A DNA stretch of 57,419 nt, the filler included, from Thelocarpon superellum (lineage: Eukaryota), in the NCBI GenBank assembly GCA_026025795.1. It is 2 parts of 2 records of this genome, joined end to end, with 100 filler letters (N's around TTAATTAATTAA, not from the genome) between each part and the next. Parts side by side here need not be neighbours in the genome. Positions count along the whole stretch, not along the records: positions 28,829 to 57,419 come from JAPEUG010000234.1; 1 more part is not named here. One strand, written 5' to 3'. Numbering within the stretch: position 1 is the stretch's first letter; every line of letters begins with the position of its first letter. Shown here one piece after another: positions 1-57,419 of the stretch. A program made the position numbers and the translations under genes. The notes under the pieces are model-generated. The model saw nothing but the letters and a program-made list of their open reading frames with translations, searched no databases and was not told where the DNA came from.

Positions 1-108
1 TCAAGTTTGCGAATGTGGCCCTCCTCAAAGTCCACAAATCCAACGGTCTAGAAGTAGAGGGATTGTCTGCTTGTTGCTGGCCCTGAGCGTGTGCTCTCTG
101 TCGGCAGC

Positions 109-769
109 ATGGCGCCTAATATGTCCTTGTTTGCGGTCAATGCCATCCTCATCCTCTCCGCCGAAGATTCGTCTCGGATCCTGGCCAAATACTACTCTGC
201 CCCTCACCCTCCGGCTGGCACGTCGGACAAGTCCACGCAGTATCCTGGCGCCAACCCGTATCCCACGGTCAAAGAACAGAAGGCATTTGAGAAGGGTCTG
301 TTCGACAAGACGGCCAAGCAGACCAGCGATATCATCCTGTACGACAACCGCGTCGTCGTTTTCAAGATGGAAAGCGACGTGATGCTGTACGTGGTCGGAG
401 GGGCCGACGAGAATGAGGTTCTCCTCTACAATGTCGTACTTGCCCTTCGCGACTCCATCAGTATCTTGCTTAAGTCAGTTGCTCGGGTCTGTCGTTCTCT
501 CATCGCTTGGGCTGACTCGAGGTAGGAGCTCAACGGACAAGCGCACCATCATCGAGAACTACGACTTGGTGTCTCTGGCCATGGATGAGATCGTGGACGA
601 CGGCATCATCTTGGAGACGGACCCGGTCGTGATCGCCTCTCGGGTCAGCCGGCCTCCTGTACAGGACATCACGGCGGTGAAGGGGATTGATCTATCGGAA
701 CAAGGCTTGATGAATGCCTGGGAATTTGGCAAGATGAAGCTGAGCGAGCGCTTACGACAAGGGCTATAG
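109..769 (+). CDS. RET3: Coatomer (COPI) subunit zeta; 2 exons (109-473, 526-769)
   Basis: MAPNMSLFAVNAILIL...RILAKYY...EQKAFEKGLFDKT...DKRTIIENYDLVSLAMDEIVDDGIILETDP is the longin/sigma-zeta adaptor signature. GTCAGT..CTGAC..TAG intron at 474-525 joins the two ORFs in frame. Confidence 0.95.
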
Positions 770-1261
770 CCATAGATGGTCTTGGTGCCATCCGCTTCGT
801 GATGTAGCCACGTGGCTGAGGACTCGACCTGCACTCTCTGGCCTTCGGACGTTCCTGACCCCAGACCGCACGTCGATGCTTCCACCGCCGGACTGGGGAA
901 GGTGGCCGGCACAACGCTATCTTACCGCAGGGAATTTCCTCCTACGTCGAATCTGCCATGACCTATGAGGTCGATGTAGAGGCTATTGCTGCATCTGACG
1001 CCGGTCGGCCATGTACCCATGAACAGCAAAGCTGGAGCCGCTAGTAGCAATGAGATGCCTGGCATGCTCCGCGTGCTTCCTAGAGCAATTGTCCTCCAGA
1101 TCTGGTAAGGGTGAGCGAGATGTTGTAGGATGTTTTGGGTGGTGTGATCAAGTTCGTGTCTCCCGGTTGGCCGTAGCGTAACGGGGCCTCACCCCACCAT
1201 CGTAGATTGGAAGGCTGACCCGTCAAGCCATCGGCCATGAAATAACTCACTCCAGCCAAGA

Positions 1262-4200
1262 ATGAAACAACGATTCTCGACCTTAGACGTCCAGGTCTGG
1301 TTCTCCAAGGCATCATCAACCTCGGCCGCTATATACTGACCCTGCATTCAGGTCATCGCCCATGAGCTCTCGGCCGCCCTTAGTACCCTACGCGTGTCGA
1401 ATGTGTACGATCTCTCTTCGGTGAGTTGTCGTGTATGTGACAGCATGATTAGATCCTGACCAGCCTTCTAGCGCGTCTTCCTCATCAAGTTCGCCAAGCC
1501 AGACCGTCGTGAACAGTTGCTGATCGACTGTGGCTTCCGTTGTCATCTCACCAGGTTTGCCCGCAGCACCGCCACGGCCCCCTCGACCTTCGTGGCTCGC
1601 CTGCGGAAGTACCTCCGCACCCGAAGAGTGACCGGAGTATCTCAGGTTGGGACAGACCGAATCATACGGCTCGAGTTCAGTGATGGCCAGTACAGCCTCT
1701 TCCTGGAATTCTACGCCGGTGGCAACATCATTCTCACCGACAAGGAGTTGAGTGTGCTCGCGATTTGGAGAGCCATCGCGGGAGGATCGTCGGAAGATGA
1801 GCTCCGAGTGGGTCTCAAGTACGGTCTCATCCAACGCCAGAATTATGGAGGAATCCCAGACGTGACCAAAGAACGGGTGGCGACATCTTTGCTGGCGGCC
1901 GGGATTCAGAATCCGGCAGATGGCGCGAAGAAGTCTGGATCATCGAAGAAGGCCGGAGCCGCCTTACGAAGAGCTTTGGCTCAGTCTTTCCCCGAGTATC
2001 CTCCAACGTTGGTGGATCACGCCTGCGCGCTTCAAGGGTTCGACACGAACCTACGTCCGGATCAAGTCATTGACGATGATGAAATGCTAGACCGGTTGGT
2101 CGCTGTTCTAAAAGAGGCCCAGCGGCTTTCTCAAGAGATCATGAGCTCCGACATCTGTACGGGGTACATCATCGCCAAGCCCAGCGGTAGAAGGACTCCA
2201 GGTGTGCAGGGGCGTCAGAACATTCCAGAAGGTGGAGAGACTCCCGCGCCACAGGATCGGATATACGAGGACTTCCACCCCTTCCAACCCCGACAATTCG
2301 AGACCAATCCCGACGTCACTCTCTTACCGTTCGAGGGCTTCAACCGCACCGTGGATGAATTCTTCTCGTCGATCGAGGCCCAGAAGCTGGAGTCCCGCTT
2401 ACTAGATCGAGAAGAAAGTGCCAAGAAGAAGCTCGAGGCGGCCAAGCATGAACACCAGAAGCGTCTCGGTGGTCTGCAAAGCATACAAGAGCTCAATGTC
2501 CGTAAAGCGCAGGCGATTGAGGCCAACGTGGAACGGGTGGAAGAGGCAACGAATGCAGTCAACGGTCTCATCGCGCAGGGGATGGACTGGGTCGAGATTG
2601 CACGTCTCATCGAGATGGAGCAGTCTCGTCACAACCCCGTGGCGGAGATGATCAAGCTTCCTCTAAAGCTTTACGAAAACACGGCCACCTTGCTGCTGGG
2701 AGAGACGAATGATGCGGACGACTACGAGGGCGACTCAACGGACAGCGGGGTGTCGGATAATGAGGACGAGGCAACGACGGCAGAGCGAAACCTGGCGACA
2801 CAAGAGAGACGGCTGGCTATTGATATCGATCTTGCCCTCTCACCTTGGGCTAACGCTCGGCAGTACTATGACCAGAAACGAAGTGCTGCAGTCAAAGAAC
2901 AGAAGACGATTCAATCGTCGTCCAAGGCGTTGAAGAGCACGGAAAAAAAGATCGCGTCAGATCTGCGCAAGGGTTTAAAGCAAGAAAAGGACGTGCTCCG
3001 TCCAGTACGTTCGCAGTTCTGGTTTGAAAAGTTTCTGTTCTTCGTTTCTTCTGATGGCTATCTTGCACTGGGGTAGGTCAATGATCCTAGACTTTCGACT
3101 AGCCGCTAACTTGAGTAGAGGGAATGATCTTCAACAGAACGAGATTCTATACAAGCGCCATCTCAAATTGGGAGACGTTTACGTCCACGCTGATATCGAG
3201 GGGGCCATCTCGATCGTCATCAAGAACAAACCACAGACCCCCACGGCTCCCATTCCTCCGTCCACCCTGACTCAAGCCGGCAGCTTCTCAGTGGCCACTT
3301 CCAAGGCATGGGATTCCAAGGCGGGCATGTCGGCGTGGTGGGTGCAGGCCGACCAGGTCTCCAAAACCGGGCCGACGGGAGATTTCCTGCCTGTCGGCTC
3401 GTTTACGATCAAAGGGACGAAGAACTTTCTACCGCCCGCTCAACTACTCCTCGGATTTGGAGTGATGTTTCAGATCAGCGAGGACAGCATCGCGCGACAC
3501 GTCAAGCATCGAGTACAGATGGATCCGGTAGCTGAGGATATCACCTTGGAACCCTCGACCGCAGAGGCAGAAACGGATCTTCCACAGCCGGATACCACCG
3601 CACAAGACGATGACCCTCAAGAGAACGAACGAGACAATGCCAAATTCGAATCAGAGGCTGACAGCGAAGACGAGGACAGGGTCCAGTCGGAGGATGAAAT
3701 TAAGAACCCGCTCCAGACAAGTCATGGGCTGGTGAGTGTAGTAAAAGAGACGGAGTTTCTGACTTTGAAGAAGGAGGTTGATGAAGACGGTACTCCAAGT
3801 GAGGGAGACGAGGAAGCCGACGGACATCAACCACTTGCACATGCGGAAGACGAGGAGGATGGAGAAGACGCAGCGAACAAGGTCAAGAAAGAAGAATTGG
3901 GAACGCCGTCCACCAAACCCGGAGTCCAGCCCGCCGCATCAAGAAATGTCCCGGTCCGCGGCAAACGAGGCAAACAGAAGAAGATGGCGAACAAGTACGC
4001 GAACCAAGACGACGAAGACCGAGCACTAGCCATGAAGCTGCTCGGCTCCACTGCGGCGCAGGAGAAAGCGCAGAAAGAAGCGGACGCCCGCAAGGCGCGC
4101 GAAGCCGAAGCCGACTTCCAGAAGAAGCGCCGGCGCGAACAACATCAGCGGGCTGCGCAGGCCGGGATGAAGCTTGAAGCCCAGCGAAAGGCCACCCGTC

Positions 4201-4757
4201 GACCTGCCGACGACGGTGGCGACGACGAGAACAACGCAACAGAAGACACAACCCTCACCACAGCGCCCTTGGCCTCGTTCATCGGCACGCCACTCCCAGG
4301 CGACGAGTTGCTGAATGCTATCCCCGTCTGCGCACCGCTCAACGCACTCTCGTCGTACAAATACAAGGCGAAGCTGCAACCGGGTAACACCAAGAAGGGC
4401 AAAGCGGTACGAGAAATACTATCGCGATGGACGTTTCATTCCTCTTCTTCCGCTCCTTCCGCCAACGCTTCCTCTTCTAAACCAGCTCCCTTATCGAGCA
4501 CGAGCGAGACGGAGCGGCGCAAGCTAACGGACGAGACGGCACACGACACCGAGAAAGTCTGGCCGCGAGAAACGGAGCTGTTGAGCGCGTGGCGCGACGC
4601 CGAGGTGCTGAATTGTATTCCCGTTTCTAAAATGCGTGTTTCCATGGCAGGTGTTTTTGTGGGCTCTACTACTGCTTCTGGAGGTGGTAGTGGAGGGGGA
4701 GGCGGAAAAGGAGGCGGAGGTAACAGAGGCGGTCGAGGTTCGAAGAAGCGGCGATAG
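1262..4757 (+). CDS. RQC2: Ribosome quality control subunit Rqc2/Tae2 (NEMF, NFACT family); introns ~1295-1351, 1421-1471, 3073-3118
   Basis: Spliced start MKQRFSTLDVQVIAHEL...LRVSNVYDLSS; NFACT-N (FVARLRKYLRTRRVT, LEFYAGGNIILTD); NFACT-R (FWFEKF..F.SSDGYL, DVYVHAD); NFACT-C (AIPVCAP..AL..YKYKAKLQPG..KKGKA). Confidence 0.95.
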
Positions 4758-5212
4758 CCATTTGCGATGGATCATACGGTCAGAAAAAGGGAAAACATGG
4801 ATCGAACAACCCATATAAAGGGGGAGAGGACTATATACTCATGCCTCTCCCTTCTTCACTCCTCCATTTCCTGAATACGCACATAGTCTGTCTTTTGGTG
4901 TCCGATCCCACCGAAATGGACGGGCCAACCCGCCGCTCTGAGCGCTTCCAGCGCCTTCAGCGGGCTCGACACTGCGGACGCGCGACGCTACGTAACCTGA
5001 TCCGGTCTGGTCGCCCGGTCGCCTCTCCCCCTCGGGCCTCGGGCTCGAAGACCCGAGCCCTAGCATGACTTGCAACGCATGTCTCGGTCTCCCCATGAGC
5101 ATACGAGAAGATTCGATAGATTCGTAATCGACGCAGGTCTGTGTCTTCGTGATTGGCAGCCTTGGATCCATTTTCTAGCGTGATGCTTCAGTCTCGATTG
5201 TAACTTTCCTTC

Positions 5213-5881
5213 TTACGTAGTTTTGATCGGCACTTCGGTGACCAACAACCCTAAGCCGCCGCCGCCCCCAGAAGCTCCATCGCAATTTGGCTCGGCGTCA
5301 GCGCTGTAGAGGGGAGCTCTGTTGTTGCCAGAATCGCACATGTAGTTGCCTGGGATGGGTAGGCCCGAGCTTAGGTAGGCTCGGAGCTCCAGATCGGGAC
5401 CTTTGTCTTCATACGGCTGGATCTTGAACGCTGTCGAGCTTCCGGCCGGCGGGGGTGACGTTCCGTCAGTCACGGCCCATTGGCCACCGGACCCGACATA
5501 CACCTGCCGTTCGGCCTCCTGCGGGAAGCAGAATCAGTCAGCCCTCTTCCCCGTGCCGCCATGGTTGTTCACAAGGTGGGGGAGCGACAAGGAGACCGTG
5601 CTTACCCCGGCCGTATGATTGAGAACCACCACGTCGGTAGTGGGGTCCCAAATGAAAACTTGCCGCGGCAGCGCTCGGCGATCCTCGTTCAACACGACGT
5701 TTGACTCGCCGTCGACGTAGATGTCGGTAGGATATACACCGATGCGCGCGGCTAGGAGAAAGGTCGTGTTGCCGGACGCGGTGGCTCCCGGACCGGCTCG
5801 CGCGTGCAGGCCCGTCGGCATGGCGGCGATGAGCGGCGCTAATGCCAGGACCGCCGCGGAGAGTGAAGTCGTGGTCTTCAT
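5213..5881 (-). CDS. Putative small secreted protein; 2 exons (5881-5606, 5518-5213)
   Basis: Signal-peptide-like N-terminus MKTTTSLSAAVLALAPLIAA. GTAAGC...CTGAC...CAG intron (5605-5519) fuses ORFs 5534-5881 and 5213-5503 in frame; 2 Cys near the C-terminus. Confidence 0.7.
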
Positions 5882-7086
5882 GGCTGGAGTAAGGAGAGGA
5901 GAGCCGCGAAAGGACGGGAAGATATGGACGGAAAGTGGACGTAAGTGGGCAAGAGAGACGGGTGCACAACGCCAGACTTTTGCACTGGGCGCAAGTCATC
6001 TTTTATCTCTCAGAGCAGGCCTAAGTACCTTGGTCGCATCGACCGGGGAGGAGATTTGATGCCCGGCCAACGCCCAGGTCACGTAGGATTCGTCAGTCCG
6101 TACTGAGATTCCTACCATTGCCGTCATGCTACGTCTGAGGCTCTAGCCAGGTAGCCATCAGTCACAGATCCTGCAAAGGCCTAAGCGTTTTGTTGCACGC
6201 AGCGAGATCGAGATCAATGGTTCATCATGCTATTGGCAACAAGTTTTCTGGGAACCGCTGCATCGCTGCACGTGGGAAACAAGTCCTCAGGCATCGCGGA
6301 CGCTGTGTCAAGACCTGTCGCCAGGCATGACCATGCCCATGAAACACAGCATATGCGAGGCGGATGCATGATATAGACAGTCCGCCCATTGAAGTTGTAC
6401 TGTAGTCTGCGCACGAAGCGAGAGGGAGCTAATTAATCCAGTCATAACTCACTTGCTAAGTAATTATTATGCCTGCTCGCTGTCTGCTTGACCCCTTCAA
6501 GAACCATACAGGGATGGGAGAAGTCATGTGACGAGGCACACGATGAATCGCGAGCCACGCAGGCAGCTTGCTGCGCTCCAGTGGTCAACTTGAATATCAC
6601 AACAGAGCTGAAAATGGAAAATAGGTCGTGGAATCCTAATACATCAAGATACCTTAGCTATTCGATGTCTACCGATTGTGCCTGGCCGCACATTTCGTCG
6701 TCACACGCCTAGGTAGGGTTAAATTGGTGTCATCTTCTACTTGTATTGCCGGCCATCGCGCGATGCCCAGAAGTCATGGCCAATAGAGCTAAGTGGCCAC
6801 AGTTGGGCCAGCCCGGACTCTGCGATACGAAAGGGATGAGAAAGAGTTGCGAAGGCGGGGAAACTAGGGCGATGCCTTTGTAGTCGCGGTCGAATTTGAT
6901 GACTAGGGTGCCCGATGGCGTCCCCCAACACCAAAAGATAGAATACGCTCTGATCGACCGCTTCCTGGTTGCTTGGTTGCGAGCTCGCTCACTCGGAATA
7001 CACAGGCTGATCGTCCATCTTGCCTAAGCACACGCTGACACACATGCATAACAAGCGACGCGCGAAATCCAACAGAAACGCCTCCA

Positions 7087-7122
7087 ATGCCTGTCGCACC
7101 GATGCCTGTCGCACCGATGCCT
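7087..7122. repeat. 15-bp tandem repeat (ATGCCTGTCGCACCG) x2.4
   Basis: Read directly; lies in the likely 3' UTR of the STIMATE-like gene. Confidence 0.85.
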
Positions 7123-7224
7123 TGTAGCGTCGACCCGATCCAACACGCCATACAACGCGGTAGGTACATGAACAGTAGACGATATACAACGCAGCGCGGA
7201 TCCAGAACGCATACCGCCACCATT

Positions 7225-8531
7225 TCACCGACGCCCATCCTTGATCGAGCTCTCGCGAGATGAGCTGGACGAAATATTTTTCTGAGTGACGGTCGTCGCC
7301 TCGGATGATAGAAGAGGTCCTTGCTCGTCGCGGCTTCCGCTGCCATACACCGTTGGGCTGTCCTCTGCGTCGGCGTCTGGGTCGTAGTCGTCGCGCGTGC
7401 CAGCGGCGATGGTCGTGCTGCCCTCTTTGGTGGCGGCGTCTCGGGCCGTGGTAGATGGCATTGTGGGATCGACATCGGTCTCAGGCGCGTGGTGCTCTCC
7501 GTCGTCGTCACTCGCATTCTCGTCGACACTCGGGATCGGCTCGTGGTCGCTAGGGGTCTGGTCCTTGATGAAGCTGTCGATGATGTAGTATTGCAGGGCG
7601 TTCATGATGACGGGGAAGAGGAGCATGACGAAAAAGACCTGGATCATCTCGTTGCCCTCGGTCCATCGGAGCGCCCAGTCGCCGATGCGTGAGATCCACG
7701 GCAGCAGGGCGAAGATGAAATAGACGCAGATCTTCATCCCAAGCAGTCCCAGAAAGTAGATGATGGATTGCTTGAACCACCACCACGTTTTCGGCGGTCG
7801 CCCGTAGTTGCCGGACTGGATCGATTCTGCCGGCTGGCCAAAAGGAGTCAGGAGGCATAGTTTGGTGGTGATACGGAGGAGGAAGATGAGGACGGGTATG
7901 CCGAGGGTGGTCTGCAGCACGTTAGAGGACGTTCACGGACATTGCTGGCTTTACTCACATCGATGGCGAGGTTGAGGAGGTAGAAGGAACAAGGATTTGG
8001 CTGGTAGACGTGATGTGTGCTGTCGTCCGACCGACCGGTGGCGGCGGCGACCTTGGGGTGGACGGAGAACTGTCCGGCCGAAAGCATGGACATGAGCAGA
8101 TTGGCGACGTGCACCAGGAGCGATCCCACGACTTGCTTGGACACATCAAAGGCCCAGACCTTCAGTGGCCGCCGCGGCCGTTCGCGATGTCGTTTCCACA
8201 CCAGCGAGAGCATGGCCAGCAGACCCAAGCCGCCCTGAACGAAGAGGGCAAAGGGACCGAGCAGCTTGCATTCGCCTTGGCTCTCGCCCGCGTGTGCGCC
8301 CTCGCTCGAGGCGACCGTCGTGGCGGACGCGGCGATGGAAGACATGACCGTCGCCGTTGCAGCGACCCACGTAGTGCTCAGCGGGTGGCTGCTCATCTCG
8401 CCGACCGCCATGAGCGCCGACGTTGTAGTGGCGGTGCCCGTCGCCAGGGACGGGATGGTGCTGGTCAAGGCCGCGACATGGCCGGCGGGAGTGGTGACGA
8501 CGGTGGAGGTGAATCCCGGAGGCGGGAACAT
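7225..8531 (-). CDS. STIMATE/DUF3661-type vacuolar membrane protein (YPL162C-like); intron 7958-7912
   Basis: Motifs ECKLLGPFALFVQGGLG, RERPRRPLKVWAFDVSKQ, NPCSFYLLNLAIDTTLG, SGNYG.PP...WWFKQ, FPVIMNALQYYIIDSFIK; several hydrophobic segments. Confidence 0.88.
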
Positions 8532-9128
8532 GATAGAGTGGCAGAGCGACGGTCACGCCATCGAATCCAATCCAGAGGCTGTGCGTGGCGCTCCGTGAAA
8601 GAGATGTGGACGAGCGACGAGTGACGAGGCCAAGTCGGGTGGAAGCGATAGGACGACCAGCAACGCTATCCGCCTACATGGCGGAAGTACAGGATCGATG
8701 TTGATCGACCGGGATACCGAACAGATGAATGGCGGACGGCGTGACCCAGACGATCGACTGCGCCTATCCCCTGGTCTACAACTCATCCTCCCGTAACGTT
8801 CCTCCATGCTTCGCGCATGGATCTCACCTTACATCTGTCGCCGGGCTGCGCCAGGCTGCGCCAGTTTCGCCTCCTAGGCAGGCCTACTCCCGGACAGGGT
8901 TCAATGCGTGGCGGAGAGACATGGAAAATCACTGCATGACTAAGCAGTCCCGGGGTGACAGGGAGGTCCCTGTATGTGCAACCTGACTAGTTTACTAGTA
9001 GTCAACGGCACCAATGCGTAGCACGGCTTATCACAACATCGGCTCAATTATTGTACACTCTCAGATTATTCTCCGTCCATCGATTCGCTCTGACTCGCGA
9101 GTGTGGGATCCTCGCCCTTCGACCTTCT

Positions 9129-9693
9129 TCAATTCGAGGGGGCTTGGCAGGAGGCGTTGGACGCTCCAAAGCCAAAGAGGGGCACGTCTCCTCGATTGCA
9201 CGTGTTCCATGTGCCGTTGTTCCAGAAGGCGTAGGTGGAATTGACAGTGAAGCCAGCGTCCCATCCAATCACATCGTCGGTGTTATTGTAGGGATTGATG
9301 ACGGGGAACCCCTACATGTGCGTCACAGAGATCAGCGACGGGACCTCGCGGCCTCGTTGGATAGGATGAGCATACCAGCATCCGGATGGATTTTTTCGTC
9401 CTCTCGTAGCAGCCAGTGTCATTTCCAAAGTCAATGCTGAACTGAACTTTGGCCAGGGGGTAGGCAACATTGACGAGGGTAGGTCGAATCGACTCGTCGT
9501 TGGCCCGAGCTTTGAAGGCCTGTTCGGACAGCAGGTCGAGGCATTTGTAAAGGGTGCCATTGGTAACGGTGTCGAGCGCTCCCAAGTCGCCGTCGTCCGC
9601 CAGCGTGGGGTCATCCTGTCGACGCAGCACGCCGGCCTGGACCATGGCGAGGGCCGTCATGGAGAGGGCCAAGGAGGTCTGCAGGAAGCGCAT
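9129..9693 (-). CDS. Putative small secreted protein (~166 aa, 4 Cys); exons 9693-9376 and 9311-9129
   Basis: Signal peptide MRFLQTSLALSMTALAMVQA followed by a dibasic RR site. GTATGC...CTGAT...TAG intron gives exon 2 GFPVINPYNNTDDVIGWDAG...SCQAPSN*; several N-X-S/T sequons. Confidence 0.7.
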
Positions 9694-11139
9694 CTTGAAC
9701 GAGCGTAGGTGACGATAGCGAAGTCGCGGTCAAGATGTCTCAGGGCGCCGTAGGTTGGGCGTAGTGGATGGATCGGAAAATGAAAACGAAGCGACGCTGA
9801 TCTTCCAAATGGCTTCTTCTACTTGGACGATGGCCTCCTTTATATCGCTTCCCTGGACCAATCCGCCTGCAACTGCGTCGGGCCAGGCAGGCCGCATGAC
9901 CGCACCAACAGATTCCCGTGTTCATTGCGGACGCTGGTCATGACCCAAATCATAGTGGCCGCGTCAGACACGCAATGTCCGGCGAGGCTATGTCTGACCT
10001 GGATGGGGTCCAGGGAGAGCCGGATCGGTGAACGGTGCTGCACCGGGTCCGTGGAACCGATGCGGCTTTAACATCTGGAATACCGGTTGACCAGAATGCA
10101 CTCGCACACGACGCGCTTCTTGCTCGTCGTGGCGGAAGGATTTGAGGCGTGTCATCACCTCAAGCGATGCCGATGAATCCGATGGGTGTGATTTCTTGGC
10201 ATCCTTGCGCACGGATCGATGCGGCATCATGATGACCTGTCTCATCTCTGCGATCATGTGCCGGTCTCAGGGGTCAATCAATGCCATCTGCTGCTAGTGG
10301 TACTAGCAGTATGTTATTGCCGAGAGTGCCCACAACGATTCTGCGTGGTCCAGACTGTTGCATCGACGCTTGTTCGACGCTGCAGGAGGATATCATAGAG
10401 TCTGGCAGAGACACGAGATCAAGGACGGAGGCCACAGGCCAGTCTCGCTCCGCCGTGGCGTCGAATGCGGCCGCGGGCTCTAGGCCTTGCTAGCCGGAGC
10501 GACAAACTTCGCTCGTCCTGTTGCTTTTCGCTCGGACGTGCCACCCACCACCTACGATGATGCGAATAATGCTCGTGTCGCAAGCCCCATCCGATTGGGC
10601 GACGAGGTAAGTCCGAGGAGGGATTCCATCTTGCGAGAGATGGAGGATCCGCCAGATCAATGCCGAAGTCACGACCGTCAAATGAGGCTGCTAGTACTGG
10701 CCCCTAGTATTACTTAGGCGGCGGCGGCGGCAGGAGCCGAGACGTTGAGAGCCGGAGGGGTGCTATCCATCATCATATTAGCAGTCATCGACAGTGGCGA
10801 AGGGCGTCTTGGTCCCGCGTGCAGAAACGACGGGCACTTATGGTTAGTATACACAATCACCTCTTGGCATGAACTCCTGTTTTACGTTTTACGAATACAG
10901 TACCGCGTAAGGTGGACCGTCGGCGCACATCTCTACCAGAGCAGGCAGACTTGGAAAGGCCAAGGTCTAGACAGGCCCGGAAGAGCCATAGTTCGTCATC
11001 CTCAATCTGAAGCTGAATCATACGTAATTCGCATATCCCCCCAACGCCAGCGACCGCTCTACGAGTAGCGGACCCGTATCGAAGAATTGAGGCGCGCCCG
11101 ACAATGGCTCCACAGCAGCGGCTGGGAGCCAACCCTGGG

Positions 11140-11739
11140 TTATTCGATCCCATGTTGCCGCTTCAGCTTTTCCAAATTCTCCTGACGTTCGGCTAGGTCT
11201 TCTTTTGACCGGGCCATTTTCTCCGGTTGGTGGTACAGGACTGAGCACATGTTAGTGAGCTCGATCATCCATGAGGAGACGTGGAAGATTTGCCAACGAG
11301 ATATCGGTTCTGGAAGTTGAAACCGTTGAGCTTATCGCACGCTTGCTTGGCGTCCATGACGTCCTCGTAGACCACAAAGGCCGTGCCCTTGGTATTGTTT
11401 GCGATACCTTGTCGCACTTGCCTGTCGCACCGTCAGACGGGCCCGCAGTACCACGGGGAGACAACGTGCGCCACGGCCACCACGTACCGGATCGGCCCAA
11501 ATTTGCCAAAGAGGTCAAAGAGCTCCTCGGGAGTAACGTTGTAGCTGAGTCACCCAGTCAGTCCCTGCCAAGGCCCGCCCCGGCGCGCGAAACACACCTC
11601 AGGTTCTTGACGAACAACGCGCTGCATGGCGAAAGTCGTTAGCATCTGGCCATTTCACTCCGCCAGCGACTCCTGTGGTGGGGGCCTCGCGGTTCACGCA
11701 CCGATTGACCTCAGGTGCAAGCTTCCCTCCGCGACTCAT
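11140..11739 (-). CDS. SF3B6: Pre-mRNA branch site protein p14 (SF3B14/SF3B6), 5 exons
   Basis: Manual splicing gives [91 protein letters not shown]...HGIE*, the canonical p14 RRM. Confidence 0.95.
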
Positions 11740-12325
11740 AACTTGGTGAGTAGTTGGATCACGTATGGCTGGAATAGGAGAAGGCGTAGAGAAGGGAACG
11801 GAGGATGCAACACGGGTGCGGAGTCGAAGATCGAAGAAGAGATGGATGATCTACGGTCTCGTGCCTGTGCCTTGTCCTCTGTTATTCACCAGGCTTCCGT
11901 CATCTCCAGATTACATAATCTCCGTGGCTGGTCTTGCGGAGTGGCCCTGGATACAGCTACGGTCACGGGTAGCGATGAGTATGGCAGCTTCCATCCCGCG
12001 AAAGGTTGACGACGGAACAGTGAAGTAGTGACGGACTCGAATCAGACGCTGCTATTGATCATGTCACCATGCTCCTTCTCCATGTCCCATCCTCCCTCTC
12101 TTGTTGTAGCGTCCGCCACGTACTCATGAAAGGAGCATCATTGAGATTCCATCCCTTCCACAGCCCCTTGGTTGCTCCAACCACGACCTCCAGTTCCCAC
12201 CCCGACGGCACTCGACCCGTGCCCCGCGTTCCCGTCACTCTCGCAACTCCAACAAATCAACAGCCCTCCATGATCAGCTCGACGCCGAACCTCAATCCTA
12301 CTGCTCCCTCGTGCCAGCTGTAACC

Positions 12326-15300
12326 ATGCCGAGCTTCAAGCCCCCGCTCCAGCTTGATGAGCTTCCTCCACGTCAATACCAGACGCCCTCGCCCCCTCCT
12401 CGATCGCCCGCCTCCCCCGTTCGCCTCCTGTTTCCCCCGCCGTCTTCGCCGAGCGCCGCGGTCAACGGCAAACGATCGTGGCATGCCGACCTACTCGGAC
12501 TCGAAAAAGGCGGCCTGTACATTCGCACCTCGGGTGCCGCGGAGAAGCGCGCGAGCCAGCACCGTCGCAATGTTTCCCTTCCTACCTCCATGTCGCCCAT
12601 GGAGACCTTTGCCGACATTGCCCTTGCCACCAGTCCAACTTACGCACGAGATCCACGCTTCTCGAACAACCTGCTTGACTATGCCGTTAGTCCTGCGCCC
12701 ACGCGTGATGACGACGAGCGCCCGTCCAAACGGGCTCGATCTGAGGTCCCGCCGAATCTCTCGTCCCTCTCGGGGACCTCCCGGCCGGCCACCAGCTACA
12801 TTCCCTCGGCCAACTGGTCCAGGCAAAGCATCCAGGGAATCGATAGCCGAACCAATGATGCCGAACTCCTACTCGACGTGAGCCGCGCCATCATCTCCTC
12901 ACACGAGGCGAAGCAGCACGGCATCAGTCAAGAAAGCCCGTCCATTCCACCCAAGAAGATTTCACCTGGCCTCGTCAGCCCAGACCCGGAGACATTGCCA
13001 TCGATGCCGTCGATGCCGCCGCTAGCGGCTGATGCTGCCGTGCCATCCAACGAACGCCCCACCGATCCCGAAGTCGACGATGCCGCCACTGCGACCAAGA
13101 ACGAAGCCATTCTGCCTCTCAATTTGCAAGAGTCAGGCACGAGCAAGACCCCCGTGATGGCAGATGAGGTGATGGGCAACACCGAGAAGGTCGAGGGCGG
13201 CGGTACCACGGAAACGGCAAAATGTGCCGGGTGTGAGATGATCCCCAATTCGGTGGGTGACGAAGACAGCGACGAGGTGTCGTGGATCAGCTGCGATGCG
13301 TGCAAATCCTGGTTCCACTTTGCCTGTGCTGGTTTCACGGCGAAAGAGGTGCGGACGGTCGACAAGTACCGATGCAAGAAGTGCGCCGCTACCCACGGCG
13401 CTACGACATGTAGGAACCACCTCTGTACACGTGCAATGGGTGAAGCTGACCAATCTGTAGATGTCCGCAAATCCTCCCGCGCGCGTGCCGCTATCGACTA
13501 CGCGGGTCTCAATGAAGGCGTCATCAAGACGTCGGACGACAGTCCGGAGCATCCGTATATCAAGCCCATCAAAGAGCGGACCATTCAATTCCTCCCCGAG
13601 ACTTTTCCTCGTATGCATCCTCATCTGATCGACTTGGATTTTTTCGACAAGGGCAACGGGATGAAAGAGCCCATCGTCATTCCGGCCGAGATGAACCCTC
13701 CACGGCAGCCACCCCAGCCGTCCGCGGTCGGGGAGGATCAGCCTATCGCGCCACGGGACGCCGTCCACGCATGGCTGGCGCAAGATGCCGAGGTTGACGC
13801 GGGAGATATGATTCTCGACGAGGGCCAAGATGGCCTAGACATGGTCATTCCACCACACCTGACCGTCCGCCGGGTCGCCGACTTATACGGCCCTGAGGAG
13901 AAGGTCCCCGTCATTGACGTCAAGTCGCAGGGAGAAGCCGGCTCGTGGAACATGCGAAAATGGGCCGACTACTATGAGAGCACCGACAAGAAGTTCATCC
14001 GCAACGTCATCAGTCTGGAGGTCTCCTACAGCAAGCTGGGGAGGCTCATCAAACGGCCCAAGGTCGTTCGCGAATTGGACCTAGTCGACTCGGTCTGGCC
14101 CCCTGAACTCAAAGAGAAGGGTGACTTCCCTCGCGTGCAGCTGTATTGTTTAATGTCCATCGCCGACTCCTATACCGACTTCCACATTGACTTTGGAGGC
14201 TCGTCCGTCTTCTACCACATCCTGAAGGGCAAGAAGACCTTCCTCTTCATCCCGCCGAAGAACAAGCACCTCAAGAAGTATGAGCAATGGTGCCTATCCC
14301 CGGCGCAGAATCACACCTTCCTCCCCGACCAGACCAAGGAGTGCTATCGGGTCGATCTCTCCGCCGGCGACACCATGCTGATTCCCTCGGGCTGGATCCA
14401 TGCCGTGTGGACCCCCGAGGATAGTCTGGTGATCGGAGGCAACTTCCTGACGCGCTTGCACTTCGGCATGCAGATCCAGGTAGCGGAGATTGAGAAGACG
14501 ACGAAAGTGCCACGACGATTCCGGCAACCGCACTTTCAGCGCATCCTCTGGTTCACGGTGATTCGTTACCTCGCCGACGACCCTACTCCGCCCGAGGTGG
14601 TGGAAATGCTGCACAAAGGCGAGGCGTTTCCTCGTGATACGCCTCCTCACCTAGAAATTGATGCGTGGGGGACGAATTCGAAGGAGGGGCTGGGCAATTT
14701 CCAGACGCGATTCTACTCGGAGTTCGAGCTGGACGGTCTCCCGGCGCTCGTCCGTTACGTCCTTCGGACGGCCTTGATCTCGATGGACAAGATCAGCGAC
14801 GTCACGGTCGAGACACGAAAGGCCGTCGCCCGCGCTATTCCTAGGGGATACGGTGCCCCGTTGGACATCGTCAAGCAGTTTGCCCTGTGGACGGCGTGGA
14901 AGCGTGGGAACGAAGCCATCCCGTCATGGGCCTTTCCCGGCGCCGATCCGTCAACATCCTTCGCTGGTGGTGGGGAAAAGAAGATGACCGCCGCGACGTT
15001 GAAGCGGATGGAGCGTGCCGAGGCGAAGAAAGCTTTACGCAAGGGCCCCGAGCGTCAGTCTGGGCGGACGAGGAAAGCGGCCGCATCGATCTTGCCTGCT
15101 GCAATTGGAGAGACGGTCGATGCAGCAAGCAATCTGCCGGAAGATGCGAGGGATCGGCCTGACGATGTCACCGCCGTGGCTTTGGCCGTGGCCGCCGAGG
15201 CAGTCAGCAGTGAGGGAGCACGGGTCACTCCCTCGGAGGTCGTTGGCGTGGAGACCAAAGACGTGGAATTAGTCGACCCTGCGCCAGAGGGCGAGAAAGG

Positions 15301-15967
15301 CACGGACGGTGATGACGGGAACGCTGCGACGCAGCTGGAGAATATTGCGTCGGCATGCGAACAAAAGCTCCTTTCACCCCCATCATCCCCACTCTCGGAC
15401 ATTGACGGGATATCGACTCCTTCGCCGAGTTTGACATCCAAGGTCTGGACAACGAAGGCGGATACGACGACGTCAAACAAACGCAAGAGGTCATTCTCAA
15501 CTCTCGCCACCCCGGCAGGCACGGAGCCGTCGAAGTCACGCCGGTCCTGCCGCGCCAGCAAACCAGTGCATTATCTGGCGAACGAGACGCATCCGGGGAG
15601 TCATCATGTGTGCCTACCAAGGGATGATACCAAGACTAGCGCGTGCGTCATCGGCAGCACCGCGAGCCACAACAAGCGACGAATCAGCGCCGGTGCGCTC
15701 CAAACTCCGCCCACGTCGCTTGGAACTGGCAAGAGCACGTCTCCCGAGGTGCATGACGGAGTCCGCCCGACTGCGGGGAGCAAGAAGCGGAAGAGCAAGG
15801 AAGGAGGATCAGTTCAAGTCACGCCGAAGATCAAGAGCGAACCTGAAGAGGCGAAAGAGAGGCTGGATGCCGAGAAGGATCATCACGACATGGAAGCGGA
15901 ATCGATTCGACTGGCCCGAGAACTTACCTTTGGGTTACGCGAGCGTCGTGGCCGTCCTTCATTCTAA
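12326..15967 (+). CDS. JHD1: PHD + JmjC histone H3K36 demethylase (JHDM1/KDM2 type); 51-nt intron 13410-13460
   Basis: PHD (CAGC...WISCDACKSWFHFACAG...YRCKKC) and JmjC with Fe ligands YTDFHIDFGGSSVFYH...IPSGWIHAVWTP. Confidence 0.93.
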   Translation: MPSFKPPLQLDELPPRQYQTPSPPPRSPASPVRLLFPPPSSPSAAVNGKRSWHADLLGLEKGGLYIRTSGAAEKRASQHRRNVSLPTSMSPMETFADIALATSPTYARDPRFSNNLLDYAVSPAPTRDDDERPSKRARSEVPPNLSSLSGTSRPATSYIPSANWSRQSIQGIDSRTNDAELLLDVSRAIISSHEAKQHGISQESPSIPPKKISPGLVSPDPETLPSMPSMPPLAADAAVPSNERPTDPEVDDAATATKNEAILPLNLQESGTSKTPVMADEVMGNTEKVEGGGTTETAKCAGCEMIPNSVGDEDSDEVSWISCDACKSWFHFACAGFTAKEVRTVDKYRCKKCAATHGATTCRNHLCTRAMGEADQSVDVRKSSRARAAIDYAGLNEGVIKTSDDSPEHPYIKPIKERTIQFLPETFPRMHPHLIDLDFFDKGNGMKEPIVIPAEMNPPRQPPQPSAVGEDQPIAPRDAVHAWLAQDAEVDAGDMILDEGQDGLDMVIPPHLTVRRVADLYGPEEKVPVIDVKSQGEAGSWNMRKWADYYESTDKKFIRNVISLEVSYSKLGRLIKRPKVVRELDLVDSVWPPELKEKGDFPRVQLYCLMSIADSYTDFHIDFGGSSVFYHILKGKKTFLFIPPKNKHLKKYEQWCLSPAQNHTFLPDQTKECYRVDLSAGDTMLIPSGWIHAVWTPEDSLVIGGNFLTRLHFGMQIQVAEIEKTTKVPRRFRQPHFQRILWFTVIRYLADDPTPPEVVEMLHKGEAFPRDTPPHLEIDAWGTNSKEGLGNFQTRFYSEFELDGLPALVRYVLRTALISMDKISDVTVETRKAVARAIPRGYGAPLDIVKQFALWTAWKRGNEAIPSWAFPGADPSTSFAGGGEKKMTAATLKRMERAEAKKALRKGPERQSGRTRKAAASILPAAIGETVDAASNLPEDARDRPDDVTAVALAVAAEAVSSEGARVTPSEVVGVETKDVELVDPAPEGEKGTDGDDGNAATQLENIASACEQKLLSPPSSPLSDIDGISTPSPSLTSKVWTTKADTTTSNKRKRSFSTLATPAGTEPSKSRRSCRASKPVHYLANETHPGSHHVCLPRDDTKTSACVIGSTASHNKRRISAGALQTPPTSLGTGKSTSPEVHDGVRPTAGSKKRKSKEGGSVQVTPKIKSEPEEAKERLDAEKDHHDMEAESIRLARELTFGLRERRGRPSF

Positions 15968-16472
15968 GCTCCTTCCGCACGTTGATGTCCGCTGCAGGCC
16001 TATCCCCTGCTGTTGATTGTTGCGTCTCGTATCTTGTGATGTATACGGGTGAAAGGATGGGTAGACTTGGTGAAATTAATGAAAGGCGTGGGGAGCAACG
16101 GTCCGGCGGGAGTAGTACCTCGACTGTATATTTGGTGGTGCATTGTCATTGGTAGAAGTAAGACTAGGTATCCTTACACGCACACATTGTTGCTACATCA
16201 TCTGTGGTGATGCTTTGTGGATAAAGTATCCAATGGTACGGCGCACGTCTACGAGAAACAAGGGAGCTTCTGGGTGTAGTAGCGACGATTGACTATTCGC
16301 CGGCACACAAGACAGATAACATGCAAAGGCAATTTGACCCTGACATTCCCCCATTCATCCAACCTTGCACACACTGCGATTCTCTTTCCGCTTCCATTAC
16401 CAAGAGCAGACCTGACCCTTGGTATCACGGCAATTGCGCACCAAACGAACGAAGCTAAAGTGACTCAACCAG

Positions 16473-17098
16473 CTAAACCACAACCTCGCGATGAAGACCG
16501 CGGTGATGGGCATGTTTCCCATCTGTTCCACGGATCTTCTTCGTTCCAGCAGCCTGTGAAATTCTTCCACGTTAGTTTTGCTCTCACATGGGTAGGCGGT
16601 GGGGGGCCGGGTGGGGGAGTGTGGGGGGGAGGCGGGAAGGGGGAGGAGATGAAGAGAGGGAGAAACGCGAGAAACGACTCCACGCACCTTCTTTCCTGGC
16701 CGTCCCGTCAGCTTCCCTTCAATCTTCAATCCCACACCTTCGATCTTGTCCTTGAGGCTCGGCTTCCGCTTGTGATGCACCCCGGTGGTGCCGGTGGGCT
16801 TGACGACGCGTCCGCCGCCGGCACCTGTGCCCAGACCGGTGGTATGCTCGCGCCCGTATGCTCCATGTTCATGTTCGTGTGCGTGGCGATGTCCAAACAG
16901 GCCTGTGCCCGTGCCCGTGCCCGTCGTCGAACCCGCGTGCGAGTACTCGGTCGCGGGCACACGGGCCCGGCCCGAATTAGCCGTGGTGACGCCGCCTCTG
17001 CGCGGCTTCCGGGCCGTGGTGGTGGTGCCCGTGGTACCGTGATGACCTCCGAAAATGCGGGGGCGCGACGAGCCGGTCGTGGAGCGGGTGAAGGCCAT
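16473..17098 (-). CDS. Small Gly/Thr/His-rich basic hydrophilic protein (conserved fungal hypothetical); intron 16687-16554
   Basis: MAFTRSTTG...HHKRKPSLKDKIEGVGLKIEGKLTGRPGKK/AAGTKKIRGTDGK...*. The C-terminal motif resembles an uncharacterised family I recall from filamentous fungi; the intron is canonical (GTGCGT..CTAAC..CAG). Confidence 0.75.
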
Positions 17099-18468
17099 GT
17101 TGTAATCAGAGAGGAAAGTAGTAACGATATGTGGCTTCTTGGGCGTGGATGGATGGTTTCTGTTCAAGACGGGTGCGAAGTTTGATGGGATCAGTAAACG
17201 TTGCAATCATCTGCGGGGACGTGAGGGGGTTATGTATTCGCACTCGATATCAACTACCTAATTACTGTATGCTAGCTGCTGGTTGTTAGGAACATCCTCC
17301 TCACGCGTTTCCTTGGTTATCAGTGTCCCTACTCCCACTAGGAGAGTGCCTGGTAGGTGCTTGGCCACGTAGTGGTACGTTTCCCTGCTTCTCGGCCTGG
17401 TTGTGATGGCTTGGCGCTCGCCCCACCACGGGACCCTGACCCCGGCCGGTGATATCATACCCCCTTCGCTTCGCCTCGCTTGGCTGCTCGAGACGCTTCC
17501 TTGGTCAAAGTCAATAATTGACAGGTACGGGTGCTCATACTGCCGTTGGCACACCCATGGCACGGAGAGAGGCGCCGTGCCTCCACCGACCGCATCGTCG
17601 CACTCGTAGCGCCCCGTAACGTTACGGTGGGTGGTGGCTTCTGGACGGAGATGTTAAAATACCGTCGTTCACTTAGGATCCGGTGTCGTCCATTATGGAG
17701 ACAAAGCACAAGGTCACTTTTGTTCATTTCCATTGGCTGCCCATCCTTCTCGGAGCGCTCCATTGGCTCGGGGTCCCCAAGAACATCGAACGCTCTAGTA
17801 GCGCTCTTACCAACCTCGTCCATGTTATCGAAAGCCGTCTGCCGGGCTTACCTCAGGCAAGCATCAAGAAAGCAGAGCAGCGCAGAGCAGCGTAGAGTCG
17901 TCGGTGCATATTTCAGTGCCTGCCGGTTCCTAGCTTCCTGAGGACGGCGTCTGGAATCCTGACGCTTGCAATGTGCCGCTTATGACACGACCCTGAAAAT
18001 GCCTAACGTGCCTTCACGGATGGCATTGTCTTCCCTGCCTGGGTCATTGGCCAAGTGCAACATCACTAACTGCTGCACCAGGTTCAACGAGTCTATCTGT
18101 CACTCAATCACCACGCCTGACTTGTGTACTTTATCCACACAATTTGCGCGTCGCTCCCTTCCTTTTTCCCCTTTCCCCTTTCCCCTCGCCATCTCGCCGT
18201 CTCCCAATTTCATTCAGCTCATCCATCCATACTCTCTACGCTTCTCGTTCCTTCGACACCTTCGCCCCCGTCCTCCCAGCCTCGCTCCTGCCTCACAAAG
18301 ATTCCCATCCGTCGCCCTCCATCTAAGGTAAAGCAAAAAAGAGCACATAAGCTCCTCGACGCCAACATAATGCGCAGGTCGAATCAAACAGAAGCTTTTC
18401 CGCGACATGTGAGACATATGCGTACATGGGTGGATCGTCTTCTCGCACGTGGTCAGTGCTCTCCGGGC

Positions 18469-21400
18469 TCAAATCCACGCCGTCGGGGTCGCCCCCTTGA
18501 TCCCATTCCGTTCTTCCGGAACGCGAAGTGGCTTGTACGTCGACGTGCCATTCGTCACTGTTTTCTTTGGGCTCATCTTGGTCTCCCCATTCGTCGTGCC
18601 GTTGACGTGCACCTGCACAGGTGCATGACCATATCCGTTCGTGAGACTGCCGTTGCTCGGGACATGGCCATTGGCGGAAGTCCCATTTATCACTCCGTTG
18701 GTGGAAGTTCCATTGCTTACTCCATTGGTGATGGCGCCATTGGCCGATGCCCCGTAGCTCTTGAAACCTCCGCCAGAGACGTGGCCACCATTCATGGACT
18801 TTGAGCCATTCATCCCGGGGTGACCCTTTGTCGCAGGATCCTCACCGGGCGACGGGGATTTCTTGGTCGATGCGGGTCCGTTGGCTGGCGGGCCATCATC
18901 TGAGCCCGGTCCATGGCTCTCCAACGCCAACTTGTTCATCCGTTTCGACATGCTGCGAACGATCAGTCAAAGCCGTGGTGGGGATACGTATAACGTACAA
19001 GTCGAAGAAGGCGAACTGGCTAGGACTACTGCCGAACTCGTAGACAAATCGACTGGCCAGGTAGCTGCCAAAGATCGCCCGGAGGTAGTTTTCCGGCACC
19101 TGACACAGTCAGTAACATAGCATTCTCTCGTTCAAACTCGACCTACCCGGTCGAGAATCGTATCCAAGCCAATCGTGTCGAGAAGCAAGCCCGGAAGAGC
19201 ATCACGAAGGACTGATCGACGAAGGTCCTTCTTGTGCCACAGCTCCGTGTTCTGCAGCTCCTCATCCAGCTTGGTGATGGCCACGCTTAGCGTGTCGCTG
19301 AGCGTGCTGCGTGGCAGGCCCGTCTGTTGGTGCTCGCGCCAGATGGCTTCAAACTCCAGGGCAGCATTCTGCTTGATGGTCTCCTGCACCTGCTTGACGT
19401 ACTCGGTGTAGAAGCCGGGCGCGCTACCATCCTCGCGGATGCACATGTGCTCCTCAAATCCCTTGTCATCGAAAGACAGGGAGGCCAAAACTTCCAGGGA
19501 CGATGAGGTCACGCCACCCTTGTTGGCCGACGCATCCTTGAACAAGATCGTCCCGGCCTTCTCGAGCCGCAACTTGGCATCCTGCGTGATGAACAGATTG
19601 GCCCCCTCGACAATGTAGGGAACCGTCGTCTTGCCGTCCACGATGAGCTTACTGACCGTGCCGAGGTCGATGGACTCGGGACGACCACCGCAGGGGACAA
19701 AGACGTCATACCGGAGGCTGCCACGAAGGTGAAAGGTGTTGCGGAACGACATGCCATTGTTGATCACCTCTCCGGAGGGTAGCTTCACGTTGGTCTCTTC
19801 TACTAGCACGCGGTACCCATCCGGCGATAGCTTGGCGGTGTCGAATTCGGAGATCATGACTCGCTTCTTGGCCAGCCGGATCAGTTCACGATGATCGAGA
19901 CCTTGAGGATCGACGAGCACCCCCGAGCCATCCACTGTGCGAGCATAAGCCGACGCGGTCATGGTTGCATCAGGGCCACCTACCGATCGACGTGTACTTT
20001 TCATTACTGAGCAAGATCTCGTTGGATCCGAGATCGCCATCGGGCCCCCCCGTCTGGAGCTTCTTGACCTTAGAAGGGTCTAGATTCAGTTTGCGATAGA
20101 TGCCCAAGACGAACTCGCGGACCGACAGAGTCGTCATGCCGTAGGAGTCGTGGGGAATGCCTCCGAGCTTCGGGCTCTTGCCGGTGAAGAAGGACTTCCA
20201 CCATGGCGCACCTCGCGCGCGTGCGTGCTCCGTTGCCCAGTCCACCAGATCCGCCGTGTTTTCATCCGGGCCCATGAATAGAATCTCGGGTTGGCCGTGT
20301 AGGTCGACGATTGGGTCTTTGATTCCAGGGCTGGTCGGGGGCAGCAAGAGATCCATGATGCTGTCAATATACTTCTGGAAAGCCACTTTGGCCTTGTCCT
20401 GATGCTGGACGTCGAGAAGGATGACCCCTTTGGACCCGCCTTCGGGGATGTCCTTGTTCTTGCGTTGCTGTGTGTTTGCGAGGTTATAATTCTCATCAAA
20501 TAAGGACCGGGCGTTGATGGAAAATGCCTCCCGATTCCGTGACTTGACGATGCGGATGCCTCCCCGAGCAATGTCACGGAAGCGAAGGTGAAAGCCACGG
20601 AACTCCGAGCTGATGACCAGGAACATGCCATACAGCGGCTGAGGGTATTCTTCCGGCGGTAGGAAGTTGGGGTTGAGACGAAAACTCAGAGCAACCTTGG
20701 TGGGCGTGTAGAAGTTGGTTTTCCTGCAGAGGGTTAGCATCAAGAGCTTGGTCACGGGCCTTGGCCGGTGCGCAGAACGTACAGCACCGCCGCGTTGAAG
20801 ATGCGGAACGCGGTCATGACCATCTCATGATGCTCGTTGGCCGCCGCCTTAGAGATGGACTCTTTGAGCTCAGCGTCGGTCAGGATCTTGTCCACTTGCA
20901 GACGGAGGTAGCTCAAGGTGGGCAAGAAGTCATCCTCTTCCCCACGCGTTTGTACGTAGTGCGTGTTGGCGAAGGCAAGGTACAGCGATCGGACGAGCAT
21001 GGGGTACTGGTCGATGATCTCGAGAATGTATTCTTGCGTGAAGGTCTCGGTGCGCAGGCGCCGCTTGATCTTGGCCAGAATCTCGGCGTGCACGCTGTTG
21101 TCGGGATCGAGATGCGATGCGAGTGAGGTGTATTCGGACCCTAATGGCGTATCAGCATCAAGATTCGATCGCCCGCGCCTCAATACGTACCCAACCGGTT
21201 CAGGAAATGCACGACGAAGACCCAGACACAGTGGGCGTAGATGGTCTCTTGTAGACTCAACCGTCCGGTGGCAAAATGTGTCTGGAACTTGTTGCGAGGG
21301 ATGCAGTAGAGCAGGGAAACTTCCTTCATGATCTGATGAATGGAGGCCTCGATAGGAGGATGTCGCGCGGTGCTGACGGAGGGCGCCAGGGGACGTAGGT

Positions 21401-22516
21401 ACAGTGACATGACGGTAATGCCATTGGAAAATTGTTCTAGCGTGAGGTCAGTAGTGAGATGATGTAAACTGGGCCGTTGGGAGACGGGAGGAATGTGCAG
21501 GACTCACCGACGTATTTCCGCGAGCTGGTGAGTCCATAGTAATGGTACTGTGATGTGATTGATTAGTGCATTGATCCGTGGCGGTGCGCGGAGAGGCCGC
21601 TCACCAGGTCGGACAGGGCGCTAAACATGGACATGGCGCTTCCTTGGCGATAAGCCACCACCAGGCGCTTCTCGCGCGAGCCTTCGATCTCAAACATCTC
21701 GATGACAGGACCAGAGCGAGTAACAGCATTTTGGATGATCTCCTGGTAAATGTCTTTGGTGTTCTGGGTAGCTTTCTGCAAGAATGTCTTCTCGCCGATG
21801 GCGTCCATGCGGGTCTCATGGGGCCCCGGGTGGGGGTGGGCGAATTGGCATTGGTAGACGAAGTAGCAGCGCATCTGCTGCTCATTGTCCCCTGGGAGCA
21901 CGCCGGCAGAGCGAAAGGTCTCCATGCGGTAGCTCTTGGTGGCCGTCGAGGCGTTCAGATATTTCTCGTCAATCCGCTGCTCGTAGCGCGGACCGTCAAC
22001 GGCGCTGACACCAGGCTTGCTGGTATCAATGAAGACGGCGTGGTCGGCGGCTTCCTTATCAAGCCGGATCTCGAGACGCTTGTCGTCACGGGCGTAGGCG
22101 GCGACCTTTGCGGCGTAGAGAGAGAGGATGTGGTTCACGATGGCCGGGGTCGTCTCGGTCTGGAAGTACATGTCGTCGATGCCGAGGTCGTTGTAAAACC
22201 AAGACGTCTCGGACTCGATGAATTCGGCGGGCACGAACCCAATCTGCTCAATCTGGTCCATGACTATCGATCGGCCTTGTCAGCGAGGCGGCCTGGCCCC
22301 GTGGCCGCCCAGCTCGAGCTCACCTTGTTCCATCTGCTTGGCCTTGCCCTCGAACTTGGGCGCCACGTAGCCGGTACTCTGGTCGTGAATGACGCGGTGA
22401 TGGATGCCATTAGGGACGGCCAGATGTGTGGGCTGCGGCGAAGGCTCACGTCCCGGGGCGCGGATGAGGTGGTCCATCATCTTGTTGGAAGGAGGGTCGA
22501 GAGGGGAAGCCGCCAT
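18469..22516 (-). CDS. GDH2: NAD-specific glutamate dehydrogenase (large type), multi-exon
   Basis: GYVAPKFEGK; FRGFHLRFRDIARGGIRIV; QQRKNKDIPEGGSKGVIL; LFMGPDENTA; LQTGGPDGDLGSNEI; IVEGANLF; DASANKGGVTSSS; SYLASRFVYEFG. Confidence 0.96.
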
Positions 22517-25370
22517 GGTCGGGAGGTCGAACAGGCTACGACCGCCGCGAGAGGGCGACGCGCGTGGAGAGTGTCACTGGAAAAGCTGTCGTCCACGCGG
22601 GAGTAGGCTGTTTCGCGATGCTAGTGACTTATACCGGCGCGGCGTGGCAGTTCTGTTGTGCCAGAGTGGAGGTCAGCGCAAATTCTTCCATTGGGCTCAT
22701 GACATGTGCGTGACCAGGGAATTGCCTCGTGGAAAAGGCTTTGCCGGGAGGGCCGTGCACGAGCTCGAAGAATGGCACCATTGCCCGAATCGAAGACGAT
22801 TCTCGGTCGCCGGAGCAGATGACGGACGCCGCCGGCAGTGATGTTGGTCATGGTGGTCGTGGTTCACGTAACGCGATGCCCGATGATTGGCGTGTTGAAG
22901 ACCACGCGGGTCACGCACGAAGGGTTGGCCGAGGGCAGAGGCGACGATAAGCGGCGGTGAAAGGCAAGAGCTGGCTCACCACGGCCGTGGGCGGGACGAG
23001 GAAACGAGGGGCCGAGGGGCAGAGGGGAAGTGCGGGCATTGCGGGCGGGAACAACGCATCGAAACCTACCTGGGCGGGCATCCAGACGTATGAGGATGGC
23101 AGATTGGAGATGGTGGGGCTGACGAGTGGCCAGGACAAGAGATGACGGGATGACCGGCTGGTGATGACGAATTTATCTCTGGAGCCAAACGGAATTCGTA
23201 TTGTTCCTGCACAGCAGACAGGGTCCGACGTGGGTAGAGGGAGGAACGACGTCGGGGGCGTGTGGTGCGATGTGCTCTACGCTTTGGGATGCGTGGTTAC
23301 TGAAAAGTCTTCCTTCCTTGTTCCTGGATCCTCAGGAGCGGCGGTGGTAGACGTGCGTCGAGCGTCGAGCGTCGAGCGTCGAGCATGCTACGGCGTGCTG
23401 CAACGTGCTGGATTAGCTGAGGGCTGGGATGAATACCTTGCGCAGCCTGCGGTGCCTGGAGTGAAGTGACCCGTATTACTCGTCCACAAGACCGTACGAG
23501 ACGCTACCGTTCCAGATACCTCCCCTACCAGTACACGCAATGTGACGCAAGAACGCCAAGTGACCGCCGCCACTATCTTAGCCTCCTGGACTAGGAAACC
23601 CCCTCCACCTAACACCGCCGAACGGGCAGCAGACCTCGCCGTTGCCAAAATCGGTAGTCGGAAATGCATGGGCGTATGCTTGGCTAGCGGGCGGAACCAC
23701 GAGTACAGTGGAGCAAACGGACTGCCATCAGCCGTTTTGCTGCTAGGACAGGTGCCGTTACTCCGAGAAGTCCTCGTACAGGCCATGGTGCTGCGGCGGG
23801 TCTTCAAGCAGAATCTGGAACGAGCACTCGGACCACGACCAATCGGGCGAGGGTCGGATTGTATTGCAGTCCTCGCACTTGTATCAGCAGCGCGCACTGT
23901 TATTCAGGCTCGAGGATCCTCTGCGCCGGACTGTTGCTCGACCTACAGTCTTGCTCCCCACCGTCCTACGGCCGCCCTCGTAGACCGCCGTAGGCACTGG
24001 TGCGAAAGCCGACGCCGGTACCTGAATGCTTGACTCTCACGCAGGTGCTGCCAGACCGGCCTAGGACAGGTCCGCCCACGCCATCTCCTCTCTTCCCCGA
24101 CCCTCCCGCACCCTACCCCGGTCCAACGTCTAGACTTTGCTGCGCAGGTTCGCCTGCGCAAGGCAGCGACGGACGTGCCGATGGAGTCGGGGCGCTTGCC
24201 TTTCGGAGAGGAATGTGCCGACGTGATTGGGTCCTAGCATGGGGCTTAGAGCGGGGTGCAACGTTGGACAAAAAGCAAGGCGAGAAAAGCCGAGCCCCTC
24301 GCGCGATGCGGTGCTGTGGAGCGCCGGCCCTGCAACCTATCTGGTACCTGCGTTGCTAGCGCGGGCGATTCGGGTGCCGGAGCGCCCATCGTGCCTGCAG
24401 TGGCTCCCTCGCAAGCCGCACCGTGGGCTTCCGGGCCTGCTGCTTCAGGACGATAGGGTGACCATGCCGGCTGCAAATCATCACGACGTGCATCTCGACC
24501 GGTCCGAGCACAGAGTGACCTGTCAAGACCGGCTGGGATGTACCGGTGATGGTCGACGTGGCGGAGCGGTCGCGACCGCCAGGCGGCATTGTCCTCGGAA
24601 GTATGGTACCGACCTTGCTCCCACTGCACCATCCCACCAGATCGCTTTCGCCGTCACACTTGTCAGCCAGTCCGCGTGTCGGATCGATTGCCCTCAGTGC
24701 GTCGTGCACCACACATGTTTCCCGATTCTTCGCACGTTCTTATGGCGGCCGTGGCCTCAGCGCCCTGCAGGGTTTGAGCAGGCTGCGACCGGCCGTGCGA
24801 TACGCCTCGAGGTATTAATTCGACCTACACCATGGACGAGGCCCAAGTCGTCACGAGTTGCGACGCTTGATTACAGAGACCCGTGGCGCGCTCGGAAGCT
24901 GGTCGGCATCGGCATCACAATCATCCTCGTCCGGTTCGCGCCCTTTGTTTCTACTGCATCCCGTAGATTGCTACGCACCGTGGATGAGCGGCATGCCCCT
25001 CCAACAGAGGTTTGTTTGCGCCCGTCGCCTCTGACTGAGGGATCACTAATCGCTCCGGTCCGGAGGTCACGTCATGGACCTTGCCACTGCGTCCGAGCCC
25101 GGTCGTACGATGGCTTCCCAGATGCCTCCGGAAGGGTCGAGGAGAGACAGTCTCGAGTGAGCGAGCAAGCATTTCCTCCCGATATCGGGCGCGCGCGCGC
25201 GCGTTTCATCAAGCATCAGCCACACCCCGCATCACGTAGGGAAGGAATCGCGACGGGCCAGGCTCTGATCCTGATCCTAAACATCTCCCGCCCGCCCGCT
25301 GGCCACCCGCCCTCCCGCCTTCAGATTGGGCCGCGACATCAGGCACCAAGCGCCCGGCACCAGGCACCGA

Positions 25371-25412
25371 GAGCCAGGAGCCAGGAGCCAGGAGCCAGGA
25401 GCCAGGAGCCAG
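25371..25412. repeat. 7-bp microsatellite (GAGCCAG) x6
   Basis: Perfect tandem array read directly, downstream of ADE2. Confidence 0.95.
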
Positions 25413-25584
25413 GGAACCAGGAGCAAACCCCATGGGGTAGAGAGGCTCGCTTCGTCACGATAGCCGTCTAGTGTCGCGCGCGTGAAGGTACCCTCAGATC
25501 CCGATAGAAATAGCGCATGAGCGGCAATGCGAGAGGGACACCCGTGCGCACCCGCTAGCGTCAAGCACCCGGCGATGGTAGATC

Positions 25585-27560
25585 TCAGCGAACTCCGCCA
25601 TGTTGATCCCATCCATCGCGCTCGAGCTGTTCGACCTTATCTAGCACGTTCCCTTCCATCTCTGCGGCGTACGCCTCCACCCGTTGCCGGATCCGGACAT
25701 CCGATGTGCCCAAAATGCGGCCGGCCAAGAGCGCCGCATTGACCGAGTTGTTGATGCTCACTGTCGCCACGGGGACACCGCGCTGCGTGGCGCCAGGTTA
25801 GCCGGTCCCTGTTCTGGCCAGAGCATGCTCGGCCACGAGGTACTTACCGGCATCTGCACGATGCTTAGCAGGCTATCTAGTCCGTCGAGGCTGCTGGCCT
25901 TGACCGGAATGCCGATGACGGGTAGGGGCGTACTGGCCGCAATCATGCCGGGGAGATGCGCCGCGCCCCCGGCTGCTGCAATGATGACCTTGATGCCGCG
26001 CGACGCGGCCTCGCGCGCGAAGCGATACATCCGTTCCGGCGTCCGGTGCGCGGACGTGATGGTCACCTCGAATGGGATTCCGAGCACGTACAGGAGCGCT
26101 ATTCCAGGTTGCAGGACGGGGAGATCCGAGTCTGATCCCATCGTCACCGCCACCACGGCCGCCCCTTTTGATGGCTTCTCCACGTGATCGCTTCGACCGC
26201 GTACTTGCCCGGTCGCGGGCGCGCCATCCATGTCTTCAGCGGCAAGGAGTGGGGCCATGTATCCCTCGGCCGTCGCCATGGTCTCGGCCACGATGGTGAT
26301 GTGGCCCATCTTGCGGCCTGGCCGTGCGGCCCCCTTTCCGTAGAGGTGCACGCTCGCGCCTGCTGTGGCCAGAGCACGACGGCAGATGGAAAGATGGGTG
26401 TCAGGCTTGTCTCCGCCGAGCATGTTTAGCATAATTGCGTGCGTGTCTGGGGTCATCATCTGCGTCCCGGCCGACGAACCCCCCATCCCTGCCGTCTCGT
26501 GTGCCGCAGCCGGGGGAAATGGGAGCCCAAGGATAGCCCGCAGATGGGCATCGTACTGCGACACGGCACAGGCTTCAATGGTGTAATGCCCCGAGTTGTG
26601 CGGCCGGGGTGCAATCTCGTTGACCAACAGCGTATCTGACATGATCTCGTTAGCCGCACGAATCCACGTGGCGCTTCCCTGTCCTGCTGTGTTCGTGAGC
26701 TCACCGTCGTCCAGCAGAAACATCTCGACCCCGAAGACGCCGCAGCCCGAGAAGCCGGCGACGGCTCGGCGAGCGAGTCGCTGCGCATGTGAGGCCACCC
26801 GTGCGCTGAGCCCGCGGGCGGGGGCGTACACGAGCTTGCAGATGCTCCGCTCGTGAATCGTCTCCGCCGTCGGATAGGCGAGCGTTGACTCCTTCCAGGT
26901 GTCGGTGTGGGCCTCTGCCGCCGTGTCTTGGATCTTGACCACCATGACGGCCAGCTCAGCCTGGAAGTGTGCCCACCGCTCCACATACAGCGGCCGGGCT
27001 CCGAGCGCCTTCAATGCACGGGGCAGGTCATCCATTTGCTTTATAGGGTAATTGCCCCGGCCGTCGTAGGCCTGCGTTCGCGACTTCAGCATGCATGGAA
27101 GGCCAGACTGCTGCACGACCTGTGCGAGCACGTCCAGATCGTTGGATGGAAGCGGCCATGACTCGGCCGTCTGGATGTCTCGGGACTGGAGATGTTCCTT
27201 CTGACGGTATTTGTCCTGGATAACGCGTAGCGTGCGCCAGCTCGGCTGCACCACAACCCGACGCCGCGGGGCTTGGCCTTGCTCGGCCACCTCCACCCCC
27301 TGCTCGGCGATCTCCTCAAGCACCTGAGTATTGACATGCTCGATCTCCACCGTCAACAAGTCACATCGAGCCGCCAAGGCGCGGATGCTCGTGGGATCAG
27401 TGAAGGAGCCAGTCACATGCCCGTGGGGTCCGTTGATTTGCTTGGCGGGGGCATGTTCACCATCGAGCACCAGCACGTTGATGTTCAATCGGTGGGCCGC
27501 CTCGAGCAGCATCCGGCCCAGCTGCCCCCCGCCTAAGATTCCCACCGTGCGAGGGTCCAT
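25585..27560 (-). CDS. ADE2: Phosphoribosylaminoimidazole carboxylase (PurK+PurE fusion), two introns
   Basis: [21 protein letters not shown]-grasp motifs [29 protein letters not shown]; PurE motifs [49 protein letters not shown]. Confidence 0.97.
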
Positions 27561-28152
27561 GTTGTGAGACGTGAGATTTGAGAGGTGAAAGGTGGAAGGC
27601 GAAAGGCGACAGGCGAAAGACAAGAGAGGCAGTAGTGAGAGGTACGGAAGCTTTCTCTGCCCGCATGTTTCATCGCCCTTGCATTTCCTTCGAAAGTGGA
27701 ATAGCATGAGCCATAGCTTTCCAATTTTGGGAGCAACTTCTGAGCCACAGGCCGCACGGACCACCTGGTGAGATCATGTGACCCGCAGTGGCACCGAGGC
27801 GTGATGGTAGCTGATCAGAATGTATCAGTAGCTACTGCGGTTACCATCAGATCTTGCTTTGAGCTTCCGGTGGATGGAAATGTGCCTTATGGCCTCGGCG
27901 GGGGTGGTAGGGAAGGGCTGCAAGCACTTCGTACCTCTTGTACGTCGTCTTTCAGTCAGAATTCTAAGAACCGAGAGGCTTTTCCTTGGCTCCAATCTTG
28001 CTTTTACACTGTCTTCCTCATCACCGTCGTGCCGCGACAACCAAGCCATAGGACCGTCAAGTCATCAGTCTTAGCGGTAACGACATCATCATCTCAAGCA
28101 CCGGTCCCCCACAAGTCTACCATCCGACGGCTATTCCACCGACGAGACCACG

Positions 28153-28440
28153 ATGTGCAAGCAAGGAACGTGCGATACTTGCCGTACGTATAACGTTCTC
28201 TATCTTTACGCCCCACTATTCTCCTCTCCCCCGCGCGATTGCCACGCCATAGCTTTGGCCGACGATCCGTCGCTAAAGTGATATATTCGTCATGGCATAG
28301 ACAAGAAATCATGGTGGGGATGCGGCTCGCATGTCCCAATGGTGATGGACAAGATCCCTACCGCCGAACGGTGCACGTGTGAGCCAAAGGTGGAGAAGAA
28401 TGGGACATCGTATCCGCCCATGGCGTCCAAGGCCGATTGA
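28153..28440 (+). CDS. 56-aa Cys/His-rich micro-protein (CxxxxCxxC...WWGCGxH...CxC); exons 28153-28183, 28301-28440
   Basis: GTACGT...CTAAA...TAG intron gives MCKQGTCDTCHKKSWWGCGSHVPMVMDKIPTAERCTCEPKVEKNGTSYPPMASKAD*; the pattern resembles small conserved hypothetical proteins. Confidence 0.85.
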
Positions 28441-28728
28441 CTTCCTGCCTGGTTTTGTCGGCTGGTGGCACCGACATGACCGACAGCACCCTGCTACAAC
28501 GCGACCGGAATGGTAGGATGTGATGCGCGGGAGCGGTGGGGCTGATGTAGTTTATCGCACGCGTGAGCTGAGAGCGGAGATGTATAGTTCTATCGATCTA
28601 CCATGAGACGACCAGGCGGCCACCTGAAAGAGAAAACCAGCCAGACCCACGTGACGCGTCCACACCGTGACCTAAGAAGCTGCTTTGTCGATGAACCCCG
28701 CCGACACGCTGTCCATCGGCCAAAGCAT

Positions 28729-28828
28729 NNNNNNNNNNNNNNNNNNNNNNNNNNNNNNNNNNNNNNNNNNNNTTAATTAATTAANNNNNNNNNNNNNNNN
28801 NNNNNNNNNNNNNNNNNNNNNNNNNNNN
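28729..28828. other. Artificial assembly spacer: N44-TTAATTAATTAA-N44
   Basis: Exactly 100 nt, symmetric, with a six-frame stop linker at 28773-28784. Confidence 0.97.
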
Positions 28829-29673
28829 TGCCATGGATTGAATCAGGTTGGATCCGCAAAGCGTACAGCACGGCACGGCACGGAACCTCCCTCATCGCCA
28901 TCCAGATAACGCCGCTCCCAAAGCCATCGTGGATGGGGGATGCTCACCCGCATATTGACGCAGATGCCCTGGCCCAGGCCCAGGCCCTGGCCCACTACAT
29001 CATGCGAGCCGCGCATCTTCTCTTCTTTCGGGCGGGAAGAAAGGAGGGAGGGAGGAATGAAGGAAGGAGGAGTGTGGGGGGGAGGGGGGAAAGGCAGGAA
29101 GGGGTTTGATCGCCGCGGGGTTGAGTTTGGGGTCGATCTGCATGCGGTCGTTCGTTACGGTCGTCATCGTCCCTTGATTTGGTATCTCATTGCTCATTGC
29201 TCATTTCTTTCTTTCCAGTCGCTGCTGCATCCATCTGCCGGGGCCGGGGGCCGCCGGGGGGACCGCCGCAGGGATCGCGGACGGACGCTATGGGATGGTG
29301 GGTAGCGTGGCAGACGTCTGACACGTGTACATCCGCGTCTCTTATCGAACTACGGCTACGTTGGGCTTTTGCGCCATCTCGTTACTCGAGAGTCTGCATG
29401 GTGCAGGCTTGCGCCGATCGCTGGCTGTTAGGTGTTGGGAAATGGATGGTGGAGTGAGGGCCGGGGATGGCAAAGAAAGGGGTGCTGGGGGGCCAGGATG
29501 CGGGAGGAGCGACAGCGATCGCATACCAACTCCCGGCGGGCTAGTCACATTAGTGGAGGCGGACGACAACGTGGGTGGGGTGTCGTTAGTCACGGTCGTC
29601 GGCGATTCTATCTTGGAGGCAGAAATCCTACGGGCCGCACAGGGTGGGCCGGCAACGTCATGGCTTCATTGAC

Positions 29674-29708
29674 GGCACTCGTGGCACTCGTGGCACTCGT
29701 GGCACTCG
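29674..29708. repeat. 9-bp tandem repeat (GGCACTCGT) x~4
   Basis: Read directly. Confidence 0.9.
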
Positions 29709-32700
29709 CCTCTTGAAGAGATCTGGACGCCGACCTCGGACAAATGTACGTAATTGAAGCAGGGACATGCGTCGCTGGGCGGACCGCTCGCCAATGATAT
29801 GCCGGCATGACGCCAGAGGTGTGTGGCAGATGGTGGCTGCGCTCGGAACAGGGAAGGAGGGCCTGGGAAGACGGGATCCAACAACGCACGGGATCACCGC
29901 CGTGGTGGAGGTGGAGGAGGAGGAAGAGGAGGATGGGAAGGAGGACTCGGCCACATGGCATCAAGGGAAGCCCAAAGGGATCGTCGGAGGGTGGGGCGGA
30001 GCGCTCGCAGCATGTCGTATCGGAGGACCAGCATGTCATCGGTCGCGCGACCGGGATGCCCCTCTCGTTCGACGGAGGGAAGAGAGGAAAGTCATGTTAA
30101 GATGATACACCATCACAATCAAGTGATCCTATCCTCCGCATCGATGTGTGAGGGGGCAGCCTTCAATTGAGTTTACGACCGCCGCTGTTCAGGCAGATCG
30201 AGGCCGCCAGCCGTAGCGTCATCCTCTAAAAGCCACGCGGTCGTTCAAGGTCCGGGCGGTTGGACAAAGCCGGTGATTGGAGTACGATCGGTCGAGGCTT
30301 GGCGACTGGGGGGAGGAAGGGGACATGGTCATCAAAGTATTTGTACGGTACACACCCGGCGCAATTGTACCTCGTGTGAAGGTATTGATTGGATATGAGT
30401 TGCAGGACGTGGAAATTCTATTTATCCTGTGCAGGTTGCAGGAAGCTTGCGTTTACACGCCTGTCTACGAGTATGGTGCGGAGGACATGTCTGCCACTGG
30501 CCTGGTCGGCTGTATGGCTTTTGCACGCTCCAGAACTCTCCGACCAGAACAGACGCCTCGCCACACTTGGGACGGGGGAAGGTAACCTTGCCATGCAGCA
30601 GCTTTGGGGGAAAAGACGCTACTGCATGGCGTTGACCAAGTGGAGCATTGACTTTTCGCGAGGTCGCCAAAGGTCCAAGTAGCCGGTCACACATCTTGCG
30701 TGCATAACTCTACGGTTAGCACGAATGCAACGTCGAGCAGATGCCTTCAGCGATCCCTGCGTCGACGAGGTCCAGGGATGGGAGAGGGCGCCGCTTGCGG
30801 CGGGCACGTGACGAACAACGGACGCGGTGCCGCTTTACCGGACCGCTACTCGGGTCACATTTCTCCAGAGCTGGTGAGACGGGGTCTCAGAAGCACTTGC
30901 GACTTGCGACTTACGACTTGCAGATACATGAGTCTGGGTCCCCCGTGCCCAGGGTCTATGAACAGCATTCAGCTGGATGTATGTCCGACGCGCACGTCCC
31001 TCAATCGGATGATGTAGGTGGCTGGGTGGCTGGGATGTCGGGATATTGCCCCACCGAGGTCAAGGGACTTCGCTGGAACGCCAGAAGCAGAGCTCATCAC
31101 CCTTCCCCCCAAGGATGTGCTTGATGCGTCTTGGCACGACGGGAAATCAATTGATTCTTTTCGGATGCGCATGCGCATGCGGCAGGAGTCAAGGTCTTGC
31201 GACGCGGACGTGGACGTGGATTCGGATGTGGCCGGGGAAACCGTATGTTATCTGCCTTTGTATCCATTTCCGACGTCTCTACCTAGCTACCATACCTAGC
31301 CGGTGTCCTGCGTGCCAACTCTTACAGCAACATTGCCGACCGGGTGGCTGCCGAACGGGCGAATGAGGTGGGCCAGCCGGGTGGAGGAGGTAAACGCAGC
31401 GATCGGAACGCGTTGTGTCACGCACCGGTCACGATTGCCGATGGCAGCCGGTCAAATTATTGACTGCCATCGTGGCGACTCAAGATTGGAAAGGCCCTTC
31501 GTTCGATCCACTCCAACTGACCCTCGCTCTTCATCTTACTCTGACTGCGCTTTCGATGCCTGGCTGCGTTATCACGCTACCCATCCTGAGCAGTCGTCAT
31601 GTTCGCCTTCTCTTCCTTGTCTTCAAGAAATTTTCGGCCACGGAGCGGCCCTTTTTCAGCCTGCTCCGCCGAGCCACATGATGGTGCCCAATGACTGGCG
31701 GTTCCAGTTCATGAGACGGCGATCGCTGATTGGTTGCGATGCGAGGGGATGATGTGGGCTTTTCAGATCCTGCTCACCCTGCTGCTGCTGCTGTCGGAGA
31801 AAAGGGAGCGTCAGTTGACCCTCTCGCCACCAGGCAATGCTGCGAGGGTTGGGTGGGAAGGGGGGTGGGTAGGGAAGAAAGGAAAGTGGCCAATGCGTTC
31901 GGGGTGTCGGCTGAGGCCTGACGCCACTTCCGATTTGCCGTGACGCGGTGAAAGACTCACCGCTCCGACCCCGCTCCGTCAGAGCTCCCTTTTGCCAGAT
32001 CTACTTCGCGTAACCCTGAAACTTTTGACTTTGGCGTGTGCCGCAATTGGTCACCAGTCCGGAGAGAACCAATGAGAACGTGCATGCCATCATATCATCA
32101 AAGAGCGAGGACAAGGGTCAGGCTGCCGGTGTGGGTGAGGAAGATGCAGTCGCCGACCGTGTCGTTCATTCAGAGTCGCGTCGATGTGAGCGCCTGGCAC
32201 CACGATTGAGAGAGTGGAATGTATGTACCAAGGTTACTTTGAGTGTGTCGTGCGGATGCAAGTTGCATCCTCATCCAACCGGTCCTTCTGGGCGTACAGA
32301 ACTGCCTGCGAGACAGAGGCGCGCGAGGGCGGGCCATACCCACACCTCATCTCTCGGGGAATTCGTGCTGCCCTTGCCACATTATTCGCCTCTCTCCTGT
32401 GCATGGCTGCCCGCAGTTTGATCCATTCAAACCCATGCCACCTGCCTTAGACCGAGTGGAGATTATGTAATCGATACGGGCCCTGGACACACACCCTGAC
32501 CGCACCCTACACGTCTGGTACACACACACACGCCCGCAGTCCCTCGTGGGCCCTTCACTCAGTGCCTTGCACCAAGCCAGCCAACGCCCACAAGATTACT
32601 TCACTCTGCCAATGCCCAGCCGTAAGCCCTGTAGACCAACGGCAACAGTCGTCTCGCCGCGCCTTCCTCTATTAATCCCTAGCAGCATCGCGGCACCTGT

Positions 32701-35161
32701 TGACCTTTCCTGCTGCTACCCTCCTCGTACAAGTACACGTTCGGCGGCCAGAACGACGACCCGCTACTCCTTCCCACTACTTCCGCTACTACAACTTGCC
32801 GCCGCCAGCGTCGCTTGCCCCCGTCGCCGGGTCGCTCGTTCGCCTGTCTCTGGGCCGGCCGATCGACCTACCAACCGAAGCGGTCGTGTCTACTTGAACC
32901 ATAGGAGCGGCGGTGCAAGCGTCAGGACCAGGACCATTTCCAGTACGAGTACGTCGTACCTGGACCGGTGCGCTCCTTTCCCACTCCCATCACGACGGAT
33001 TTAGAAGAACGCGTTGTGTGTAACGCCCTCCACGGGGCACCCTCGGTTTAGCCTCAGCCGCTCCGTCCCCCCCCCAAACGAGCGGAGGCTCTCACGCATC
33101 CGGACAGTGGTGAAGCCTTAGTTCGTCCCGGCAGCGCACCCTCCCCAGTGACCAAAGCCCTGCAAGCAGCACGGTCGAGCGGCCATCGTCATTTCACCCC
33201 CCTTCGCTCCAGCACAGTCGACGCGCTAGACGTTTCAAACGTCTTGGGCTCGCCTGTCGTGTCGTCACTCCGCCTCCGCGCACACGTGAGGATCCGCAGT
33301 GAAGGCGCGGCCGCAGGATCGTCATCCCATCTTCCCACGCCTCCGCCTTTTCCTCCCAACCCACCGTCCCGTGGCATCCGTGCACGCGATCGCCACCACG
33401 TCGACGGGCACTAAGGGCATCGACCTGCTCGGCCCTGCACGAGAGCGAACGAACGCCCTTAGCCTCGCCAATACTGCGACTGCCCTTCTCAGGCTCGCTG
33501 TCCCCCAGGTTGATGACTTGCTCGCCGCTGCTTTGGGCATAGAGCACAAGTAGATTGTGCGCAATTTAGCCTACGCCAGAAGCAGTAGGACACGCCCTGC
33601 CGCCACCTTCCCCAAAACATCCACCCCACCGCCCCCATTGCGATTGTCGTTTGGGGCTCGTCGTTGCGGCTGCGCGGGTCTGGACGTCGCTGCGCTCGGG
33701 CGGCATCGTGCTCACGCCCCGGCGATCTGCCAGGACTCGTGTGCGCGTTCGGCTCCTTTTCGGGAGGAAGGCTGGAGGAGGCCGATCAGCACGACGAACA
33801 CGAACACGAGCCCGAGCACCAGCACGGACGAGTGCGATCTCGACGGCGACCGCGACACAATAACGTCGGCCTAACGATTCTTCCTGACGCAAGCATCGAG
33901 ACCCAGCAACCGGAGGCGGCCCCCCAGTCCGTCGTCGCTGTGGGGCACTTCGACCCTTTCCCGGACCGGACTGGCCTGGGTTGGACTGGATCGGCCCAAA
34001 TACGACGAGTACGGGATTCGCTGCTGGAGCTGGACGGCCCTAGGAGACCTTACGCCGACGGCACACCCACGCGTTTTCAGCGGGTGCCGAAGACAGGCGC
34101 AGCAACACCACCGCCCAGAACCAGCGCGCAGTCTCCAGAGCGAACTCGGCCCCAACGAACCGCGGCCGACCTTTTTCCTCCCTCTCGCTGCCAAATCGCC
34201 GCCGCCCACGACGGATTTTAGGTTTGCGACAGCAAATCATCTTGCCCAACGAGCGAGCGCATCCGCTCAGCTCGACGCAGGCTCGCCCGGGCGCCCCAGC
34301 CTGCTCGTGGACCTCCGGCCGCCTTACGAGAGACTACTTTACTCATCCGGGCGCCCTTAAACCAACTTAACCCACCCCCCCTGCTCCTCGACTATCTCTC
34401 TTCTCTCTAACCACCCACCACACCAACCTCTCCGCTCTCCGCTAGCGGTCTTGCTGTCGCCCGCTTCGTAGGCAAGAGAAGGGGACGAGCGCGTGCACCA
34501 AGGCTCTAGATCGCCTCCCCCGCCACCCACCATCGTACCGCGACCGTGGGACCTGCGTGGCCTGGTTTCGGCCGGCGTCGACTTTCTCCAACCCACTACG
34601 GAGCTCATTTCTCCGCTCTCGCCGCCACGAACAGCTCTTGGGCTAGCAGCACCTGGCCCCGACCTCGCGCATTCGACTTGTCGGCTTTCGCATTCGCGCC
34701 TGGGGAACCTGGTGCTGGACGATCGCATCGCACCTGCATCACCCGCCGCCGCCGCATCGCCCTAAAGTAGTCCGGTCCGCCGCTGGAGCAGCGCGCAGCA
34801 GCATCGTCGTCGCCGTCGTGCAACCTACCTGTGGCCCTGGAGCACCAGCACGTCGACCGCCTCGTCGCCGTGTTGTTCTAGCATCCCTCTCGTCGAACGC
34901 TTCGTGCCTCTTGCTCTGTCGCGTGTTGAGCCCGGAGGAAGCGTGTGCGCCGACCCGAGCGCCAACGTTCGTCCACTCACCGGGACCCGAGTCCGCCGCC
35001 AGGCCCGTCACGTTGTGGGGATTGTCCATCGCCCGTCGTTCGTCGTCCGTTGTCCGTCGTCCGTTACCGCCCATCTGTGACCCGAGCGTGCGCTGTCGAC
35101 CGACGACACCACCTTCTCGCCCGCCTCCCCGTCACTCCTCGACGAGCGCGCCCGCTGGCCT

Positions 35162-36701
35162 ATGGACAGAGGTGCTGCCGAATACTCGCAGTCAGGTTTG
35201 CCGGCGCCATACCCTGCCTACACCGATCCTCCGTCTGAGGCGCCTTCTGCAGATCCCGCATCTGCTGCGCAGTACACTCCCGCGCAAGAGGTTCGCGGCG
35301 CCGCCACCTTCTCGGCTTCAGGTACGCCCACGTCGGAGTACGGGCTGCCTCCCTCGTCAGCGCGGTCGGGCAACTTTCCGGAATACCTGAGTCGTCCGCC
35401 GTACCAGGACACGCCCTCGCGCTACCAACCGTCGAGCAACAACAGCGGCAGCAGCGGAGGTATGGCTCAAGCGTCAAGTCCGTCCTTGCCCTTGACAGAT
35501 GGGCATCCAAATAGCCATCCCAGCGCGCACCACATCAAGTCTGACCCGGAGGTTCCTCTAGATCCCTCGATCGCGGCCTCCAGCCCCACCTATCCACCGC
35601 CGGGCCAGTACTCGCCCTATCCGCCGCAGCACGACATGGCCCAGGCCTATCCAGGACACGCCGGGGCCGGGAACATGTACGGGCGACCGGAGTGGGGCCA
35701 GTACGGCCAGCCTCACCCGCACGGCGTCCCGCCCTACGGCACGCACTCGCCCTCGACCACCGTCTCGTCGGCCTCGTCGGCGGCGACGGCGGGCGCGCGA
35801 CCCGGACAGGTTGGTTTCCACGACGTGACGCCTCAGCGATATTCTCACATGCAGCAGCAGTCGCATCCGCTCTCGCAAGTCTACTCCTTCGTCCCCATCC
35901 CCGGCGCGCAGCAGCATAAGCGACCGCGCCGTCGGTACGAGGAGATTGAGCGCATGTACAAATGCGGCTGGAATGGGTGTGAGAAGGCGTATGGCACGCT
36001 GAACCACCTCAACGCGCACGTCACGATGCAATCGCACGGGCAGAAACGCACCCCGGAAGGTACGCATGCTTCCTTTTTTTCCCTCGTCGTCTCTCCCAGG
36101 TCCGTGGTCGCGGCGCGGCGCGGCGCGTGGCCCCACGCTAGCGCACGTGCGCCCGGGCCCGAACCCCCGGGCTAGCGCGTCCACGGCGCGCGAGCTCTCC
36201 CTCTTGACGACGATGCTCCGACCAGCCGCGCGGATGATGAAGGATGCGCTGACGCATGAGGGGGACGCACAGAATTCAAGGAGATCCGCAAGGAGTGGAA
36301 AGCGCGAAAGAAAGAGGAGGATAACCAGCGCAAGGCCGATGAGGAACGGCAACGGGTGGCGTCGCAGGCCAGCGCCGTGGAGCCGCCGATCCCGGCGGAC
36401 CCATCGCAGGCGTCGTCGGCCGCCGCCTACCCGCCCGGGGTACGTCCTCAACTTCCGCCGATCGCGTACACGCCCGGGCAGCCGGGTCCGGTGCCCGGGC
36501 ATTATCCGGCGCAAGCCAACGGCATTGAGCAGATGCAGCAGTACGGGAGCAACCCGTTGTACTCCAACTACCCGCAATCACCATATGGGCAGGGCAATCA
36601 GATGTACCAACAACGTCAAGCACCCCTACTCCCGCCGGGGAAGGACCGAGACTGATGCTAAAGCAGATCCTGATGTGCCCCCTGGCAACTACCAACAGTA
36701 G
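35162..36701 (+). CDS. CON7: Con7-type C2H2 zinc-finger transcription factor; introns ~35810-35860, 36060-36272, 36615-36665
   Basis: MDRGAAEYSQSG start and the highly conserved VYSFVPIPGAQQHKRPRRRYEEIERMYKCGWNGCEKAYGTLNHLNAHVTMQSHGQKRTPE/EFKEIRKEWKARKKEE. Confidence 0.92.
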
Positions 36702-38766
36702 GCCACCCGCCCGTCCGTCGCTCGTCGACATGGCCTCGCCGCAAGGGCCCCGCCCGCCGCCCACCGTCACCCCTCGTCTTCATCGGCCACTCCTCTTCTC
36801 CCTCCCTCCCTCGCCTCGTTCTATCTCGCGCCAACTAGTACCGTCCGTCCGTGCGTCCGTGGTATGCCGGTAGTGTGGGAGGGTGTGATCTGATCATGTC
36901 CGTTTGATACATTTGCATGCGTCTGATTGCTCTGGTTTGGGGTGGTCTTCTGAGTTGATCCCGTTCATGGGCGGAAAGCGATTGCGGCACGACTCTCTTA
37001 CCCGACCACGCAGGGCTTCACCACGCGACGCTGACGACTTAATCTCGGTCTCACGGACGTAGACGACTCGTACACGGGCTCGCTTTGGTGGCCTGTGTGG
37101 CTGGGTTGGGGGTTGGCCGTGCAGCGTGTACGTCTGCATCTGCGTCTGCGTCTGCCCTTCGTCCTGTGTTCACCCATTCACGTTGCATTCGGTCTCAGGC
37201 ACTGCGCACACTCTCACATACTCTCATGCTCACGCATACACATGGGGTCTACTTCTCTTGAGTGGTTGATGTTGAACTTTGATCTCGCGCTCGCGCACCC
37301 AAACCCTCTCCCCCGCCCCTGTTTCTGCCCGTCGGCATTCCTCCCTTGATCTGTGGTCGAGCGATCGATTCTCACTCCAAAAGCCCTGCTGTACCACCAC
37401 CACCACCCAAACTCCATTCGCTTTTTGTTCTTCGTGGGAGGGGGCGCTTCAGCAATAAGATTGACGTGGCGATAATATCCATTTGATTGGAAAGCCCGTG
37501 ATAAAGTCGTATGAGTATGAGTCATTGTGTGTGAGACCCGGCATGGGGTAGATGGTCCGCTACTGGCAGTAACACCACAATGGTGGGGTCACGGGTGGCG
37601 TCGGAAATCCAGCCCCTGTCTTGTCGGGGAAGGTGGGGCACTCACAGTTAGCTTCCTCCTGGTCTGGTGGTTACATGCGTTTCGGCAGGGTGCAGTAGTA
37701 CCACCATCCTGCGTGACGGGTGAAACATGAAAGATGCATGTCAAGCGGGAACACCGAGGACCCCTGCTGCCGATCATGTAGCCAGCGGAGGCAAGAGCGG
37801 GTGAACCAGCTATTATAGGGATGCGATGGAGCAACCTAGGTGGCCGAGGGAGATACTGATCCCGATGGTGGGGTGTGGGACGGAGTAGCGTCCTGCTGTC
37901 ATCCTCCATCCGTGTACGGTGGTGCTTCTTCAGGCGCCTTGCTGTCCAAGCACGAGGAGTCCTCCACTCCATCCCTTGACGATGGACGAAGGGCTTATGC
38001 GTGGGTCTCCCTACTTCACGAGGGTAGCAGGGTACGACGAAGGATGGATGGATGGATGCAGCTGATGTCGTAGCGTGCACAGGGCACACGGCACACGGTA
38101 CAGCAGAGCAGCAGGGAACACACTTACTCCTGTATCGCACAGGGAATTTGCTGGACTTTTCCCGCAGTACCGTCTCACGACTGTCAGACGGCGCGTAGTT
38201 GCGGTCGTTTAGAAAGCTCGCAGGACGTGTGTACGGGAAGCATGGGGTTCAAATGCGAGTACTGGAATGATATACATGCTGTCTGCTGCATACTGCCTGT
38301 CCTGTATCTTTCACCGGCTAAATTCGAGTGAATCCTTCGATTCTCCTGTCCCGGTCTCCCTCTCTCTCACCACAGGAGATCGGATTGAACACGGCGGGAG
38401 CAGGAGAGGCAGGTCTACCATCTATCATGCCTACCGTGGACCTCACTTGGCCGGACCATGGATCATCACGGTCTTCTCCACTGTGTACCGTCCTGTACTG
38501 TATGACTCAAGTAGCACCGCCTCCTGCACGTAGTTGCCGAAGTAGAAGCATGGACGCGAACGAACCAAGCCATGGTGAGGGGTTGTACGACCCACTAGTC
38601 ACGGTAGTTGGCAGTAGTGGGACCCACGAACCACTCCGCTGGGAGCTTGATGGGAGGAAGGGATGGACGGATGGCTGGCATGGGCTATCGGGCAATGGGA
38701 TAGTACGAGCAGTTAGGCTAGGCCGACGTGGCTTTGGCAATGGCCTGTGGCGTGGGCCGTTGGCGT

Positions 38767-38832
38767 AGCCGTTGGTGCAGCCGCTGGTGCAGCCGCTGGT
38801 GCAGTCGCTGGTGCAGTCGCTGGTGTAGCCGC
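38767..38832. repeat. Imperfect 12-bp tandem repeat (GCTGGTGCAGCC) x~5
   Basis: Read directly. Confidence 0.85.
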
Positions 38833-39771
38833 AGTGCGTAGCCGCACTGGTGCAGGCGGGGAGATGTCGATCCTGGTCCCCCCCGCTTGGCCCCCTATCG
38901 CTTCGCCTCGCCTGACAAACCACCCTCGCCTTGTCTTGGGTGCAACATACCATACCGGACCGGACCGGACCAGATGGATATTCACGTCACTGCTGGGAGC
39001 TAGTGGGAACAGTGCTGAGGTAAATGAATCAAATAGATTCACTTGTGGCAGTGACCTAACTCTCTTCCTCTTTTCCTATTCTAAGTACGAGTCCTTCTTT
39101 CAAGATTGGTATCTTTCTCCCGACTTCAACATAGGCTCTCCTCGTATGTACGACAACGATAGGGTCAATGAAAAAAATACGTTATTAGCGAGCTACTCAG
39201 CATCCAGCCCAAGCGAGCCAGGCCACATGATTCGCATTCCGGCCTCTGCCATGGCTCCACGATGGGTTCTGTGGTCGCCACCTAGACCATCGGAGTCTTC
39301 TCAAAGTATGGGCTTCCCATCGGATCCAGAGTACAAGTACGAGTACTGAGCTTCATTGGTGCGTAGCAGTTAAGGGATCAACGACACATCAACGCCGGTG
39401 TCGAGGCGAGCAGCGACGGAGACGCCCGCGCCGAAAACCTGGAACGGTCCGTTCGAATGGTAGGGTAGTGGGGAAGGTTATTAGTGGTACCCGATACCAC
39501 TGGTAAGCTTTCTTTGGCATCACGACGATCCGTGCCGCCATGTCTGGTGCTGTCGAATAAAGAAAAGAGGACTAACCATCAAAGTTGACTTCAGCTAAGC
39601 ACACGCTACATGGAAGCACACGCTGACCGCAACTGATCTACTAGAAGTTAGTGACGTACCATAGCTCCTGGCAGATATATCACGCCACCGCCACGCTAAG
39701 TGACGGGTAAATCTAGCTGGATCTATGGATCTACTATATCTCCACGCAACTGGATCGGTTGGTATGAAGTA

Positions 39772-40740
39772 CTAAGGTGGTGAGTTAATTCTCGAGACAG
39801 CTCTGTGGACTATACCACAACTCGTACAACTCCATACAATAGCCAAGGTAGCTTGGCGGTACAACTTCATGCATGGCGCACAGAGCTCCACGGCGTAGCA
39901 CCATCGACAGATATAACGGGAACCGTCGACCTGATGCTGGCGAAGAGACGCTGTCGAGTTGTCGCATCGGCAAGTTGACGTCATCTTCTTTCCCTTCCTG
40001 AGCGAGCGGGTTAGTACCAAGGATGCGTATTCGTCGTCATCGAACGAGAGGAGACAACTTCCAAGGAATTCGAGCGACCAATCTGCCACCTCCGCACCTT
40101 GGCGCAATTTCGCAGCCAACTTTGCTATCGGCCTGGCCGCAGTCCGCCGGCCAGTGTAGATCATGTGATGGGCAAGAGGATGCTCGCCCGGTCAGAGGTT
40201 ACGGAGAAGGAGATAGTCGAAAGCGATTGGACCACATCTACCACGAAGGTTCACATCTGCGCCGCTTGTAGGAGGACTTGCGCGCTCGCGTGAAAGGAGG
40301 GCGAGACTGCGAGATGCAATGCGGTATAATTTGTCGGCCCACAGCAGTCCACCTCTGCGCCTCCTTCTGGTAGGATGTGGATCGTGCTTGCTCTGTCCTT
40401 GGTAGCTGCAATGTGTAGCATCTGCCACCACGAGTCTCCTAGGCGCAAGATTGTGCTGGCCCCAGCTCTACGAAGAGCCCAAACTGTCGTGTCATGACCG
40501 CCATCGCCTGCGTGTGTCAGCGCAATCAAGCCAAAGTCGTTCACTGTGGCCACTGCGACGGCCTTGGTCAGAAGCAGTTCGACCACGTCTGCCTGACCAC
40601 TGCAGGCAGCCTTGTGGAGGGGGGTGGCGCGATCTATGGAACATGCGAGCGGATCCGCACTCCGATCAAGCAAGGCTTCCGCCACAGAAGACGTCCCCTC
40701 GTAGCAGGCGAGGTGGGCGGGGGGGGGCAGTTGTAGGGGC
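39772..40740 (-). pseudogene. Degenerate ankyrin-repeat + ZZ-type zinc-finger gene fragment
   Basis: Ankyrin consensus segments (HLACYEG..SVAEALLDRSADP, TPLHKAACSGQADVVELLL, TALHLAV) and CD.....GSRYICRWC...ELCAPC lie in different frames; no convincing start. Confidence 0.7.
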
Positions 40741-40967
40741 GATGGGCGTAGATGCGCTCCCAGATTGTTGCGGCTTGGGGCTTCTCCGTAGGATCGAATA
40801 CTACCGTTGTGGCTCGCGTGGCACGTGCACCCGTCCATAATTTGGGCGAATGGGCGAACGAGCTCAGGCTGCTAGTCGTTGCGCTCCGATTGATCATCTA
40901 CAAATTTTGAGCCGCGAACCATTTTCGACGGGCTGATGGAAATGGGTTCGGAGTGATTGGCTAAGAC

Positions 40968-43018
40968 ATGGAATCTAAGGTGCTGTGCACCATATGCCTC
41001 CGACGGTGCCTACGAGCCAGCACTGGCCCTTCCATCGGAAGCCCCACTCCTCTTCCTCGACGACCCAAGCTCGTCCCGACGAGTGGATCATTCGCCCCGG
41101 GATCATGGATGCGCTCGACCTACGCCACCGCCGTCGTCGTGGGCCAGGCTCAGAGAAGCCCAGGAGTCCAAGTGGTCTGGTCGAAGCCCGGTCGCGGCAA
41201 TGCACGTGGCGAGAACTCGGAGGGAGATCTACGCCGGCGCCGACCGGACCTCAACGTCGGCCTTGAGCTCAAGTACCTGCGTGATCCGGTCAAGCTTGCG
41301 GACCGGGTGCGTTTTGCCCTCCGCGATGGCCAGGTGGATCAGGCCATGGACTTGGTGCGGGAGGCTAGCAAGGATATCCCGTGCACGGTCAGCTGGAACC
41401 ACTTGATGGACTATCAGATGCAGCGAGGAAGAGTCGCTGCATCCCTGAAGACATACAATGAGGTGAGGGTCAGGCTGGAAAGGGTGGGTAAATCACTGCT
41501 GACTCAGGGGAACCACAGATGAAGAAGCGCGGGCAGAAGCCGGACGCGCACACGTATACGTTACTCCTTCGAGGATTGGGCGCGCACACGCAATACCCAA
41601 GTGCGCTGGGGAAGGCGCTCTCAATCTACCATTCCCTGTTCACGCCCAAGGCTCCGGTGAAGCCGTCCATCATCCATGCCAACGCCGTGCTAAAAGTCTG
41701 CGCGTTGTCGGGCGATATGGACTCGCTGTGGGGCATCGCAGCCAAGTTACCCGACCGAGGGCCTGGAGCGGCGGACAATTGGACCTTTACCACCATCTTA
41801 AACGCCATCCGGCACGACGTTGAGGCGGCCCCTCGCTTTCATATATCGCCCGAGCAGATGGCCCAACGAAAGGAAGAGGCCATCATCAAGGGCCGGCGGA
41901 TGTGGGAGGATATTGTGGACCGGTGGAGGACGGGCAACCTTCGAGTGGACGAGGATCTGACATGTGCCATGGGCCGACTCCTCCTGATTGGTGAACGCCC
42001 TGCGGACTGGGACGACGTCTTTTCCCTGGTGGCGCAGACCATGAACGTGCCTCGCCTCGTGCCCCGCCTAGGCACGAATGCCCGAGCGCCAGCAGCGGCC
42101 GGGCTCACTGGATCGGCACCAGATCCATCGCCCCGAGACCTGGCGGATGCCGACAACCTCTTTCGCTCCTTACACGGAGTCGATGCGCACGGTCGCGATC
42201 GGACCAGCACCTTTACTTACGGCGAGCCCCAGACCCAGACGCTCTCGCTGCTACTCGACGCATGCTCGAAGCTCCGGATTAAGAAGACAGCAACGGATTA
42301 CTGGGAGCTCTTGACCGATTCCACGACGTATGGCATCCGACCAGACTCCAACAACTACATCAGCTATCTGCGGCTCCTTCGATTTACGCGAGCCAGCTCG
42401 CAAGCCACGCGACTCCTGCTCGACGAAGCCATGCACAGCCGCGACGCCGCCTTTGTGCGAAAAGCCTTCCGCGTCGCCATGAGCGCATGTGTGCGGGACA
42501 GGAACAACCCACACAGCCTCGAACACGCACACCAGCTCCTCAAAGCCATGCAGGGCCGCTTTTCCGACACGGACATCCGAACGCTGATGCTGTACATGCA
42601 GCTGACAACGTCGACAGACGACGCGAAAGTCATGCTCCAGATTCTCGACCACGTGCGCCCGGCCTTCCTCAACCTGCGCAGCCAAATAGCCTACGGCCAC
42701 GCGAACACGCTCGATATGCCGGAGCGGTGGTACCGCGACATGTCGCTTGATCTGGCCCGGCGCATGATCGGATGTTATGATCGTCTCATCAATCGTGGCG
42801 AGAACAACCCGCGCGTCTTGGACCACTATTTCGAAGAACGCAATCGTCTCGCTGCTTATGTTACCCGCTATAACGTGCCCGGTAAGGAGGTGGTGGGTAG
42901 TGTTGGGAAGAAGAAGAAGAGTGGGAGGGAGGAAGAGGGTGCGGATGGAGTGGAAGGAGGGGAGGGAAGGCGGGCAGAGAGGGTCAAGACGGACGATGAT
43001 GTGGATGAGACCACATGA
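40968..43018 (+). CDS. Pentatricopeptide-repeat (PPR) protein, likely mitochondrial; intron 41463-41518
   Basis: Arg/Ser-rich presequence-like N-terminus; PPR motifs TVSWNHLMDYQMQRGRVAASLKTYNE/MKKRGQKPDAHTYTLLLRG, IIHANAVLKVC, WTFTTILNA. Confidence 0.9.
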
Positions 43019-43198
43019 CCCGATGTACCATATCATGCTGGATTCTTCCTCCATCCAGGGTGGAACATGTACCCAAAGAAACCTATAGAGATGGAGATGG
43101 ACATGAACGCTAGATGCTGCATCTTACCCCAACTCCCATCCAAGCAAGGCCCCGTCTGTTTCTCGAATCCAATCTAATGCAATTCAATCCAGTCACGG

Positions 43199-44012
43199 TC
43201 AAGCCTTGATATCAAAGCTCGTGCCACAGCCACAGCTACTAGTCGCCAGGGGGTTATCAACAATCTTAAACTGACTGCCGATAAGCTCCATGGTATAGTC
43301 GATCTTGCTCCCCTGTAGCAGCTCCAGGCTCGGCTCGTCCATGACGACCTTGGCGCCCGAGCCGTCGCCCGCTTCGAAGACGGTATCGTCCGTGGCTGAG
43401 ACGGCGTCGGTATTGGTCAGAGACATCAGGTATTGGAATCCATGGCATCCGCCGGATTCCACGGTCACGCGTAATGCGAGGGAGGGGTTGTCGTCTGTTG
43501 ACATGATTTCTTTCAGGCGCTAGGTAACGTTAGCGGTGATCTGCATCGAGGGGGTTCTCGAGGAGGATTGGAGGTATGCCATCACGTACATTTGCAGCTC
43601 GAGGCGTGATGTCTATGCTCATGGCATTGCCATCTTCGTCGTTTCGTGGATTACTCAGGACAACGGCACTTGATGGCGCCGGGGTGGGAGAGGTGGCTGT
43701 CGCGGTGGCGGCGGTGGCGAGGAAGTTCCTGTTGGTCGTCGGGAGGAAGGCATGTCGAGTTGCACGGACGACAGGTCTCTGCGTCGGGAGTTTCCTCCGT
43801 CCAAGACGTGACCTTATGCTCTGCCAAGGTAGGAGAAAGTCAGGGATGCTTTCGATCGAGACTTGGGTCGTGGCGGTTCGAAAGGTGTGACTATGAGGTG
43901 AATGTGGAGATGCGCTTGACATGAAACTACAGCCGTGTATCGGGACACTGCCTGCGCACCCTCCGGCGCGCTTTGCACGTATCAGACGTGATGCAACTCT
44001 CCACTCCGACAT
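43199..44012 (-). CDS. ISA2: A-type Fe-S cluster assembly protein Isa2; intron 43589-43520
   Basis: ITPRAAN/RLKEIM...LRVTVESGGCHGFQY...SSCGCGTSFD; N-terminal mitochondrial presequence-like region. Confidence 0.95.
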
Positions 44013-44244
44013 CGTGGTGATTGTGGCGACCGGGTTGGCTTGGTATGGAGCTATGTGACGATGGACAGTCGAAAGAAAAAGTAGCCTGCAATGTGACTAG
44101 TAGTCACTTCGTCCCACTGAAGCCGAGGAATTATTAGAAATCCAGACGACGTCGTTAAACATCCCGTCACGAGTCACAAGTCACGAATGACATGGACGAC
44201 TCCATTTTCTTCGATGATACCCCACTTCATGACCTACTCGAGAA

Positions 44245-45720
44245 TACAGTCACATAGGAACCCAATGCTCCGCCGAGCAAAAATGTGGCTATTGTGCAGG
44301 CCGCCACACGACCAAAGACTGCAGCAATAGGGAGGCGTCATCCTCCAACAAGTGCGTCGTCTGTGACGGGAGCCACACGGCCTGGAGCCCTTCATGCCCG
44401 GCACAGAATAAAGAGCAAATCCAGGTCAACCAGGCAAAACAGGAGCGAATGCCTTTCCACACGCTCAGGTGTCAGACGATACTGTCAACACCCTCAACCA
44501 GGCCTTCCATTCCATCTCTGGCAGCCACGGTCCCTGGACCTCCCACGGGAGACAGGCAGTCAAGGTCCAGCTCACCGACTAAAAGACCATACACGAAACG
44601 CCCAAGGACAGCATCCACGGAGAAAGCGACAAGCCAAAGTGGGAGCACGATAACAGACCTCCACCCGTCTAGCCAACAGTCGATCAACTCTATGATCGAG
44701 GCGTGTCGAGGGGCTATTGCGGGCCGCCCTACCGTCCTCCTCGGAGACGGAGACGCCAATTCCAGGCTGAGATGGAATGAGCCGGGCACAACTCAGAAAC
44801 GAAGCCAACCAAAACCGAACAAGGCTCGCAGTATACAGGCCAGCCGGATGGATGAGTCGTAAGACCTCCTTCACAATCTTGCAGTACAACGTCATGAAGT
44901 CAAGAGATATAGTCATGGCCCCGCTCTTCCGAGATCAGCAGATCACCGACTTCGACATCGTGGCGCTTCAAGGACCCTGGAGGAATCCTTTTATCGACAC
45001 TACCTTCCATCCCCTGAAGGACCGCTTTCACCTCGCCTACTCCCCGGAGGCGACCACGCGAGTGTGCTTCTTCATCAGTAAGAGCATCCCGACGACGGAC
45101 TGGTCGATCGTACACCACTCGTCAGACCTCTGCACCCTAAGGATGGCCTGCCAAATGGACGAACAAACGACACAACGTGTCTATATCCACAACGTCTAAA
45201 ACCCGCAGCCAACAACTGCCAGTCCGAATGGCACACTGCCTCTTCTACACACAGCCCTCGACGCAGGAAGGGGCCAGGAGCATGCGGTACTAGGGGACAT
45301 CAACCTTCACCACCCGCTCTGGTCAGGGTCGACCCATCTGCAAAGCCCCGATGCAGATTACCTCCTGGATAACCTGTGCGACCATCAACTTCAGTTTTTA
45401 AACGCCGGAAGGCGCCACGACATTCATAGGGAAAGGAGCAGACAACACTTTCGACCTCAACTTTGCAACGCCCTCTGTCGCGGACAGGATGAGGTCTTGC
45501 AAAGCGACAGACTCTATGCACCACGACTCCAACCATCTACCGATCGCCACAACCCTCGATCTCTGGACAGCACCCACCTTACAGCAAGCCCGGCCTCAGT
45601 GGAAACGTACGGATTCTAAGGTGCTGCTGGATACCCTGAAGACACCTCCTCACCGTCGAGTCAATCACGACGGCTCGAGAACTCAACGATATGGTTGAAC
45701 AAATGGTGCGAGCCCTGGCC
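44245..45720 (+). mobile_element. Non-LTR retrotransposon (LINE, Tad1-like) relic: ORF1 zinc knuckles + disrupted ORF2 APE endonuclease; no RT
   Basis: ORF1 end reads HIGTQC..KCGYCAGRHTTKDC...KCVVCDGSHTAWSPSC. ORF1 stop (44862) overlaps the ORF2 ATG (44852): ILQYNV...DIVALQGPW...IHNV*NP...VLGD.N.HHPLW...SNHLPI, with a stop and frameshifts. Confidence 0.9.
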
Positions 45721-45746
45721 AGTGTCCTCAAACGCCTGCATTCGTT

Positions 45747-46135
45747 TCACGCTGAAGCTTTGGAATCCGTCTCTTTTTTGGATCTTGAGCTCTTAAAGCT
45801 CTTGATCACATTCTAGATACGCAGGTCATGCGTTAGTAGCAGAGCGCTTCAACATGAGGTTAGATACATACCGCTAAAGCTTCAGGATGCACTCCGCTCT
45901 CTATCAACGATGCGCAACATGCCAGTTGCGAACGAGAAAGACCAGTGTTCCGTAATGAAATTTAGTGTGACCATCTTTTCAGGAATGAAGGAAACCGTAT
46001 CAAAAGCGTAGACATCTCGTGAAGAATATCGAGCGTTTCACGATGAGCATCACGATGGGACGTCTCGCGACGAGATCTTTCACGCTTGGCAAGCTCTTCC
46101 TTCGCTTCAAAGCCTTGATTATCATTGTCAGGCAT
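45747..46135 (-). pseudogene. MZT1: MOZART1/Mzt1 (gamma-tubulin complex activator) pseudogene
   Basis: RETLDILHEMSTLL/NTGLSRSQLACCASLIESGVHPEALA/NVIK is the Mzt1 core. Intron 1 (46000-45950) has AT..GG ends; exon 3 appears frameshifted (AAG-AG-CTT-TAA). Confidence 0.82.
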
Positions 46136-46374
46136 CGTGGTGTAAGACTGTGACAACGGCCTCGACTTCGAGAGATTGGATGAGTTTGGTTTTAGAAGAG
46201 AGCAGCCGGTTGGTGACGTGAAAGAGGGGAAACAGGTGCGGCGAGATTGATTGATTGAGGATTGTTCGGTTATAGCCGACTGCTCTCTAGGGCATAGCGA
46301 GTAGAGCCCTTAAACTAAGCAGCTGAAGGCTGCTGAGCGGCGTTGCGATGACTCCACCACGGCGAGTCCTTACA

Positions 46375-46649
46375 GGTTATGAGCCCGGTTGAGCTGGTGG
46401 TAGCAGTCCACTTGAGCGCCTGAGTCCGTCAGCTGCCTGTTACTGGGATGTCGTCGTCGTCGTCGTCTTAGTCGTCAGTCGTTGTCAACCGTCGTCGTTG
46501 AAGTCGCCAGCCGTCGGCCGTCATCGTTGAAATCGAACCATCAGTTGTTAGTTGAGGGTGTAGGAATCAGAGCTGAGTTGCTAATCTACGCGTAGTCTGG
46601 GATAGTAATAGGAGTGGGCACGTGACCAGATCACGTGCGTGCTCCTACA
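46375..46649 (+). mobile_element. Copia-type non-autonomous remnant: PBS-like GGTTATGAGCCC, short internal part, purine tract, 91-bp LTR-like unit (46559-46649)
   Basis: ...TACA|GGTTATGAGCCC at 46371-46386; TTGAGGG|TGTAGGA junction; the unit has TGTAGGA...TCCTACA termini. Confidence 0.6.
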
Positions 46650-46848
46650 CCAGCTAAGTTACCTCAAACGCTAGTCATCCACATCACATATATATGCTCG
46701 TGCAGTCCTCATACGCAGAGGGCCGGCCGGTTAGGGTGTACTCATATTTACCATTGGTAGGGTTCATACGTCCTGTCACAGAGCCGGTTCATTTCACGAG
46801 AGCAATCTGACGGACTCCAGCTACTTCTACGCCAGAAGTTATTGACCA

Positions 46849-49161
46849 TCATGTGGGCTTGACACGGATCCCCAGCCCGTCTGCCTCTAGCGGCTCTCGT
46901 CTTCTCTTGTTTCCAGAAGATGGCGACAGGAGCAAGGGTGGCGACTCCCGGACGATACCTGCCCTTTCAAAGTCGATCACCATGATTCGACGCACCCGAT
47001 CATCCCACAAGATATTTCGCGACGACTCGTCGTTGTGCTGGATTCCTGCGTCCCGGAGGCCTTTGAAAGCTTGAGCGATCTTGCTCTTCATGCGAGGGTT
47101 GTCCATGATACTGACAGGGTCGTCGATGCGTCGGCCAGCCCATGAGAGGAGCAATATGTGCATGATTCGGACCCCCTTGTCGTAGTAGTAGGGGTGGGAG
47201 AAGTCGATGCTTCCCAAGCAGACGGGCAGAGAGACTCCCTGGAGTGCCCGGAGATGATCGTAGACCACTGCTTCGTGTCGGATGTCATCGACGAAAGCCT
47301 CGACGGTACCTTTGGCAACAAGTGTGTACCCGTATGAAGCCAATGTTACCCTGAAAAGGACGCCGCGTGCACCCTCCATGCCCATCGGCTCGAAGTGATT
47401 GTCCAGCGTGCGCTTGAGCTGTCGGTGGAGAAGCCTGAGAAAGGATGTTCGATCGATTCGGTGACGACCGTCATGGCCTCGATGTGCAGGCACGTTGGGG
47501 CACTTAGGATCGAGAAAGTCTGCCCGCGTGAGGCCCCGCAGACAATCGTGCGTACAGAACTCCCGGCGTCTGTGTTGACGCCTGGAATCGGAAGCGGTTG
47601 AGTTGGCACCCGTAGAACTGGTTGGCTGTGGGGCCCGACGGGTGCGATCGGCACCAGGGTCGCGGGTTGGAGTATCGGGATCGTTGAAGTCCGAGTCTGA
47701 TCCTGGGCTTTCGGCGTCGTCGTGGATCGAAGCCTCTGGTGAACGACAACCGGCTCCGTTCATCGATCGAAGCTTGATGGGAGATCTGTCCTCGAGACGG
47801 TAGGTACTTGGGCGGTAGGAGCTTGTCGAGGCGGCCTTTCTGGTGCTTGGTGGGATCTCCCGCAGGATCGCGTCGTAATCCACCTCCCACGGCGAAAGTT
47901 GAGCGATGAGGCTCTCCCGCCACCTGTTCGTCTCTGACTTGGATTCGAGCGCGAGCAGACTGAAGGCCAGGATCTGAGCTAGAGCAGTGCGGTGCGACCA
48001 ATCCTCCTGTGGAAACTGGTCTCTCTGTGACGCCACATCGGCACTGGGGTCGACGAGATGGTATAAGATGGTGGCCGGGTCGTCTAACGGGACATGGAGG
48101 AAGACGAAGGCCTGGCCGGTCGTGATGTATCCGTACTGAACGCCACACTCGATCATATAGGAGTAAATCTGAGTGACGGCAGCAGCAACCAGTCGATCGG
48201 AGTGGTATCTGAGGTGGGCGTCTTCATCCTCAGGAGATGGTATTGTCGGTCGATCGATGACGTCCGGGCGTAACTCCATCTGACGAAGCCCCGCCTGCAG
48301 CAAGGCGAGCGGCATCTTGTGTGGCGGTTTGCGCTCGATGAGGAAAGCGAGACGGCGGCTCCTGTTCTTGCCCTGGCCTTCGACGTAGACACAGACCTGA
48401 TCTGTTGCGGGAAACTTCGAGCCGCGAATTCGAGCGGCCGGAGTCGACGGCCCGGAAGTTCTCTGGCCAGATCGCCGGACAACTTCTTCGCTCTCATCAC
48501 TCAGGGCGTGCGGTTGGTGTTCGAAGGTCACATGTCCGCCGAGCTTGAACTGTGCAATGACTGGATCGACGGCGCAAAGGTGGTTGAGAATGAAGCTGGC
48601 AGGTATCTCCACCGCTTGGCGTTGAACATCGTGAAGGTCCGCTTCATAGCCCAAAGGCTGCGTCTTGATCCTCTTGCCCTGGCTTTCGACCGAATGCTCG
48701 CTCTCGAAAACTCGTTGACCGTGCTCCGGGGGATATGCCGAATAAAGCCGCGTAAGCACGTTTTTTTGTTGCGGGAGGAATTTATCCCACGGCGCCAGAT
48801 GCCTAGGATGTGTTTTCCCGTCCGGCTTGGTGATTCCGCCCGTCGACGTGAGCGACTTGTCCGCCTGGATAGTGATGTTAAGGAAGAGATGCTGGTGGCA
48901 AAGCCGGAGATATTCGACGAGCGTGGTGTTGTTCAGCCGTCGTTCGGCCTCCTCCCGAGATGCCCGTTCGTCCTGGACGCGTCGCTCGGCCGCCACTCGA
49001 GCCGCGTCTGCCTCCTCCCGCGATGCCCGTTCGTCCTGGACGCGTCGCTCGGCCACCACTCGAGCCGCATCTGCCTCCTCCCGCGATGCCCGTTCGTCCT
49101 GGACGCGTCGTTCTGCCTCTCGCAGAAGTTTCTGGAGTGCCTCGATATTCGGTCGAGACAT
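46849..49161 (-). CDS. Spok-family (spore killer) protein: coiled-coil repeats, PD-(D/E)xK-like nuclease, Cys cluster, kinase; intronless, ~770 aa
   Basis: TTLVEYLRLCHQHL...TSTGGITKPDGKTHPRHLAPW; DQVCVY...FLIERKPPHK...QIYSYMIECGVQYGYITTGQAFVFL; FCTHDCLRGL...LDPKCPNVPAH; GARGVLFRVTL..YGYTLVAKGT...HNDESSRNILWD...IDFERA. Architecture matches Podospora SPOKs as recalled. Confidence 0.85.
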   Translation of the reverse strand: MSRPNIEALQKLLREAERRVQDERASREEADAARVVAERRVQDERASREEADAARVAAERRVQDERASREEAERRLNNTTLVEYLRLCHQHLFLNITIQADKSLTSTGGITKPDGKTHPRHLAPWDKFLPQQKNVLTRLYSAYPPEHGQRVFESEHSVESQGKRIKTQPLGYEADLHDVQRQAVEIPASFILNHLCAVDPVIAQFKLGGHVTFEHQPHALSDESEEVVRRSGQRTSGPSTPAARIRGSKFPATDQVCVYVEGQGKNRSRRLAFLIERKPPHKMPLALLQAGLRQMELRPDVIDRPTIPSPEDEDAHLRYHSDRLVAAAVTQIYSYMIECGVQYGYITTGQAFVFLHVPLDDPATILYHLVDPSADVASQRDQFPQEDWSHRTALAQILAFSLLALESKSETNRWRESLIAQLSPWEVDYDAILREIPPSTRKAASTSSYRPSTYRLEDRSPIKLRSMNGAGCRSPEASIHDDAESPGSDSDFNDPDTPTRDPGADRTRRAPQPTSSTGANSTASDSRRQHRRREFCTHDCLRGLTRADFLDPKCPNVPAHRGHDGRHRIDRTSFLRLLHRQLKRTLDNHFEPMGMEGARGVLFRVTLASYGYTLVAKGTVEAFVDDIRHEAVVYDHLRALQGVSLPVCLGSIDFSHPYYYDKGVRIMHILLLSWAGRRIDDPVSIMDNPRMKSKIAQAFKGLRDAGIQHNDESSRNILWDDRVRRIMVIDFERAGIVRESPPLLLSPSSGNKRRREPLEADGLGIRVKPT
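48938..49118 (-). repeat. 63-bp coding tandem repeat (ERRVQDERASREEADAARV[V/A]A) x~2.8
   Basis: Near-perfect nucleotide repeats in the Spok N-terminal coiled coil. Confidence 0.93.
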
Positions 49162-51087
49162 AGCGTCGCGAGAGTGTTCGACGAGCGTGGTGGACGATAG
49201 TGCGACTGGTATGATCACACTCTTTCAGGTGGCGCAAAGTCAATCCATTGAGGGACGGAGGCGCGTAGGCGCGTAGGCGGGTAAACCGGGAGGGCGACAC
49301 GTCTGTAATCACGTGATTGGTGTTTGGCAACGGACACGGCCGTCAATTGTCAACCCAACCGAATCACTCTTCTCCACACTACGTGACTGCAAAGAGACTT
49401 ACCGTCGAGGGGTACACTTGATCATTCCCTCGAAATCCATCTCTACCGCACATCATGTACCTGCTACACCGGAAGCTTCTTGTGCCAGACATCCCTTACA
49501 GATGGCCGATGAAACGCCCAGGCCAGCCCTTCATCCTCGCTCACTTCGACCCCCTGCCCAAAGACCGCGCGTAGTTGCCCTTGACCATCGCCTCAACGAT
49601 CACCCCAGGTGGCGCGATCAAGAAGTTGTACATTACATGCCGTCCGACGGGAAAGAAAGAGCAACGACGAGAAGCTGCAAAGTGAGTGAGACGTACTATG
49701 ATCCAGCAACGACTGACCTACAGTGGCCAAGTGCATTAAGGGATACTTCAACGGAGGCCTCCCGCGAGCACCTCCCGCTCCTGCCGGCGCGCTTGGCCGA
49801 GATGGGCGGCGTGACGCCAGCGCAGGCCATCGCCGATGCCTACTACGTCGTCGCGGGCATCGCGCTTGTCGTCTCGACGTGCTGCCCCTTAGGCTTGCGC
49901 GGGCTCGACGGCGAGAAGGGCAGGGGCTGAAGGCGCTTGTCGAGCAGGGGCCTCAGAGTGAGGGCACGAAGAGGCCGCCTTACTTGCGCTTCCTGCGAGA
50001 CGACGTCATTCTCGGCGTGACCGACGCAGATATAGGCCTGAGCTATCTCGGCGTGGCGGGGTAAGGTTCTCTCGCGGACAGGTCGACCGTCGTGACCTCG
50101 CAGGGCCTCTTCGGTCGGCATCTCCCTGTGCATCTCGCTGTTTGCGCACGCCCACTTCATCCGCTCGGCCCTATGTGCGGGCGACGCGACGGGGCATTCG
50201 GACAAGATGAAGGCCGAGTGCAAGCGGGCGTATGTGCTGGCGGCCGGTGCATCAGCTCCGCCTCCTGCTGTCCCCGCTGACCAATTGTCAGAGCTCGGTG
50301 GGACGACGCAGCTGACGGCCTTGCACTTCGCGCCAGTTGTCGGCCAATGATGAGGGATCATGTGCCCGGTTGATCGTTGAGCATGGAAAGTGTACGTCTT
50401 CTTGGTGTCTTTGGTCTGTGTCCGGCGTGTGATCATTTGTTCGGGTACATCCAACCGCTTATATCTTAAGGCCTGAGGGAAGGCGTACCACGAGCCATCG
50501 GCGCACTGCCGGGCGAGGTAGATGCCCCGAAGGCAGTGCGTGGATGATTTCTGTCGTGGTGGAGATGTTCCGGCATCCGAAGCACGGGACTTTCGGCCCT
50601 TGTGGCAGAGGCAGACGGGTTGCATCAAAATCGGACCTACCGAAGCGTTGTGGGATGTGGACCGGACGGGTAGTCGGGCCTTGTGGCAGAACAGAGGCGC
50701 ACGCAAGACATGGAGGGACACGGAAATGTTGTGGCGTGTCGAGCGGGCGGAACGGACGGAAGCTCGGAGCCTTGTGGCCGATTGAGCGTACAGCCGATTG
50801 CGCGTCGTCATCAACCCGATATGGCGCCGCGGCTGAAGACAGAATTGGCCTAACACGATGTCAGGTGGGTGGCATAGCCGCTGCACCCCACGGCAGCCCC
50901 CCACTCGACGCAGCCCGTGACTCCCGAGTGGAGACGGGCCCTGCTCGTCTATATAAACCTGTTGTCCCACTTCCTTACGCCCTCTCTCGCACCCTCCTTC
51001 ACACTGCCTCACTACGTCTCTCTCAGCGCATTATTCCATCATCCATCTCCCGCGATCTGTCATATCTTCGCACAGCACTTCTGCGGC

Positions 51088-52376
51088 ATGTCTCCCTCCG
51101 GCGACCTCCCGGAGATGTCGGTACCGCAGCGAAAATTGGAGGAAGTGCCCCTTTTCGCTCCACAGCGCAAAGCTCTACGTGGCCGCGATCGCTACAGGGA
51201 ATCACGGTGCCTCCCGTCGTCTGATCCTTTTTCATCCGCCTCGGGCACAACCCTCGACGAGCGGTCGCTCATCGCGAACGAGACCGATGTCTTTCCACTA
51301 TGCGACTCGGCATCGCTCACCATTGACCAGTGGCCCGAGTCCGCTCTCGAGGAGGTCATCGTGTACCAGGGCTGCCCGTCGTCCTTGGTCAGCCTGCTGG
51401 ACGCCGACACACGCAGCAGCGTTGTCGTGTGCGGTCGAGTTCGGGAGGTTCCTAGAGGCCAGCAGCTTCTCGGTATTTGTGCCCCTGGCTACTCGCCTGG
51501 AATCCACGCTGACCGCAACAGTACCAGACCTCGGTGTTGACCAAATGCATGTCGTCCTCGAAGACGTGCGCCAATTCTCCCATTGCACCTACGACGATGG
51601 CTCCTTCGTTATCTGGGCCGCGGGCCGGGCTGGCTGGTTCAAGATCCGGCCCGCAGACGAGTACCGCGATATCTACGCCGGCATGGACGTTGCAGTACGA
51701 CTGTTGCATTTCCTCGAGAGCCATTACTCGGCGCACCAGCACAATGGGAGGTAAGGCAGCGTCGATGAGGTGTGGGAGACGTATACAGTCAGCCACGACG
51801 ACTGCGCGGACGAGACCGGAGCCGCCGAGCTCTTCTACCGCTACCGCGACTTCCTCATTGCCGCTATGCTCGAGGAGGACCCACGCCTGGTTTGGAGCGG
51901 CACGCCATTCTTTCGGCACATGCGGACGCGCTACCCCGACAGCTTCTGGCGCATCCAGTCGCGTCACGCGCCGATGATCGAAGGCAGAGATTTGGGTGGG
52001 GACCCGCAGCTCCATAATGGGCGTAATAGTACGGTATTCGTGCCGAGGAAGCACAGCAGCTGACTGTGTCCAGTGCAGGGGGGGGGATTGGCCGATTAAG
52101 GCCATCCTCGACATCAAGGAGCCCTCAGCCGGAAACGTCATGGCTCGTGTTCGGTGGGAGCCCACTGCAACACGTATCGAGGACGTGCCACGGCTGCAGC
52201 GAGAGGGTCAGGTAACAAAGATCGTCCTGTGTGACAGCGGCAGAGCCGTGGTCCACTGGAAGCCCACATGGGAGTCAATGTCGGCGTTATCAAACACTGA
52301 GGCGGCGATGAAGGAGGTGATATCTCGACACTCGCGCCGAGGTCGGCGTTGCTTGGAGATTCGGCGGCGCAGGTAG
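51088..52376 (+). pseudogene. RFTS (DNMT1-RFD-like) domain + C-terminal chromo-like segment; in-frame TAA at 51752-51754
   Basis: DQWPESALEEVIVY...VSLLDA....VVVCGRV/..VVLEDVRQFS...DDGSFVIWAAGRAGWFKIRPA..YRDIY..M..AVRLLHFL...AELFYRYRDFLI..M...W..TPFF.HM resembles fungal DNMT1-RFD proteins, followed by WPIKAILD...ARVRWEPT and VVHWKPTWE. Introns at 51473-51521 and probably 52034-52073. Confidence 0.75.
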
Positions 52377-53118
52377 GCAATTCCTCGAAGCTGCTGTTGA
52401 ACTACACAACTAGACTTTCCTAGCCTCGCGTATATGGGTGGATCAGGGCTTGGACGAATGTCGGCCCGGCGCTGAAAGTCTGGCTATTATCGTCCGAGGT
52501 GATGGCCATCTCTTCAAGTGAGAGGCGTTTTCAGGCAAGTCAACTCTCCAGGCTGTGCCACTCACCCTACCGAGACTGCTTTCGTGACTTCGGCCACCAA
52601 TACCCTTTTACGCTTCGTGACCCGAGTCCCTGCGTCGATGAGATAGGGGCCGGTGCAGGGGATGTACCAATGGTGGCCACGCCGCTTCCCACTCAGGCGA
52701 GGGCGGATGGTCGCGCATACGCCCCATGCTCTCTGACTTGATTGGCAATGCACAGATGCGATGGCGCTACCGGCAGGTCCTCTCTTTGGCGGTAGTGAAC
52801 GGCCAGAAAGGCGTGCTCTTGCTCGACGCGCGACGAGCTTATGTCAAACCTCAATCGATGACCGCCCATCCTAGATATTCGCTGCGCTGTGCAGGGCTTC
52901 ATGTGGTGGAGCGTCAAGAGCTTCAGGGCGAATATCATCTGCTGAACAGCTGCAAAGCATATTGATTGTTGTCGAACTCTTCAACCATCAAGCAGACGAG
53001 GGTCAATCTTCTCAATGGAAAAGGAGCTGACAGAGGTAGCGGGTGTCTTGCTCTCGGCAGCCATCTCATCCCCCAATATGACACTGAACGGGGATATGCT
53101 CCGAGAGCCATCATGAGG

Positions 53119-53888
53119 CTTGTAGGGGAGACCTTTTCCTGTTCCGGCGCGTGTGGAGTATTCAAAGACCTCCCCTACACGGGCAGACGTGTAGCAGAAG
53201 ATCTGCAGCGCCGCAGTAAGCTGCACCCTGTAGGCTTCATGCTTGTAGTCATGCCAGTCGTTCTGCCACAGCTGTCGGAGAAGTGTGACAAAATCCTTCA
53301 CCGTGAAGAACTGCCGCTCACGCTGAGTCGTCGACAGCCCGTGTTTCCTCGTGAGTTCACCCTTGATGTACTGAGCCCGTCAGCGAACGAACCAAAGAGG
53401 GTAAATGGGACCAATGGAGCAGTCGGGATCGCGGGCGATGTGGTGCGTACATTGAGGATGGATCACTTCACCTCCGCAGGGATCGGTTTCTCATTCCGTC
53501 GGGCCCAGGCGGATGCGAAGCCTCGCCAGGTCTCCCGAACCGTAAAGACCTTCGCACGACCATCTTTGTCGTCCATCCCTTCCATGCCCAGCGCAACGAA
53601 CTCAATAAAATGTTTCGCGGTCTGCAGATCATGAGGGTTGGCGTCAGGGCGAGTCTTCGTATACCTGGGTGCAGTCAAGGGGACCGGCCGTCAGAATCAC
53701 CGAGGAACATGAGGCGGGGTAGAGAGGACTGACTGGTCCCAGAGGCTCCATTGCCGCGCGTAGAGGGCCTCGGTGCATGGTTGGAGGGAGGAGTGGACGG
53801 GGGACGGGTCGATGGTGGACATGACCTCGTCGAATCCCTTCCTCCGAGCACGCTCCGCCTTCTCCTCAGGGGTCTTCCTCTTAGGCAT
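53119..53888 (-). pseudogene. DUF3435-type tyrosine recombinase (Starship 'captain'-like), truncated, with a premature stop
   Basis: Spliced (introns 53733-53665, 53450-53371): YARQWSLWDQY...DLQTAKHFIEFVA...TVRETWRGF...VK*SILN/YIKGEL..KHGL....RERQFFTVKDF..LLRQLWQNDWHDYKHEAYRVQLTAALQIFCYTSARVGE...GKGL.YK. Includes the candidate catalytic Arg motif (SARVGE); TGA at 53465-53463. Confidence 0.8.
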
Positions 53889-54470
53889 CGTGCGCGCCCG
53901 AGCGGCGGGAAGCAAGGAGGAGATGTCCGCCTAGCGGACAAGAGGATGGGAGAGCGGTCGTCGGGGACGGTCTCGGAGCAATATTGACCGGTCGCGAGCG
54001 AGGATGAGGATGGAGCCGACAGGACGGAGGATCAGAATGGCCGAGTGAAGTGGAGGAAGTCGGAGAGCAGGGCGACGTTCGGAGTGCGGATGGCCCTGAC
54101 CCTGTAGAGGGCCAGCGGCGGGCCCGCGGCCGGGAAACGGGGGGGTGGGCCCCATGCCGGTGGTGGAGAGCCCGAAATGGAGCCTCGAGGGACAATCGGC
54201 AAGAGTTGACGAGGTCTGCGGCAGGAAGATGAGGCTACGAGAGCATGGGGCGACGGAGGTGAGCGGCGGGTGAGGCCGGGGTGAGCGGCGGGTGAGGCGA
54301 GGTGAGCAAAGCGGCGAGAGGGTGAGGCCCGATGCAGAACGGGAGGTGTGGTTATTCGGGCGTGAATACAAAGAAATACGGAATCATACTATGACTCCGT
54401 GTTAAGCTTGATTGTAGAAGTCTGCCAAATGAGACAATAAGCATTTCTCGCGACGTAAAATATAACGTTG

Positions 54471-54560
54471 TGTAGGAATCAAAGCTGAATTGCTGATCTA
54501 CGCGTAGTCGGGATAGTGATAGGAGTTGGCACGTGACCAGATCACCTGCGCGCTCCTACG
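54471..54560 (+). repeat. Second copy of the ~90-bp LTR-like unit (probable solo LTR)
   Basis: About 9 differences from 46559-46649 by hand alignment; flanks CGTTG / (A)CGTCA resemble a decayed 5-bp TSD. Confidence 0.85.
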
Positions 54561-54666
54561 ACGTCATTTACTAACCGATGGGCCCGCTACCTCAAGCACC
54601 GGGAACTCCGAGTCAAGCCGAGTCTAAGCCGGGCAAGCCGAGCATTCTGTTCCGGACAAATCAACC

Positions 54667-56376
54667 ATGGCGGAAGCAGATCAAGAAAGTAGTCGTGCAG
54701 GACACGAATCAAACATGTTTGCAGACTCAGAATCCCTGACGAAAGAGTATGCTCAATGGCTAGACGAGGCAGACCCGCTCGTGCATTTCCGGGAGGAGTT
54801 TATCTTTCCCACCAAGATTTCATTGAAGAGCAAGAGCCTGGGTAAAGCAAGTCCTGATGCGAGACTTACGTCCATTTAAAACATCACGGCTAAGGCAGAT
54901 AGGCTCAATCCAGGAGAAGGACGATTCCGAACCATGCATCTACCTCTGCGGCAACTCCCTGGGCCTGCAACCACGGCGAACGAAGGACCGAATCCAGGCA
55001 TACCTAAGCCTATGGGCAGAAAAGGCCGTGCTCGGCCACTTTGCCGAGTTGGAAGAGTCCCCTATCCCGCCTTTTGTGCACCTGGACGAGATTGCGGCGC
55101 AGAAGATGAGTCGTGTGGTGGGAGCTCGTCCGGACGAAGTGGCCGTCATGGAGACGCTGTCGGCAAATCTTCATCTGTTGATGTCGAGTTTCTACCGACC
55201 TGATGCAGAGAGATACAAGATCATCATCGAGGGCAAGGCCTTTCCCAGCGACCATGTAGGCTTCGTGTGAACCCGATGGGAGAAGAGCCGCTGAGAGATC
55301 TCTTAGTATGCTGTGGAGTCGCAGATCCGCAATCATGGGCTCAACTCCGCCGATGCGTTGATACTGATCGAGCCGACGACGGCGTCAGATCCCACGCTCA
55401 CGACGGCGCAGATCGTGTCGGTCATCGACGAGCACGCTTCCAGCACCGCCCTGCTCCTCCTCTCGGGGATCCAGTACTACACGGGCCAATACTTTGACAT
55501 ACCCACCATCACGGCACACGCTCAGGCAAAGGGAATAGTAGTAGGGTGGGACCTGGCGCACGCCGCAGGAAACGTGGAGCTACACCTGCACGAGTGGAAC
55601 GTGGACTTTGCCGCGTGGTGCAACTACAAGTATCTGAATTCGGGAGCGGGATCTATCGCGGGTCTATTCGTGCACGAGAAACACGGCAAGGTGGACGATG
55701 AGAAGCTAGCATGCGGCGAATATGGCTATCGTCCGCGCCTGGCGGGATGGTGGGGCGGCAATAAGAACCGGCGCTTCATCATGGGAAACAGTGCGTTTCC
55801 ACCCACTCCACTTGACCCCCTCGCACTCATGGCAGGGTGGTGCAGGGAGTAAGGAAGTGGAACAAGCTAAACCGGAGGACAGAGTTCCACCCGATCCCAG
55901 GGGCAGCCGGATTTCAAGTCGGCAACCCGTCCGCACTAGACACGACGGCCGTCCTGGCCTCTCTCGAGATCTTCAGCTCCACGACTATGGCCGCGTTACG
56001 GGGGAAGAGTATAAAACTAACGGGCTACTTAGAGCATCTTTTACTCCATTCTCATTCTTCCTTCCGCAGCTCCTCCGACCCTGCAGGAGCAGGAGCAGGA
56101 GCAGCAGTAAGAAGAGGGGAAGGAGGGGCAGAGAAGCACTACAGCATCATCACGCCCTCGTCACCGAAGAGCAGAGGCGCACAGCTCTCCATCCGCCTGT
56201 CGCCTGGCCTGTTGGACGGGGTAATGGCGGGCCTCGAAGAATCCGGCGTCGTGGTCGACGAGCGCAAGCCCGACGTCATCCGCGTCGCGCCCGCGCCGCT
56301 CTATAACTCTTTCGTCGACGTGTGGCGCTTCGTGCAGATTTTCAGGGACGTGCTTGAGCGTCTTCTTGACCGGTGA
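54667..56376 (+). CDS. BNA5: Kynureninase (PLP-dependent); introns 54842-54902, 55256-55307, 55791-55882
   Basis: [99 protein letters not shown]. Confidence 0.96.
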
Positions 56377-57119
56377 CAAGTGACGAAAAGTAGTCCTCCG
56401 GCGAGAGATGGTGAAATTGAGAAAGGTCTCGTGCTCAATCTTCCACGACGTTTAGCAGAGTTGCTCATGAGCGTCGTTGAGTGTGAACGAGACGATCAAT
56501 ATGTCCATTTCTTCACCCTGGCCTATCGACTCCCTTCATTCCCCCTCCCGCCATACCTACCTTACCTTACCCTACCCTACCAATTCCTGTACTACGGGCT
56601 CCAATTCATACAGGACCCTCCCCATCCTAGCCCATCCTATCAATTTAGAGTAATGCCTGAAATGTGCCCAAGAGCAGCCCAAAAAATTCCGGGAAGGTCA
56701 TGCCGCGAAAATGCCATGAAGATGCCATGATGATGCAGGGGATACGCAGGGGAGATGCAGGGGAGATGCTAATGCATACATGCGCGCATTGCGATGCAAG
56801 TGCGGATGAATTTCGTGTCGCACAATGATGGAATAAGTTCACGGTGTAGGGGATCGATGAGATGATGATGGAATGTAGGTGAGAAGGCTGGTCGCAGACG
56901 TAGGTAACACGATAAAGAGGACGGGTTTCTCTCCCTTCTTCTCGCTCCCGGGAATATTGGAACGACGCTGAAGATGTTGGTGGTGTTGAAGGCGATGATG
57001 ATCGAGGTGATGGTCGTGATCGTGCGGGTGAGAGTAGTAACGAAGTCCATGGCGGGGTAGAGGATGACAGTGAAAGCGAAGATGAGGGACAATGAATACA
57101 AAGGGCCACGTCACTCCAG

Positions 57120-57419
57120 TCAGGAAACTGTACATGAGCTCGTAGATGACCTGGACTTGAATTAGTACCGATTCCTTGCTTGCTGTCTACACAGGCGCAC
57201 CTCCTTACCACTGTTGAGCCTCGATTCGACGGATCCATCGAGCCGCAATCTTCAATCGTTCCCGTACGCTCTTGGTCAACAGCAGCTTGTATTTTTCGTC
57301 GTCCGAGATGGGCAAGATGCTAGCGAACCAATACGGAAAACAGGCGGGGTCGTCCGGGAGGTCTCCGTAGGCTGCCAGGACTCGTTCGTGTAACCATGGC
57401 GCCGAGCTGGCTTGCATGC
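57120..57419 (-). CDS. 3' end of a LON N-terminal-domain/RING protein (LONRF/CrgA-like), partial; last intron 57208-57151
   Basis: PWLHERVLAAYGDLPDDPACFPYWFASILPISDDEKYKLLLTKSVRERLKI is the LON-N C-terminal helix pattern; spliced tail WSSTSSCTVS*. Confidence 0.82.

Follow-up and report, generated by a model that had tools for sequence, protein, structure and literature searches.

Spok genes are among the few known single-gene meiotic drivers, and the link between Spok and Starships explains how such a driver can travel between genomes. A recombinase paired with Spok has been described for the Enterprise element of Podospora anserina, also called the Spok block (Vogan et al. 2021, PMC8092012), whose first ORF, Kirc, joins a recombinase with a Zn-finger and a chromodomain in the descriptions given in PMC8092012 and PMC11162782. 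According to the accounts in PMC9156397 and PMC11162782, the position of the captain at the end of the element, facing inward, is conserved in Starships. Here we ask whether a small island carrying a recombinase fragment and a Spok gene is what remains of such an element after its vehicle was lost and its driver was kept. The initial annotation had proposed this, and we followed it up in the whole stretch of 57 419 nt, referred to as the window.

Results

Setting of the island

The island of 10 kb is accessory DNA amid housekeeping genes, lying between an A-type Fe-S carrier gene and a kynureninase gene (Table 1), as first described. On the left, the ISA-like protein matches Fe-S_biosyn in Pfam (E 4.7e-11) and IscA/SufA/HesB-type chains in PDB (E 1.6e-18 to 5e-7); on the right, the protein matches human kynureninase chains (E 1.2e-46) and Aminotran_5. 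Outside the island the window carries housekeeping genes such as NFACT, STIMATE, JmjC/PHD, NAD-GDH, ADE2 and PPR, a family having been assigned to 12 of 32 ORFs. Composition and RIP indices of the island are the same as those of its flanks. The island has 136 six-frame fragments with a length of 45 aa or more, and the Pfam scan covered 112 of them, all but the 24 that lie in alternative frames within Spok. In the stretch between Spok and the RFD-like pseudogene, none of the six-frame fragments matched a Pfam family at E ≤ 0.01, nor did the recombinase profile match there, and the DNA from this pseudogene to where the recombinase frame stops likewise matched neither.

Table 1. Features of the island and its two flanking genes (positions along the window)
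Feature	Position	Strand	Details
A-type Fe-S cluster carrier (ISA-like), left flanking core gene	43199-44012	-	ATG 44012; from ORF table
LINE relic	44233-45700	+	CCHC-knuckle ORF1-like part and endonuclease domain; in-frame stop 45197-45199, frameshift
MZT1 (MOZART1) pseudogene	45740-46138	-	three exon-like blocks; MOZART1 matched over 2 stretches (E 6.5e-14, 51.9 bits)
91-bp repeat unit, copy A	46558-46648	+	TG..CA ends; terminal inverted GTAGGA/TCCTAC; internal palindromes
Spok-family gene, intact	46849-49161	-	770 aa, intron not required; SPOK2_N, kinase, motifs
63-bp tandem repeat in Spok	48947-49117	-	2.7 copies, 95% matches; encodes N-terminal coiled-coil repeat RVQDERASREEA x3
Divergent intergenic stretch, Spok to RFD-like pseudogene	49162-51087		coding remnant not recognisable
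RFD-like pseudogene	51088-52376	+	nonsense TAA 51752-51754; canonical intron 51473-51521 (splice sites read directly)
DNA between RFD-like pseudogene and end of recombinase frame	52377-52980		no family match
Truncated Kirc-like (DUF3435-family) tyrosine recombinase gene	52981-53888	-	ATG 53888; three exons
Recombinase exons and introns		-	exon 1 53888-53734; intron 53733-53665; exon 2 53664-53472; intron 53471-53371; exon 3 53370-52981
Region upstream of recombinase relic	53889-54469		strong strand skew, GC skew 0.37
22-bp tandem repeat upstream of recombinase relic	54256-54307		TRF
91-bp repeat unit, copy B	54470-54559	+	direct orientation with copy A; 107 bp upstream of kynureninase ATG
Kynureninase (BNA5-like), right flanking core gene	54667-57419	+	ATG 54667; multi-exon; interval given up to the end of the window

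A truncated recombinase gene at the island end

The recombinase fragment lies at one end of the island and points inward, with Spok 4 kb downstream. Its exons are joined through two GT..AG introns into an open frame of 245 codons, and homology to DUF3435 proteins is confined to codons ~1–209, about the first quarter of a recombinase gene, ending near 53119, just past TSAR..GLPYK. With this relic as query, phmmer returned 221 homologues at E ≤ 0.001. The family profile aligned to positions 2–57, 54–118 and 123–209 at E 6e-8, 3e-17 and 1e-36, and it found no other recombinase fragment in the 57-kb window (next match E 1.4); all 19 queries used in tblastn also matched the window at this relic alone. 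The family, the minus strand and the start codon of the first description are retained; the relic is no frameshifted wreck, its frame being open across canonical introns.

A PF11917 match on 53119-53888 had been set beforehand as the test of this assignment. Formally it is absent, as Pfam scans gave no PF11917 match on the relic itself, which covers only ~60 positions of the model, though 10 of the 17 homologues scanned reach the cutoff. Among the same 17, two have Chromo (P0052 and P0130) and one a C2H2 finger (P0114), and the alignment of the relatives has a Cys/His block in common; the Zn-finger/chromodomain part found in relatives has been lost from the window copy. From the R-K-H-R-Y pentad only the first Arg (TSAR) is present, four of the five positions being missing, and the profile finds nothing past position 209. 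Because everything beyond the first ~209 codons is gone, the recombinase cannot cut or join DNA, and the remnant is no longer self-mobile. The fragment is catalytically incomplete, which is consistent with a derelict rather than an active element. The assignment to a Starship family is putative and is based on the architecture of the relatives rather than on phylogeny, and a place among Starships rather than Cryptons is likewise putative.

An intact Spok-family gene

The Spok gene is whole, as had been claimed, and keeps all nuclease, Cys-cluster and kinase residues conserved in the family. Precomputed annotation places PF27653 (SPOK2_N) on P0002, a protein of identical sequence, and on each of the 16 matches of the search that returned it, and in the nearest Atlas clusters 95–99% of the members have SPOK2_N; the protein matches Kdo kinase at 22.1 bits (cutoff 21.3). 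The PD-(D/E)XK core and QxxxY of the nuclease are present as D254..E276-R-K278 and Q331-IYS-Y335 (Q331xxxY335), and the kinase motifs as H709-N-D711 and IDFE 729. Across 15 aligned homologues E276, K278, Q331 and D711 never vary, and the conservation of D254 and Y335 is at least 90%; the Cys-cluster and kinase motifs, like those of the nuclease, fall in columns with no variation or with conservation of 90% or more. Motif definitions were taken from PMC6660238, where the part on domains gives the Cys cluster as C-x3-C-x13-C-x5-H-x7-H and describes a resistance domain with the catalytic Asp of a kinase; the window protein has C536-x3-C-x13-C-x5-H and then the last His at x6, one residue closer than x7. 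Its motifs agree with the description of the SPOK3 domains in the same source, a comparison by domain description and not by alignment. A coiled coil or repeat of variable length is also described there for SPOK proteins (compare the 63-bp repeat in Table 1). The gene is predicted to be active as a killer, by analogy with the SPOK proteins of Podospora.

Relics beside the Spok gene

CCHC motifs are visible in the translation of the LINE relic (read directly), and Exo_endo_phos_2 was found at 45200-45616 (E 4.4e-7, 30.2 bits, cutoff 27.4) and, in another frame, at 45402-45695 (E 0.0021). No reverse transcriptase was found for it in the six-frame Pfam scan. Since the endonuclease is kept and the reverse transcriptase is absent, this is a 3′-truncated relic; the annotated LINE is upheld for its endonuclease part. 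The MZT1 pseudogene is likewise upheld; its score comes from a read-through translation with X at stops, and its second intron is canonical. The first intervening stretch, 51 nt with a stop inside, starts with AT and finishes with GG rather than GT..AG.

In place of an RFTS/chromo gene we find a pseudogene with one nonsense codon, and what survives of the RFTS claim is a weak lead to DNMT1-RFD (PF12047), for which both the window piece (11.8 bits, E 0.24) and its single homologue P0168 (15.6 bits, E 0.017) score below the cutoff of 22. The part at 51280-51973 is homologous to residues 3–220 of P0168 (592 aa; E 1.6e-51, 59% identity), the tblastn alignment crosses the stop, and the 3′ part is unrelated to P0168. 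The chromodomain (PF00385) is not supported: Pfam gave no match at E ≤ 5 in this pseudogene, the best PDB match was unrelated (E 1.3), and BLASTP against the chromodomain-bearing P0052 gave E 7.3. A Copia remnant found no support at the protein level either, as gag, protease, integrase and RT were matched in none of the 112 six-frame fragments of the island; a 91-bp TG..CA repeat unit was found instead.

The one named relative, a Thelocarpon MAG, has its RFD-like gene on a contig of 192 kb and a Spok fragment on another of 259 kb. The two are thus unlinked there, which leans towards the second condition set beforehand for refuting the Starship reading, namely island genes that occur separately in relatives.

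Boundaries and the 91-bp repeat pair

Four 8-mers are shared between the island ends, compared with a mean of 2.5 in 200 shuffles, so no direct repeat at these ends exceeds chance. RGGTAG occurs at 53 sites across the window, none forming a convincing boundary pair, and the site at 45000-45005 falls within the continuous LINE frame. We found no 5S rDNA in the window or in the related loci, and none of the Starship-specific cargo FRE, DUF3723 and OCH1 in the six-frame Pfam scan of the island. Spok homologues were absent from all 12 metagenome loci with related recombinases, most of which are only 1–3 kb long. The candidate element is known from a single copy. The only other samples found were four runs of one other study, in which pieces of the island are ~99% identical; no joint across the island, as expected of an empty site, was seen in these runs, whose contigs are too short for proof.

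Within the window, the island has a single long-range repeat, the 91-bp unit, whose copies A and B are 91% identical and are the sole pair in the window. This pair frames Spok, the RFD-like pseudogene and the truncated recombinase gene and leaves the LINE and MZT1 relics outside. The unit holds palindromes, including CTACGCGTAG, and a 39-nt hairpin (z -3.4). Copy A reached a word depth of 134–306 in runs X2/X3, compared with 2–5 for single-copy parts, with loose ends that are unlike on both sides, and copy B reached 21–46 at 54529 in runs X3/X2; the family is high-copy in related environmental DNA and has sharp ends. No target-site duplication was seen for copy A, for copy B or for the pair together, and the 24-nt core was found neither among JGI metagenome contigs nor in any of the 12 related recombinase loci. 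As the copies differ by ~9% while the recombinase exons are open and spliceable, the pair is unlikely to come from one duplication. Taken as direct-repeat ends, the two copies far exceed in length the repeats described for Starships, and their family is high-copy. The units may instead be solo LTRs of a retroelement; the TG..CA ends and the related flanks of other copies, examined by eye, fit these equally well.

Discussion

On balance, and with modest confidence, we read the island as holding what is left, decayed and immobile, of an Enterprise-like (Kirc-family) Starship with Spok as cargo. An inward-pointing recombinase fragment, a Spok gene next to it and housekeeping surroundings agree with the proposed shrunken Starship; we found no feature that would set a Starship insertion apart from co-located debris, be it terminal repeats, a boundary or an empty site. 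We infer that recombinase and Spok came together and that the island is an insertion. In such an element the captain gene at the 5′ end, facing inward, would have lost all past ~209 codons, leaving the element immobile; most of the cargo would have been deleted, and the RFD-like gene would have been hit by its nonsense codon. Modelled on the Podospora proteins, Spok would act as a one-gene toxin-antidote, in which the PD-(D/E)XK nuclease domain may kill meiotic products without Spok and the C-terminal kinase domain may shield carriers. The gene could then persist or spread via drive, with transposition not needed.

The island is also a place where debris collects, as the LINE relic and the 91-bp unit, a member of a high-copy family, show, and it may be more than one unit, as the 91-bp pair separates 46.6–54.6 kb from the LINE and MZT1 relics. 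It is conceivable, though we hold it unlikely, that nothing here was ever together on a Starship and that unrelated debris gathered in one tolerant intergenic spot, with Spok resident or separately acquired and the recombinase, LINE, MZT1, RFD-like and 91-bp pieces each arriving alone. The 10 kb hold three or more sorts of repeat or pseudogene that have no relation to one another, which speaks for this, as do the missing boundaries, empty site and further copies, the different contigs of the RFD-like and Spok homologues in Thelocarpon, and a composition no different from the flanks; moreover, such recombinase pieces are common, since only ~30 of the best 150 homologues exceed 300 aa and most are short fragments. 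Against it, a Kirc-like recombinase with Spok, captain first, is the exact Enterprise arrangement as outlined in PMC8092012, a second recombinase fragment is absent from the 57 kb, and the recombinase exons retain their reading frame and both splice sites, which suggests a fairly recent deletion and not a long independent decay.

A different delimitation, which we regard as improbable, takes as the unit the 8.0-kb segment 46558-54559 ended by the 91-bp TG..CA repeats, with the LINE and MZT1 relics outside. It could be a composite or non-autonomous element with 91-bp ends, or it could have arrived on a circular intermediate whose 91-bp unit recombined with a copy in the genome. The sharp-ended, high-copy family is represented in the window by two copies only, in the same orientation, bracketing Spok along with the RFD-like and recombinase relics, and its palindromes and hairpin are probably of the kind used by recombinases. 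However, the copies diverge by ~9% while the recombinase exons are still open, a target-site duplication is absent, solo LTRs suit the ends and flanks equally, and the 24-nt core was unmatched in the contigs and loci searched; the direct repeats reported for Starships to date are short, with curated insertion sites of at most 30 bp in the part of PMC11162782 that treats them. More speculative still, and in our view very improbable, is that the 91-bp units serve as functional ends of a miniature 8-kb Spok shuttle, non-autonomous and movable in trans by full-length Kirc-like recombinases elsewhere in the genome, the other dozens of copies being solo footprints or landing sites. If true, the meiotic driver would ride in a Starship-derived ‘MITE-like’ vehicle whose terminal repeats exceed by far the length of every Starship direct repeat described.

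As a worn-down Starship, the locus would be a compact natural end state, with a wrecked vehicle and an intact driver. The nearest named homologues are from lichen-associated and Leotiomycete fungi and the lineage is moss-associated; to our knowledge, neither Spok nor Starships have been studied in it. Its Spok allele is small, is easy to clone and keeps all catalytic residues, and it suits asking whether drive outlives mobility. The locus widens the known host range and leaves the understanding of Starships and Spok genes unchanged; the 91-bp repeat pair alone could change that understanding, if functional.

Comparison with known systems

Enterprise measures 110–247 kb, whereas the island measures ~8–10 kb and its recombinase is cut to ~209 codons. 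Like Enterprise as described in PMC8092012, it has a putative DUF3435-family tyrosine recombinase first at one end and Spok as candidate cargo, and the recombinase, Zn-finger and chromodomain layout of Kirc, as far as it is set out there, is found in relatives of the window fragment and not in the fragment. In contrast with Enterprise, it is without the RGGTAG or CTACCT||AGGTAG boundary that PMC8092012 reports, one copy is known and no empty site, and the host is another, moss-associated ascomycete. The section of PMC8092012 on P. comata describes degraded Enterprise copies of 39 kb in Wa139, with Kirc interrupted, and of 5.5 kb in strain TD. Like them, the island is small, has a broken captain and is immobilised in a fixed place. 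The genes shared by them, as given in the same section, include no Spok homologue, and here Spok is the best-preserved part.

The ‘Derelict’ Starship-like regions of Macrophomina phaseolina are captain-less and are read as old Starships with a degraded captain in the relevant part of Gluck-Thaler et al. 2022 (PMC9156397). In them, as proposed here, the cargo outlives the captain; they were recognised, in the account given there, through FRE, DUF3723 and OCH1 cargo and copy similarity. The window island is a single copy without these three, but its captain partly survives.

Spok2 of Podospora is a Spok gene located outside Starships. Like genes of that type, the window gene would be a one-gene toxin-antidote, a single ORF encoding the coiled-coil repeat, the nuclease, the Cys cluster and the kinase; unlike them, it has a recombinase fragment 4 kb away, and its killing and resistance are predicted. 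With Cryptons, which are DNA transposons of conventional size, the island shares a tyrosine recombinase as sole defining gene, and we know of no Crypton with cargo such as Spok. Cryptons may go without target-site duplications, as noted in PMC8092012, and Starship recombinases are a superfamily apart from Cryptons in the classification outlined in PMC11162782. Most simply, the locus is a further example of an already known kind of giant transposon, worn down, and what is new here is the 91-bp direct pair bracketing Spok and the recombinase relic.

Setting of the island

The window is fungal DNA of ∼58% G+C, and ordinary housekeeping proteins surround the island (44160-54470). Outside it, 32 long frames were scanned with Pfam (30 out of 43 with 170 aa or more, and two right-flank frames), and 12 of these carried a Pfam family, the families there being NFACT, STIMATE, JmjC/PHD, NAD-glutamate dehydrogenase, ADE2-type AIR carboxylase, ankyrin and PPR. 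The initial annotation had described a ∼10-kb island between two core genes, ISA2 and BNA5, and a 10-kb accessory island inside a core region was borne out, with a gene for an Fe-S carrier on the left and one for kynureninase on the right (see the table). The island is not set apart from the window by composition or RIP indices, and RIP as the cause of its decay was ruled out, as the RIP signature was found nowhere.

Features of the island and its flanks, in order along the window
Feature	Position	Strand	Remarks
A-type Fe-S carrier gene (left flank)	ATG 44012	minus	Fe-S_biosyn E 4.7e-11; IscA/SufA-type PDB chains
MZT1 copy	45740-46138	minus	
91-bp unit, copy A	46558-46648		direct orientation with copy B
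Spok frame	46849-49161	minus	
RFD-like ("RFTS/chromo") pseudogene	51088-52376	plus	one homologue, P0168
Recombinase relic	52981-53888	minus	
Relic intron 2	53471-53371	minus	GTGAAG...GCTGAC...CAG, 101 nt
Relic intron 1	53733-53665	minus	GTCAGT...CAG, 69 nt
91-bp unit, copy B	54470-54559		same orientation, 91% identity to copy A
Kynureninase gene (right flank)	ATG 54667	plus	E 1.2e-46 against human kynureninase

An apparently whole Spok gene

The Spok frame is open over 770 codons. PF27653, which is SPOK2_N in the Atlas, is present on the identical database protein, on all 16 search matches and on 95-99% of the members of the three nearest clusters. The closest relatives share 59% identity and the next 42-43% (Botryotinia, Monilinia). 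In local Pfam, a copy without the SPOK2_N model, the sole match was a C-terminal Kdo-type kinase (22.1 bits, cutoff 21.3). A profile search aimed at the named Podospora SPOK proteins returned the same family members with two fragments and nothing else, and tblastn of Spok against the plasmid collection gave no match, as expected.

We used the SPOK3 elements set out in PMC6660238 as a yardstick for the protein, and all expected elements were found. The N-terminus carries RVQDERASREEA three times, the product of a tandem repeat with a 63-bp period (2.7 copies, 95% matches); the PD-(D/E)XK core reads D254...E276-R-K278; the Q331-x3-Y335 motif is present; the Cys cluster starts at C536 (C-x3-C-x13-C-x5-H, then x6 in place of x7 before the last His); and the kinase catalytic loop is H709-N-D711, then IDFE. 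In an alignment of 15 of the 16 family members (P0011 was omitted, being a shorter Monilinia record with the same locus tag as P0006), E276, K278, Q331 and D711 are invariant, and conservation is 90% or higher at D254, Y335, C536, C540, C554 and H560. Thus, judged by its open frame, its SPOK2_N family and these conserved motifs and residues, the Spok gene is whole by all tests at hand, in agreement with the initial claim that the driver gene was left intact.

A truncated Kirc-like recombinase

For the recombinase, the start codon initially proposed (ATG 53888) was correct, but no series of frameshifts disrupts the gene: both apparent frame changes are canonical introns, and the spliced frame is open for 245 codons. 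A search of 1.84 billion representatives with exon 3 alone matched 221 proteins at E<=0.001, 35 of which reached E<=1e-10. When 17 of these matches were scanned with Pfam, PF11917 (DUF3435) reached its cutoff in 10, stayed below it in one and had no match in six; two also carried a chromodomain and one a C2H2 finger. A Cys/His block after the recombinase core is common to most long relatives in the alignment. The layout seen in these relatives is the one given for Kirc (recombinase, Zn finger, chromodomain), with which Enterprise and the Spok block begin as their first ORF (PMC8092012; PMC11162782).

The lack of a PF11917 match on the relic itself had been named beforehand as grounds for refuting the call, and formally the result goes against the call, as the scan found none; this is likely because the relic overlaps only approximately the first 60 of the 418 model positions. 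In tblastn, matches of all 19 queries were confined to 53110-53888 and never went past approximately query residue 215-240. A family profile built from 16 full-length relatives matched the relic at positions 2-57, 54-118 and 123-209 (E 6e-8, 3e-17 and 1e-36), with no further match in the rest of the window (next E 1.4), and the remainder of the recombinase, sought in the island by both methods, was absent. A frame 'RLTLVCLMVEEF..' near 53010, which by eye resembled the relatives' next exon, was dropped, as the profile missed it. Homology stops after TSAR...GLPYK and keeps the one invariant column of the alignment, by our inference the Arg that opens the R-K-H-R-Y pentad. With the regions for the other four pentad residues missing, the gene could not encode an active recombinase.

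In one alignment of database homologues of the relic, 10 of 14 (mostly short fragments) break off or diverge just past GLxY(K/R), mostly with V next, which suggests an intron read through by gene callers. Homology in the window ends at the same point (∼53119) without the GT, which would place the deletion breakpoint of the relic at or near the exon end. Upstream of the relic's ATG, 53889-54469 is strongly strand-skewed (GC skew 0.37), and at 54256-54307 the 22-bp unit GAGGTGAGCGGCGGGTGAGGC is repeated in tandem (2.4 copies).

Other relics in the island

The endonuclease domain of the LINE relic scored above cutoff, which confirms the call; an in-frame stop and a frameshift interrupt the relic, and it is without reverse transcriptase. 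This endonuclease is the sole retroelement protein remnant among the 112 island fragments scanned, which were all but the 24 alternative-frame ones inside Spok; gag, integrase and RT were absent from all 112, and the proposed Copia remnant found no support at protein level. The MZT1 pseudogene held up on read-through (MOZART1 E 6.5e-14). Its second intron is canonical, and the 51-nt stretch that separates coding blocks one and two holds a stop and has AT...GG ends, not GT...AG, so this copy is probably dead. Having introns, it is a DNA-level copy, not a retrocopy. A sole MZT1 in the genome would be odd, and a second intact copy is expected elsewhere.

The family of the RFD-like pseudogene looks very rare: a word-indexed search over 5.8 billion proteins gave P0168 as its single homologue longer than 291 aa. 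P0168, a hypothetical protein of 592 aa from a Thelocarpon MAG, has no Pfam domain on record and matches at E 1.6e-51 and 59% identity over its residues 3-220 only. The first intron (51473-51521) is canonical. TAA 51752-51754 is a true nonsense codon, because P0168 aligns straight over it, and a 42-nt intron there was ruled out on the same alignment. Of the initial RFTS/chromo call, DNMT1-RFD survives as a sub-threshold lead only, and a chromodomain in 52074-52373 had no support from Pfam, PDB or BLASTP comparison. The 1.9 kb that separates Spok from this pseudogene and the 0.6 kb on its far side gave no recognisable coding remnant. The former stretch has an ATG frame of 142 codons (49502-49930, plus strand), with a hydrophobic end segment and no family match.

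A 91-bp repeat unit

The initial annotation did not describe a 91-bp unit with two copies in the window, the only long-range repeat there that ties the island to anything. The kynureninase ATG follows copy B at a distance of 107 bp. The unit starts with TG and ends with CA, has inverted ends GTAGGA/TCCTAC and contains a palindrome of 10 nt as well as a hairpin of 39 nt. Two moss-metagenome runs gave contigs in which its word depth was 134-306 versus 2-5 for single-copy parts, and in which unlike sequence flanks it on both sides from its exact ends; it is therefore a high-copy family. It matched no tRNA, 5S rDNA or Rfam family, and its 24-nt core had no matches in JGI metagenome contigs. By eye, CGTAACAT is common to two upstream flanks from other copies, and copy B carries CGTAAAAT; this hints at an LTR with internal remnant.

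Boundaries and empty site

The island ends share four 8-mers versus a shuffle mean of 2.5, i.e. no boundary repeat beyond chance. The 8-mer ACGACGTC, at 44146 and 54558, is likewise within chance and looks like a CRE-type promoter palindrome. RGGTAG, the target-site duplication of Enterprise, was rejected as a boundary, having 53 sites in the window and its left candidate in the continuous LINE frame. Those 53 sites compare with 30.8 expected, and none of 100 shuffles reached 53; the excess is spread across the window, not tied to the island, and probably stems from a codon or composition effect. The window contains no 5S rDNA.

Sequencing runs were searched with a query, half flank and half island, designed to reveal empty-site carriers by word share; low coverage, not absence of the island, accounts for the shares of 0.20-0.21 in two moss-metagenome runs (X2 and X3). 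The search picked up the probable source run of the window and four runs of one other study. Contigs from those four, placed on 38000-57419, covered both flanks, the LINE relic, Spok, the unassigned stretch and the recombinase relic at ∼97.5-100% identity, and the island is thus also present in that environmental population. These contigs showed neither a joint across the island nor an empty allele, which proves little with thin cover and short contigs, and at this cover none spanned the recombinase breakpoint (53104-53123). In the left flank (39650-39977) 8 of 328 letters differ from the window, versus 0-3 per 245-434 in island pieces, numbers too small to interpret.

Discussion

The initial observation is largely real. 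Its interpretation as a derelict mini-Starship is the best available reading but is unproven, as boundary repeats and an empty site were not found: a degraded Enterprise-like Starship remnant carrying Spok cargo, which we give somewhat better than an even chance. That unrelated debris gathered in one spot is the less probable account, though one to be taken seriously. At 12 metagenome loci with related recombinases (42-49% identity, single-protein query) there was no Spok, 91-bp unit or 5S rDNA, 10 of these loci being under 3 kb; and the Thelocarpon MAG has its RFD-like homologue on a contig of 192 kb and a Spok fragment (60% identity) on another of 259 kb, so the two are not linked there. Set beside this is the company of a Kirc-like relic and Spok in a single island.

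It is also conceivable, at rather long odds, that the true unit is the 8-kb segment bounded by the 91-bp repeats. Between these repeats lie exactly Spok, the RFD-like pseudogene and the recombinase relic, with the LINE and MZT1 relics outside. No target-site duplication was seen for copy A, copy B or the pair, and the pair is probably not from one event, given that its copies have diverged by 9% and the recombinase exons nonetheless remain open and spliceable. The bracketing may reflect chance, solo LTRs or something functional.

The preferred reading, an Enterprise-like remnant, has precedents. Degraded small Enterprise copies are described in PMC8092012 and captain-less Starship-like regions (Derelict) in PMC9156397, and Spok homologues on Starships have been repeatedly reported, PMC9156397 included; a 2026 preprint appears to share this theme. 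Degraded Starships and Spok on Starships are thus already known, and this locus would be another case.

Follow-up and report, generated by a model that had tools for sequence, protein, structure and literature searches.

The Spok-family gene and its product

The window analysed here, that is, the whole stretch of 57,419 nucleotides from Thelocarpon superellum, carries on its minus strand an uninterrupted Spok-family open reading frame (ORF) at positions 46849-49161, which runs from ATG to stop over 770 codons plus the stop codon and encodes the protein designated P0001. This bears out the original prediction of an uninterrupted ORF of ~770 aa, which had not named the strand. The stop-free stretch around the ORF (46852-49224) comprises 791 codons and ranks second in the window by length, the longest being that of a JmjC gene with 1285 codons, and the frame remains open over 770 codons at a GC content of 59%. 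In a near-identical metagenome copy, three of the four listed variant sites are synonymous and the other is L317F.

P0001 is almost certainly a member of the SPOK family, as judged by homology. Its precomputed annotation is Pfam PF27653 (PF27653.1; SPOK2_N according to the Atlas), the family being listed in InterPro under IPR052396 (PMC12693581), and it shows full-length homology to at least 16 proteins, the best other match having an E value of 1.8e-276 at 59% identity. The sister protein P0002, an ENA protein, is 59-61% identical to P0001 from end to end and aligns with it through to the extreme C-terminus; among the matches listed, the next relatives reach at most 45% full-length identity, with 53% over the domain-2 region. 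A profile search retrieved 4813, 2938 and 1498 representative clusters at E values of at most 1e-3, 1e-10 and 1e-30, respectively, and at least 150 of the representatives match P0001 end to end. As counted by such matches, ascomycete fungi abound in Spok-family homologs, and P0001 is one more protein in a known family.

The N-terminus contains a charged repeat of about three 21-residue units at residues 16-72 (about 48946-49117, minus strand), for which TRF gives a period of 63 nt, 2.7 copies and 95% matches. Repeat detection found copies 94% and 75% alike to the reference unit, and the number of units varies between homologs. Residues 1-76 are 51% D/E/K/R, and in the best heptad register 26% of the a/d positions are strongly hydrophobic, or 58% when Ala is included. 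A charged coiled-coil repeat had been predicted here; the charged repeat is present, and the coiled coil remains a prediction, with weak heptad hydrophobicity. Domain 1 follows at residues 77-185 (48607-48933, minus strand) and carries a TTLxEYLxxCH motif, which lies in the segment TTLVEYLRLCHQHL (residues 79-92 of P0001). Within this motif, T80 is invariant and C88 and H89 are nearly so in one family alignment; a second alignment shows conservation of 90% or more for H89 and, further along the domain, for P119, W125 and F128.

Residues 245-425 (47887-48429, minus strand) form a putative PD-(D/E)XK nuclease, or “killing”, domain, which shows homology across 49 domain sequences and whose nuclease label is taken from the family literature (PMC6660238). 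The predicted D...ExK motif (DQVCVY...IERKPPHK; 48328-48402, minus strand) was found as D254...E276-x-K278 in conserved family columns, with D in 129, E in 131 and K in 134 of the 138 aligned rows, and K278 is the equivalent of K240 in SPOK3. It is followed by a Q331-x3-Y335 motif (48157-48171, minus strand; Q in 136 and Y in 123 of 138 rows). The catalytic residues published for SPOK3 are D...ExK at 219-240 and QxxxY at 294-298, and the spacing from K278 to Q331 is 53 residues vs 54 in SPOK3 (PMC6660238). According to Vogan et al. (PMC6660238), the best HHpred match of the SPOK nuclease domain is HsdR, a type I restriction nuclease, a similarity that was not reproduced for domain 2 of P0001 with a PDB profile, hhalign or Pfam. 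The PDB search with the domain-2 profile (49 rows) gave no match, hhalign against the HsdR N-terminus of E. coli K-12 (EcoKI) gave a probability of 0.25%, and Pfam on the 49 domain-2 sequences returned noise plus HSDR_N_2 in two of them (E 0.054). A phmmer search of the PDB with the whole of P0001 and a PADLOC search likewise gave no matches.

Downstream of this domain lies the predicted CxxxC...CPN..H cluster, which takes the form C536-x3-C540-x13-C554-PN-x3-H560-x6-H567 (47461-47556, minus strand). Its columns are conserved in the family: each Cys and H560 occur in 137 of 138 rows, and H567 in 123. The last spacer is x6, and the published pattern is C-x3-C-x13-C-x5-H-x7-H (PMC6660238). The kinase, or “resistance”, domain occupies residues ~575-745 (46927-47439, minus strand) and contains K617, E630, H709-N-D711-x4-N716 and D730-F-E732, so that the predicted HxD(x4)N and DFE motifs are both present. 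K617 and E630 are found in all 138 rows, D711 in 134, N716 in 135 and D730 in 134. Pfam Kdo matches this domain with an E value of 1.1e-4 (22.1 bits vs a cutoff of 21.3), NCBIfam gives weak matches to Kdo kinase, Bud32 and APH in the same region, and a profile of the 138 rows matched the catalytic loop/DFG region of kinases in the PDB, with Cdc7 as the best match (E 1.3e-7); the best 60 of 1484 matches are all kinases. The distance from K278 to D711 is 433 residues vs 427 in SPOK3 (PMC6660238). The catalytic-loop Arg lies at D+4 in P0001, as in 41 of 138 relatives, and at D+2 in 82 of 138.

Across 137 relatives, 54 alignment columns show conservation of 90% or more, and P0001 has the consensus residue in every one of them (54, vs a median of 52 and a range of 43-54 for the relatives themselves); its terminal branch in the family tree is 0.42 vs a median of 0.68. 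The motifs quoted in the original prediction are not chance occurrences: at each of their columns, 116 to 138 of the 138 family rows agree. The nuclease Lys, the Cys cluster and the kinase Asp all stand at consensus in the alignment with these rows, and the claim of a Spok-like gene with the domain order of the family is supported by PF27653, the end-to-end homology and the residues K278 and D711, the equivalents of SPOK3 K240 and D667, which mutagenesis tied to killing and resistance, respectively (PMC6660238). As read from its sequence, P0001 is a full-length protein under constraint, comprising the repeat, domain 1, the D/ExK plus QxxxY domain, the Cys/His cluster and a Kdo/Bud32-like kinase.

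In the family tree, P0001 and P0002 belong to a 21-row clade (support 94) with homologs from Sarcosagium campestre, Usnea florida, Sclerotiniaceae and Geoglossum. The nearest relatives are all annotated as uncharacterised hypothetical proteins. Of the 30 relatives looked up, 11 had a named source, which was Leotiomycetes, Lecanoromycetes, Geoglossomycetes, Eurotiomycetes or a plant record, and there were no Sordariomycetes among these 11. No Podospora or Fusarium sequence occurs among the homolog matches listed (at least 16, at least 17, and 11), in the representative search or among the 30 relatives looked up, and no row among the 138 aligned full-length family sequences matches the SPOK3 coordinates K240, Q294 and D667 exactly. 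The comparison with SPOK1-4 was made through published motif positions and family annotation. The Microsporum relatives are conserved across three species in a manner that looks like ordinary vertical inheritance.

Surroundings of the gene

Pfam scans of the window covered 225 ORF pieces (42 + 85 + 98). Full-length domain matches were obtained for NFACT, STIMATE, JmjC/PHD, NAD-glutamate dehydrogenase and ADE2, and further for ankyrin, PPR, an IscA-type Fe-S protein and kynureninase. On one side, the nearest housekeeping gene is the IscA-type gene (43202-43519), which lies within 3.4 kb of the Spok gene; on the other, the first kynureninase ORF piece is found at 54827-55267 (5.7 kb away), with the first Pfam match from 55307. 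Between the Spok gene and kynureninase, an ORF at 51380-52060 contains an in-frame TAA that may be intronic, and for an ORF at 51455-51751 the best Atlas search score was 0.81, which is uninformative. A decayed LINE-type endonuclease fragment, split over three frames and without a reverse transcriptase, was detected by Pfam on the plus strand at approximately 44233-45695, where Exo_endo_phos_2 matches in two of the frames, with E values of 4.4e-7 and 2.1e-3. It is the sole transposon domain match among the 225 ORF pieces, and these contain no Starship captain (DUF3435), recombinase or transposase anywhere in the 57 kb. The Rfam and tRNA searches gave no matches. The “decayed neighbours” and pseudogenes of the original prediction thus turn out to be mostly intact core genes and one LINE fragment.

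Read depth in a source-like run is flat at ~150-190 over the Spok gene and its flanks, and there is no second Spok copy within the 57-kb window. The codon usage of the ORF correlates with the host housekeeping pool at an RSCU r of 0.82 (housekeeping genes, 0.52-0.90), its GC3 is 0.65 (housekeeping genes, 0.61-0.78), and the gene bears no RIP signature. Recent horizontal arrival was considered on the basis of composition and rejected, as both GC3 and RSCU are host-like. With host-like codon usage and single-copy-like depth, nothing points to a recent arrival. The earlier suggestion that the intact state of the gene implies selection or recent arrival loses its basis, as the core neighbours are intact, codon usage is host-like, RIP is absent and the depth equals that of the flanks. 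The genome appears to contain one copy of this Spok gene, located off any Starship in a core, gene-dense part of a Pezizomycotina chromosome.

Four sequencing runs gave no joint or empty-site contig at the Spok locus, which says little about presence or absence, as only two runs of low depth, both from one study, carry the same organism. In the soil-metagenome run X6, near-identical pieces were recovered inside the ORF only (47103-47480 and 48109-48298) with the flanks uncovered; at so low a depth, and in a run selected by this gene, the gap does not show that the surroundings differ. A tblastn comparison of 17 flank ORFs of the window with 80 metagenome loci found no shared neighbours. Around homolog loci, 76 of 112 ORFs of at least 330 aa were scanned; they encode housekeeping proteins, NACHT/WD40/TPR proteins and DDE transposases, and DUF3435 is absent from these 76. 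No frequencies are claimed from these flanks, since many of the loci are the same organisms resampled.

Two copies of a MITE-like repeat of ~92 nt lie in direct orientation on the plus strand, copy 1 at 46558-46650, 199 nt downstream of the Spok stop codon, and copy 2 at 54470-54561, and together they bracket 7.9 kb containing the Spok gene. In read depth, the bin of copy 1 reaches 12,532 and that of copy 2 reaches 3,678, against a general level of ~150-190; copy 1 has loose ends at 46558/46559 and 46649-46651. An 8-nt terminal inverted repeat is readable at copy 1, and the two copies are 91-92% alike where they align, in one block of 43 nt and another of 50 nt. The repeat has only two matches in the window, and two matches were obtained in none of 100 shuffles. 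No target-site duplication is readable at either copy, and the core of the repeat is absent from the 81 loci searched.

Possible activity of P0001

In SPOK3, the substitution K240A abolished killing, and D667A was toxic and could be rescued by the wild type (PMC6660238). The original prediction, which assigned killing to the nuclease Lys and resistance to the kinase Asp, agrees with these two residues. SPOK1 targets DNA to kill, according to work in E. coli and yeast (PMC9972908). Two F. poae homologs became toxic in yeast upon mutation of the kinase Asp, and of six Fusarium homologs with conserved catalytic residues, two were toxic in yeast and four had no effect (PMC12693581); a spok of F. 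oxysporum is described as stabilising a dispensable chromosome (bioRxiv 10.64898/2026.10.04.756499). Spok genes are reported to travel on mobile elements (PMC9156397; PMC6660238). According to PMC12693581, no homolog has been validated as a driver outside Podospora.

By analogy with the characterised members, P0001 may keep a poison/antidote chemistry, to which we assign a probability of about 0.5. A single P0001 polypeptide would then possess a DNA-damaging nuclease activity reliant on the ExK lysine K278, and its own kinase domain would neutralise the nuclease, in cis or in trans, via the catalytic Asp D711; harm would come to cells or spores in which the protein outlasts the gene. The outcome could be visible meiotic drive, mitotic “addiction” or, for instance with a fixed gene, no effect. 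Conserved catalytic residues do not in themselves imply activity, since four of the six Fusarium homologs were inert in yeast (PMC12693581). It is improbable that P0001 is currently an observable driver, as the single-copy-like depth, the core region, the absence of a captain and the host-like codon usage would all argue against drive.

It is also possible, if somewhat doubtful, that P0001 is a resident, non-selfish homolog, inherited vertically as a single copy and serving a host role such as DNA-damage handling, non-self recognition or defence, in which case non-carriers would be unharmed. The single-copy-like depth amid core genes, the host-like codon usage and the lack of a captain or transposase in the window are consistent with this explanation, and the short branch and full conservation fit long-term purifying selection. 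The orthologous clusters conserved over Microsporum species point in the same direction, as does the view of Vogan et al. that homologs found as a single orthologous copy in each genome are probably non-driving. The co-option of a native function for selfishness is named in PMC12693581, although it is disfavoured by its authors. However, the SPOK literature cited here gives a host function for no family member, and every member of demonstrated activity in it is a toxin or a toxin plus antidote. The patchy relatives, with 59% identity at best and the rest at or below 45%, and the absence of synteny with the 80 other loci agree better with repeated gain and loss of the gene than with a stable housekeeping role. 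Less probable still is an inactive relic, either a fixed former driver or a protein whose activity was lost through changes outside the known catalytic residues, with a frame that would be open because decay has had too little time; the four inert Fusarium homologs with intact catalytic residues (PMC12693581) and the pseudogenised, decaying Spok copies described in Podospora (Vogan et al.) lend it plausibility. Neutral decay would be expected to strike some of the features that P0001 retains, yet all 54 conserved columns are kept, the branch is below the median length, the C-terminus is conserved with the 59% sister, three of the four listed variants are synonymous, and the 770 codons remain open at 59% GC.

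A further alternative concerns how the gene came to lie where it does. The segment 46558-54561 (7.9 kb), between the direct ~92-nt repeats, might have moved as a small mobile cassette together with Spok, since the only two copies of the repeat in 57 kb are direct and flank the gene, its copy number in the source run is very high, and mobile elements are known to carry Spok genes (PMC9156397; PMC6660238). This is hardly probable, however, because a target-site duplication is unreadable at both copies, 8-9% of the aligned positions differ between the copies, a joint or empty site is absent from the four sequencing runs, the codon usage of Spok is host-like, and the segment includes at least one other probable gene; with so abundant a repeat, two nearby copies can be a coincidence. 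The combined reading, an active, autonomous single-protein killer/antidote from the family branch represented here by Lecanoromycete, Leotiomycete and Geoglossomycete homologs, carried to the core region as this ~7.9-kb repeat-bracketed cassette and not by a Starship, is very improbable.

If the poison/antidote reading is correct and P0001 is active, Spok poison/antidote biology would extend beyond the Sordariomycete genera Podospora and Fusarium, and the gene would provide a test case that is compact, lacks introns, exists as a single copy and belongs to a diverged family branch. An active driver on a repeat cassette would be the first validated Spok driver outside Podospora, going by the statement in PMC12693581, and a true cassette would represent a second, small-scale route of Spok gene movement. 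In Pezizomycotina genomes, intact genes of the SPOK family are nothing unusual, and they occur in ordinary core regions; an open frame that retains every catalytic residue is not enough on its own to call a gene a driver.

Relation to known systems

Podospora SPOK1-4 (Grognet 2014; Vogan 2019) have the same order of parts as P0001, with PF27653 and an ELK-like kinase, and share with it the D...ExK and QxxxY motifs, the Cys/His cluster and the catalytic Asp at near-identical spacing, as well as a single, uninterrupted CDS that opens with a repeat of variable unit number. The Cys/His cluster ends with a spacer of x7 in the Podospora proteins and of x6 in P0001. In Podospora, the Spok genes are polymorphic or present in several copies, and they reside on the Enterprise Starship or in a TE-rich block, whereas the gene described here is single-copy-like, lies in a core region and is captain-free; drive has been demonstrated for the former and would be an improbable property of P0001. 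FuSpok1/2 of F. poae and the Starship spok of F. oxysporum have the family and the catalytic residues in common with P0001, and they show poison/antidote action in vegetative cells outside Podospora (PMC12693581; bioRxiv 10.64898/2026.10.04.756499). The Fusarium homologs are reported to have expanded in number, to be enriched on accessory chromosomes and to lie in many cases on Starships (PMC12693581), none of which holds for P0001. In its apparent single copy per genome, P0001 resembles the Clade I homologs (Fs_82228/NECHADRAFT_82228), which have an orthologue-like distribution and which Vogan et al. consider probably non-driving; Fs_82228 is described as producing empty asci in Podospora, with no resistance function, and as leaving yeast unaffected (Vogan et al.; PMC12693581). 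The addiction logic proposed for P0001 would be analogous to that of bacterial toxin-antitoxin modules, with the toxin and the antidote combined on one polypeptide.

Family membership and residue conservation

As originally predicted, the Spok-family ORF at 46849-49161 is uninterrupted from ATG to stop over 770 codons. It is on the minus strand and lies in a stop-free stretch of 791 codons (46852-49224) that ranks second in the window behind a 1285-codon JmjC gene. Full-length relatives of its product were clear in the homology search; the top match among those listed was the ENA record P0002 (59% identity), and further relatives came from Botryotinia and Monilinia (43%), Caeruleum heppii (39%), Trichoglossum (36% and 32%) and Aspergillus rambellii (31%). 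The window protein and all listed relatives carry precomputed matches to PF27653, named SPOK2_N ("Spore killer 2 N-terminal domain") in the Atlas. When a profile of 14 members was run against 1.84 billion representatives, 4813 proteins passed E<=1e-3, 2938 passed E<=1e-10 and 1498 passed E<=1e-30; most of these alignments ran end to end. Full-length relatives, PF27653 and conserved catalytic residues together bear out the original designation as Spok-like, and membership of the family is held at a probability of about 0.95.

All motifs quoted in the original prediction are present, and an alignment of 138 full-length family members places the nuclease Lys, the Cys cluster and the kinase Asp in the consensus state. 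The TTLVEYLRLCHQHL motif occupies residues 79-92. The nuclease-type motif is D254...E276-x-K278 (conserved in 129, 131 and 134 of the 138 rows, respectively), followed by Q331-x3-Y335 (136 and 123) and the Cys/His cluster C536-x3-C540-x13-C554-x5-H560-x6-H567 (137 for each Cys and for H560, 123 for H567). In the kinase, K617 and E630 are invariant (138 each), the catalytic loop reads H709-x-D711-x4-N716 (D711 134, N716 135), and a DFE motif follows at D730-F-E732 (D730 134). The window protein carries the consensus residue at every functional column counted and at each of the 54 columns where conservation among the other 137 rows is 90% or more; those rows themselves match at a median of 52 (range 43-54; 28 rows also at 54). 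Its catalytic-loop Arg lies at D+4, a state found in 41 of 138 rows (D+2 in 82) and therefore regarded as a common variant rather than a defect.

The predicted kinase domain is independently supported by a Pfam Kdo match exceeding the family cutoff, by NCBIfam traces of Kdo kinase, Bud32 and APH, and by PDB kinases aligning to the catalytic-loop/DFG segment, with Cdc7 the top among the matches listed (E 1.3e-7). For the putative nuclease region (domain 2, residues 245-425), the profile gave zero matches in the PDB, hhalign detected no similarity to the N-terminus of E. coli HsdR, and Pfam HSDR_N_2 was marginal in two of 49 sequences (E 0.054); because none of these gave independent support, the assignment rests on family homology together with published HHpred and mutagenesis. 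The charged N-terminal repeat was recovered as a tandem array (48947-49117; DNA unit 63 nt, 2.7 copies, 95% matches). Its coiled coil is putative: charged residues make up 51% of the segment, heptad hydrophobicity is weak, and a charged single helix is an equally likely form.

In a FastTree phylogeny of the 138 full-length rows, the window gene pairs with P0002 as its sister (support 100), and a Sarcosagium campestre protein joins the two (support 96) within a clade of 21 rows (support 94) that includes Sclerotiniaceae, Geoglossum and Usnea homologs. At 0.42, the end branch of the window gene is shorter than the median of 0.68. Elsewhere in the family, two separate clusters (P0079 and P0141), each at least 90% identical across Microsporum canis, M. 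audouinii and M. ferrugineum, resemble stable vertical inheritance in dermatophytes. For a member filed under the tree Carpinus fangiana (P0107), the simplest explanation is contamination of the plant assembly with fungal DNA.

Genomic setting

The original prediction had placed the gene among decayed neighbours and pseudogenes, a picture that a Pfam survey of 225 ORF pieces across the window overturned. The surroundings consist mostly of housekeeping genes: NFACT (1.5-4.8 kb), STIMATE (7.2-7.9 kb), a JmjC/PHD protein (12.1-16.0 kb), NAD-glutamate dehydrogenase (19.1-22.3 kb), ADE2 (25.8-27.8 kb), an ankyrin protein (40.3-40.9 kb), a PPR protein (41.0-43.0 kb), an IscA-type Fe-S protein (43.2-43.5 kb) and kynureninase (about 54.8-56.4 kb). 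The sole transposon-type remnant detected is a plus-strand LINE-type endonuclease (Exo_endo_phos_2) fragment at 44233-45695, split over three frames and lacking a reverse-transcriptase part. The same survey detected no domain of a Starship captain (DUF3435), transposase or reverse transcriptase, and the Spok gene, the LINE fragment and the spacers carry no RIP signature. The interval 49.3-54.4 kb has no Pfam match and shows codon periodicity, with at least one protein-like ORF (51380-52060). A probable plus-strand gene upstream of the Spok ORF spans 50878-52060, where the periodicity changes frame near 51.4 kb; an in-frame TAA (51752-51754) lies inside GTAAGG, a potential intron donor. This gene has DNMT1-RFD (E 0.064) as its sole family trace, and an Atlas search was uninformative.

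Two other features of the window were observed. The part at 33000-37000 is the GC-richest (0.64-0.66), with long ORFs overlapping on both strands and a single weak Zap1-type zinc-finger match (E 4.2e-5) under the family cutoff. Just downstream of ADE2, two 44-N runs 12 bases apart (28729-28772 and 28785-28828) represent the filler joining the two records.

Copy number, flanking repeats and arrival

In a sequencing run that contains 97% of the sampled words and may be the source sample of the window, contig depth is flat at about 150-190 across the Spok gene and its flanks, a pattern that fits a single copy and the absence of paralogs with at least 88% nucleotide identity. A tblastn search of the window gave no further copy. 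The same organism is present in two low-depth moss-metagenome runs of a single study, with flank pieces on both sides mostly 97-100% identical. The Spok gene is indicated to be present in both, the ORF bins having non-zero depth, and no contig joining across the gene was found in the runs compared.

The original prediction had read the intact state of the gene as a possible sign of selection or recent arrival. The correlation of its codon usage with the housekeeping pool is r 0.82 (individual housekeeping genes 0.52-0.90 by leave-one-out; LINE pieces 0.33-0.51) and its GC3 is 0.65 (housekeeping genes 0.61-0.78). As both values fall within the housekeeping ranges, the composition is host-like and carries no sign of recent foreign arrival. 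More speculatively, a 7.9-kb segment including the gene may have moved as a cassette, since it is bracketed by the window's only two copies of a MITE-like element of about 92 nt, in direct orientation (46558-46650, 199 nt beyond the Spok stop codon, and 54470-54561). The copies are 91-92% alike across aligned blocks, with 8-nt terminal inverted repeats, an internal CACGTG...CACGTG palindrome and a DNA fold z-score of -2.9. Neither a target-site duplication nor an empty site was found at them, which keeps the cassette reading speculative. The depth bins holding the copies reach 12,532 and 3,678 in the source-like run, tens of times the flank depth, so the element is a very abundant repeat. The gene is an intact member of the family, one among thousands, in an ordinary core region, with no mark of recent arrival or of active drive.

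From metagenomes, 80 relatives were kept out of 103 confirmed in contigs; all are at most 44% identical to the window protein, and their loci have no neighbouring gene in common with the window. Some distant homologs lie beside NACHT-WD40 (NLR-type) genes or DDE transposases (flanks of loci L021, L024 and L031; L027:2308-3846, L049:12423-13757, L058:13673-16093), observations that carry no frequencies, many loci being the same organisms resampled. A second, Kdo-kinase-bearing ORF (807 aa) in L058, roughly 4 kb away from the first, may represent a tandem paralog.

Probable activity and comparison with published SPOKs

The best-supported reading is a catalytically intact SPOK-family protein that would act like its characterised relatives. 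In E. coli and yeast, SPOK1 kills by damaging DNA (PMC9972908); in SPOK3, K240A abolishes killing, and D667A is toxic and rescued by the wild type (PMC6660238, Vogan et al. 2019). By analogy, a DNA-directed nuclease activity would depend on K278 and would be restrained by the protein's own kinase via D711. Whether this poison/antidote chemistry is retained is judged an even bet, and a currently observable meiotic driver is improbable. The mechanistic reading is further supported by two F. poae homologs that were toxic in yeast once the kinase Asp was mutated (PMC12693581) and by a F. oxysporum spok described as limiting dispensable-chromosome loss (bioRxiv 10.64898/2026.10.04.756499). Other observations counsel caution. 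In PMC12693581, four of six homologs had no effect although their catalytic residues are conserved, and the authors note that drive had been validated for no homolog outside Podospora. Vogan et al. regard single orthologous copies as unlikely to drive (PMC6660238), and the two members conserved across three Microsporum species look ordinarily inherited.

Podospora sequences were absent among the homologs listed by the homolog, representative and cluster searches, and the comparison with SPOK1-4 is drawn from the published description. In SPOK3 (PMC6660238), an N-terminal coiled coil from a variable repeat is followed by domain 1 (function unknown), a PD-(D/E)XK motif (219-240), QxxxY (294-298), a C-x3-C-x13-C-x5-H-x7-H cluster and an ELK-like kinase whose catalytic residue is D667. 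The parts of the window protein follow the same order; against the published coordinates, its Lys-to-Gln spacing is 53 (SPOK3, 54), its Lys-to-catalytic-Asp spacing is 433 (SPOK3, 427), and the last spacer of its Cys/His cluster is one residue shorter (x6 instead of x7).
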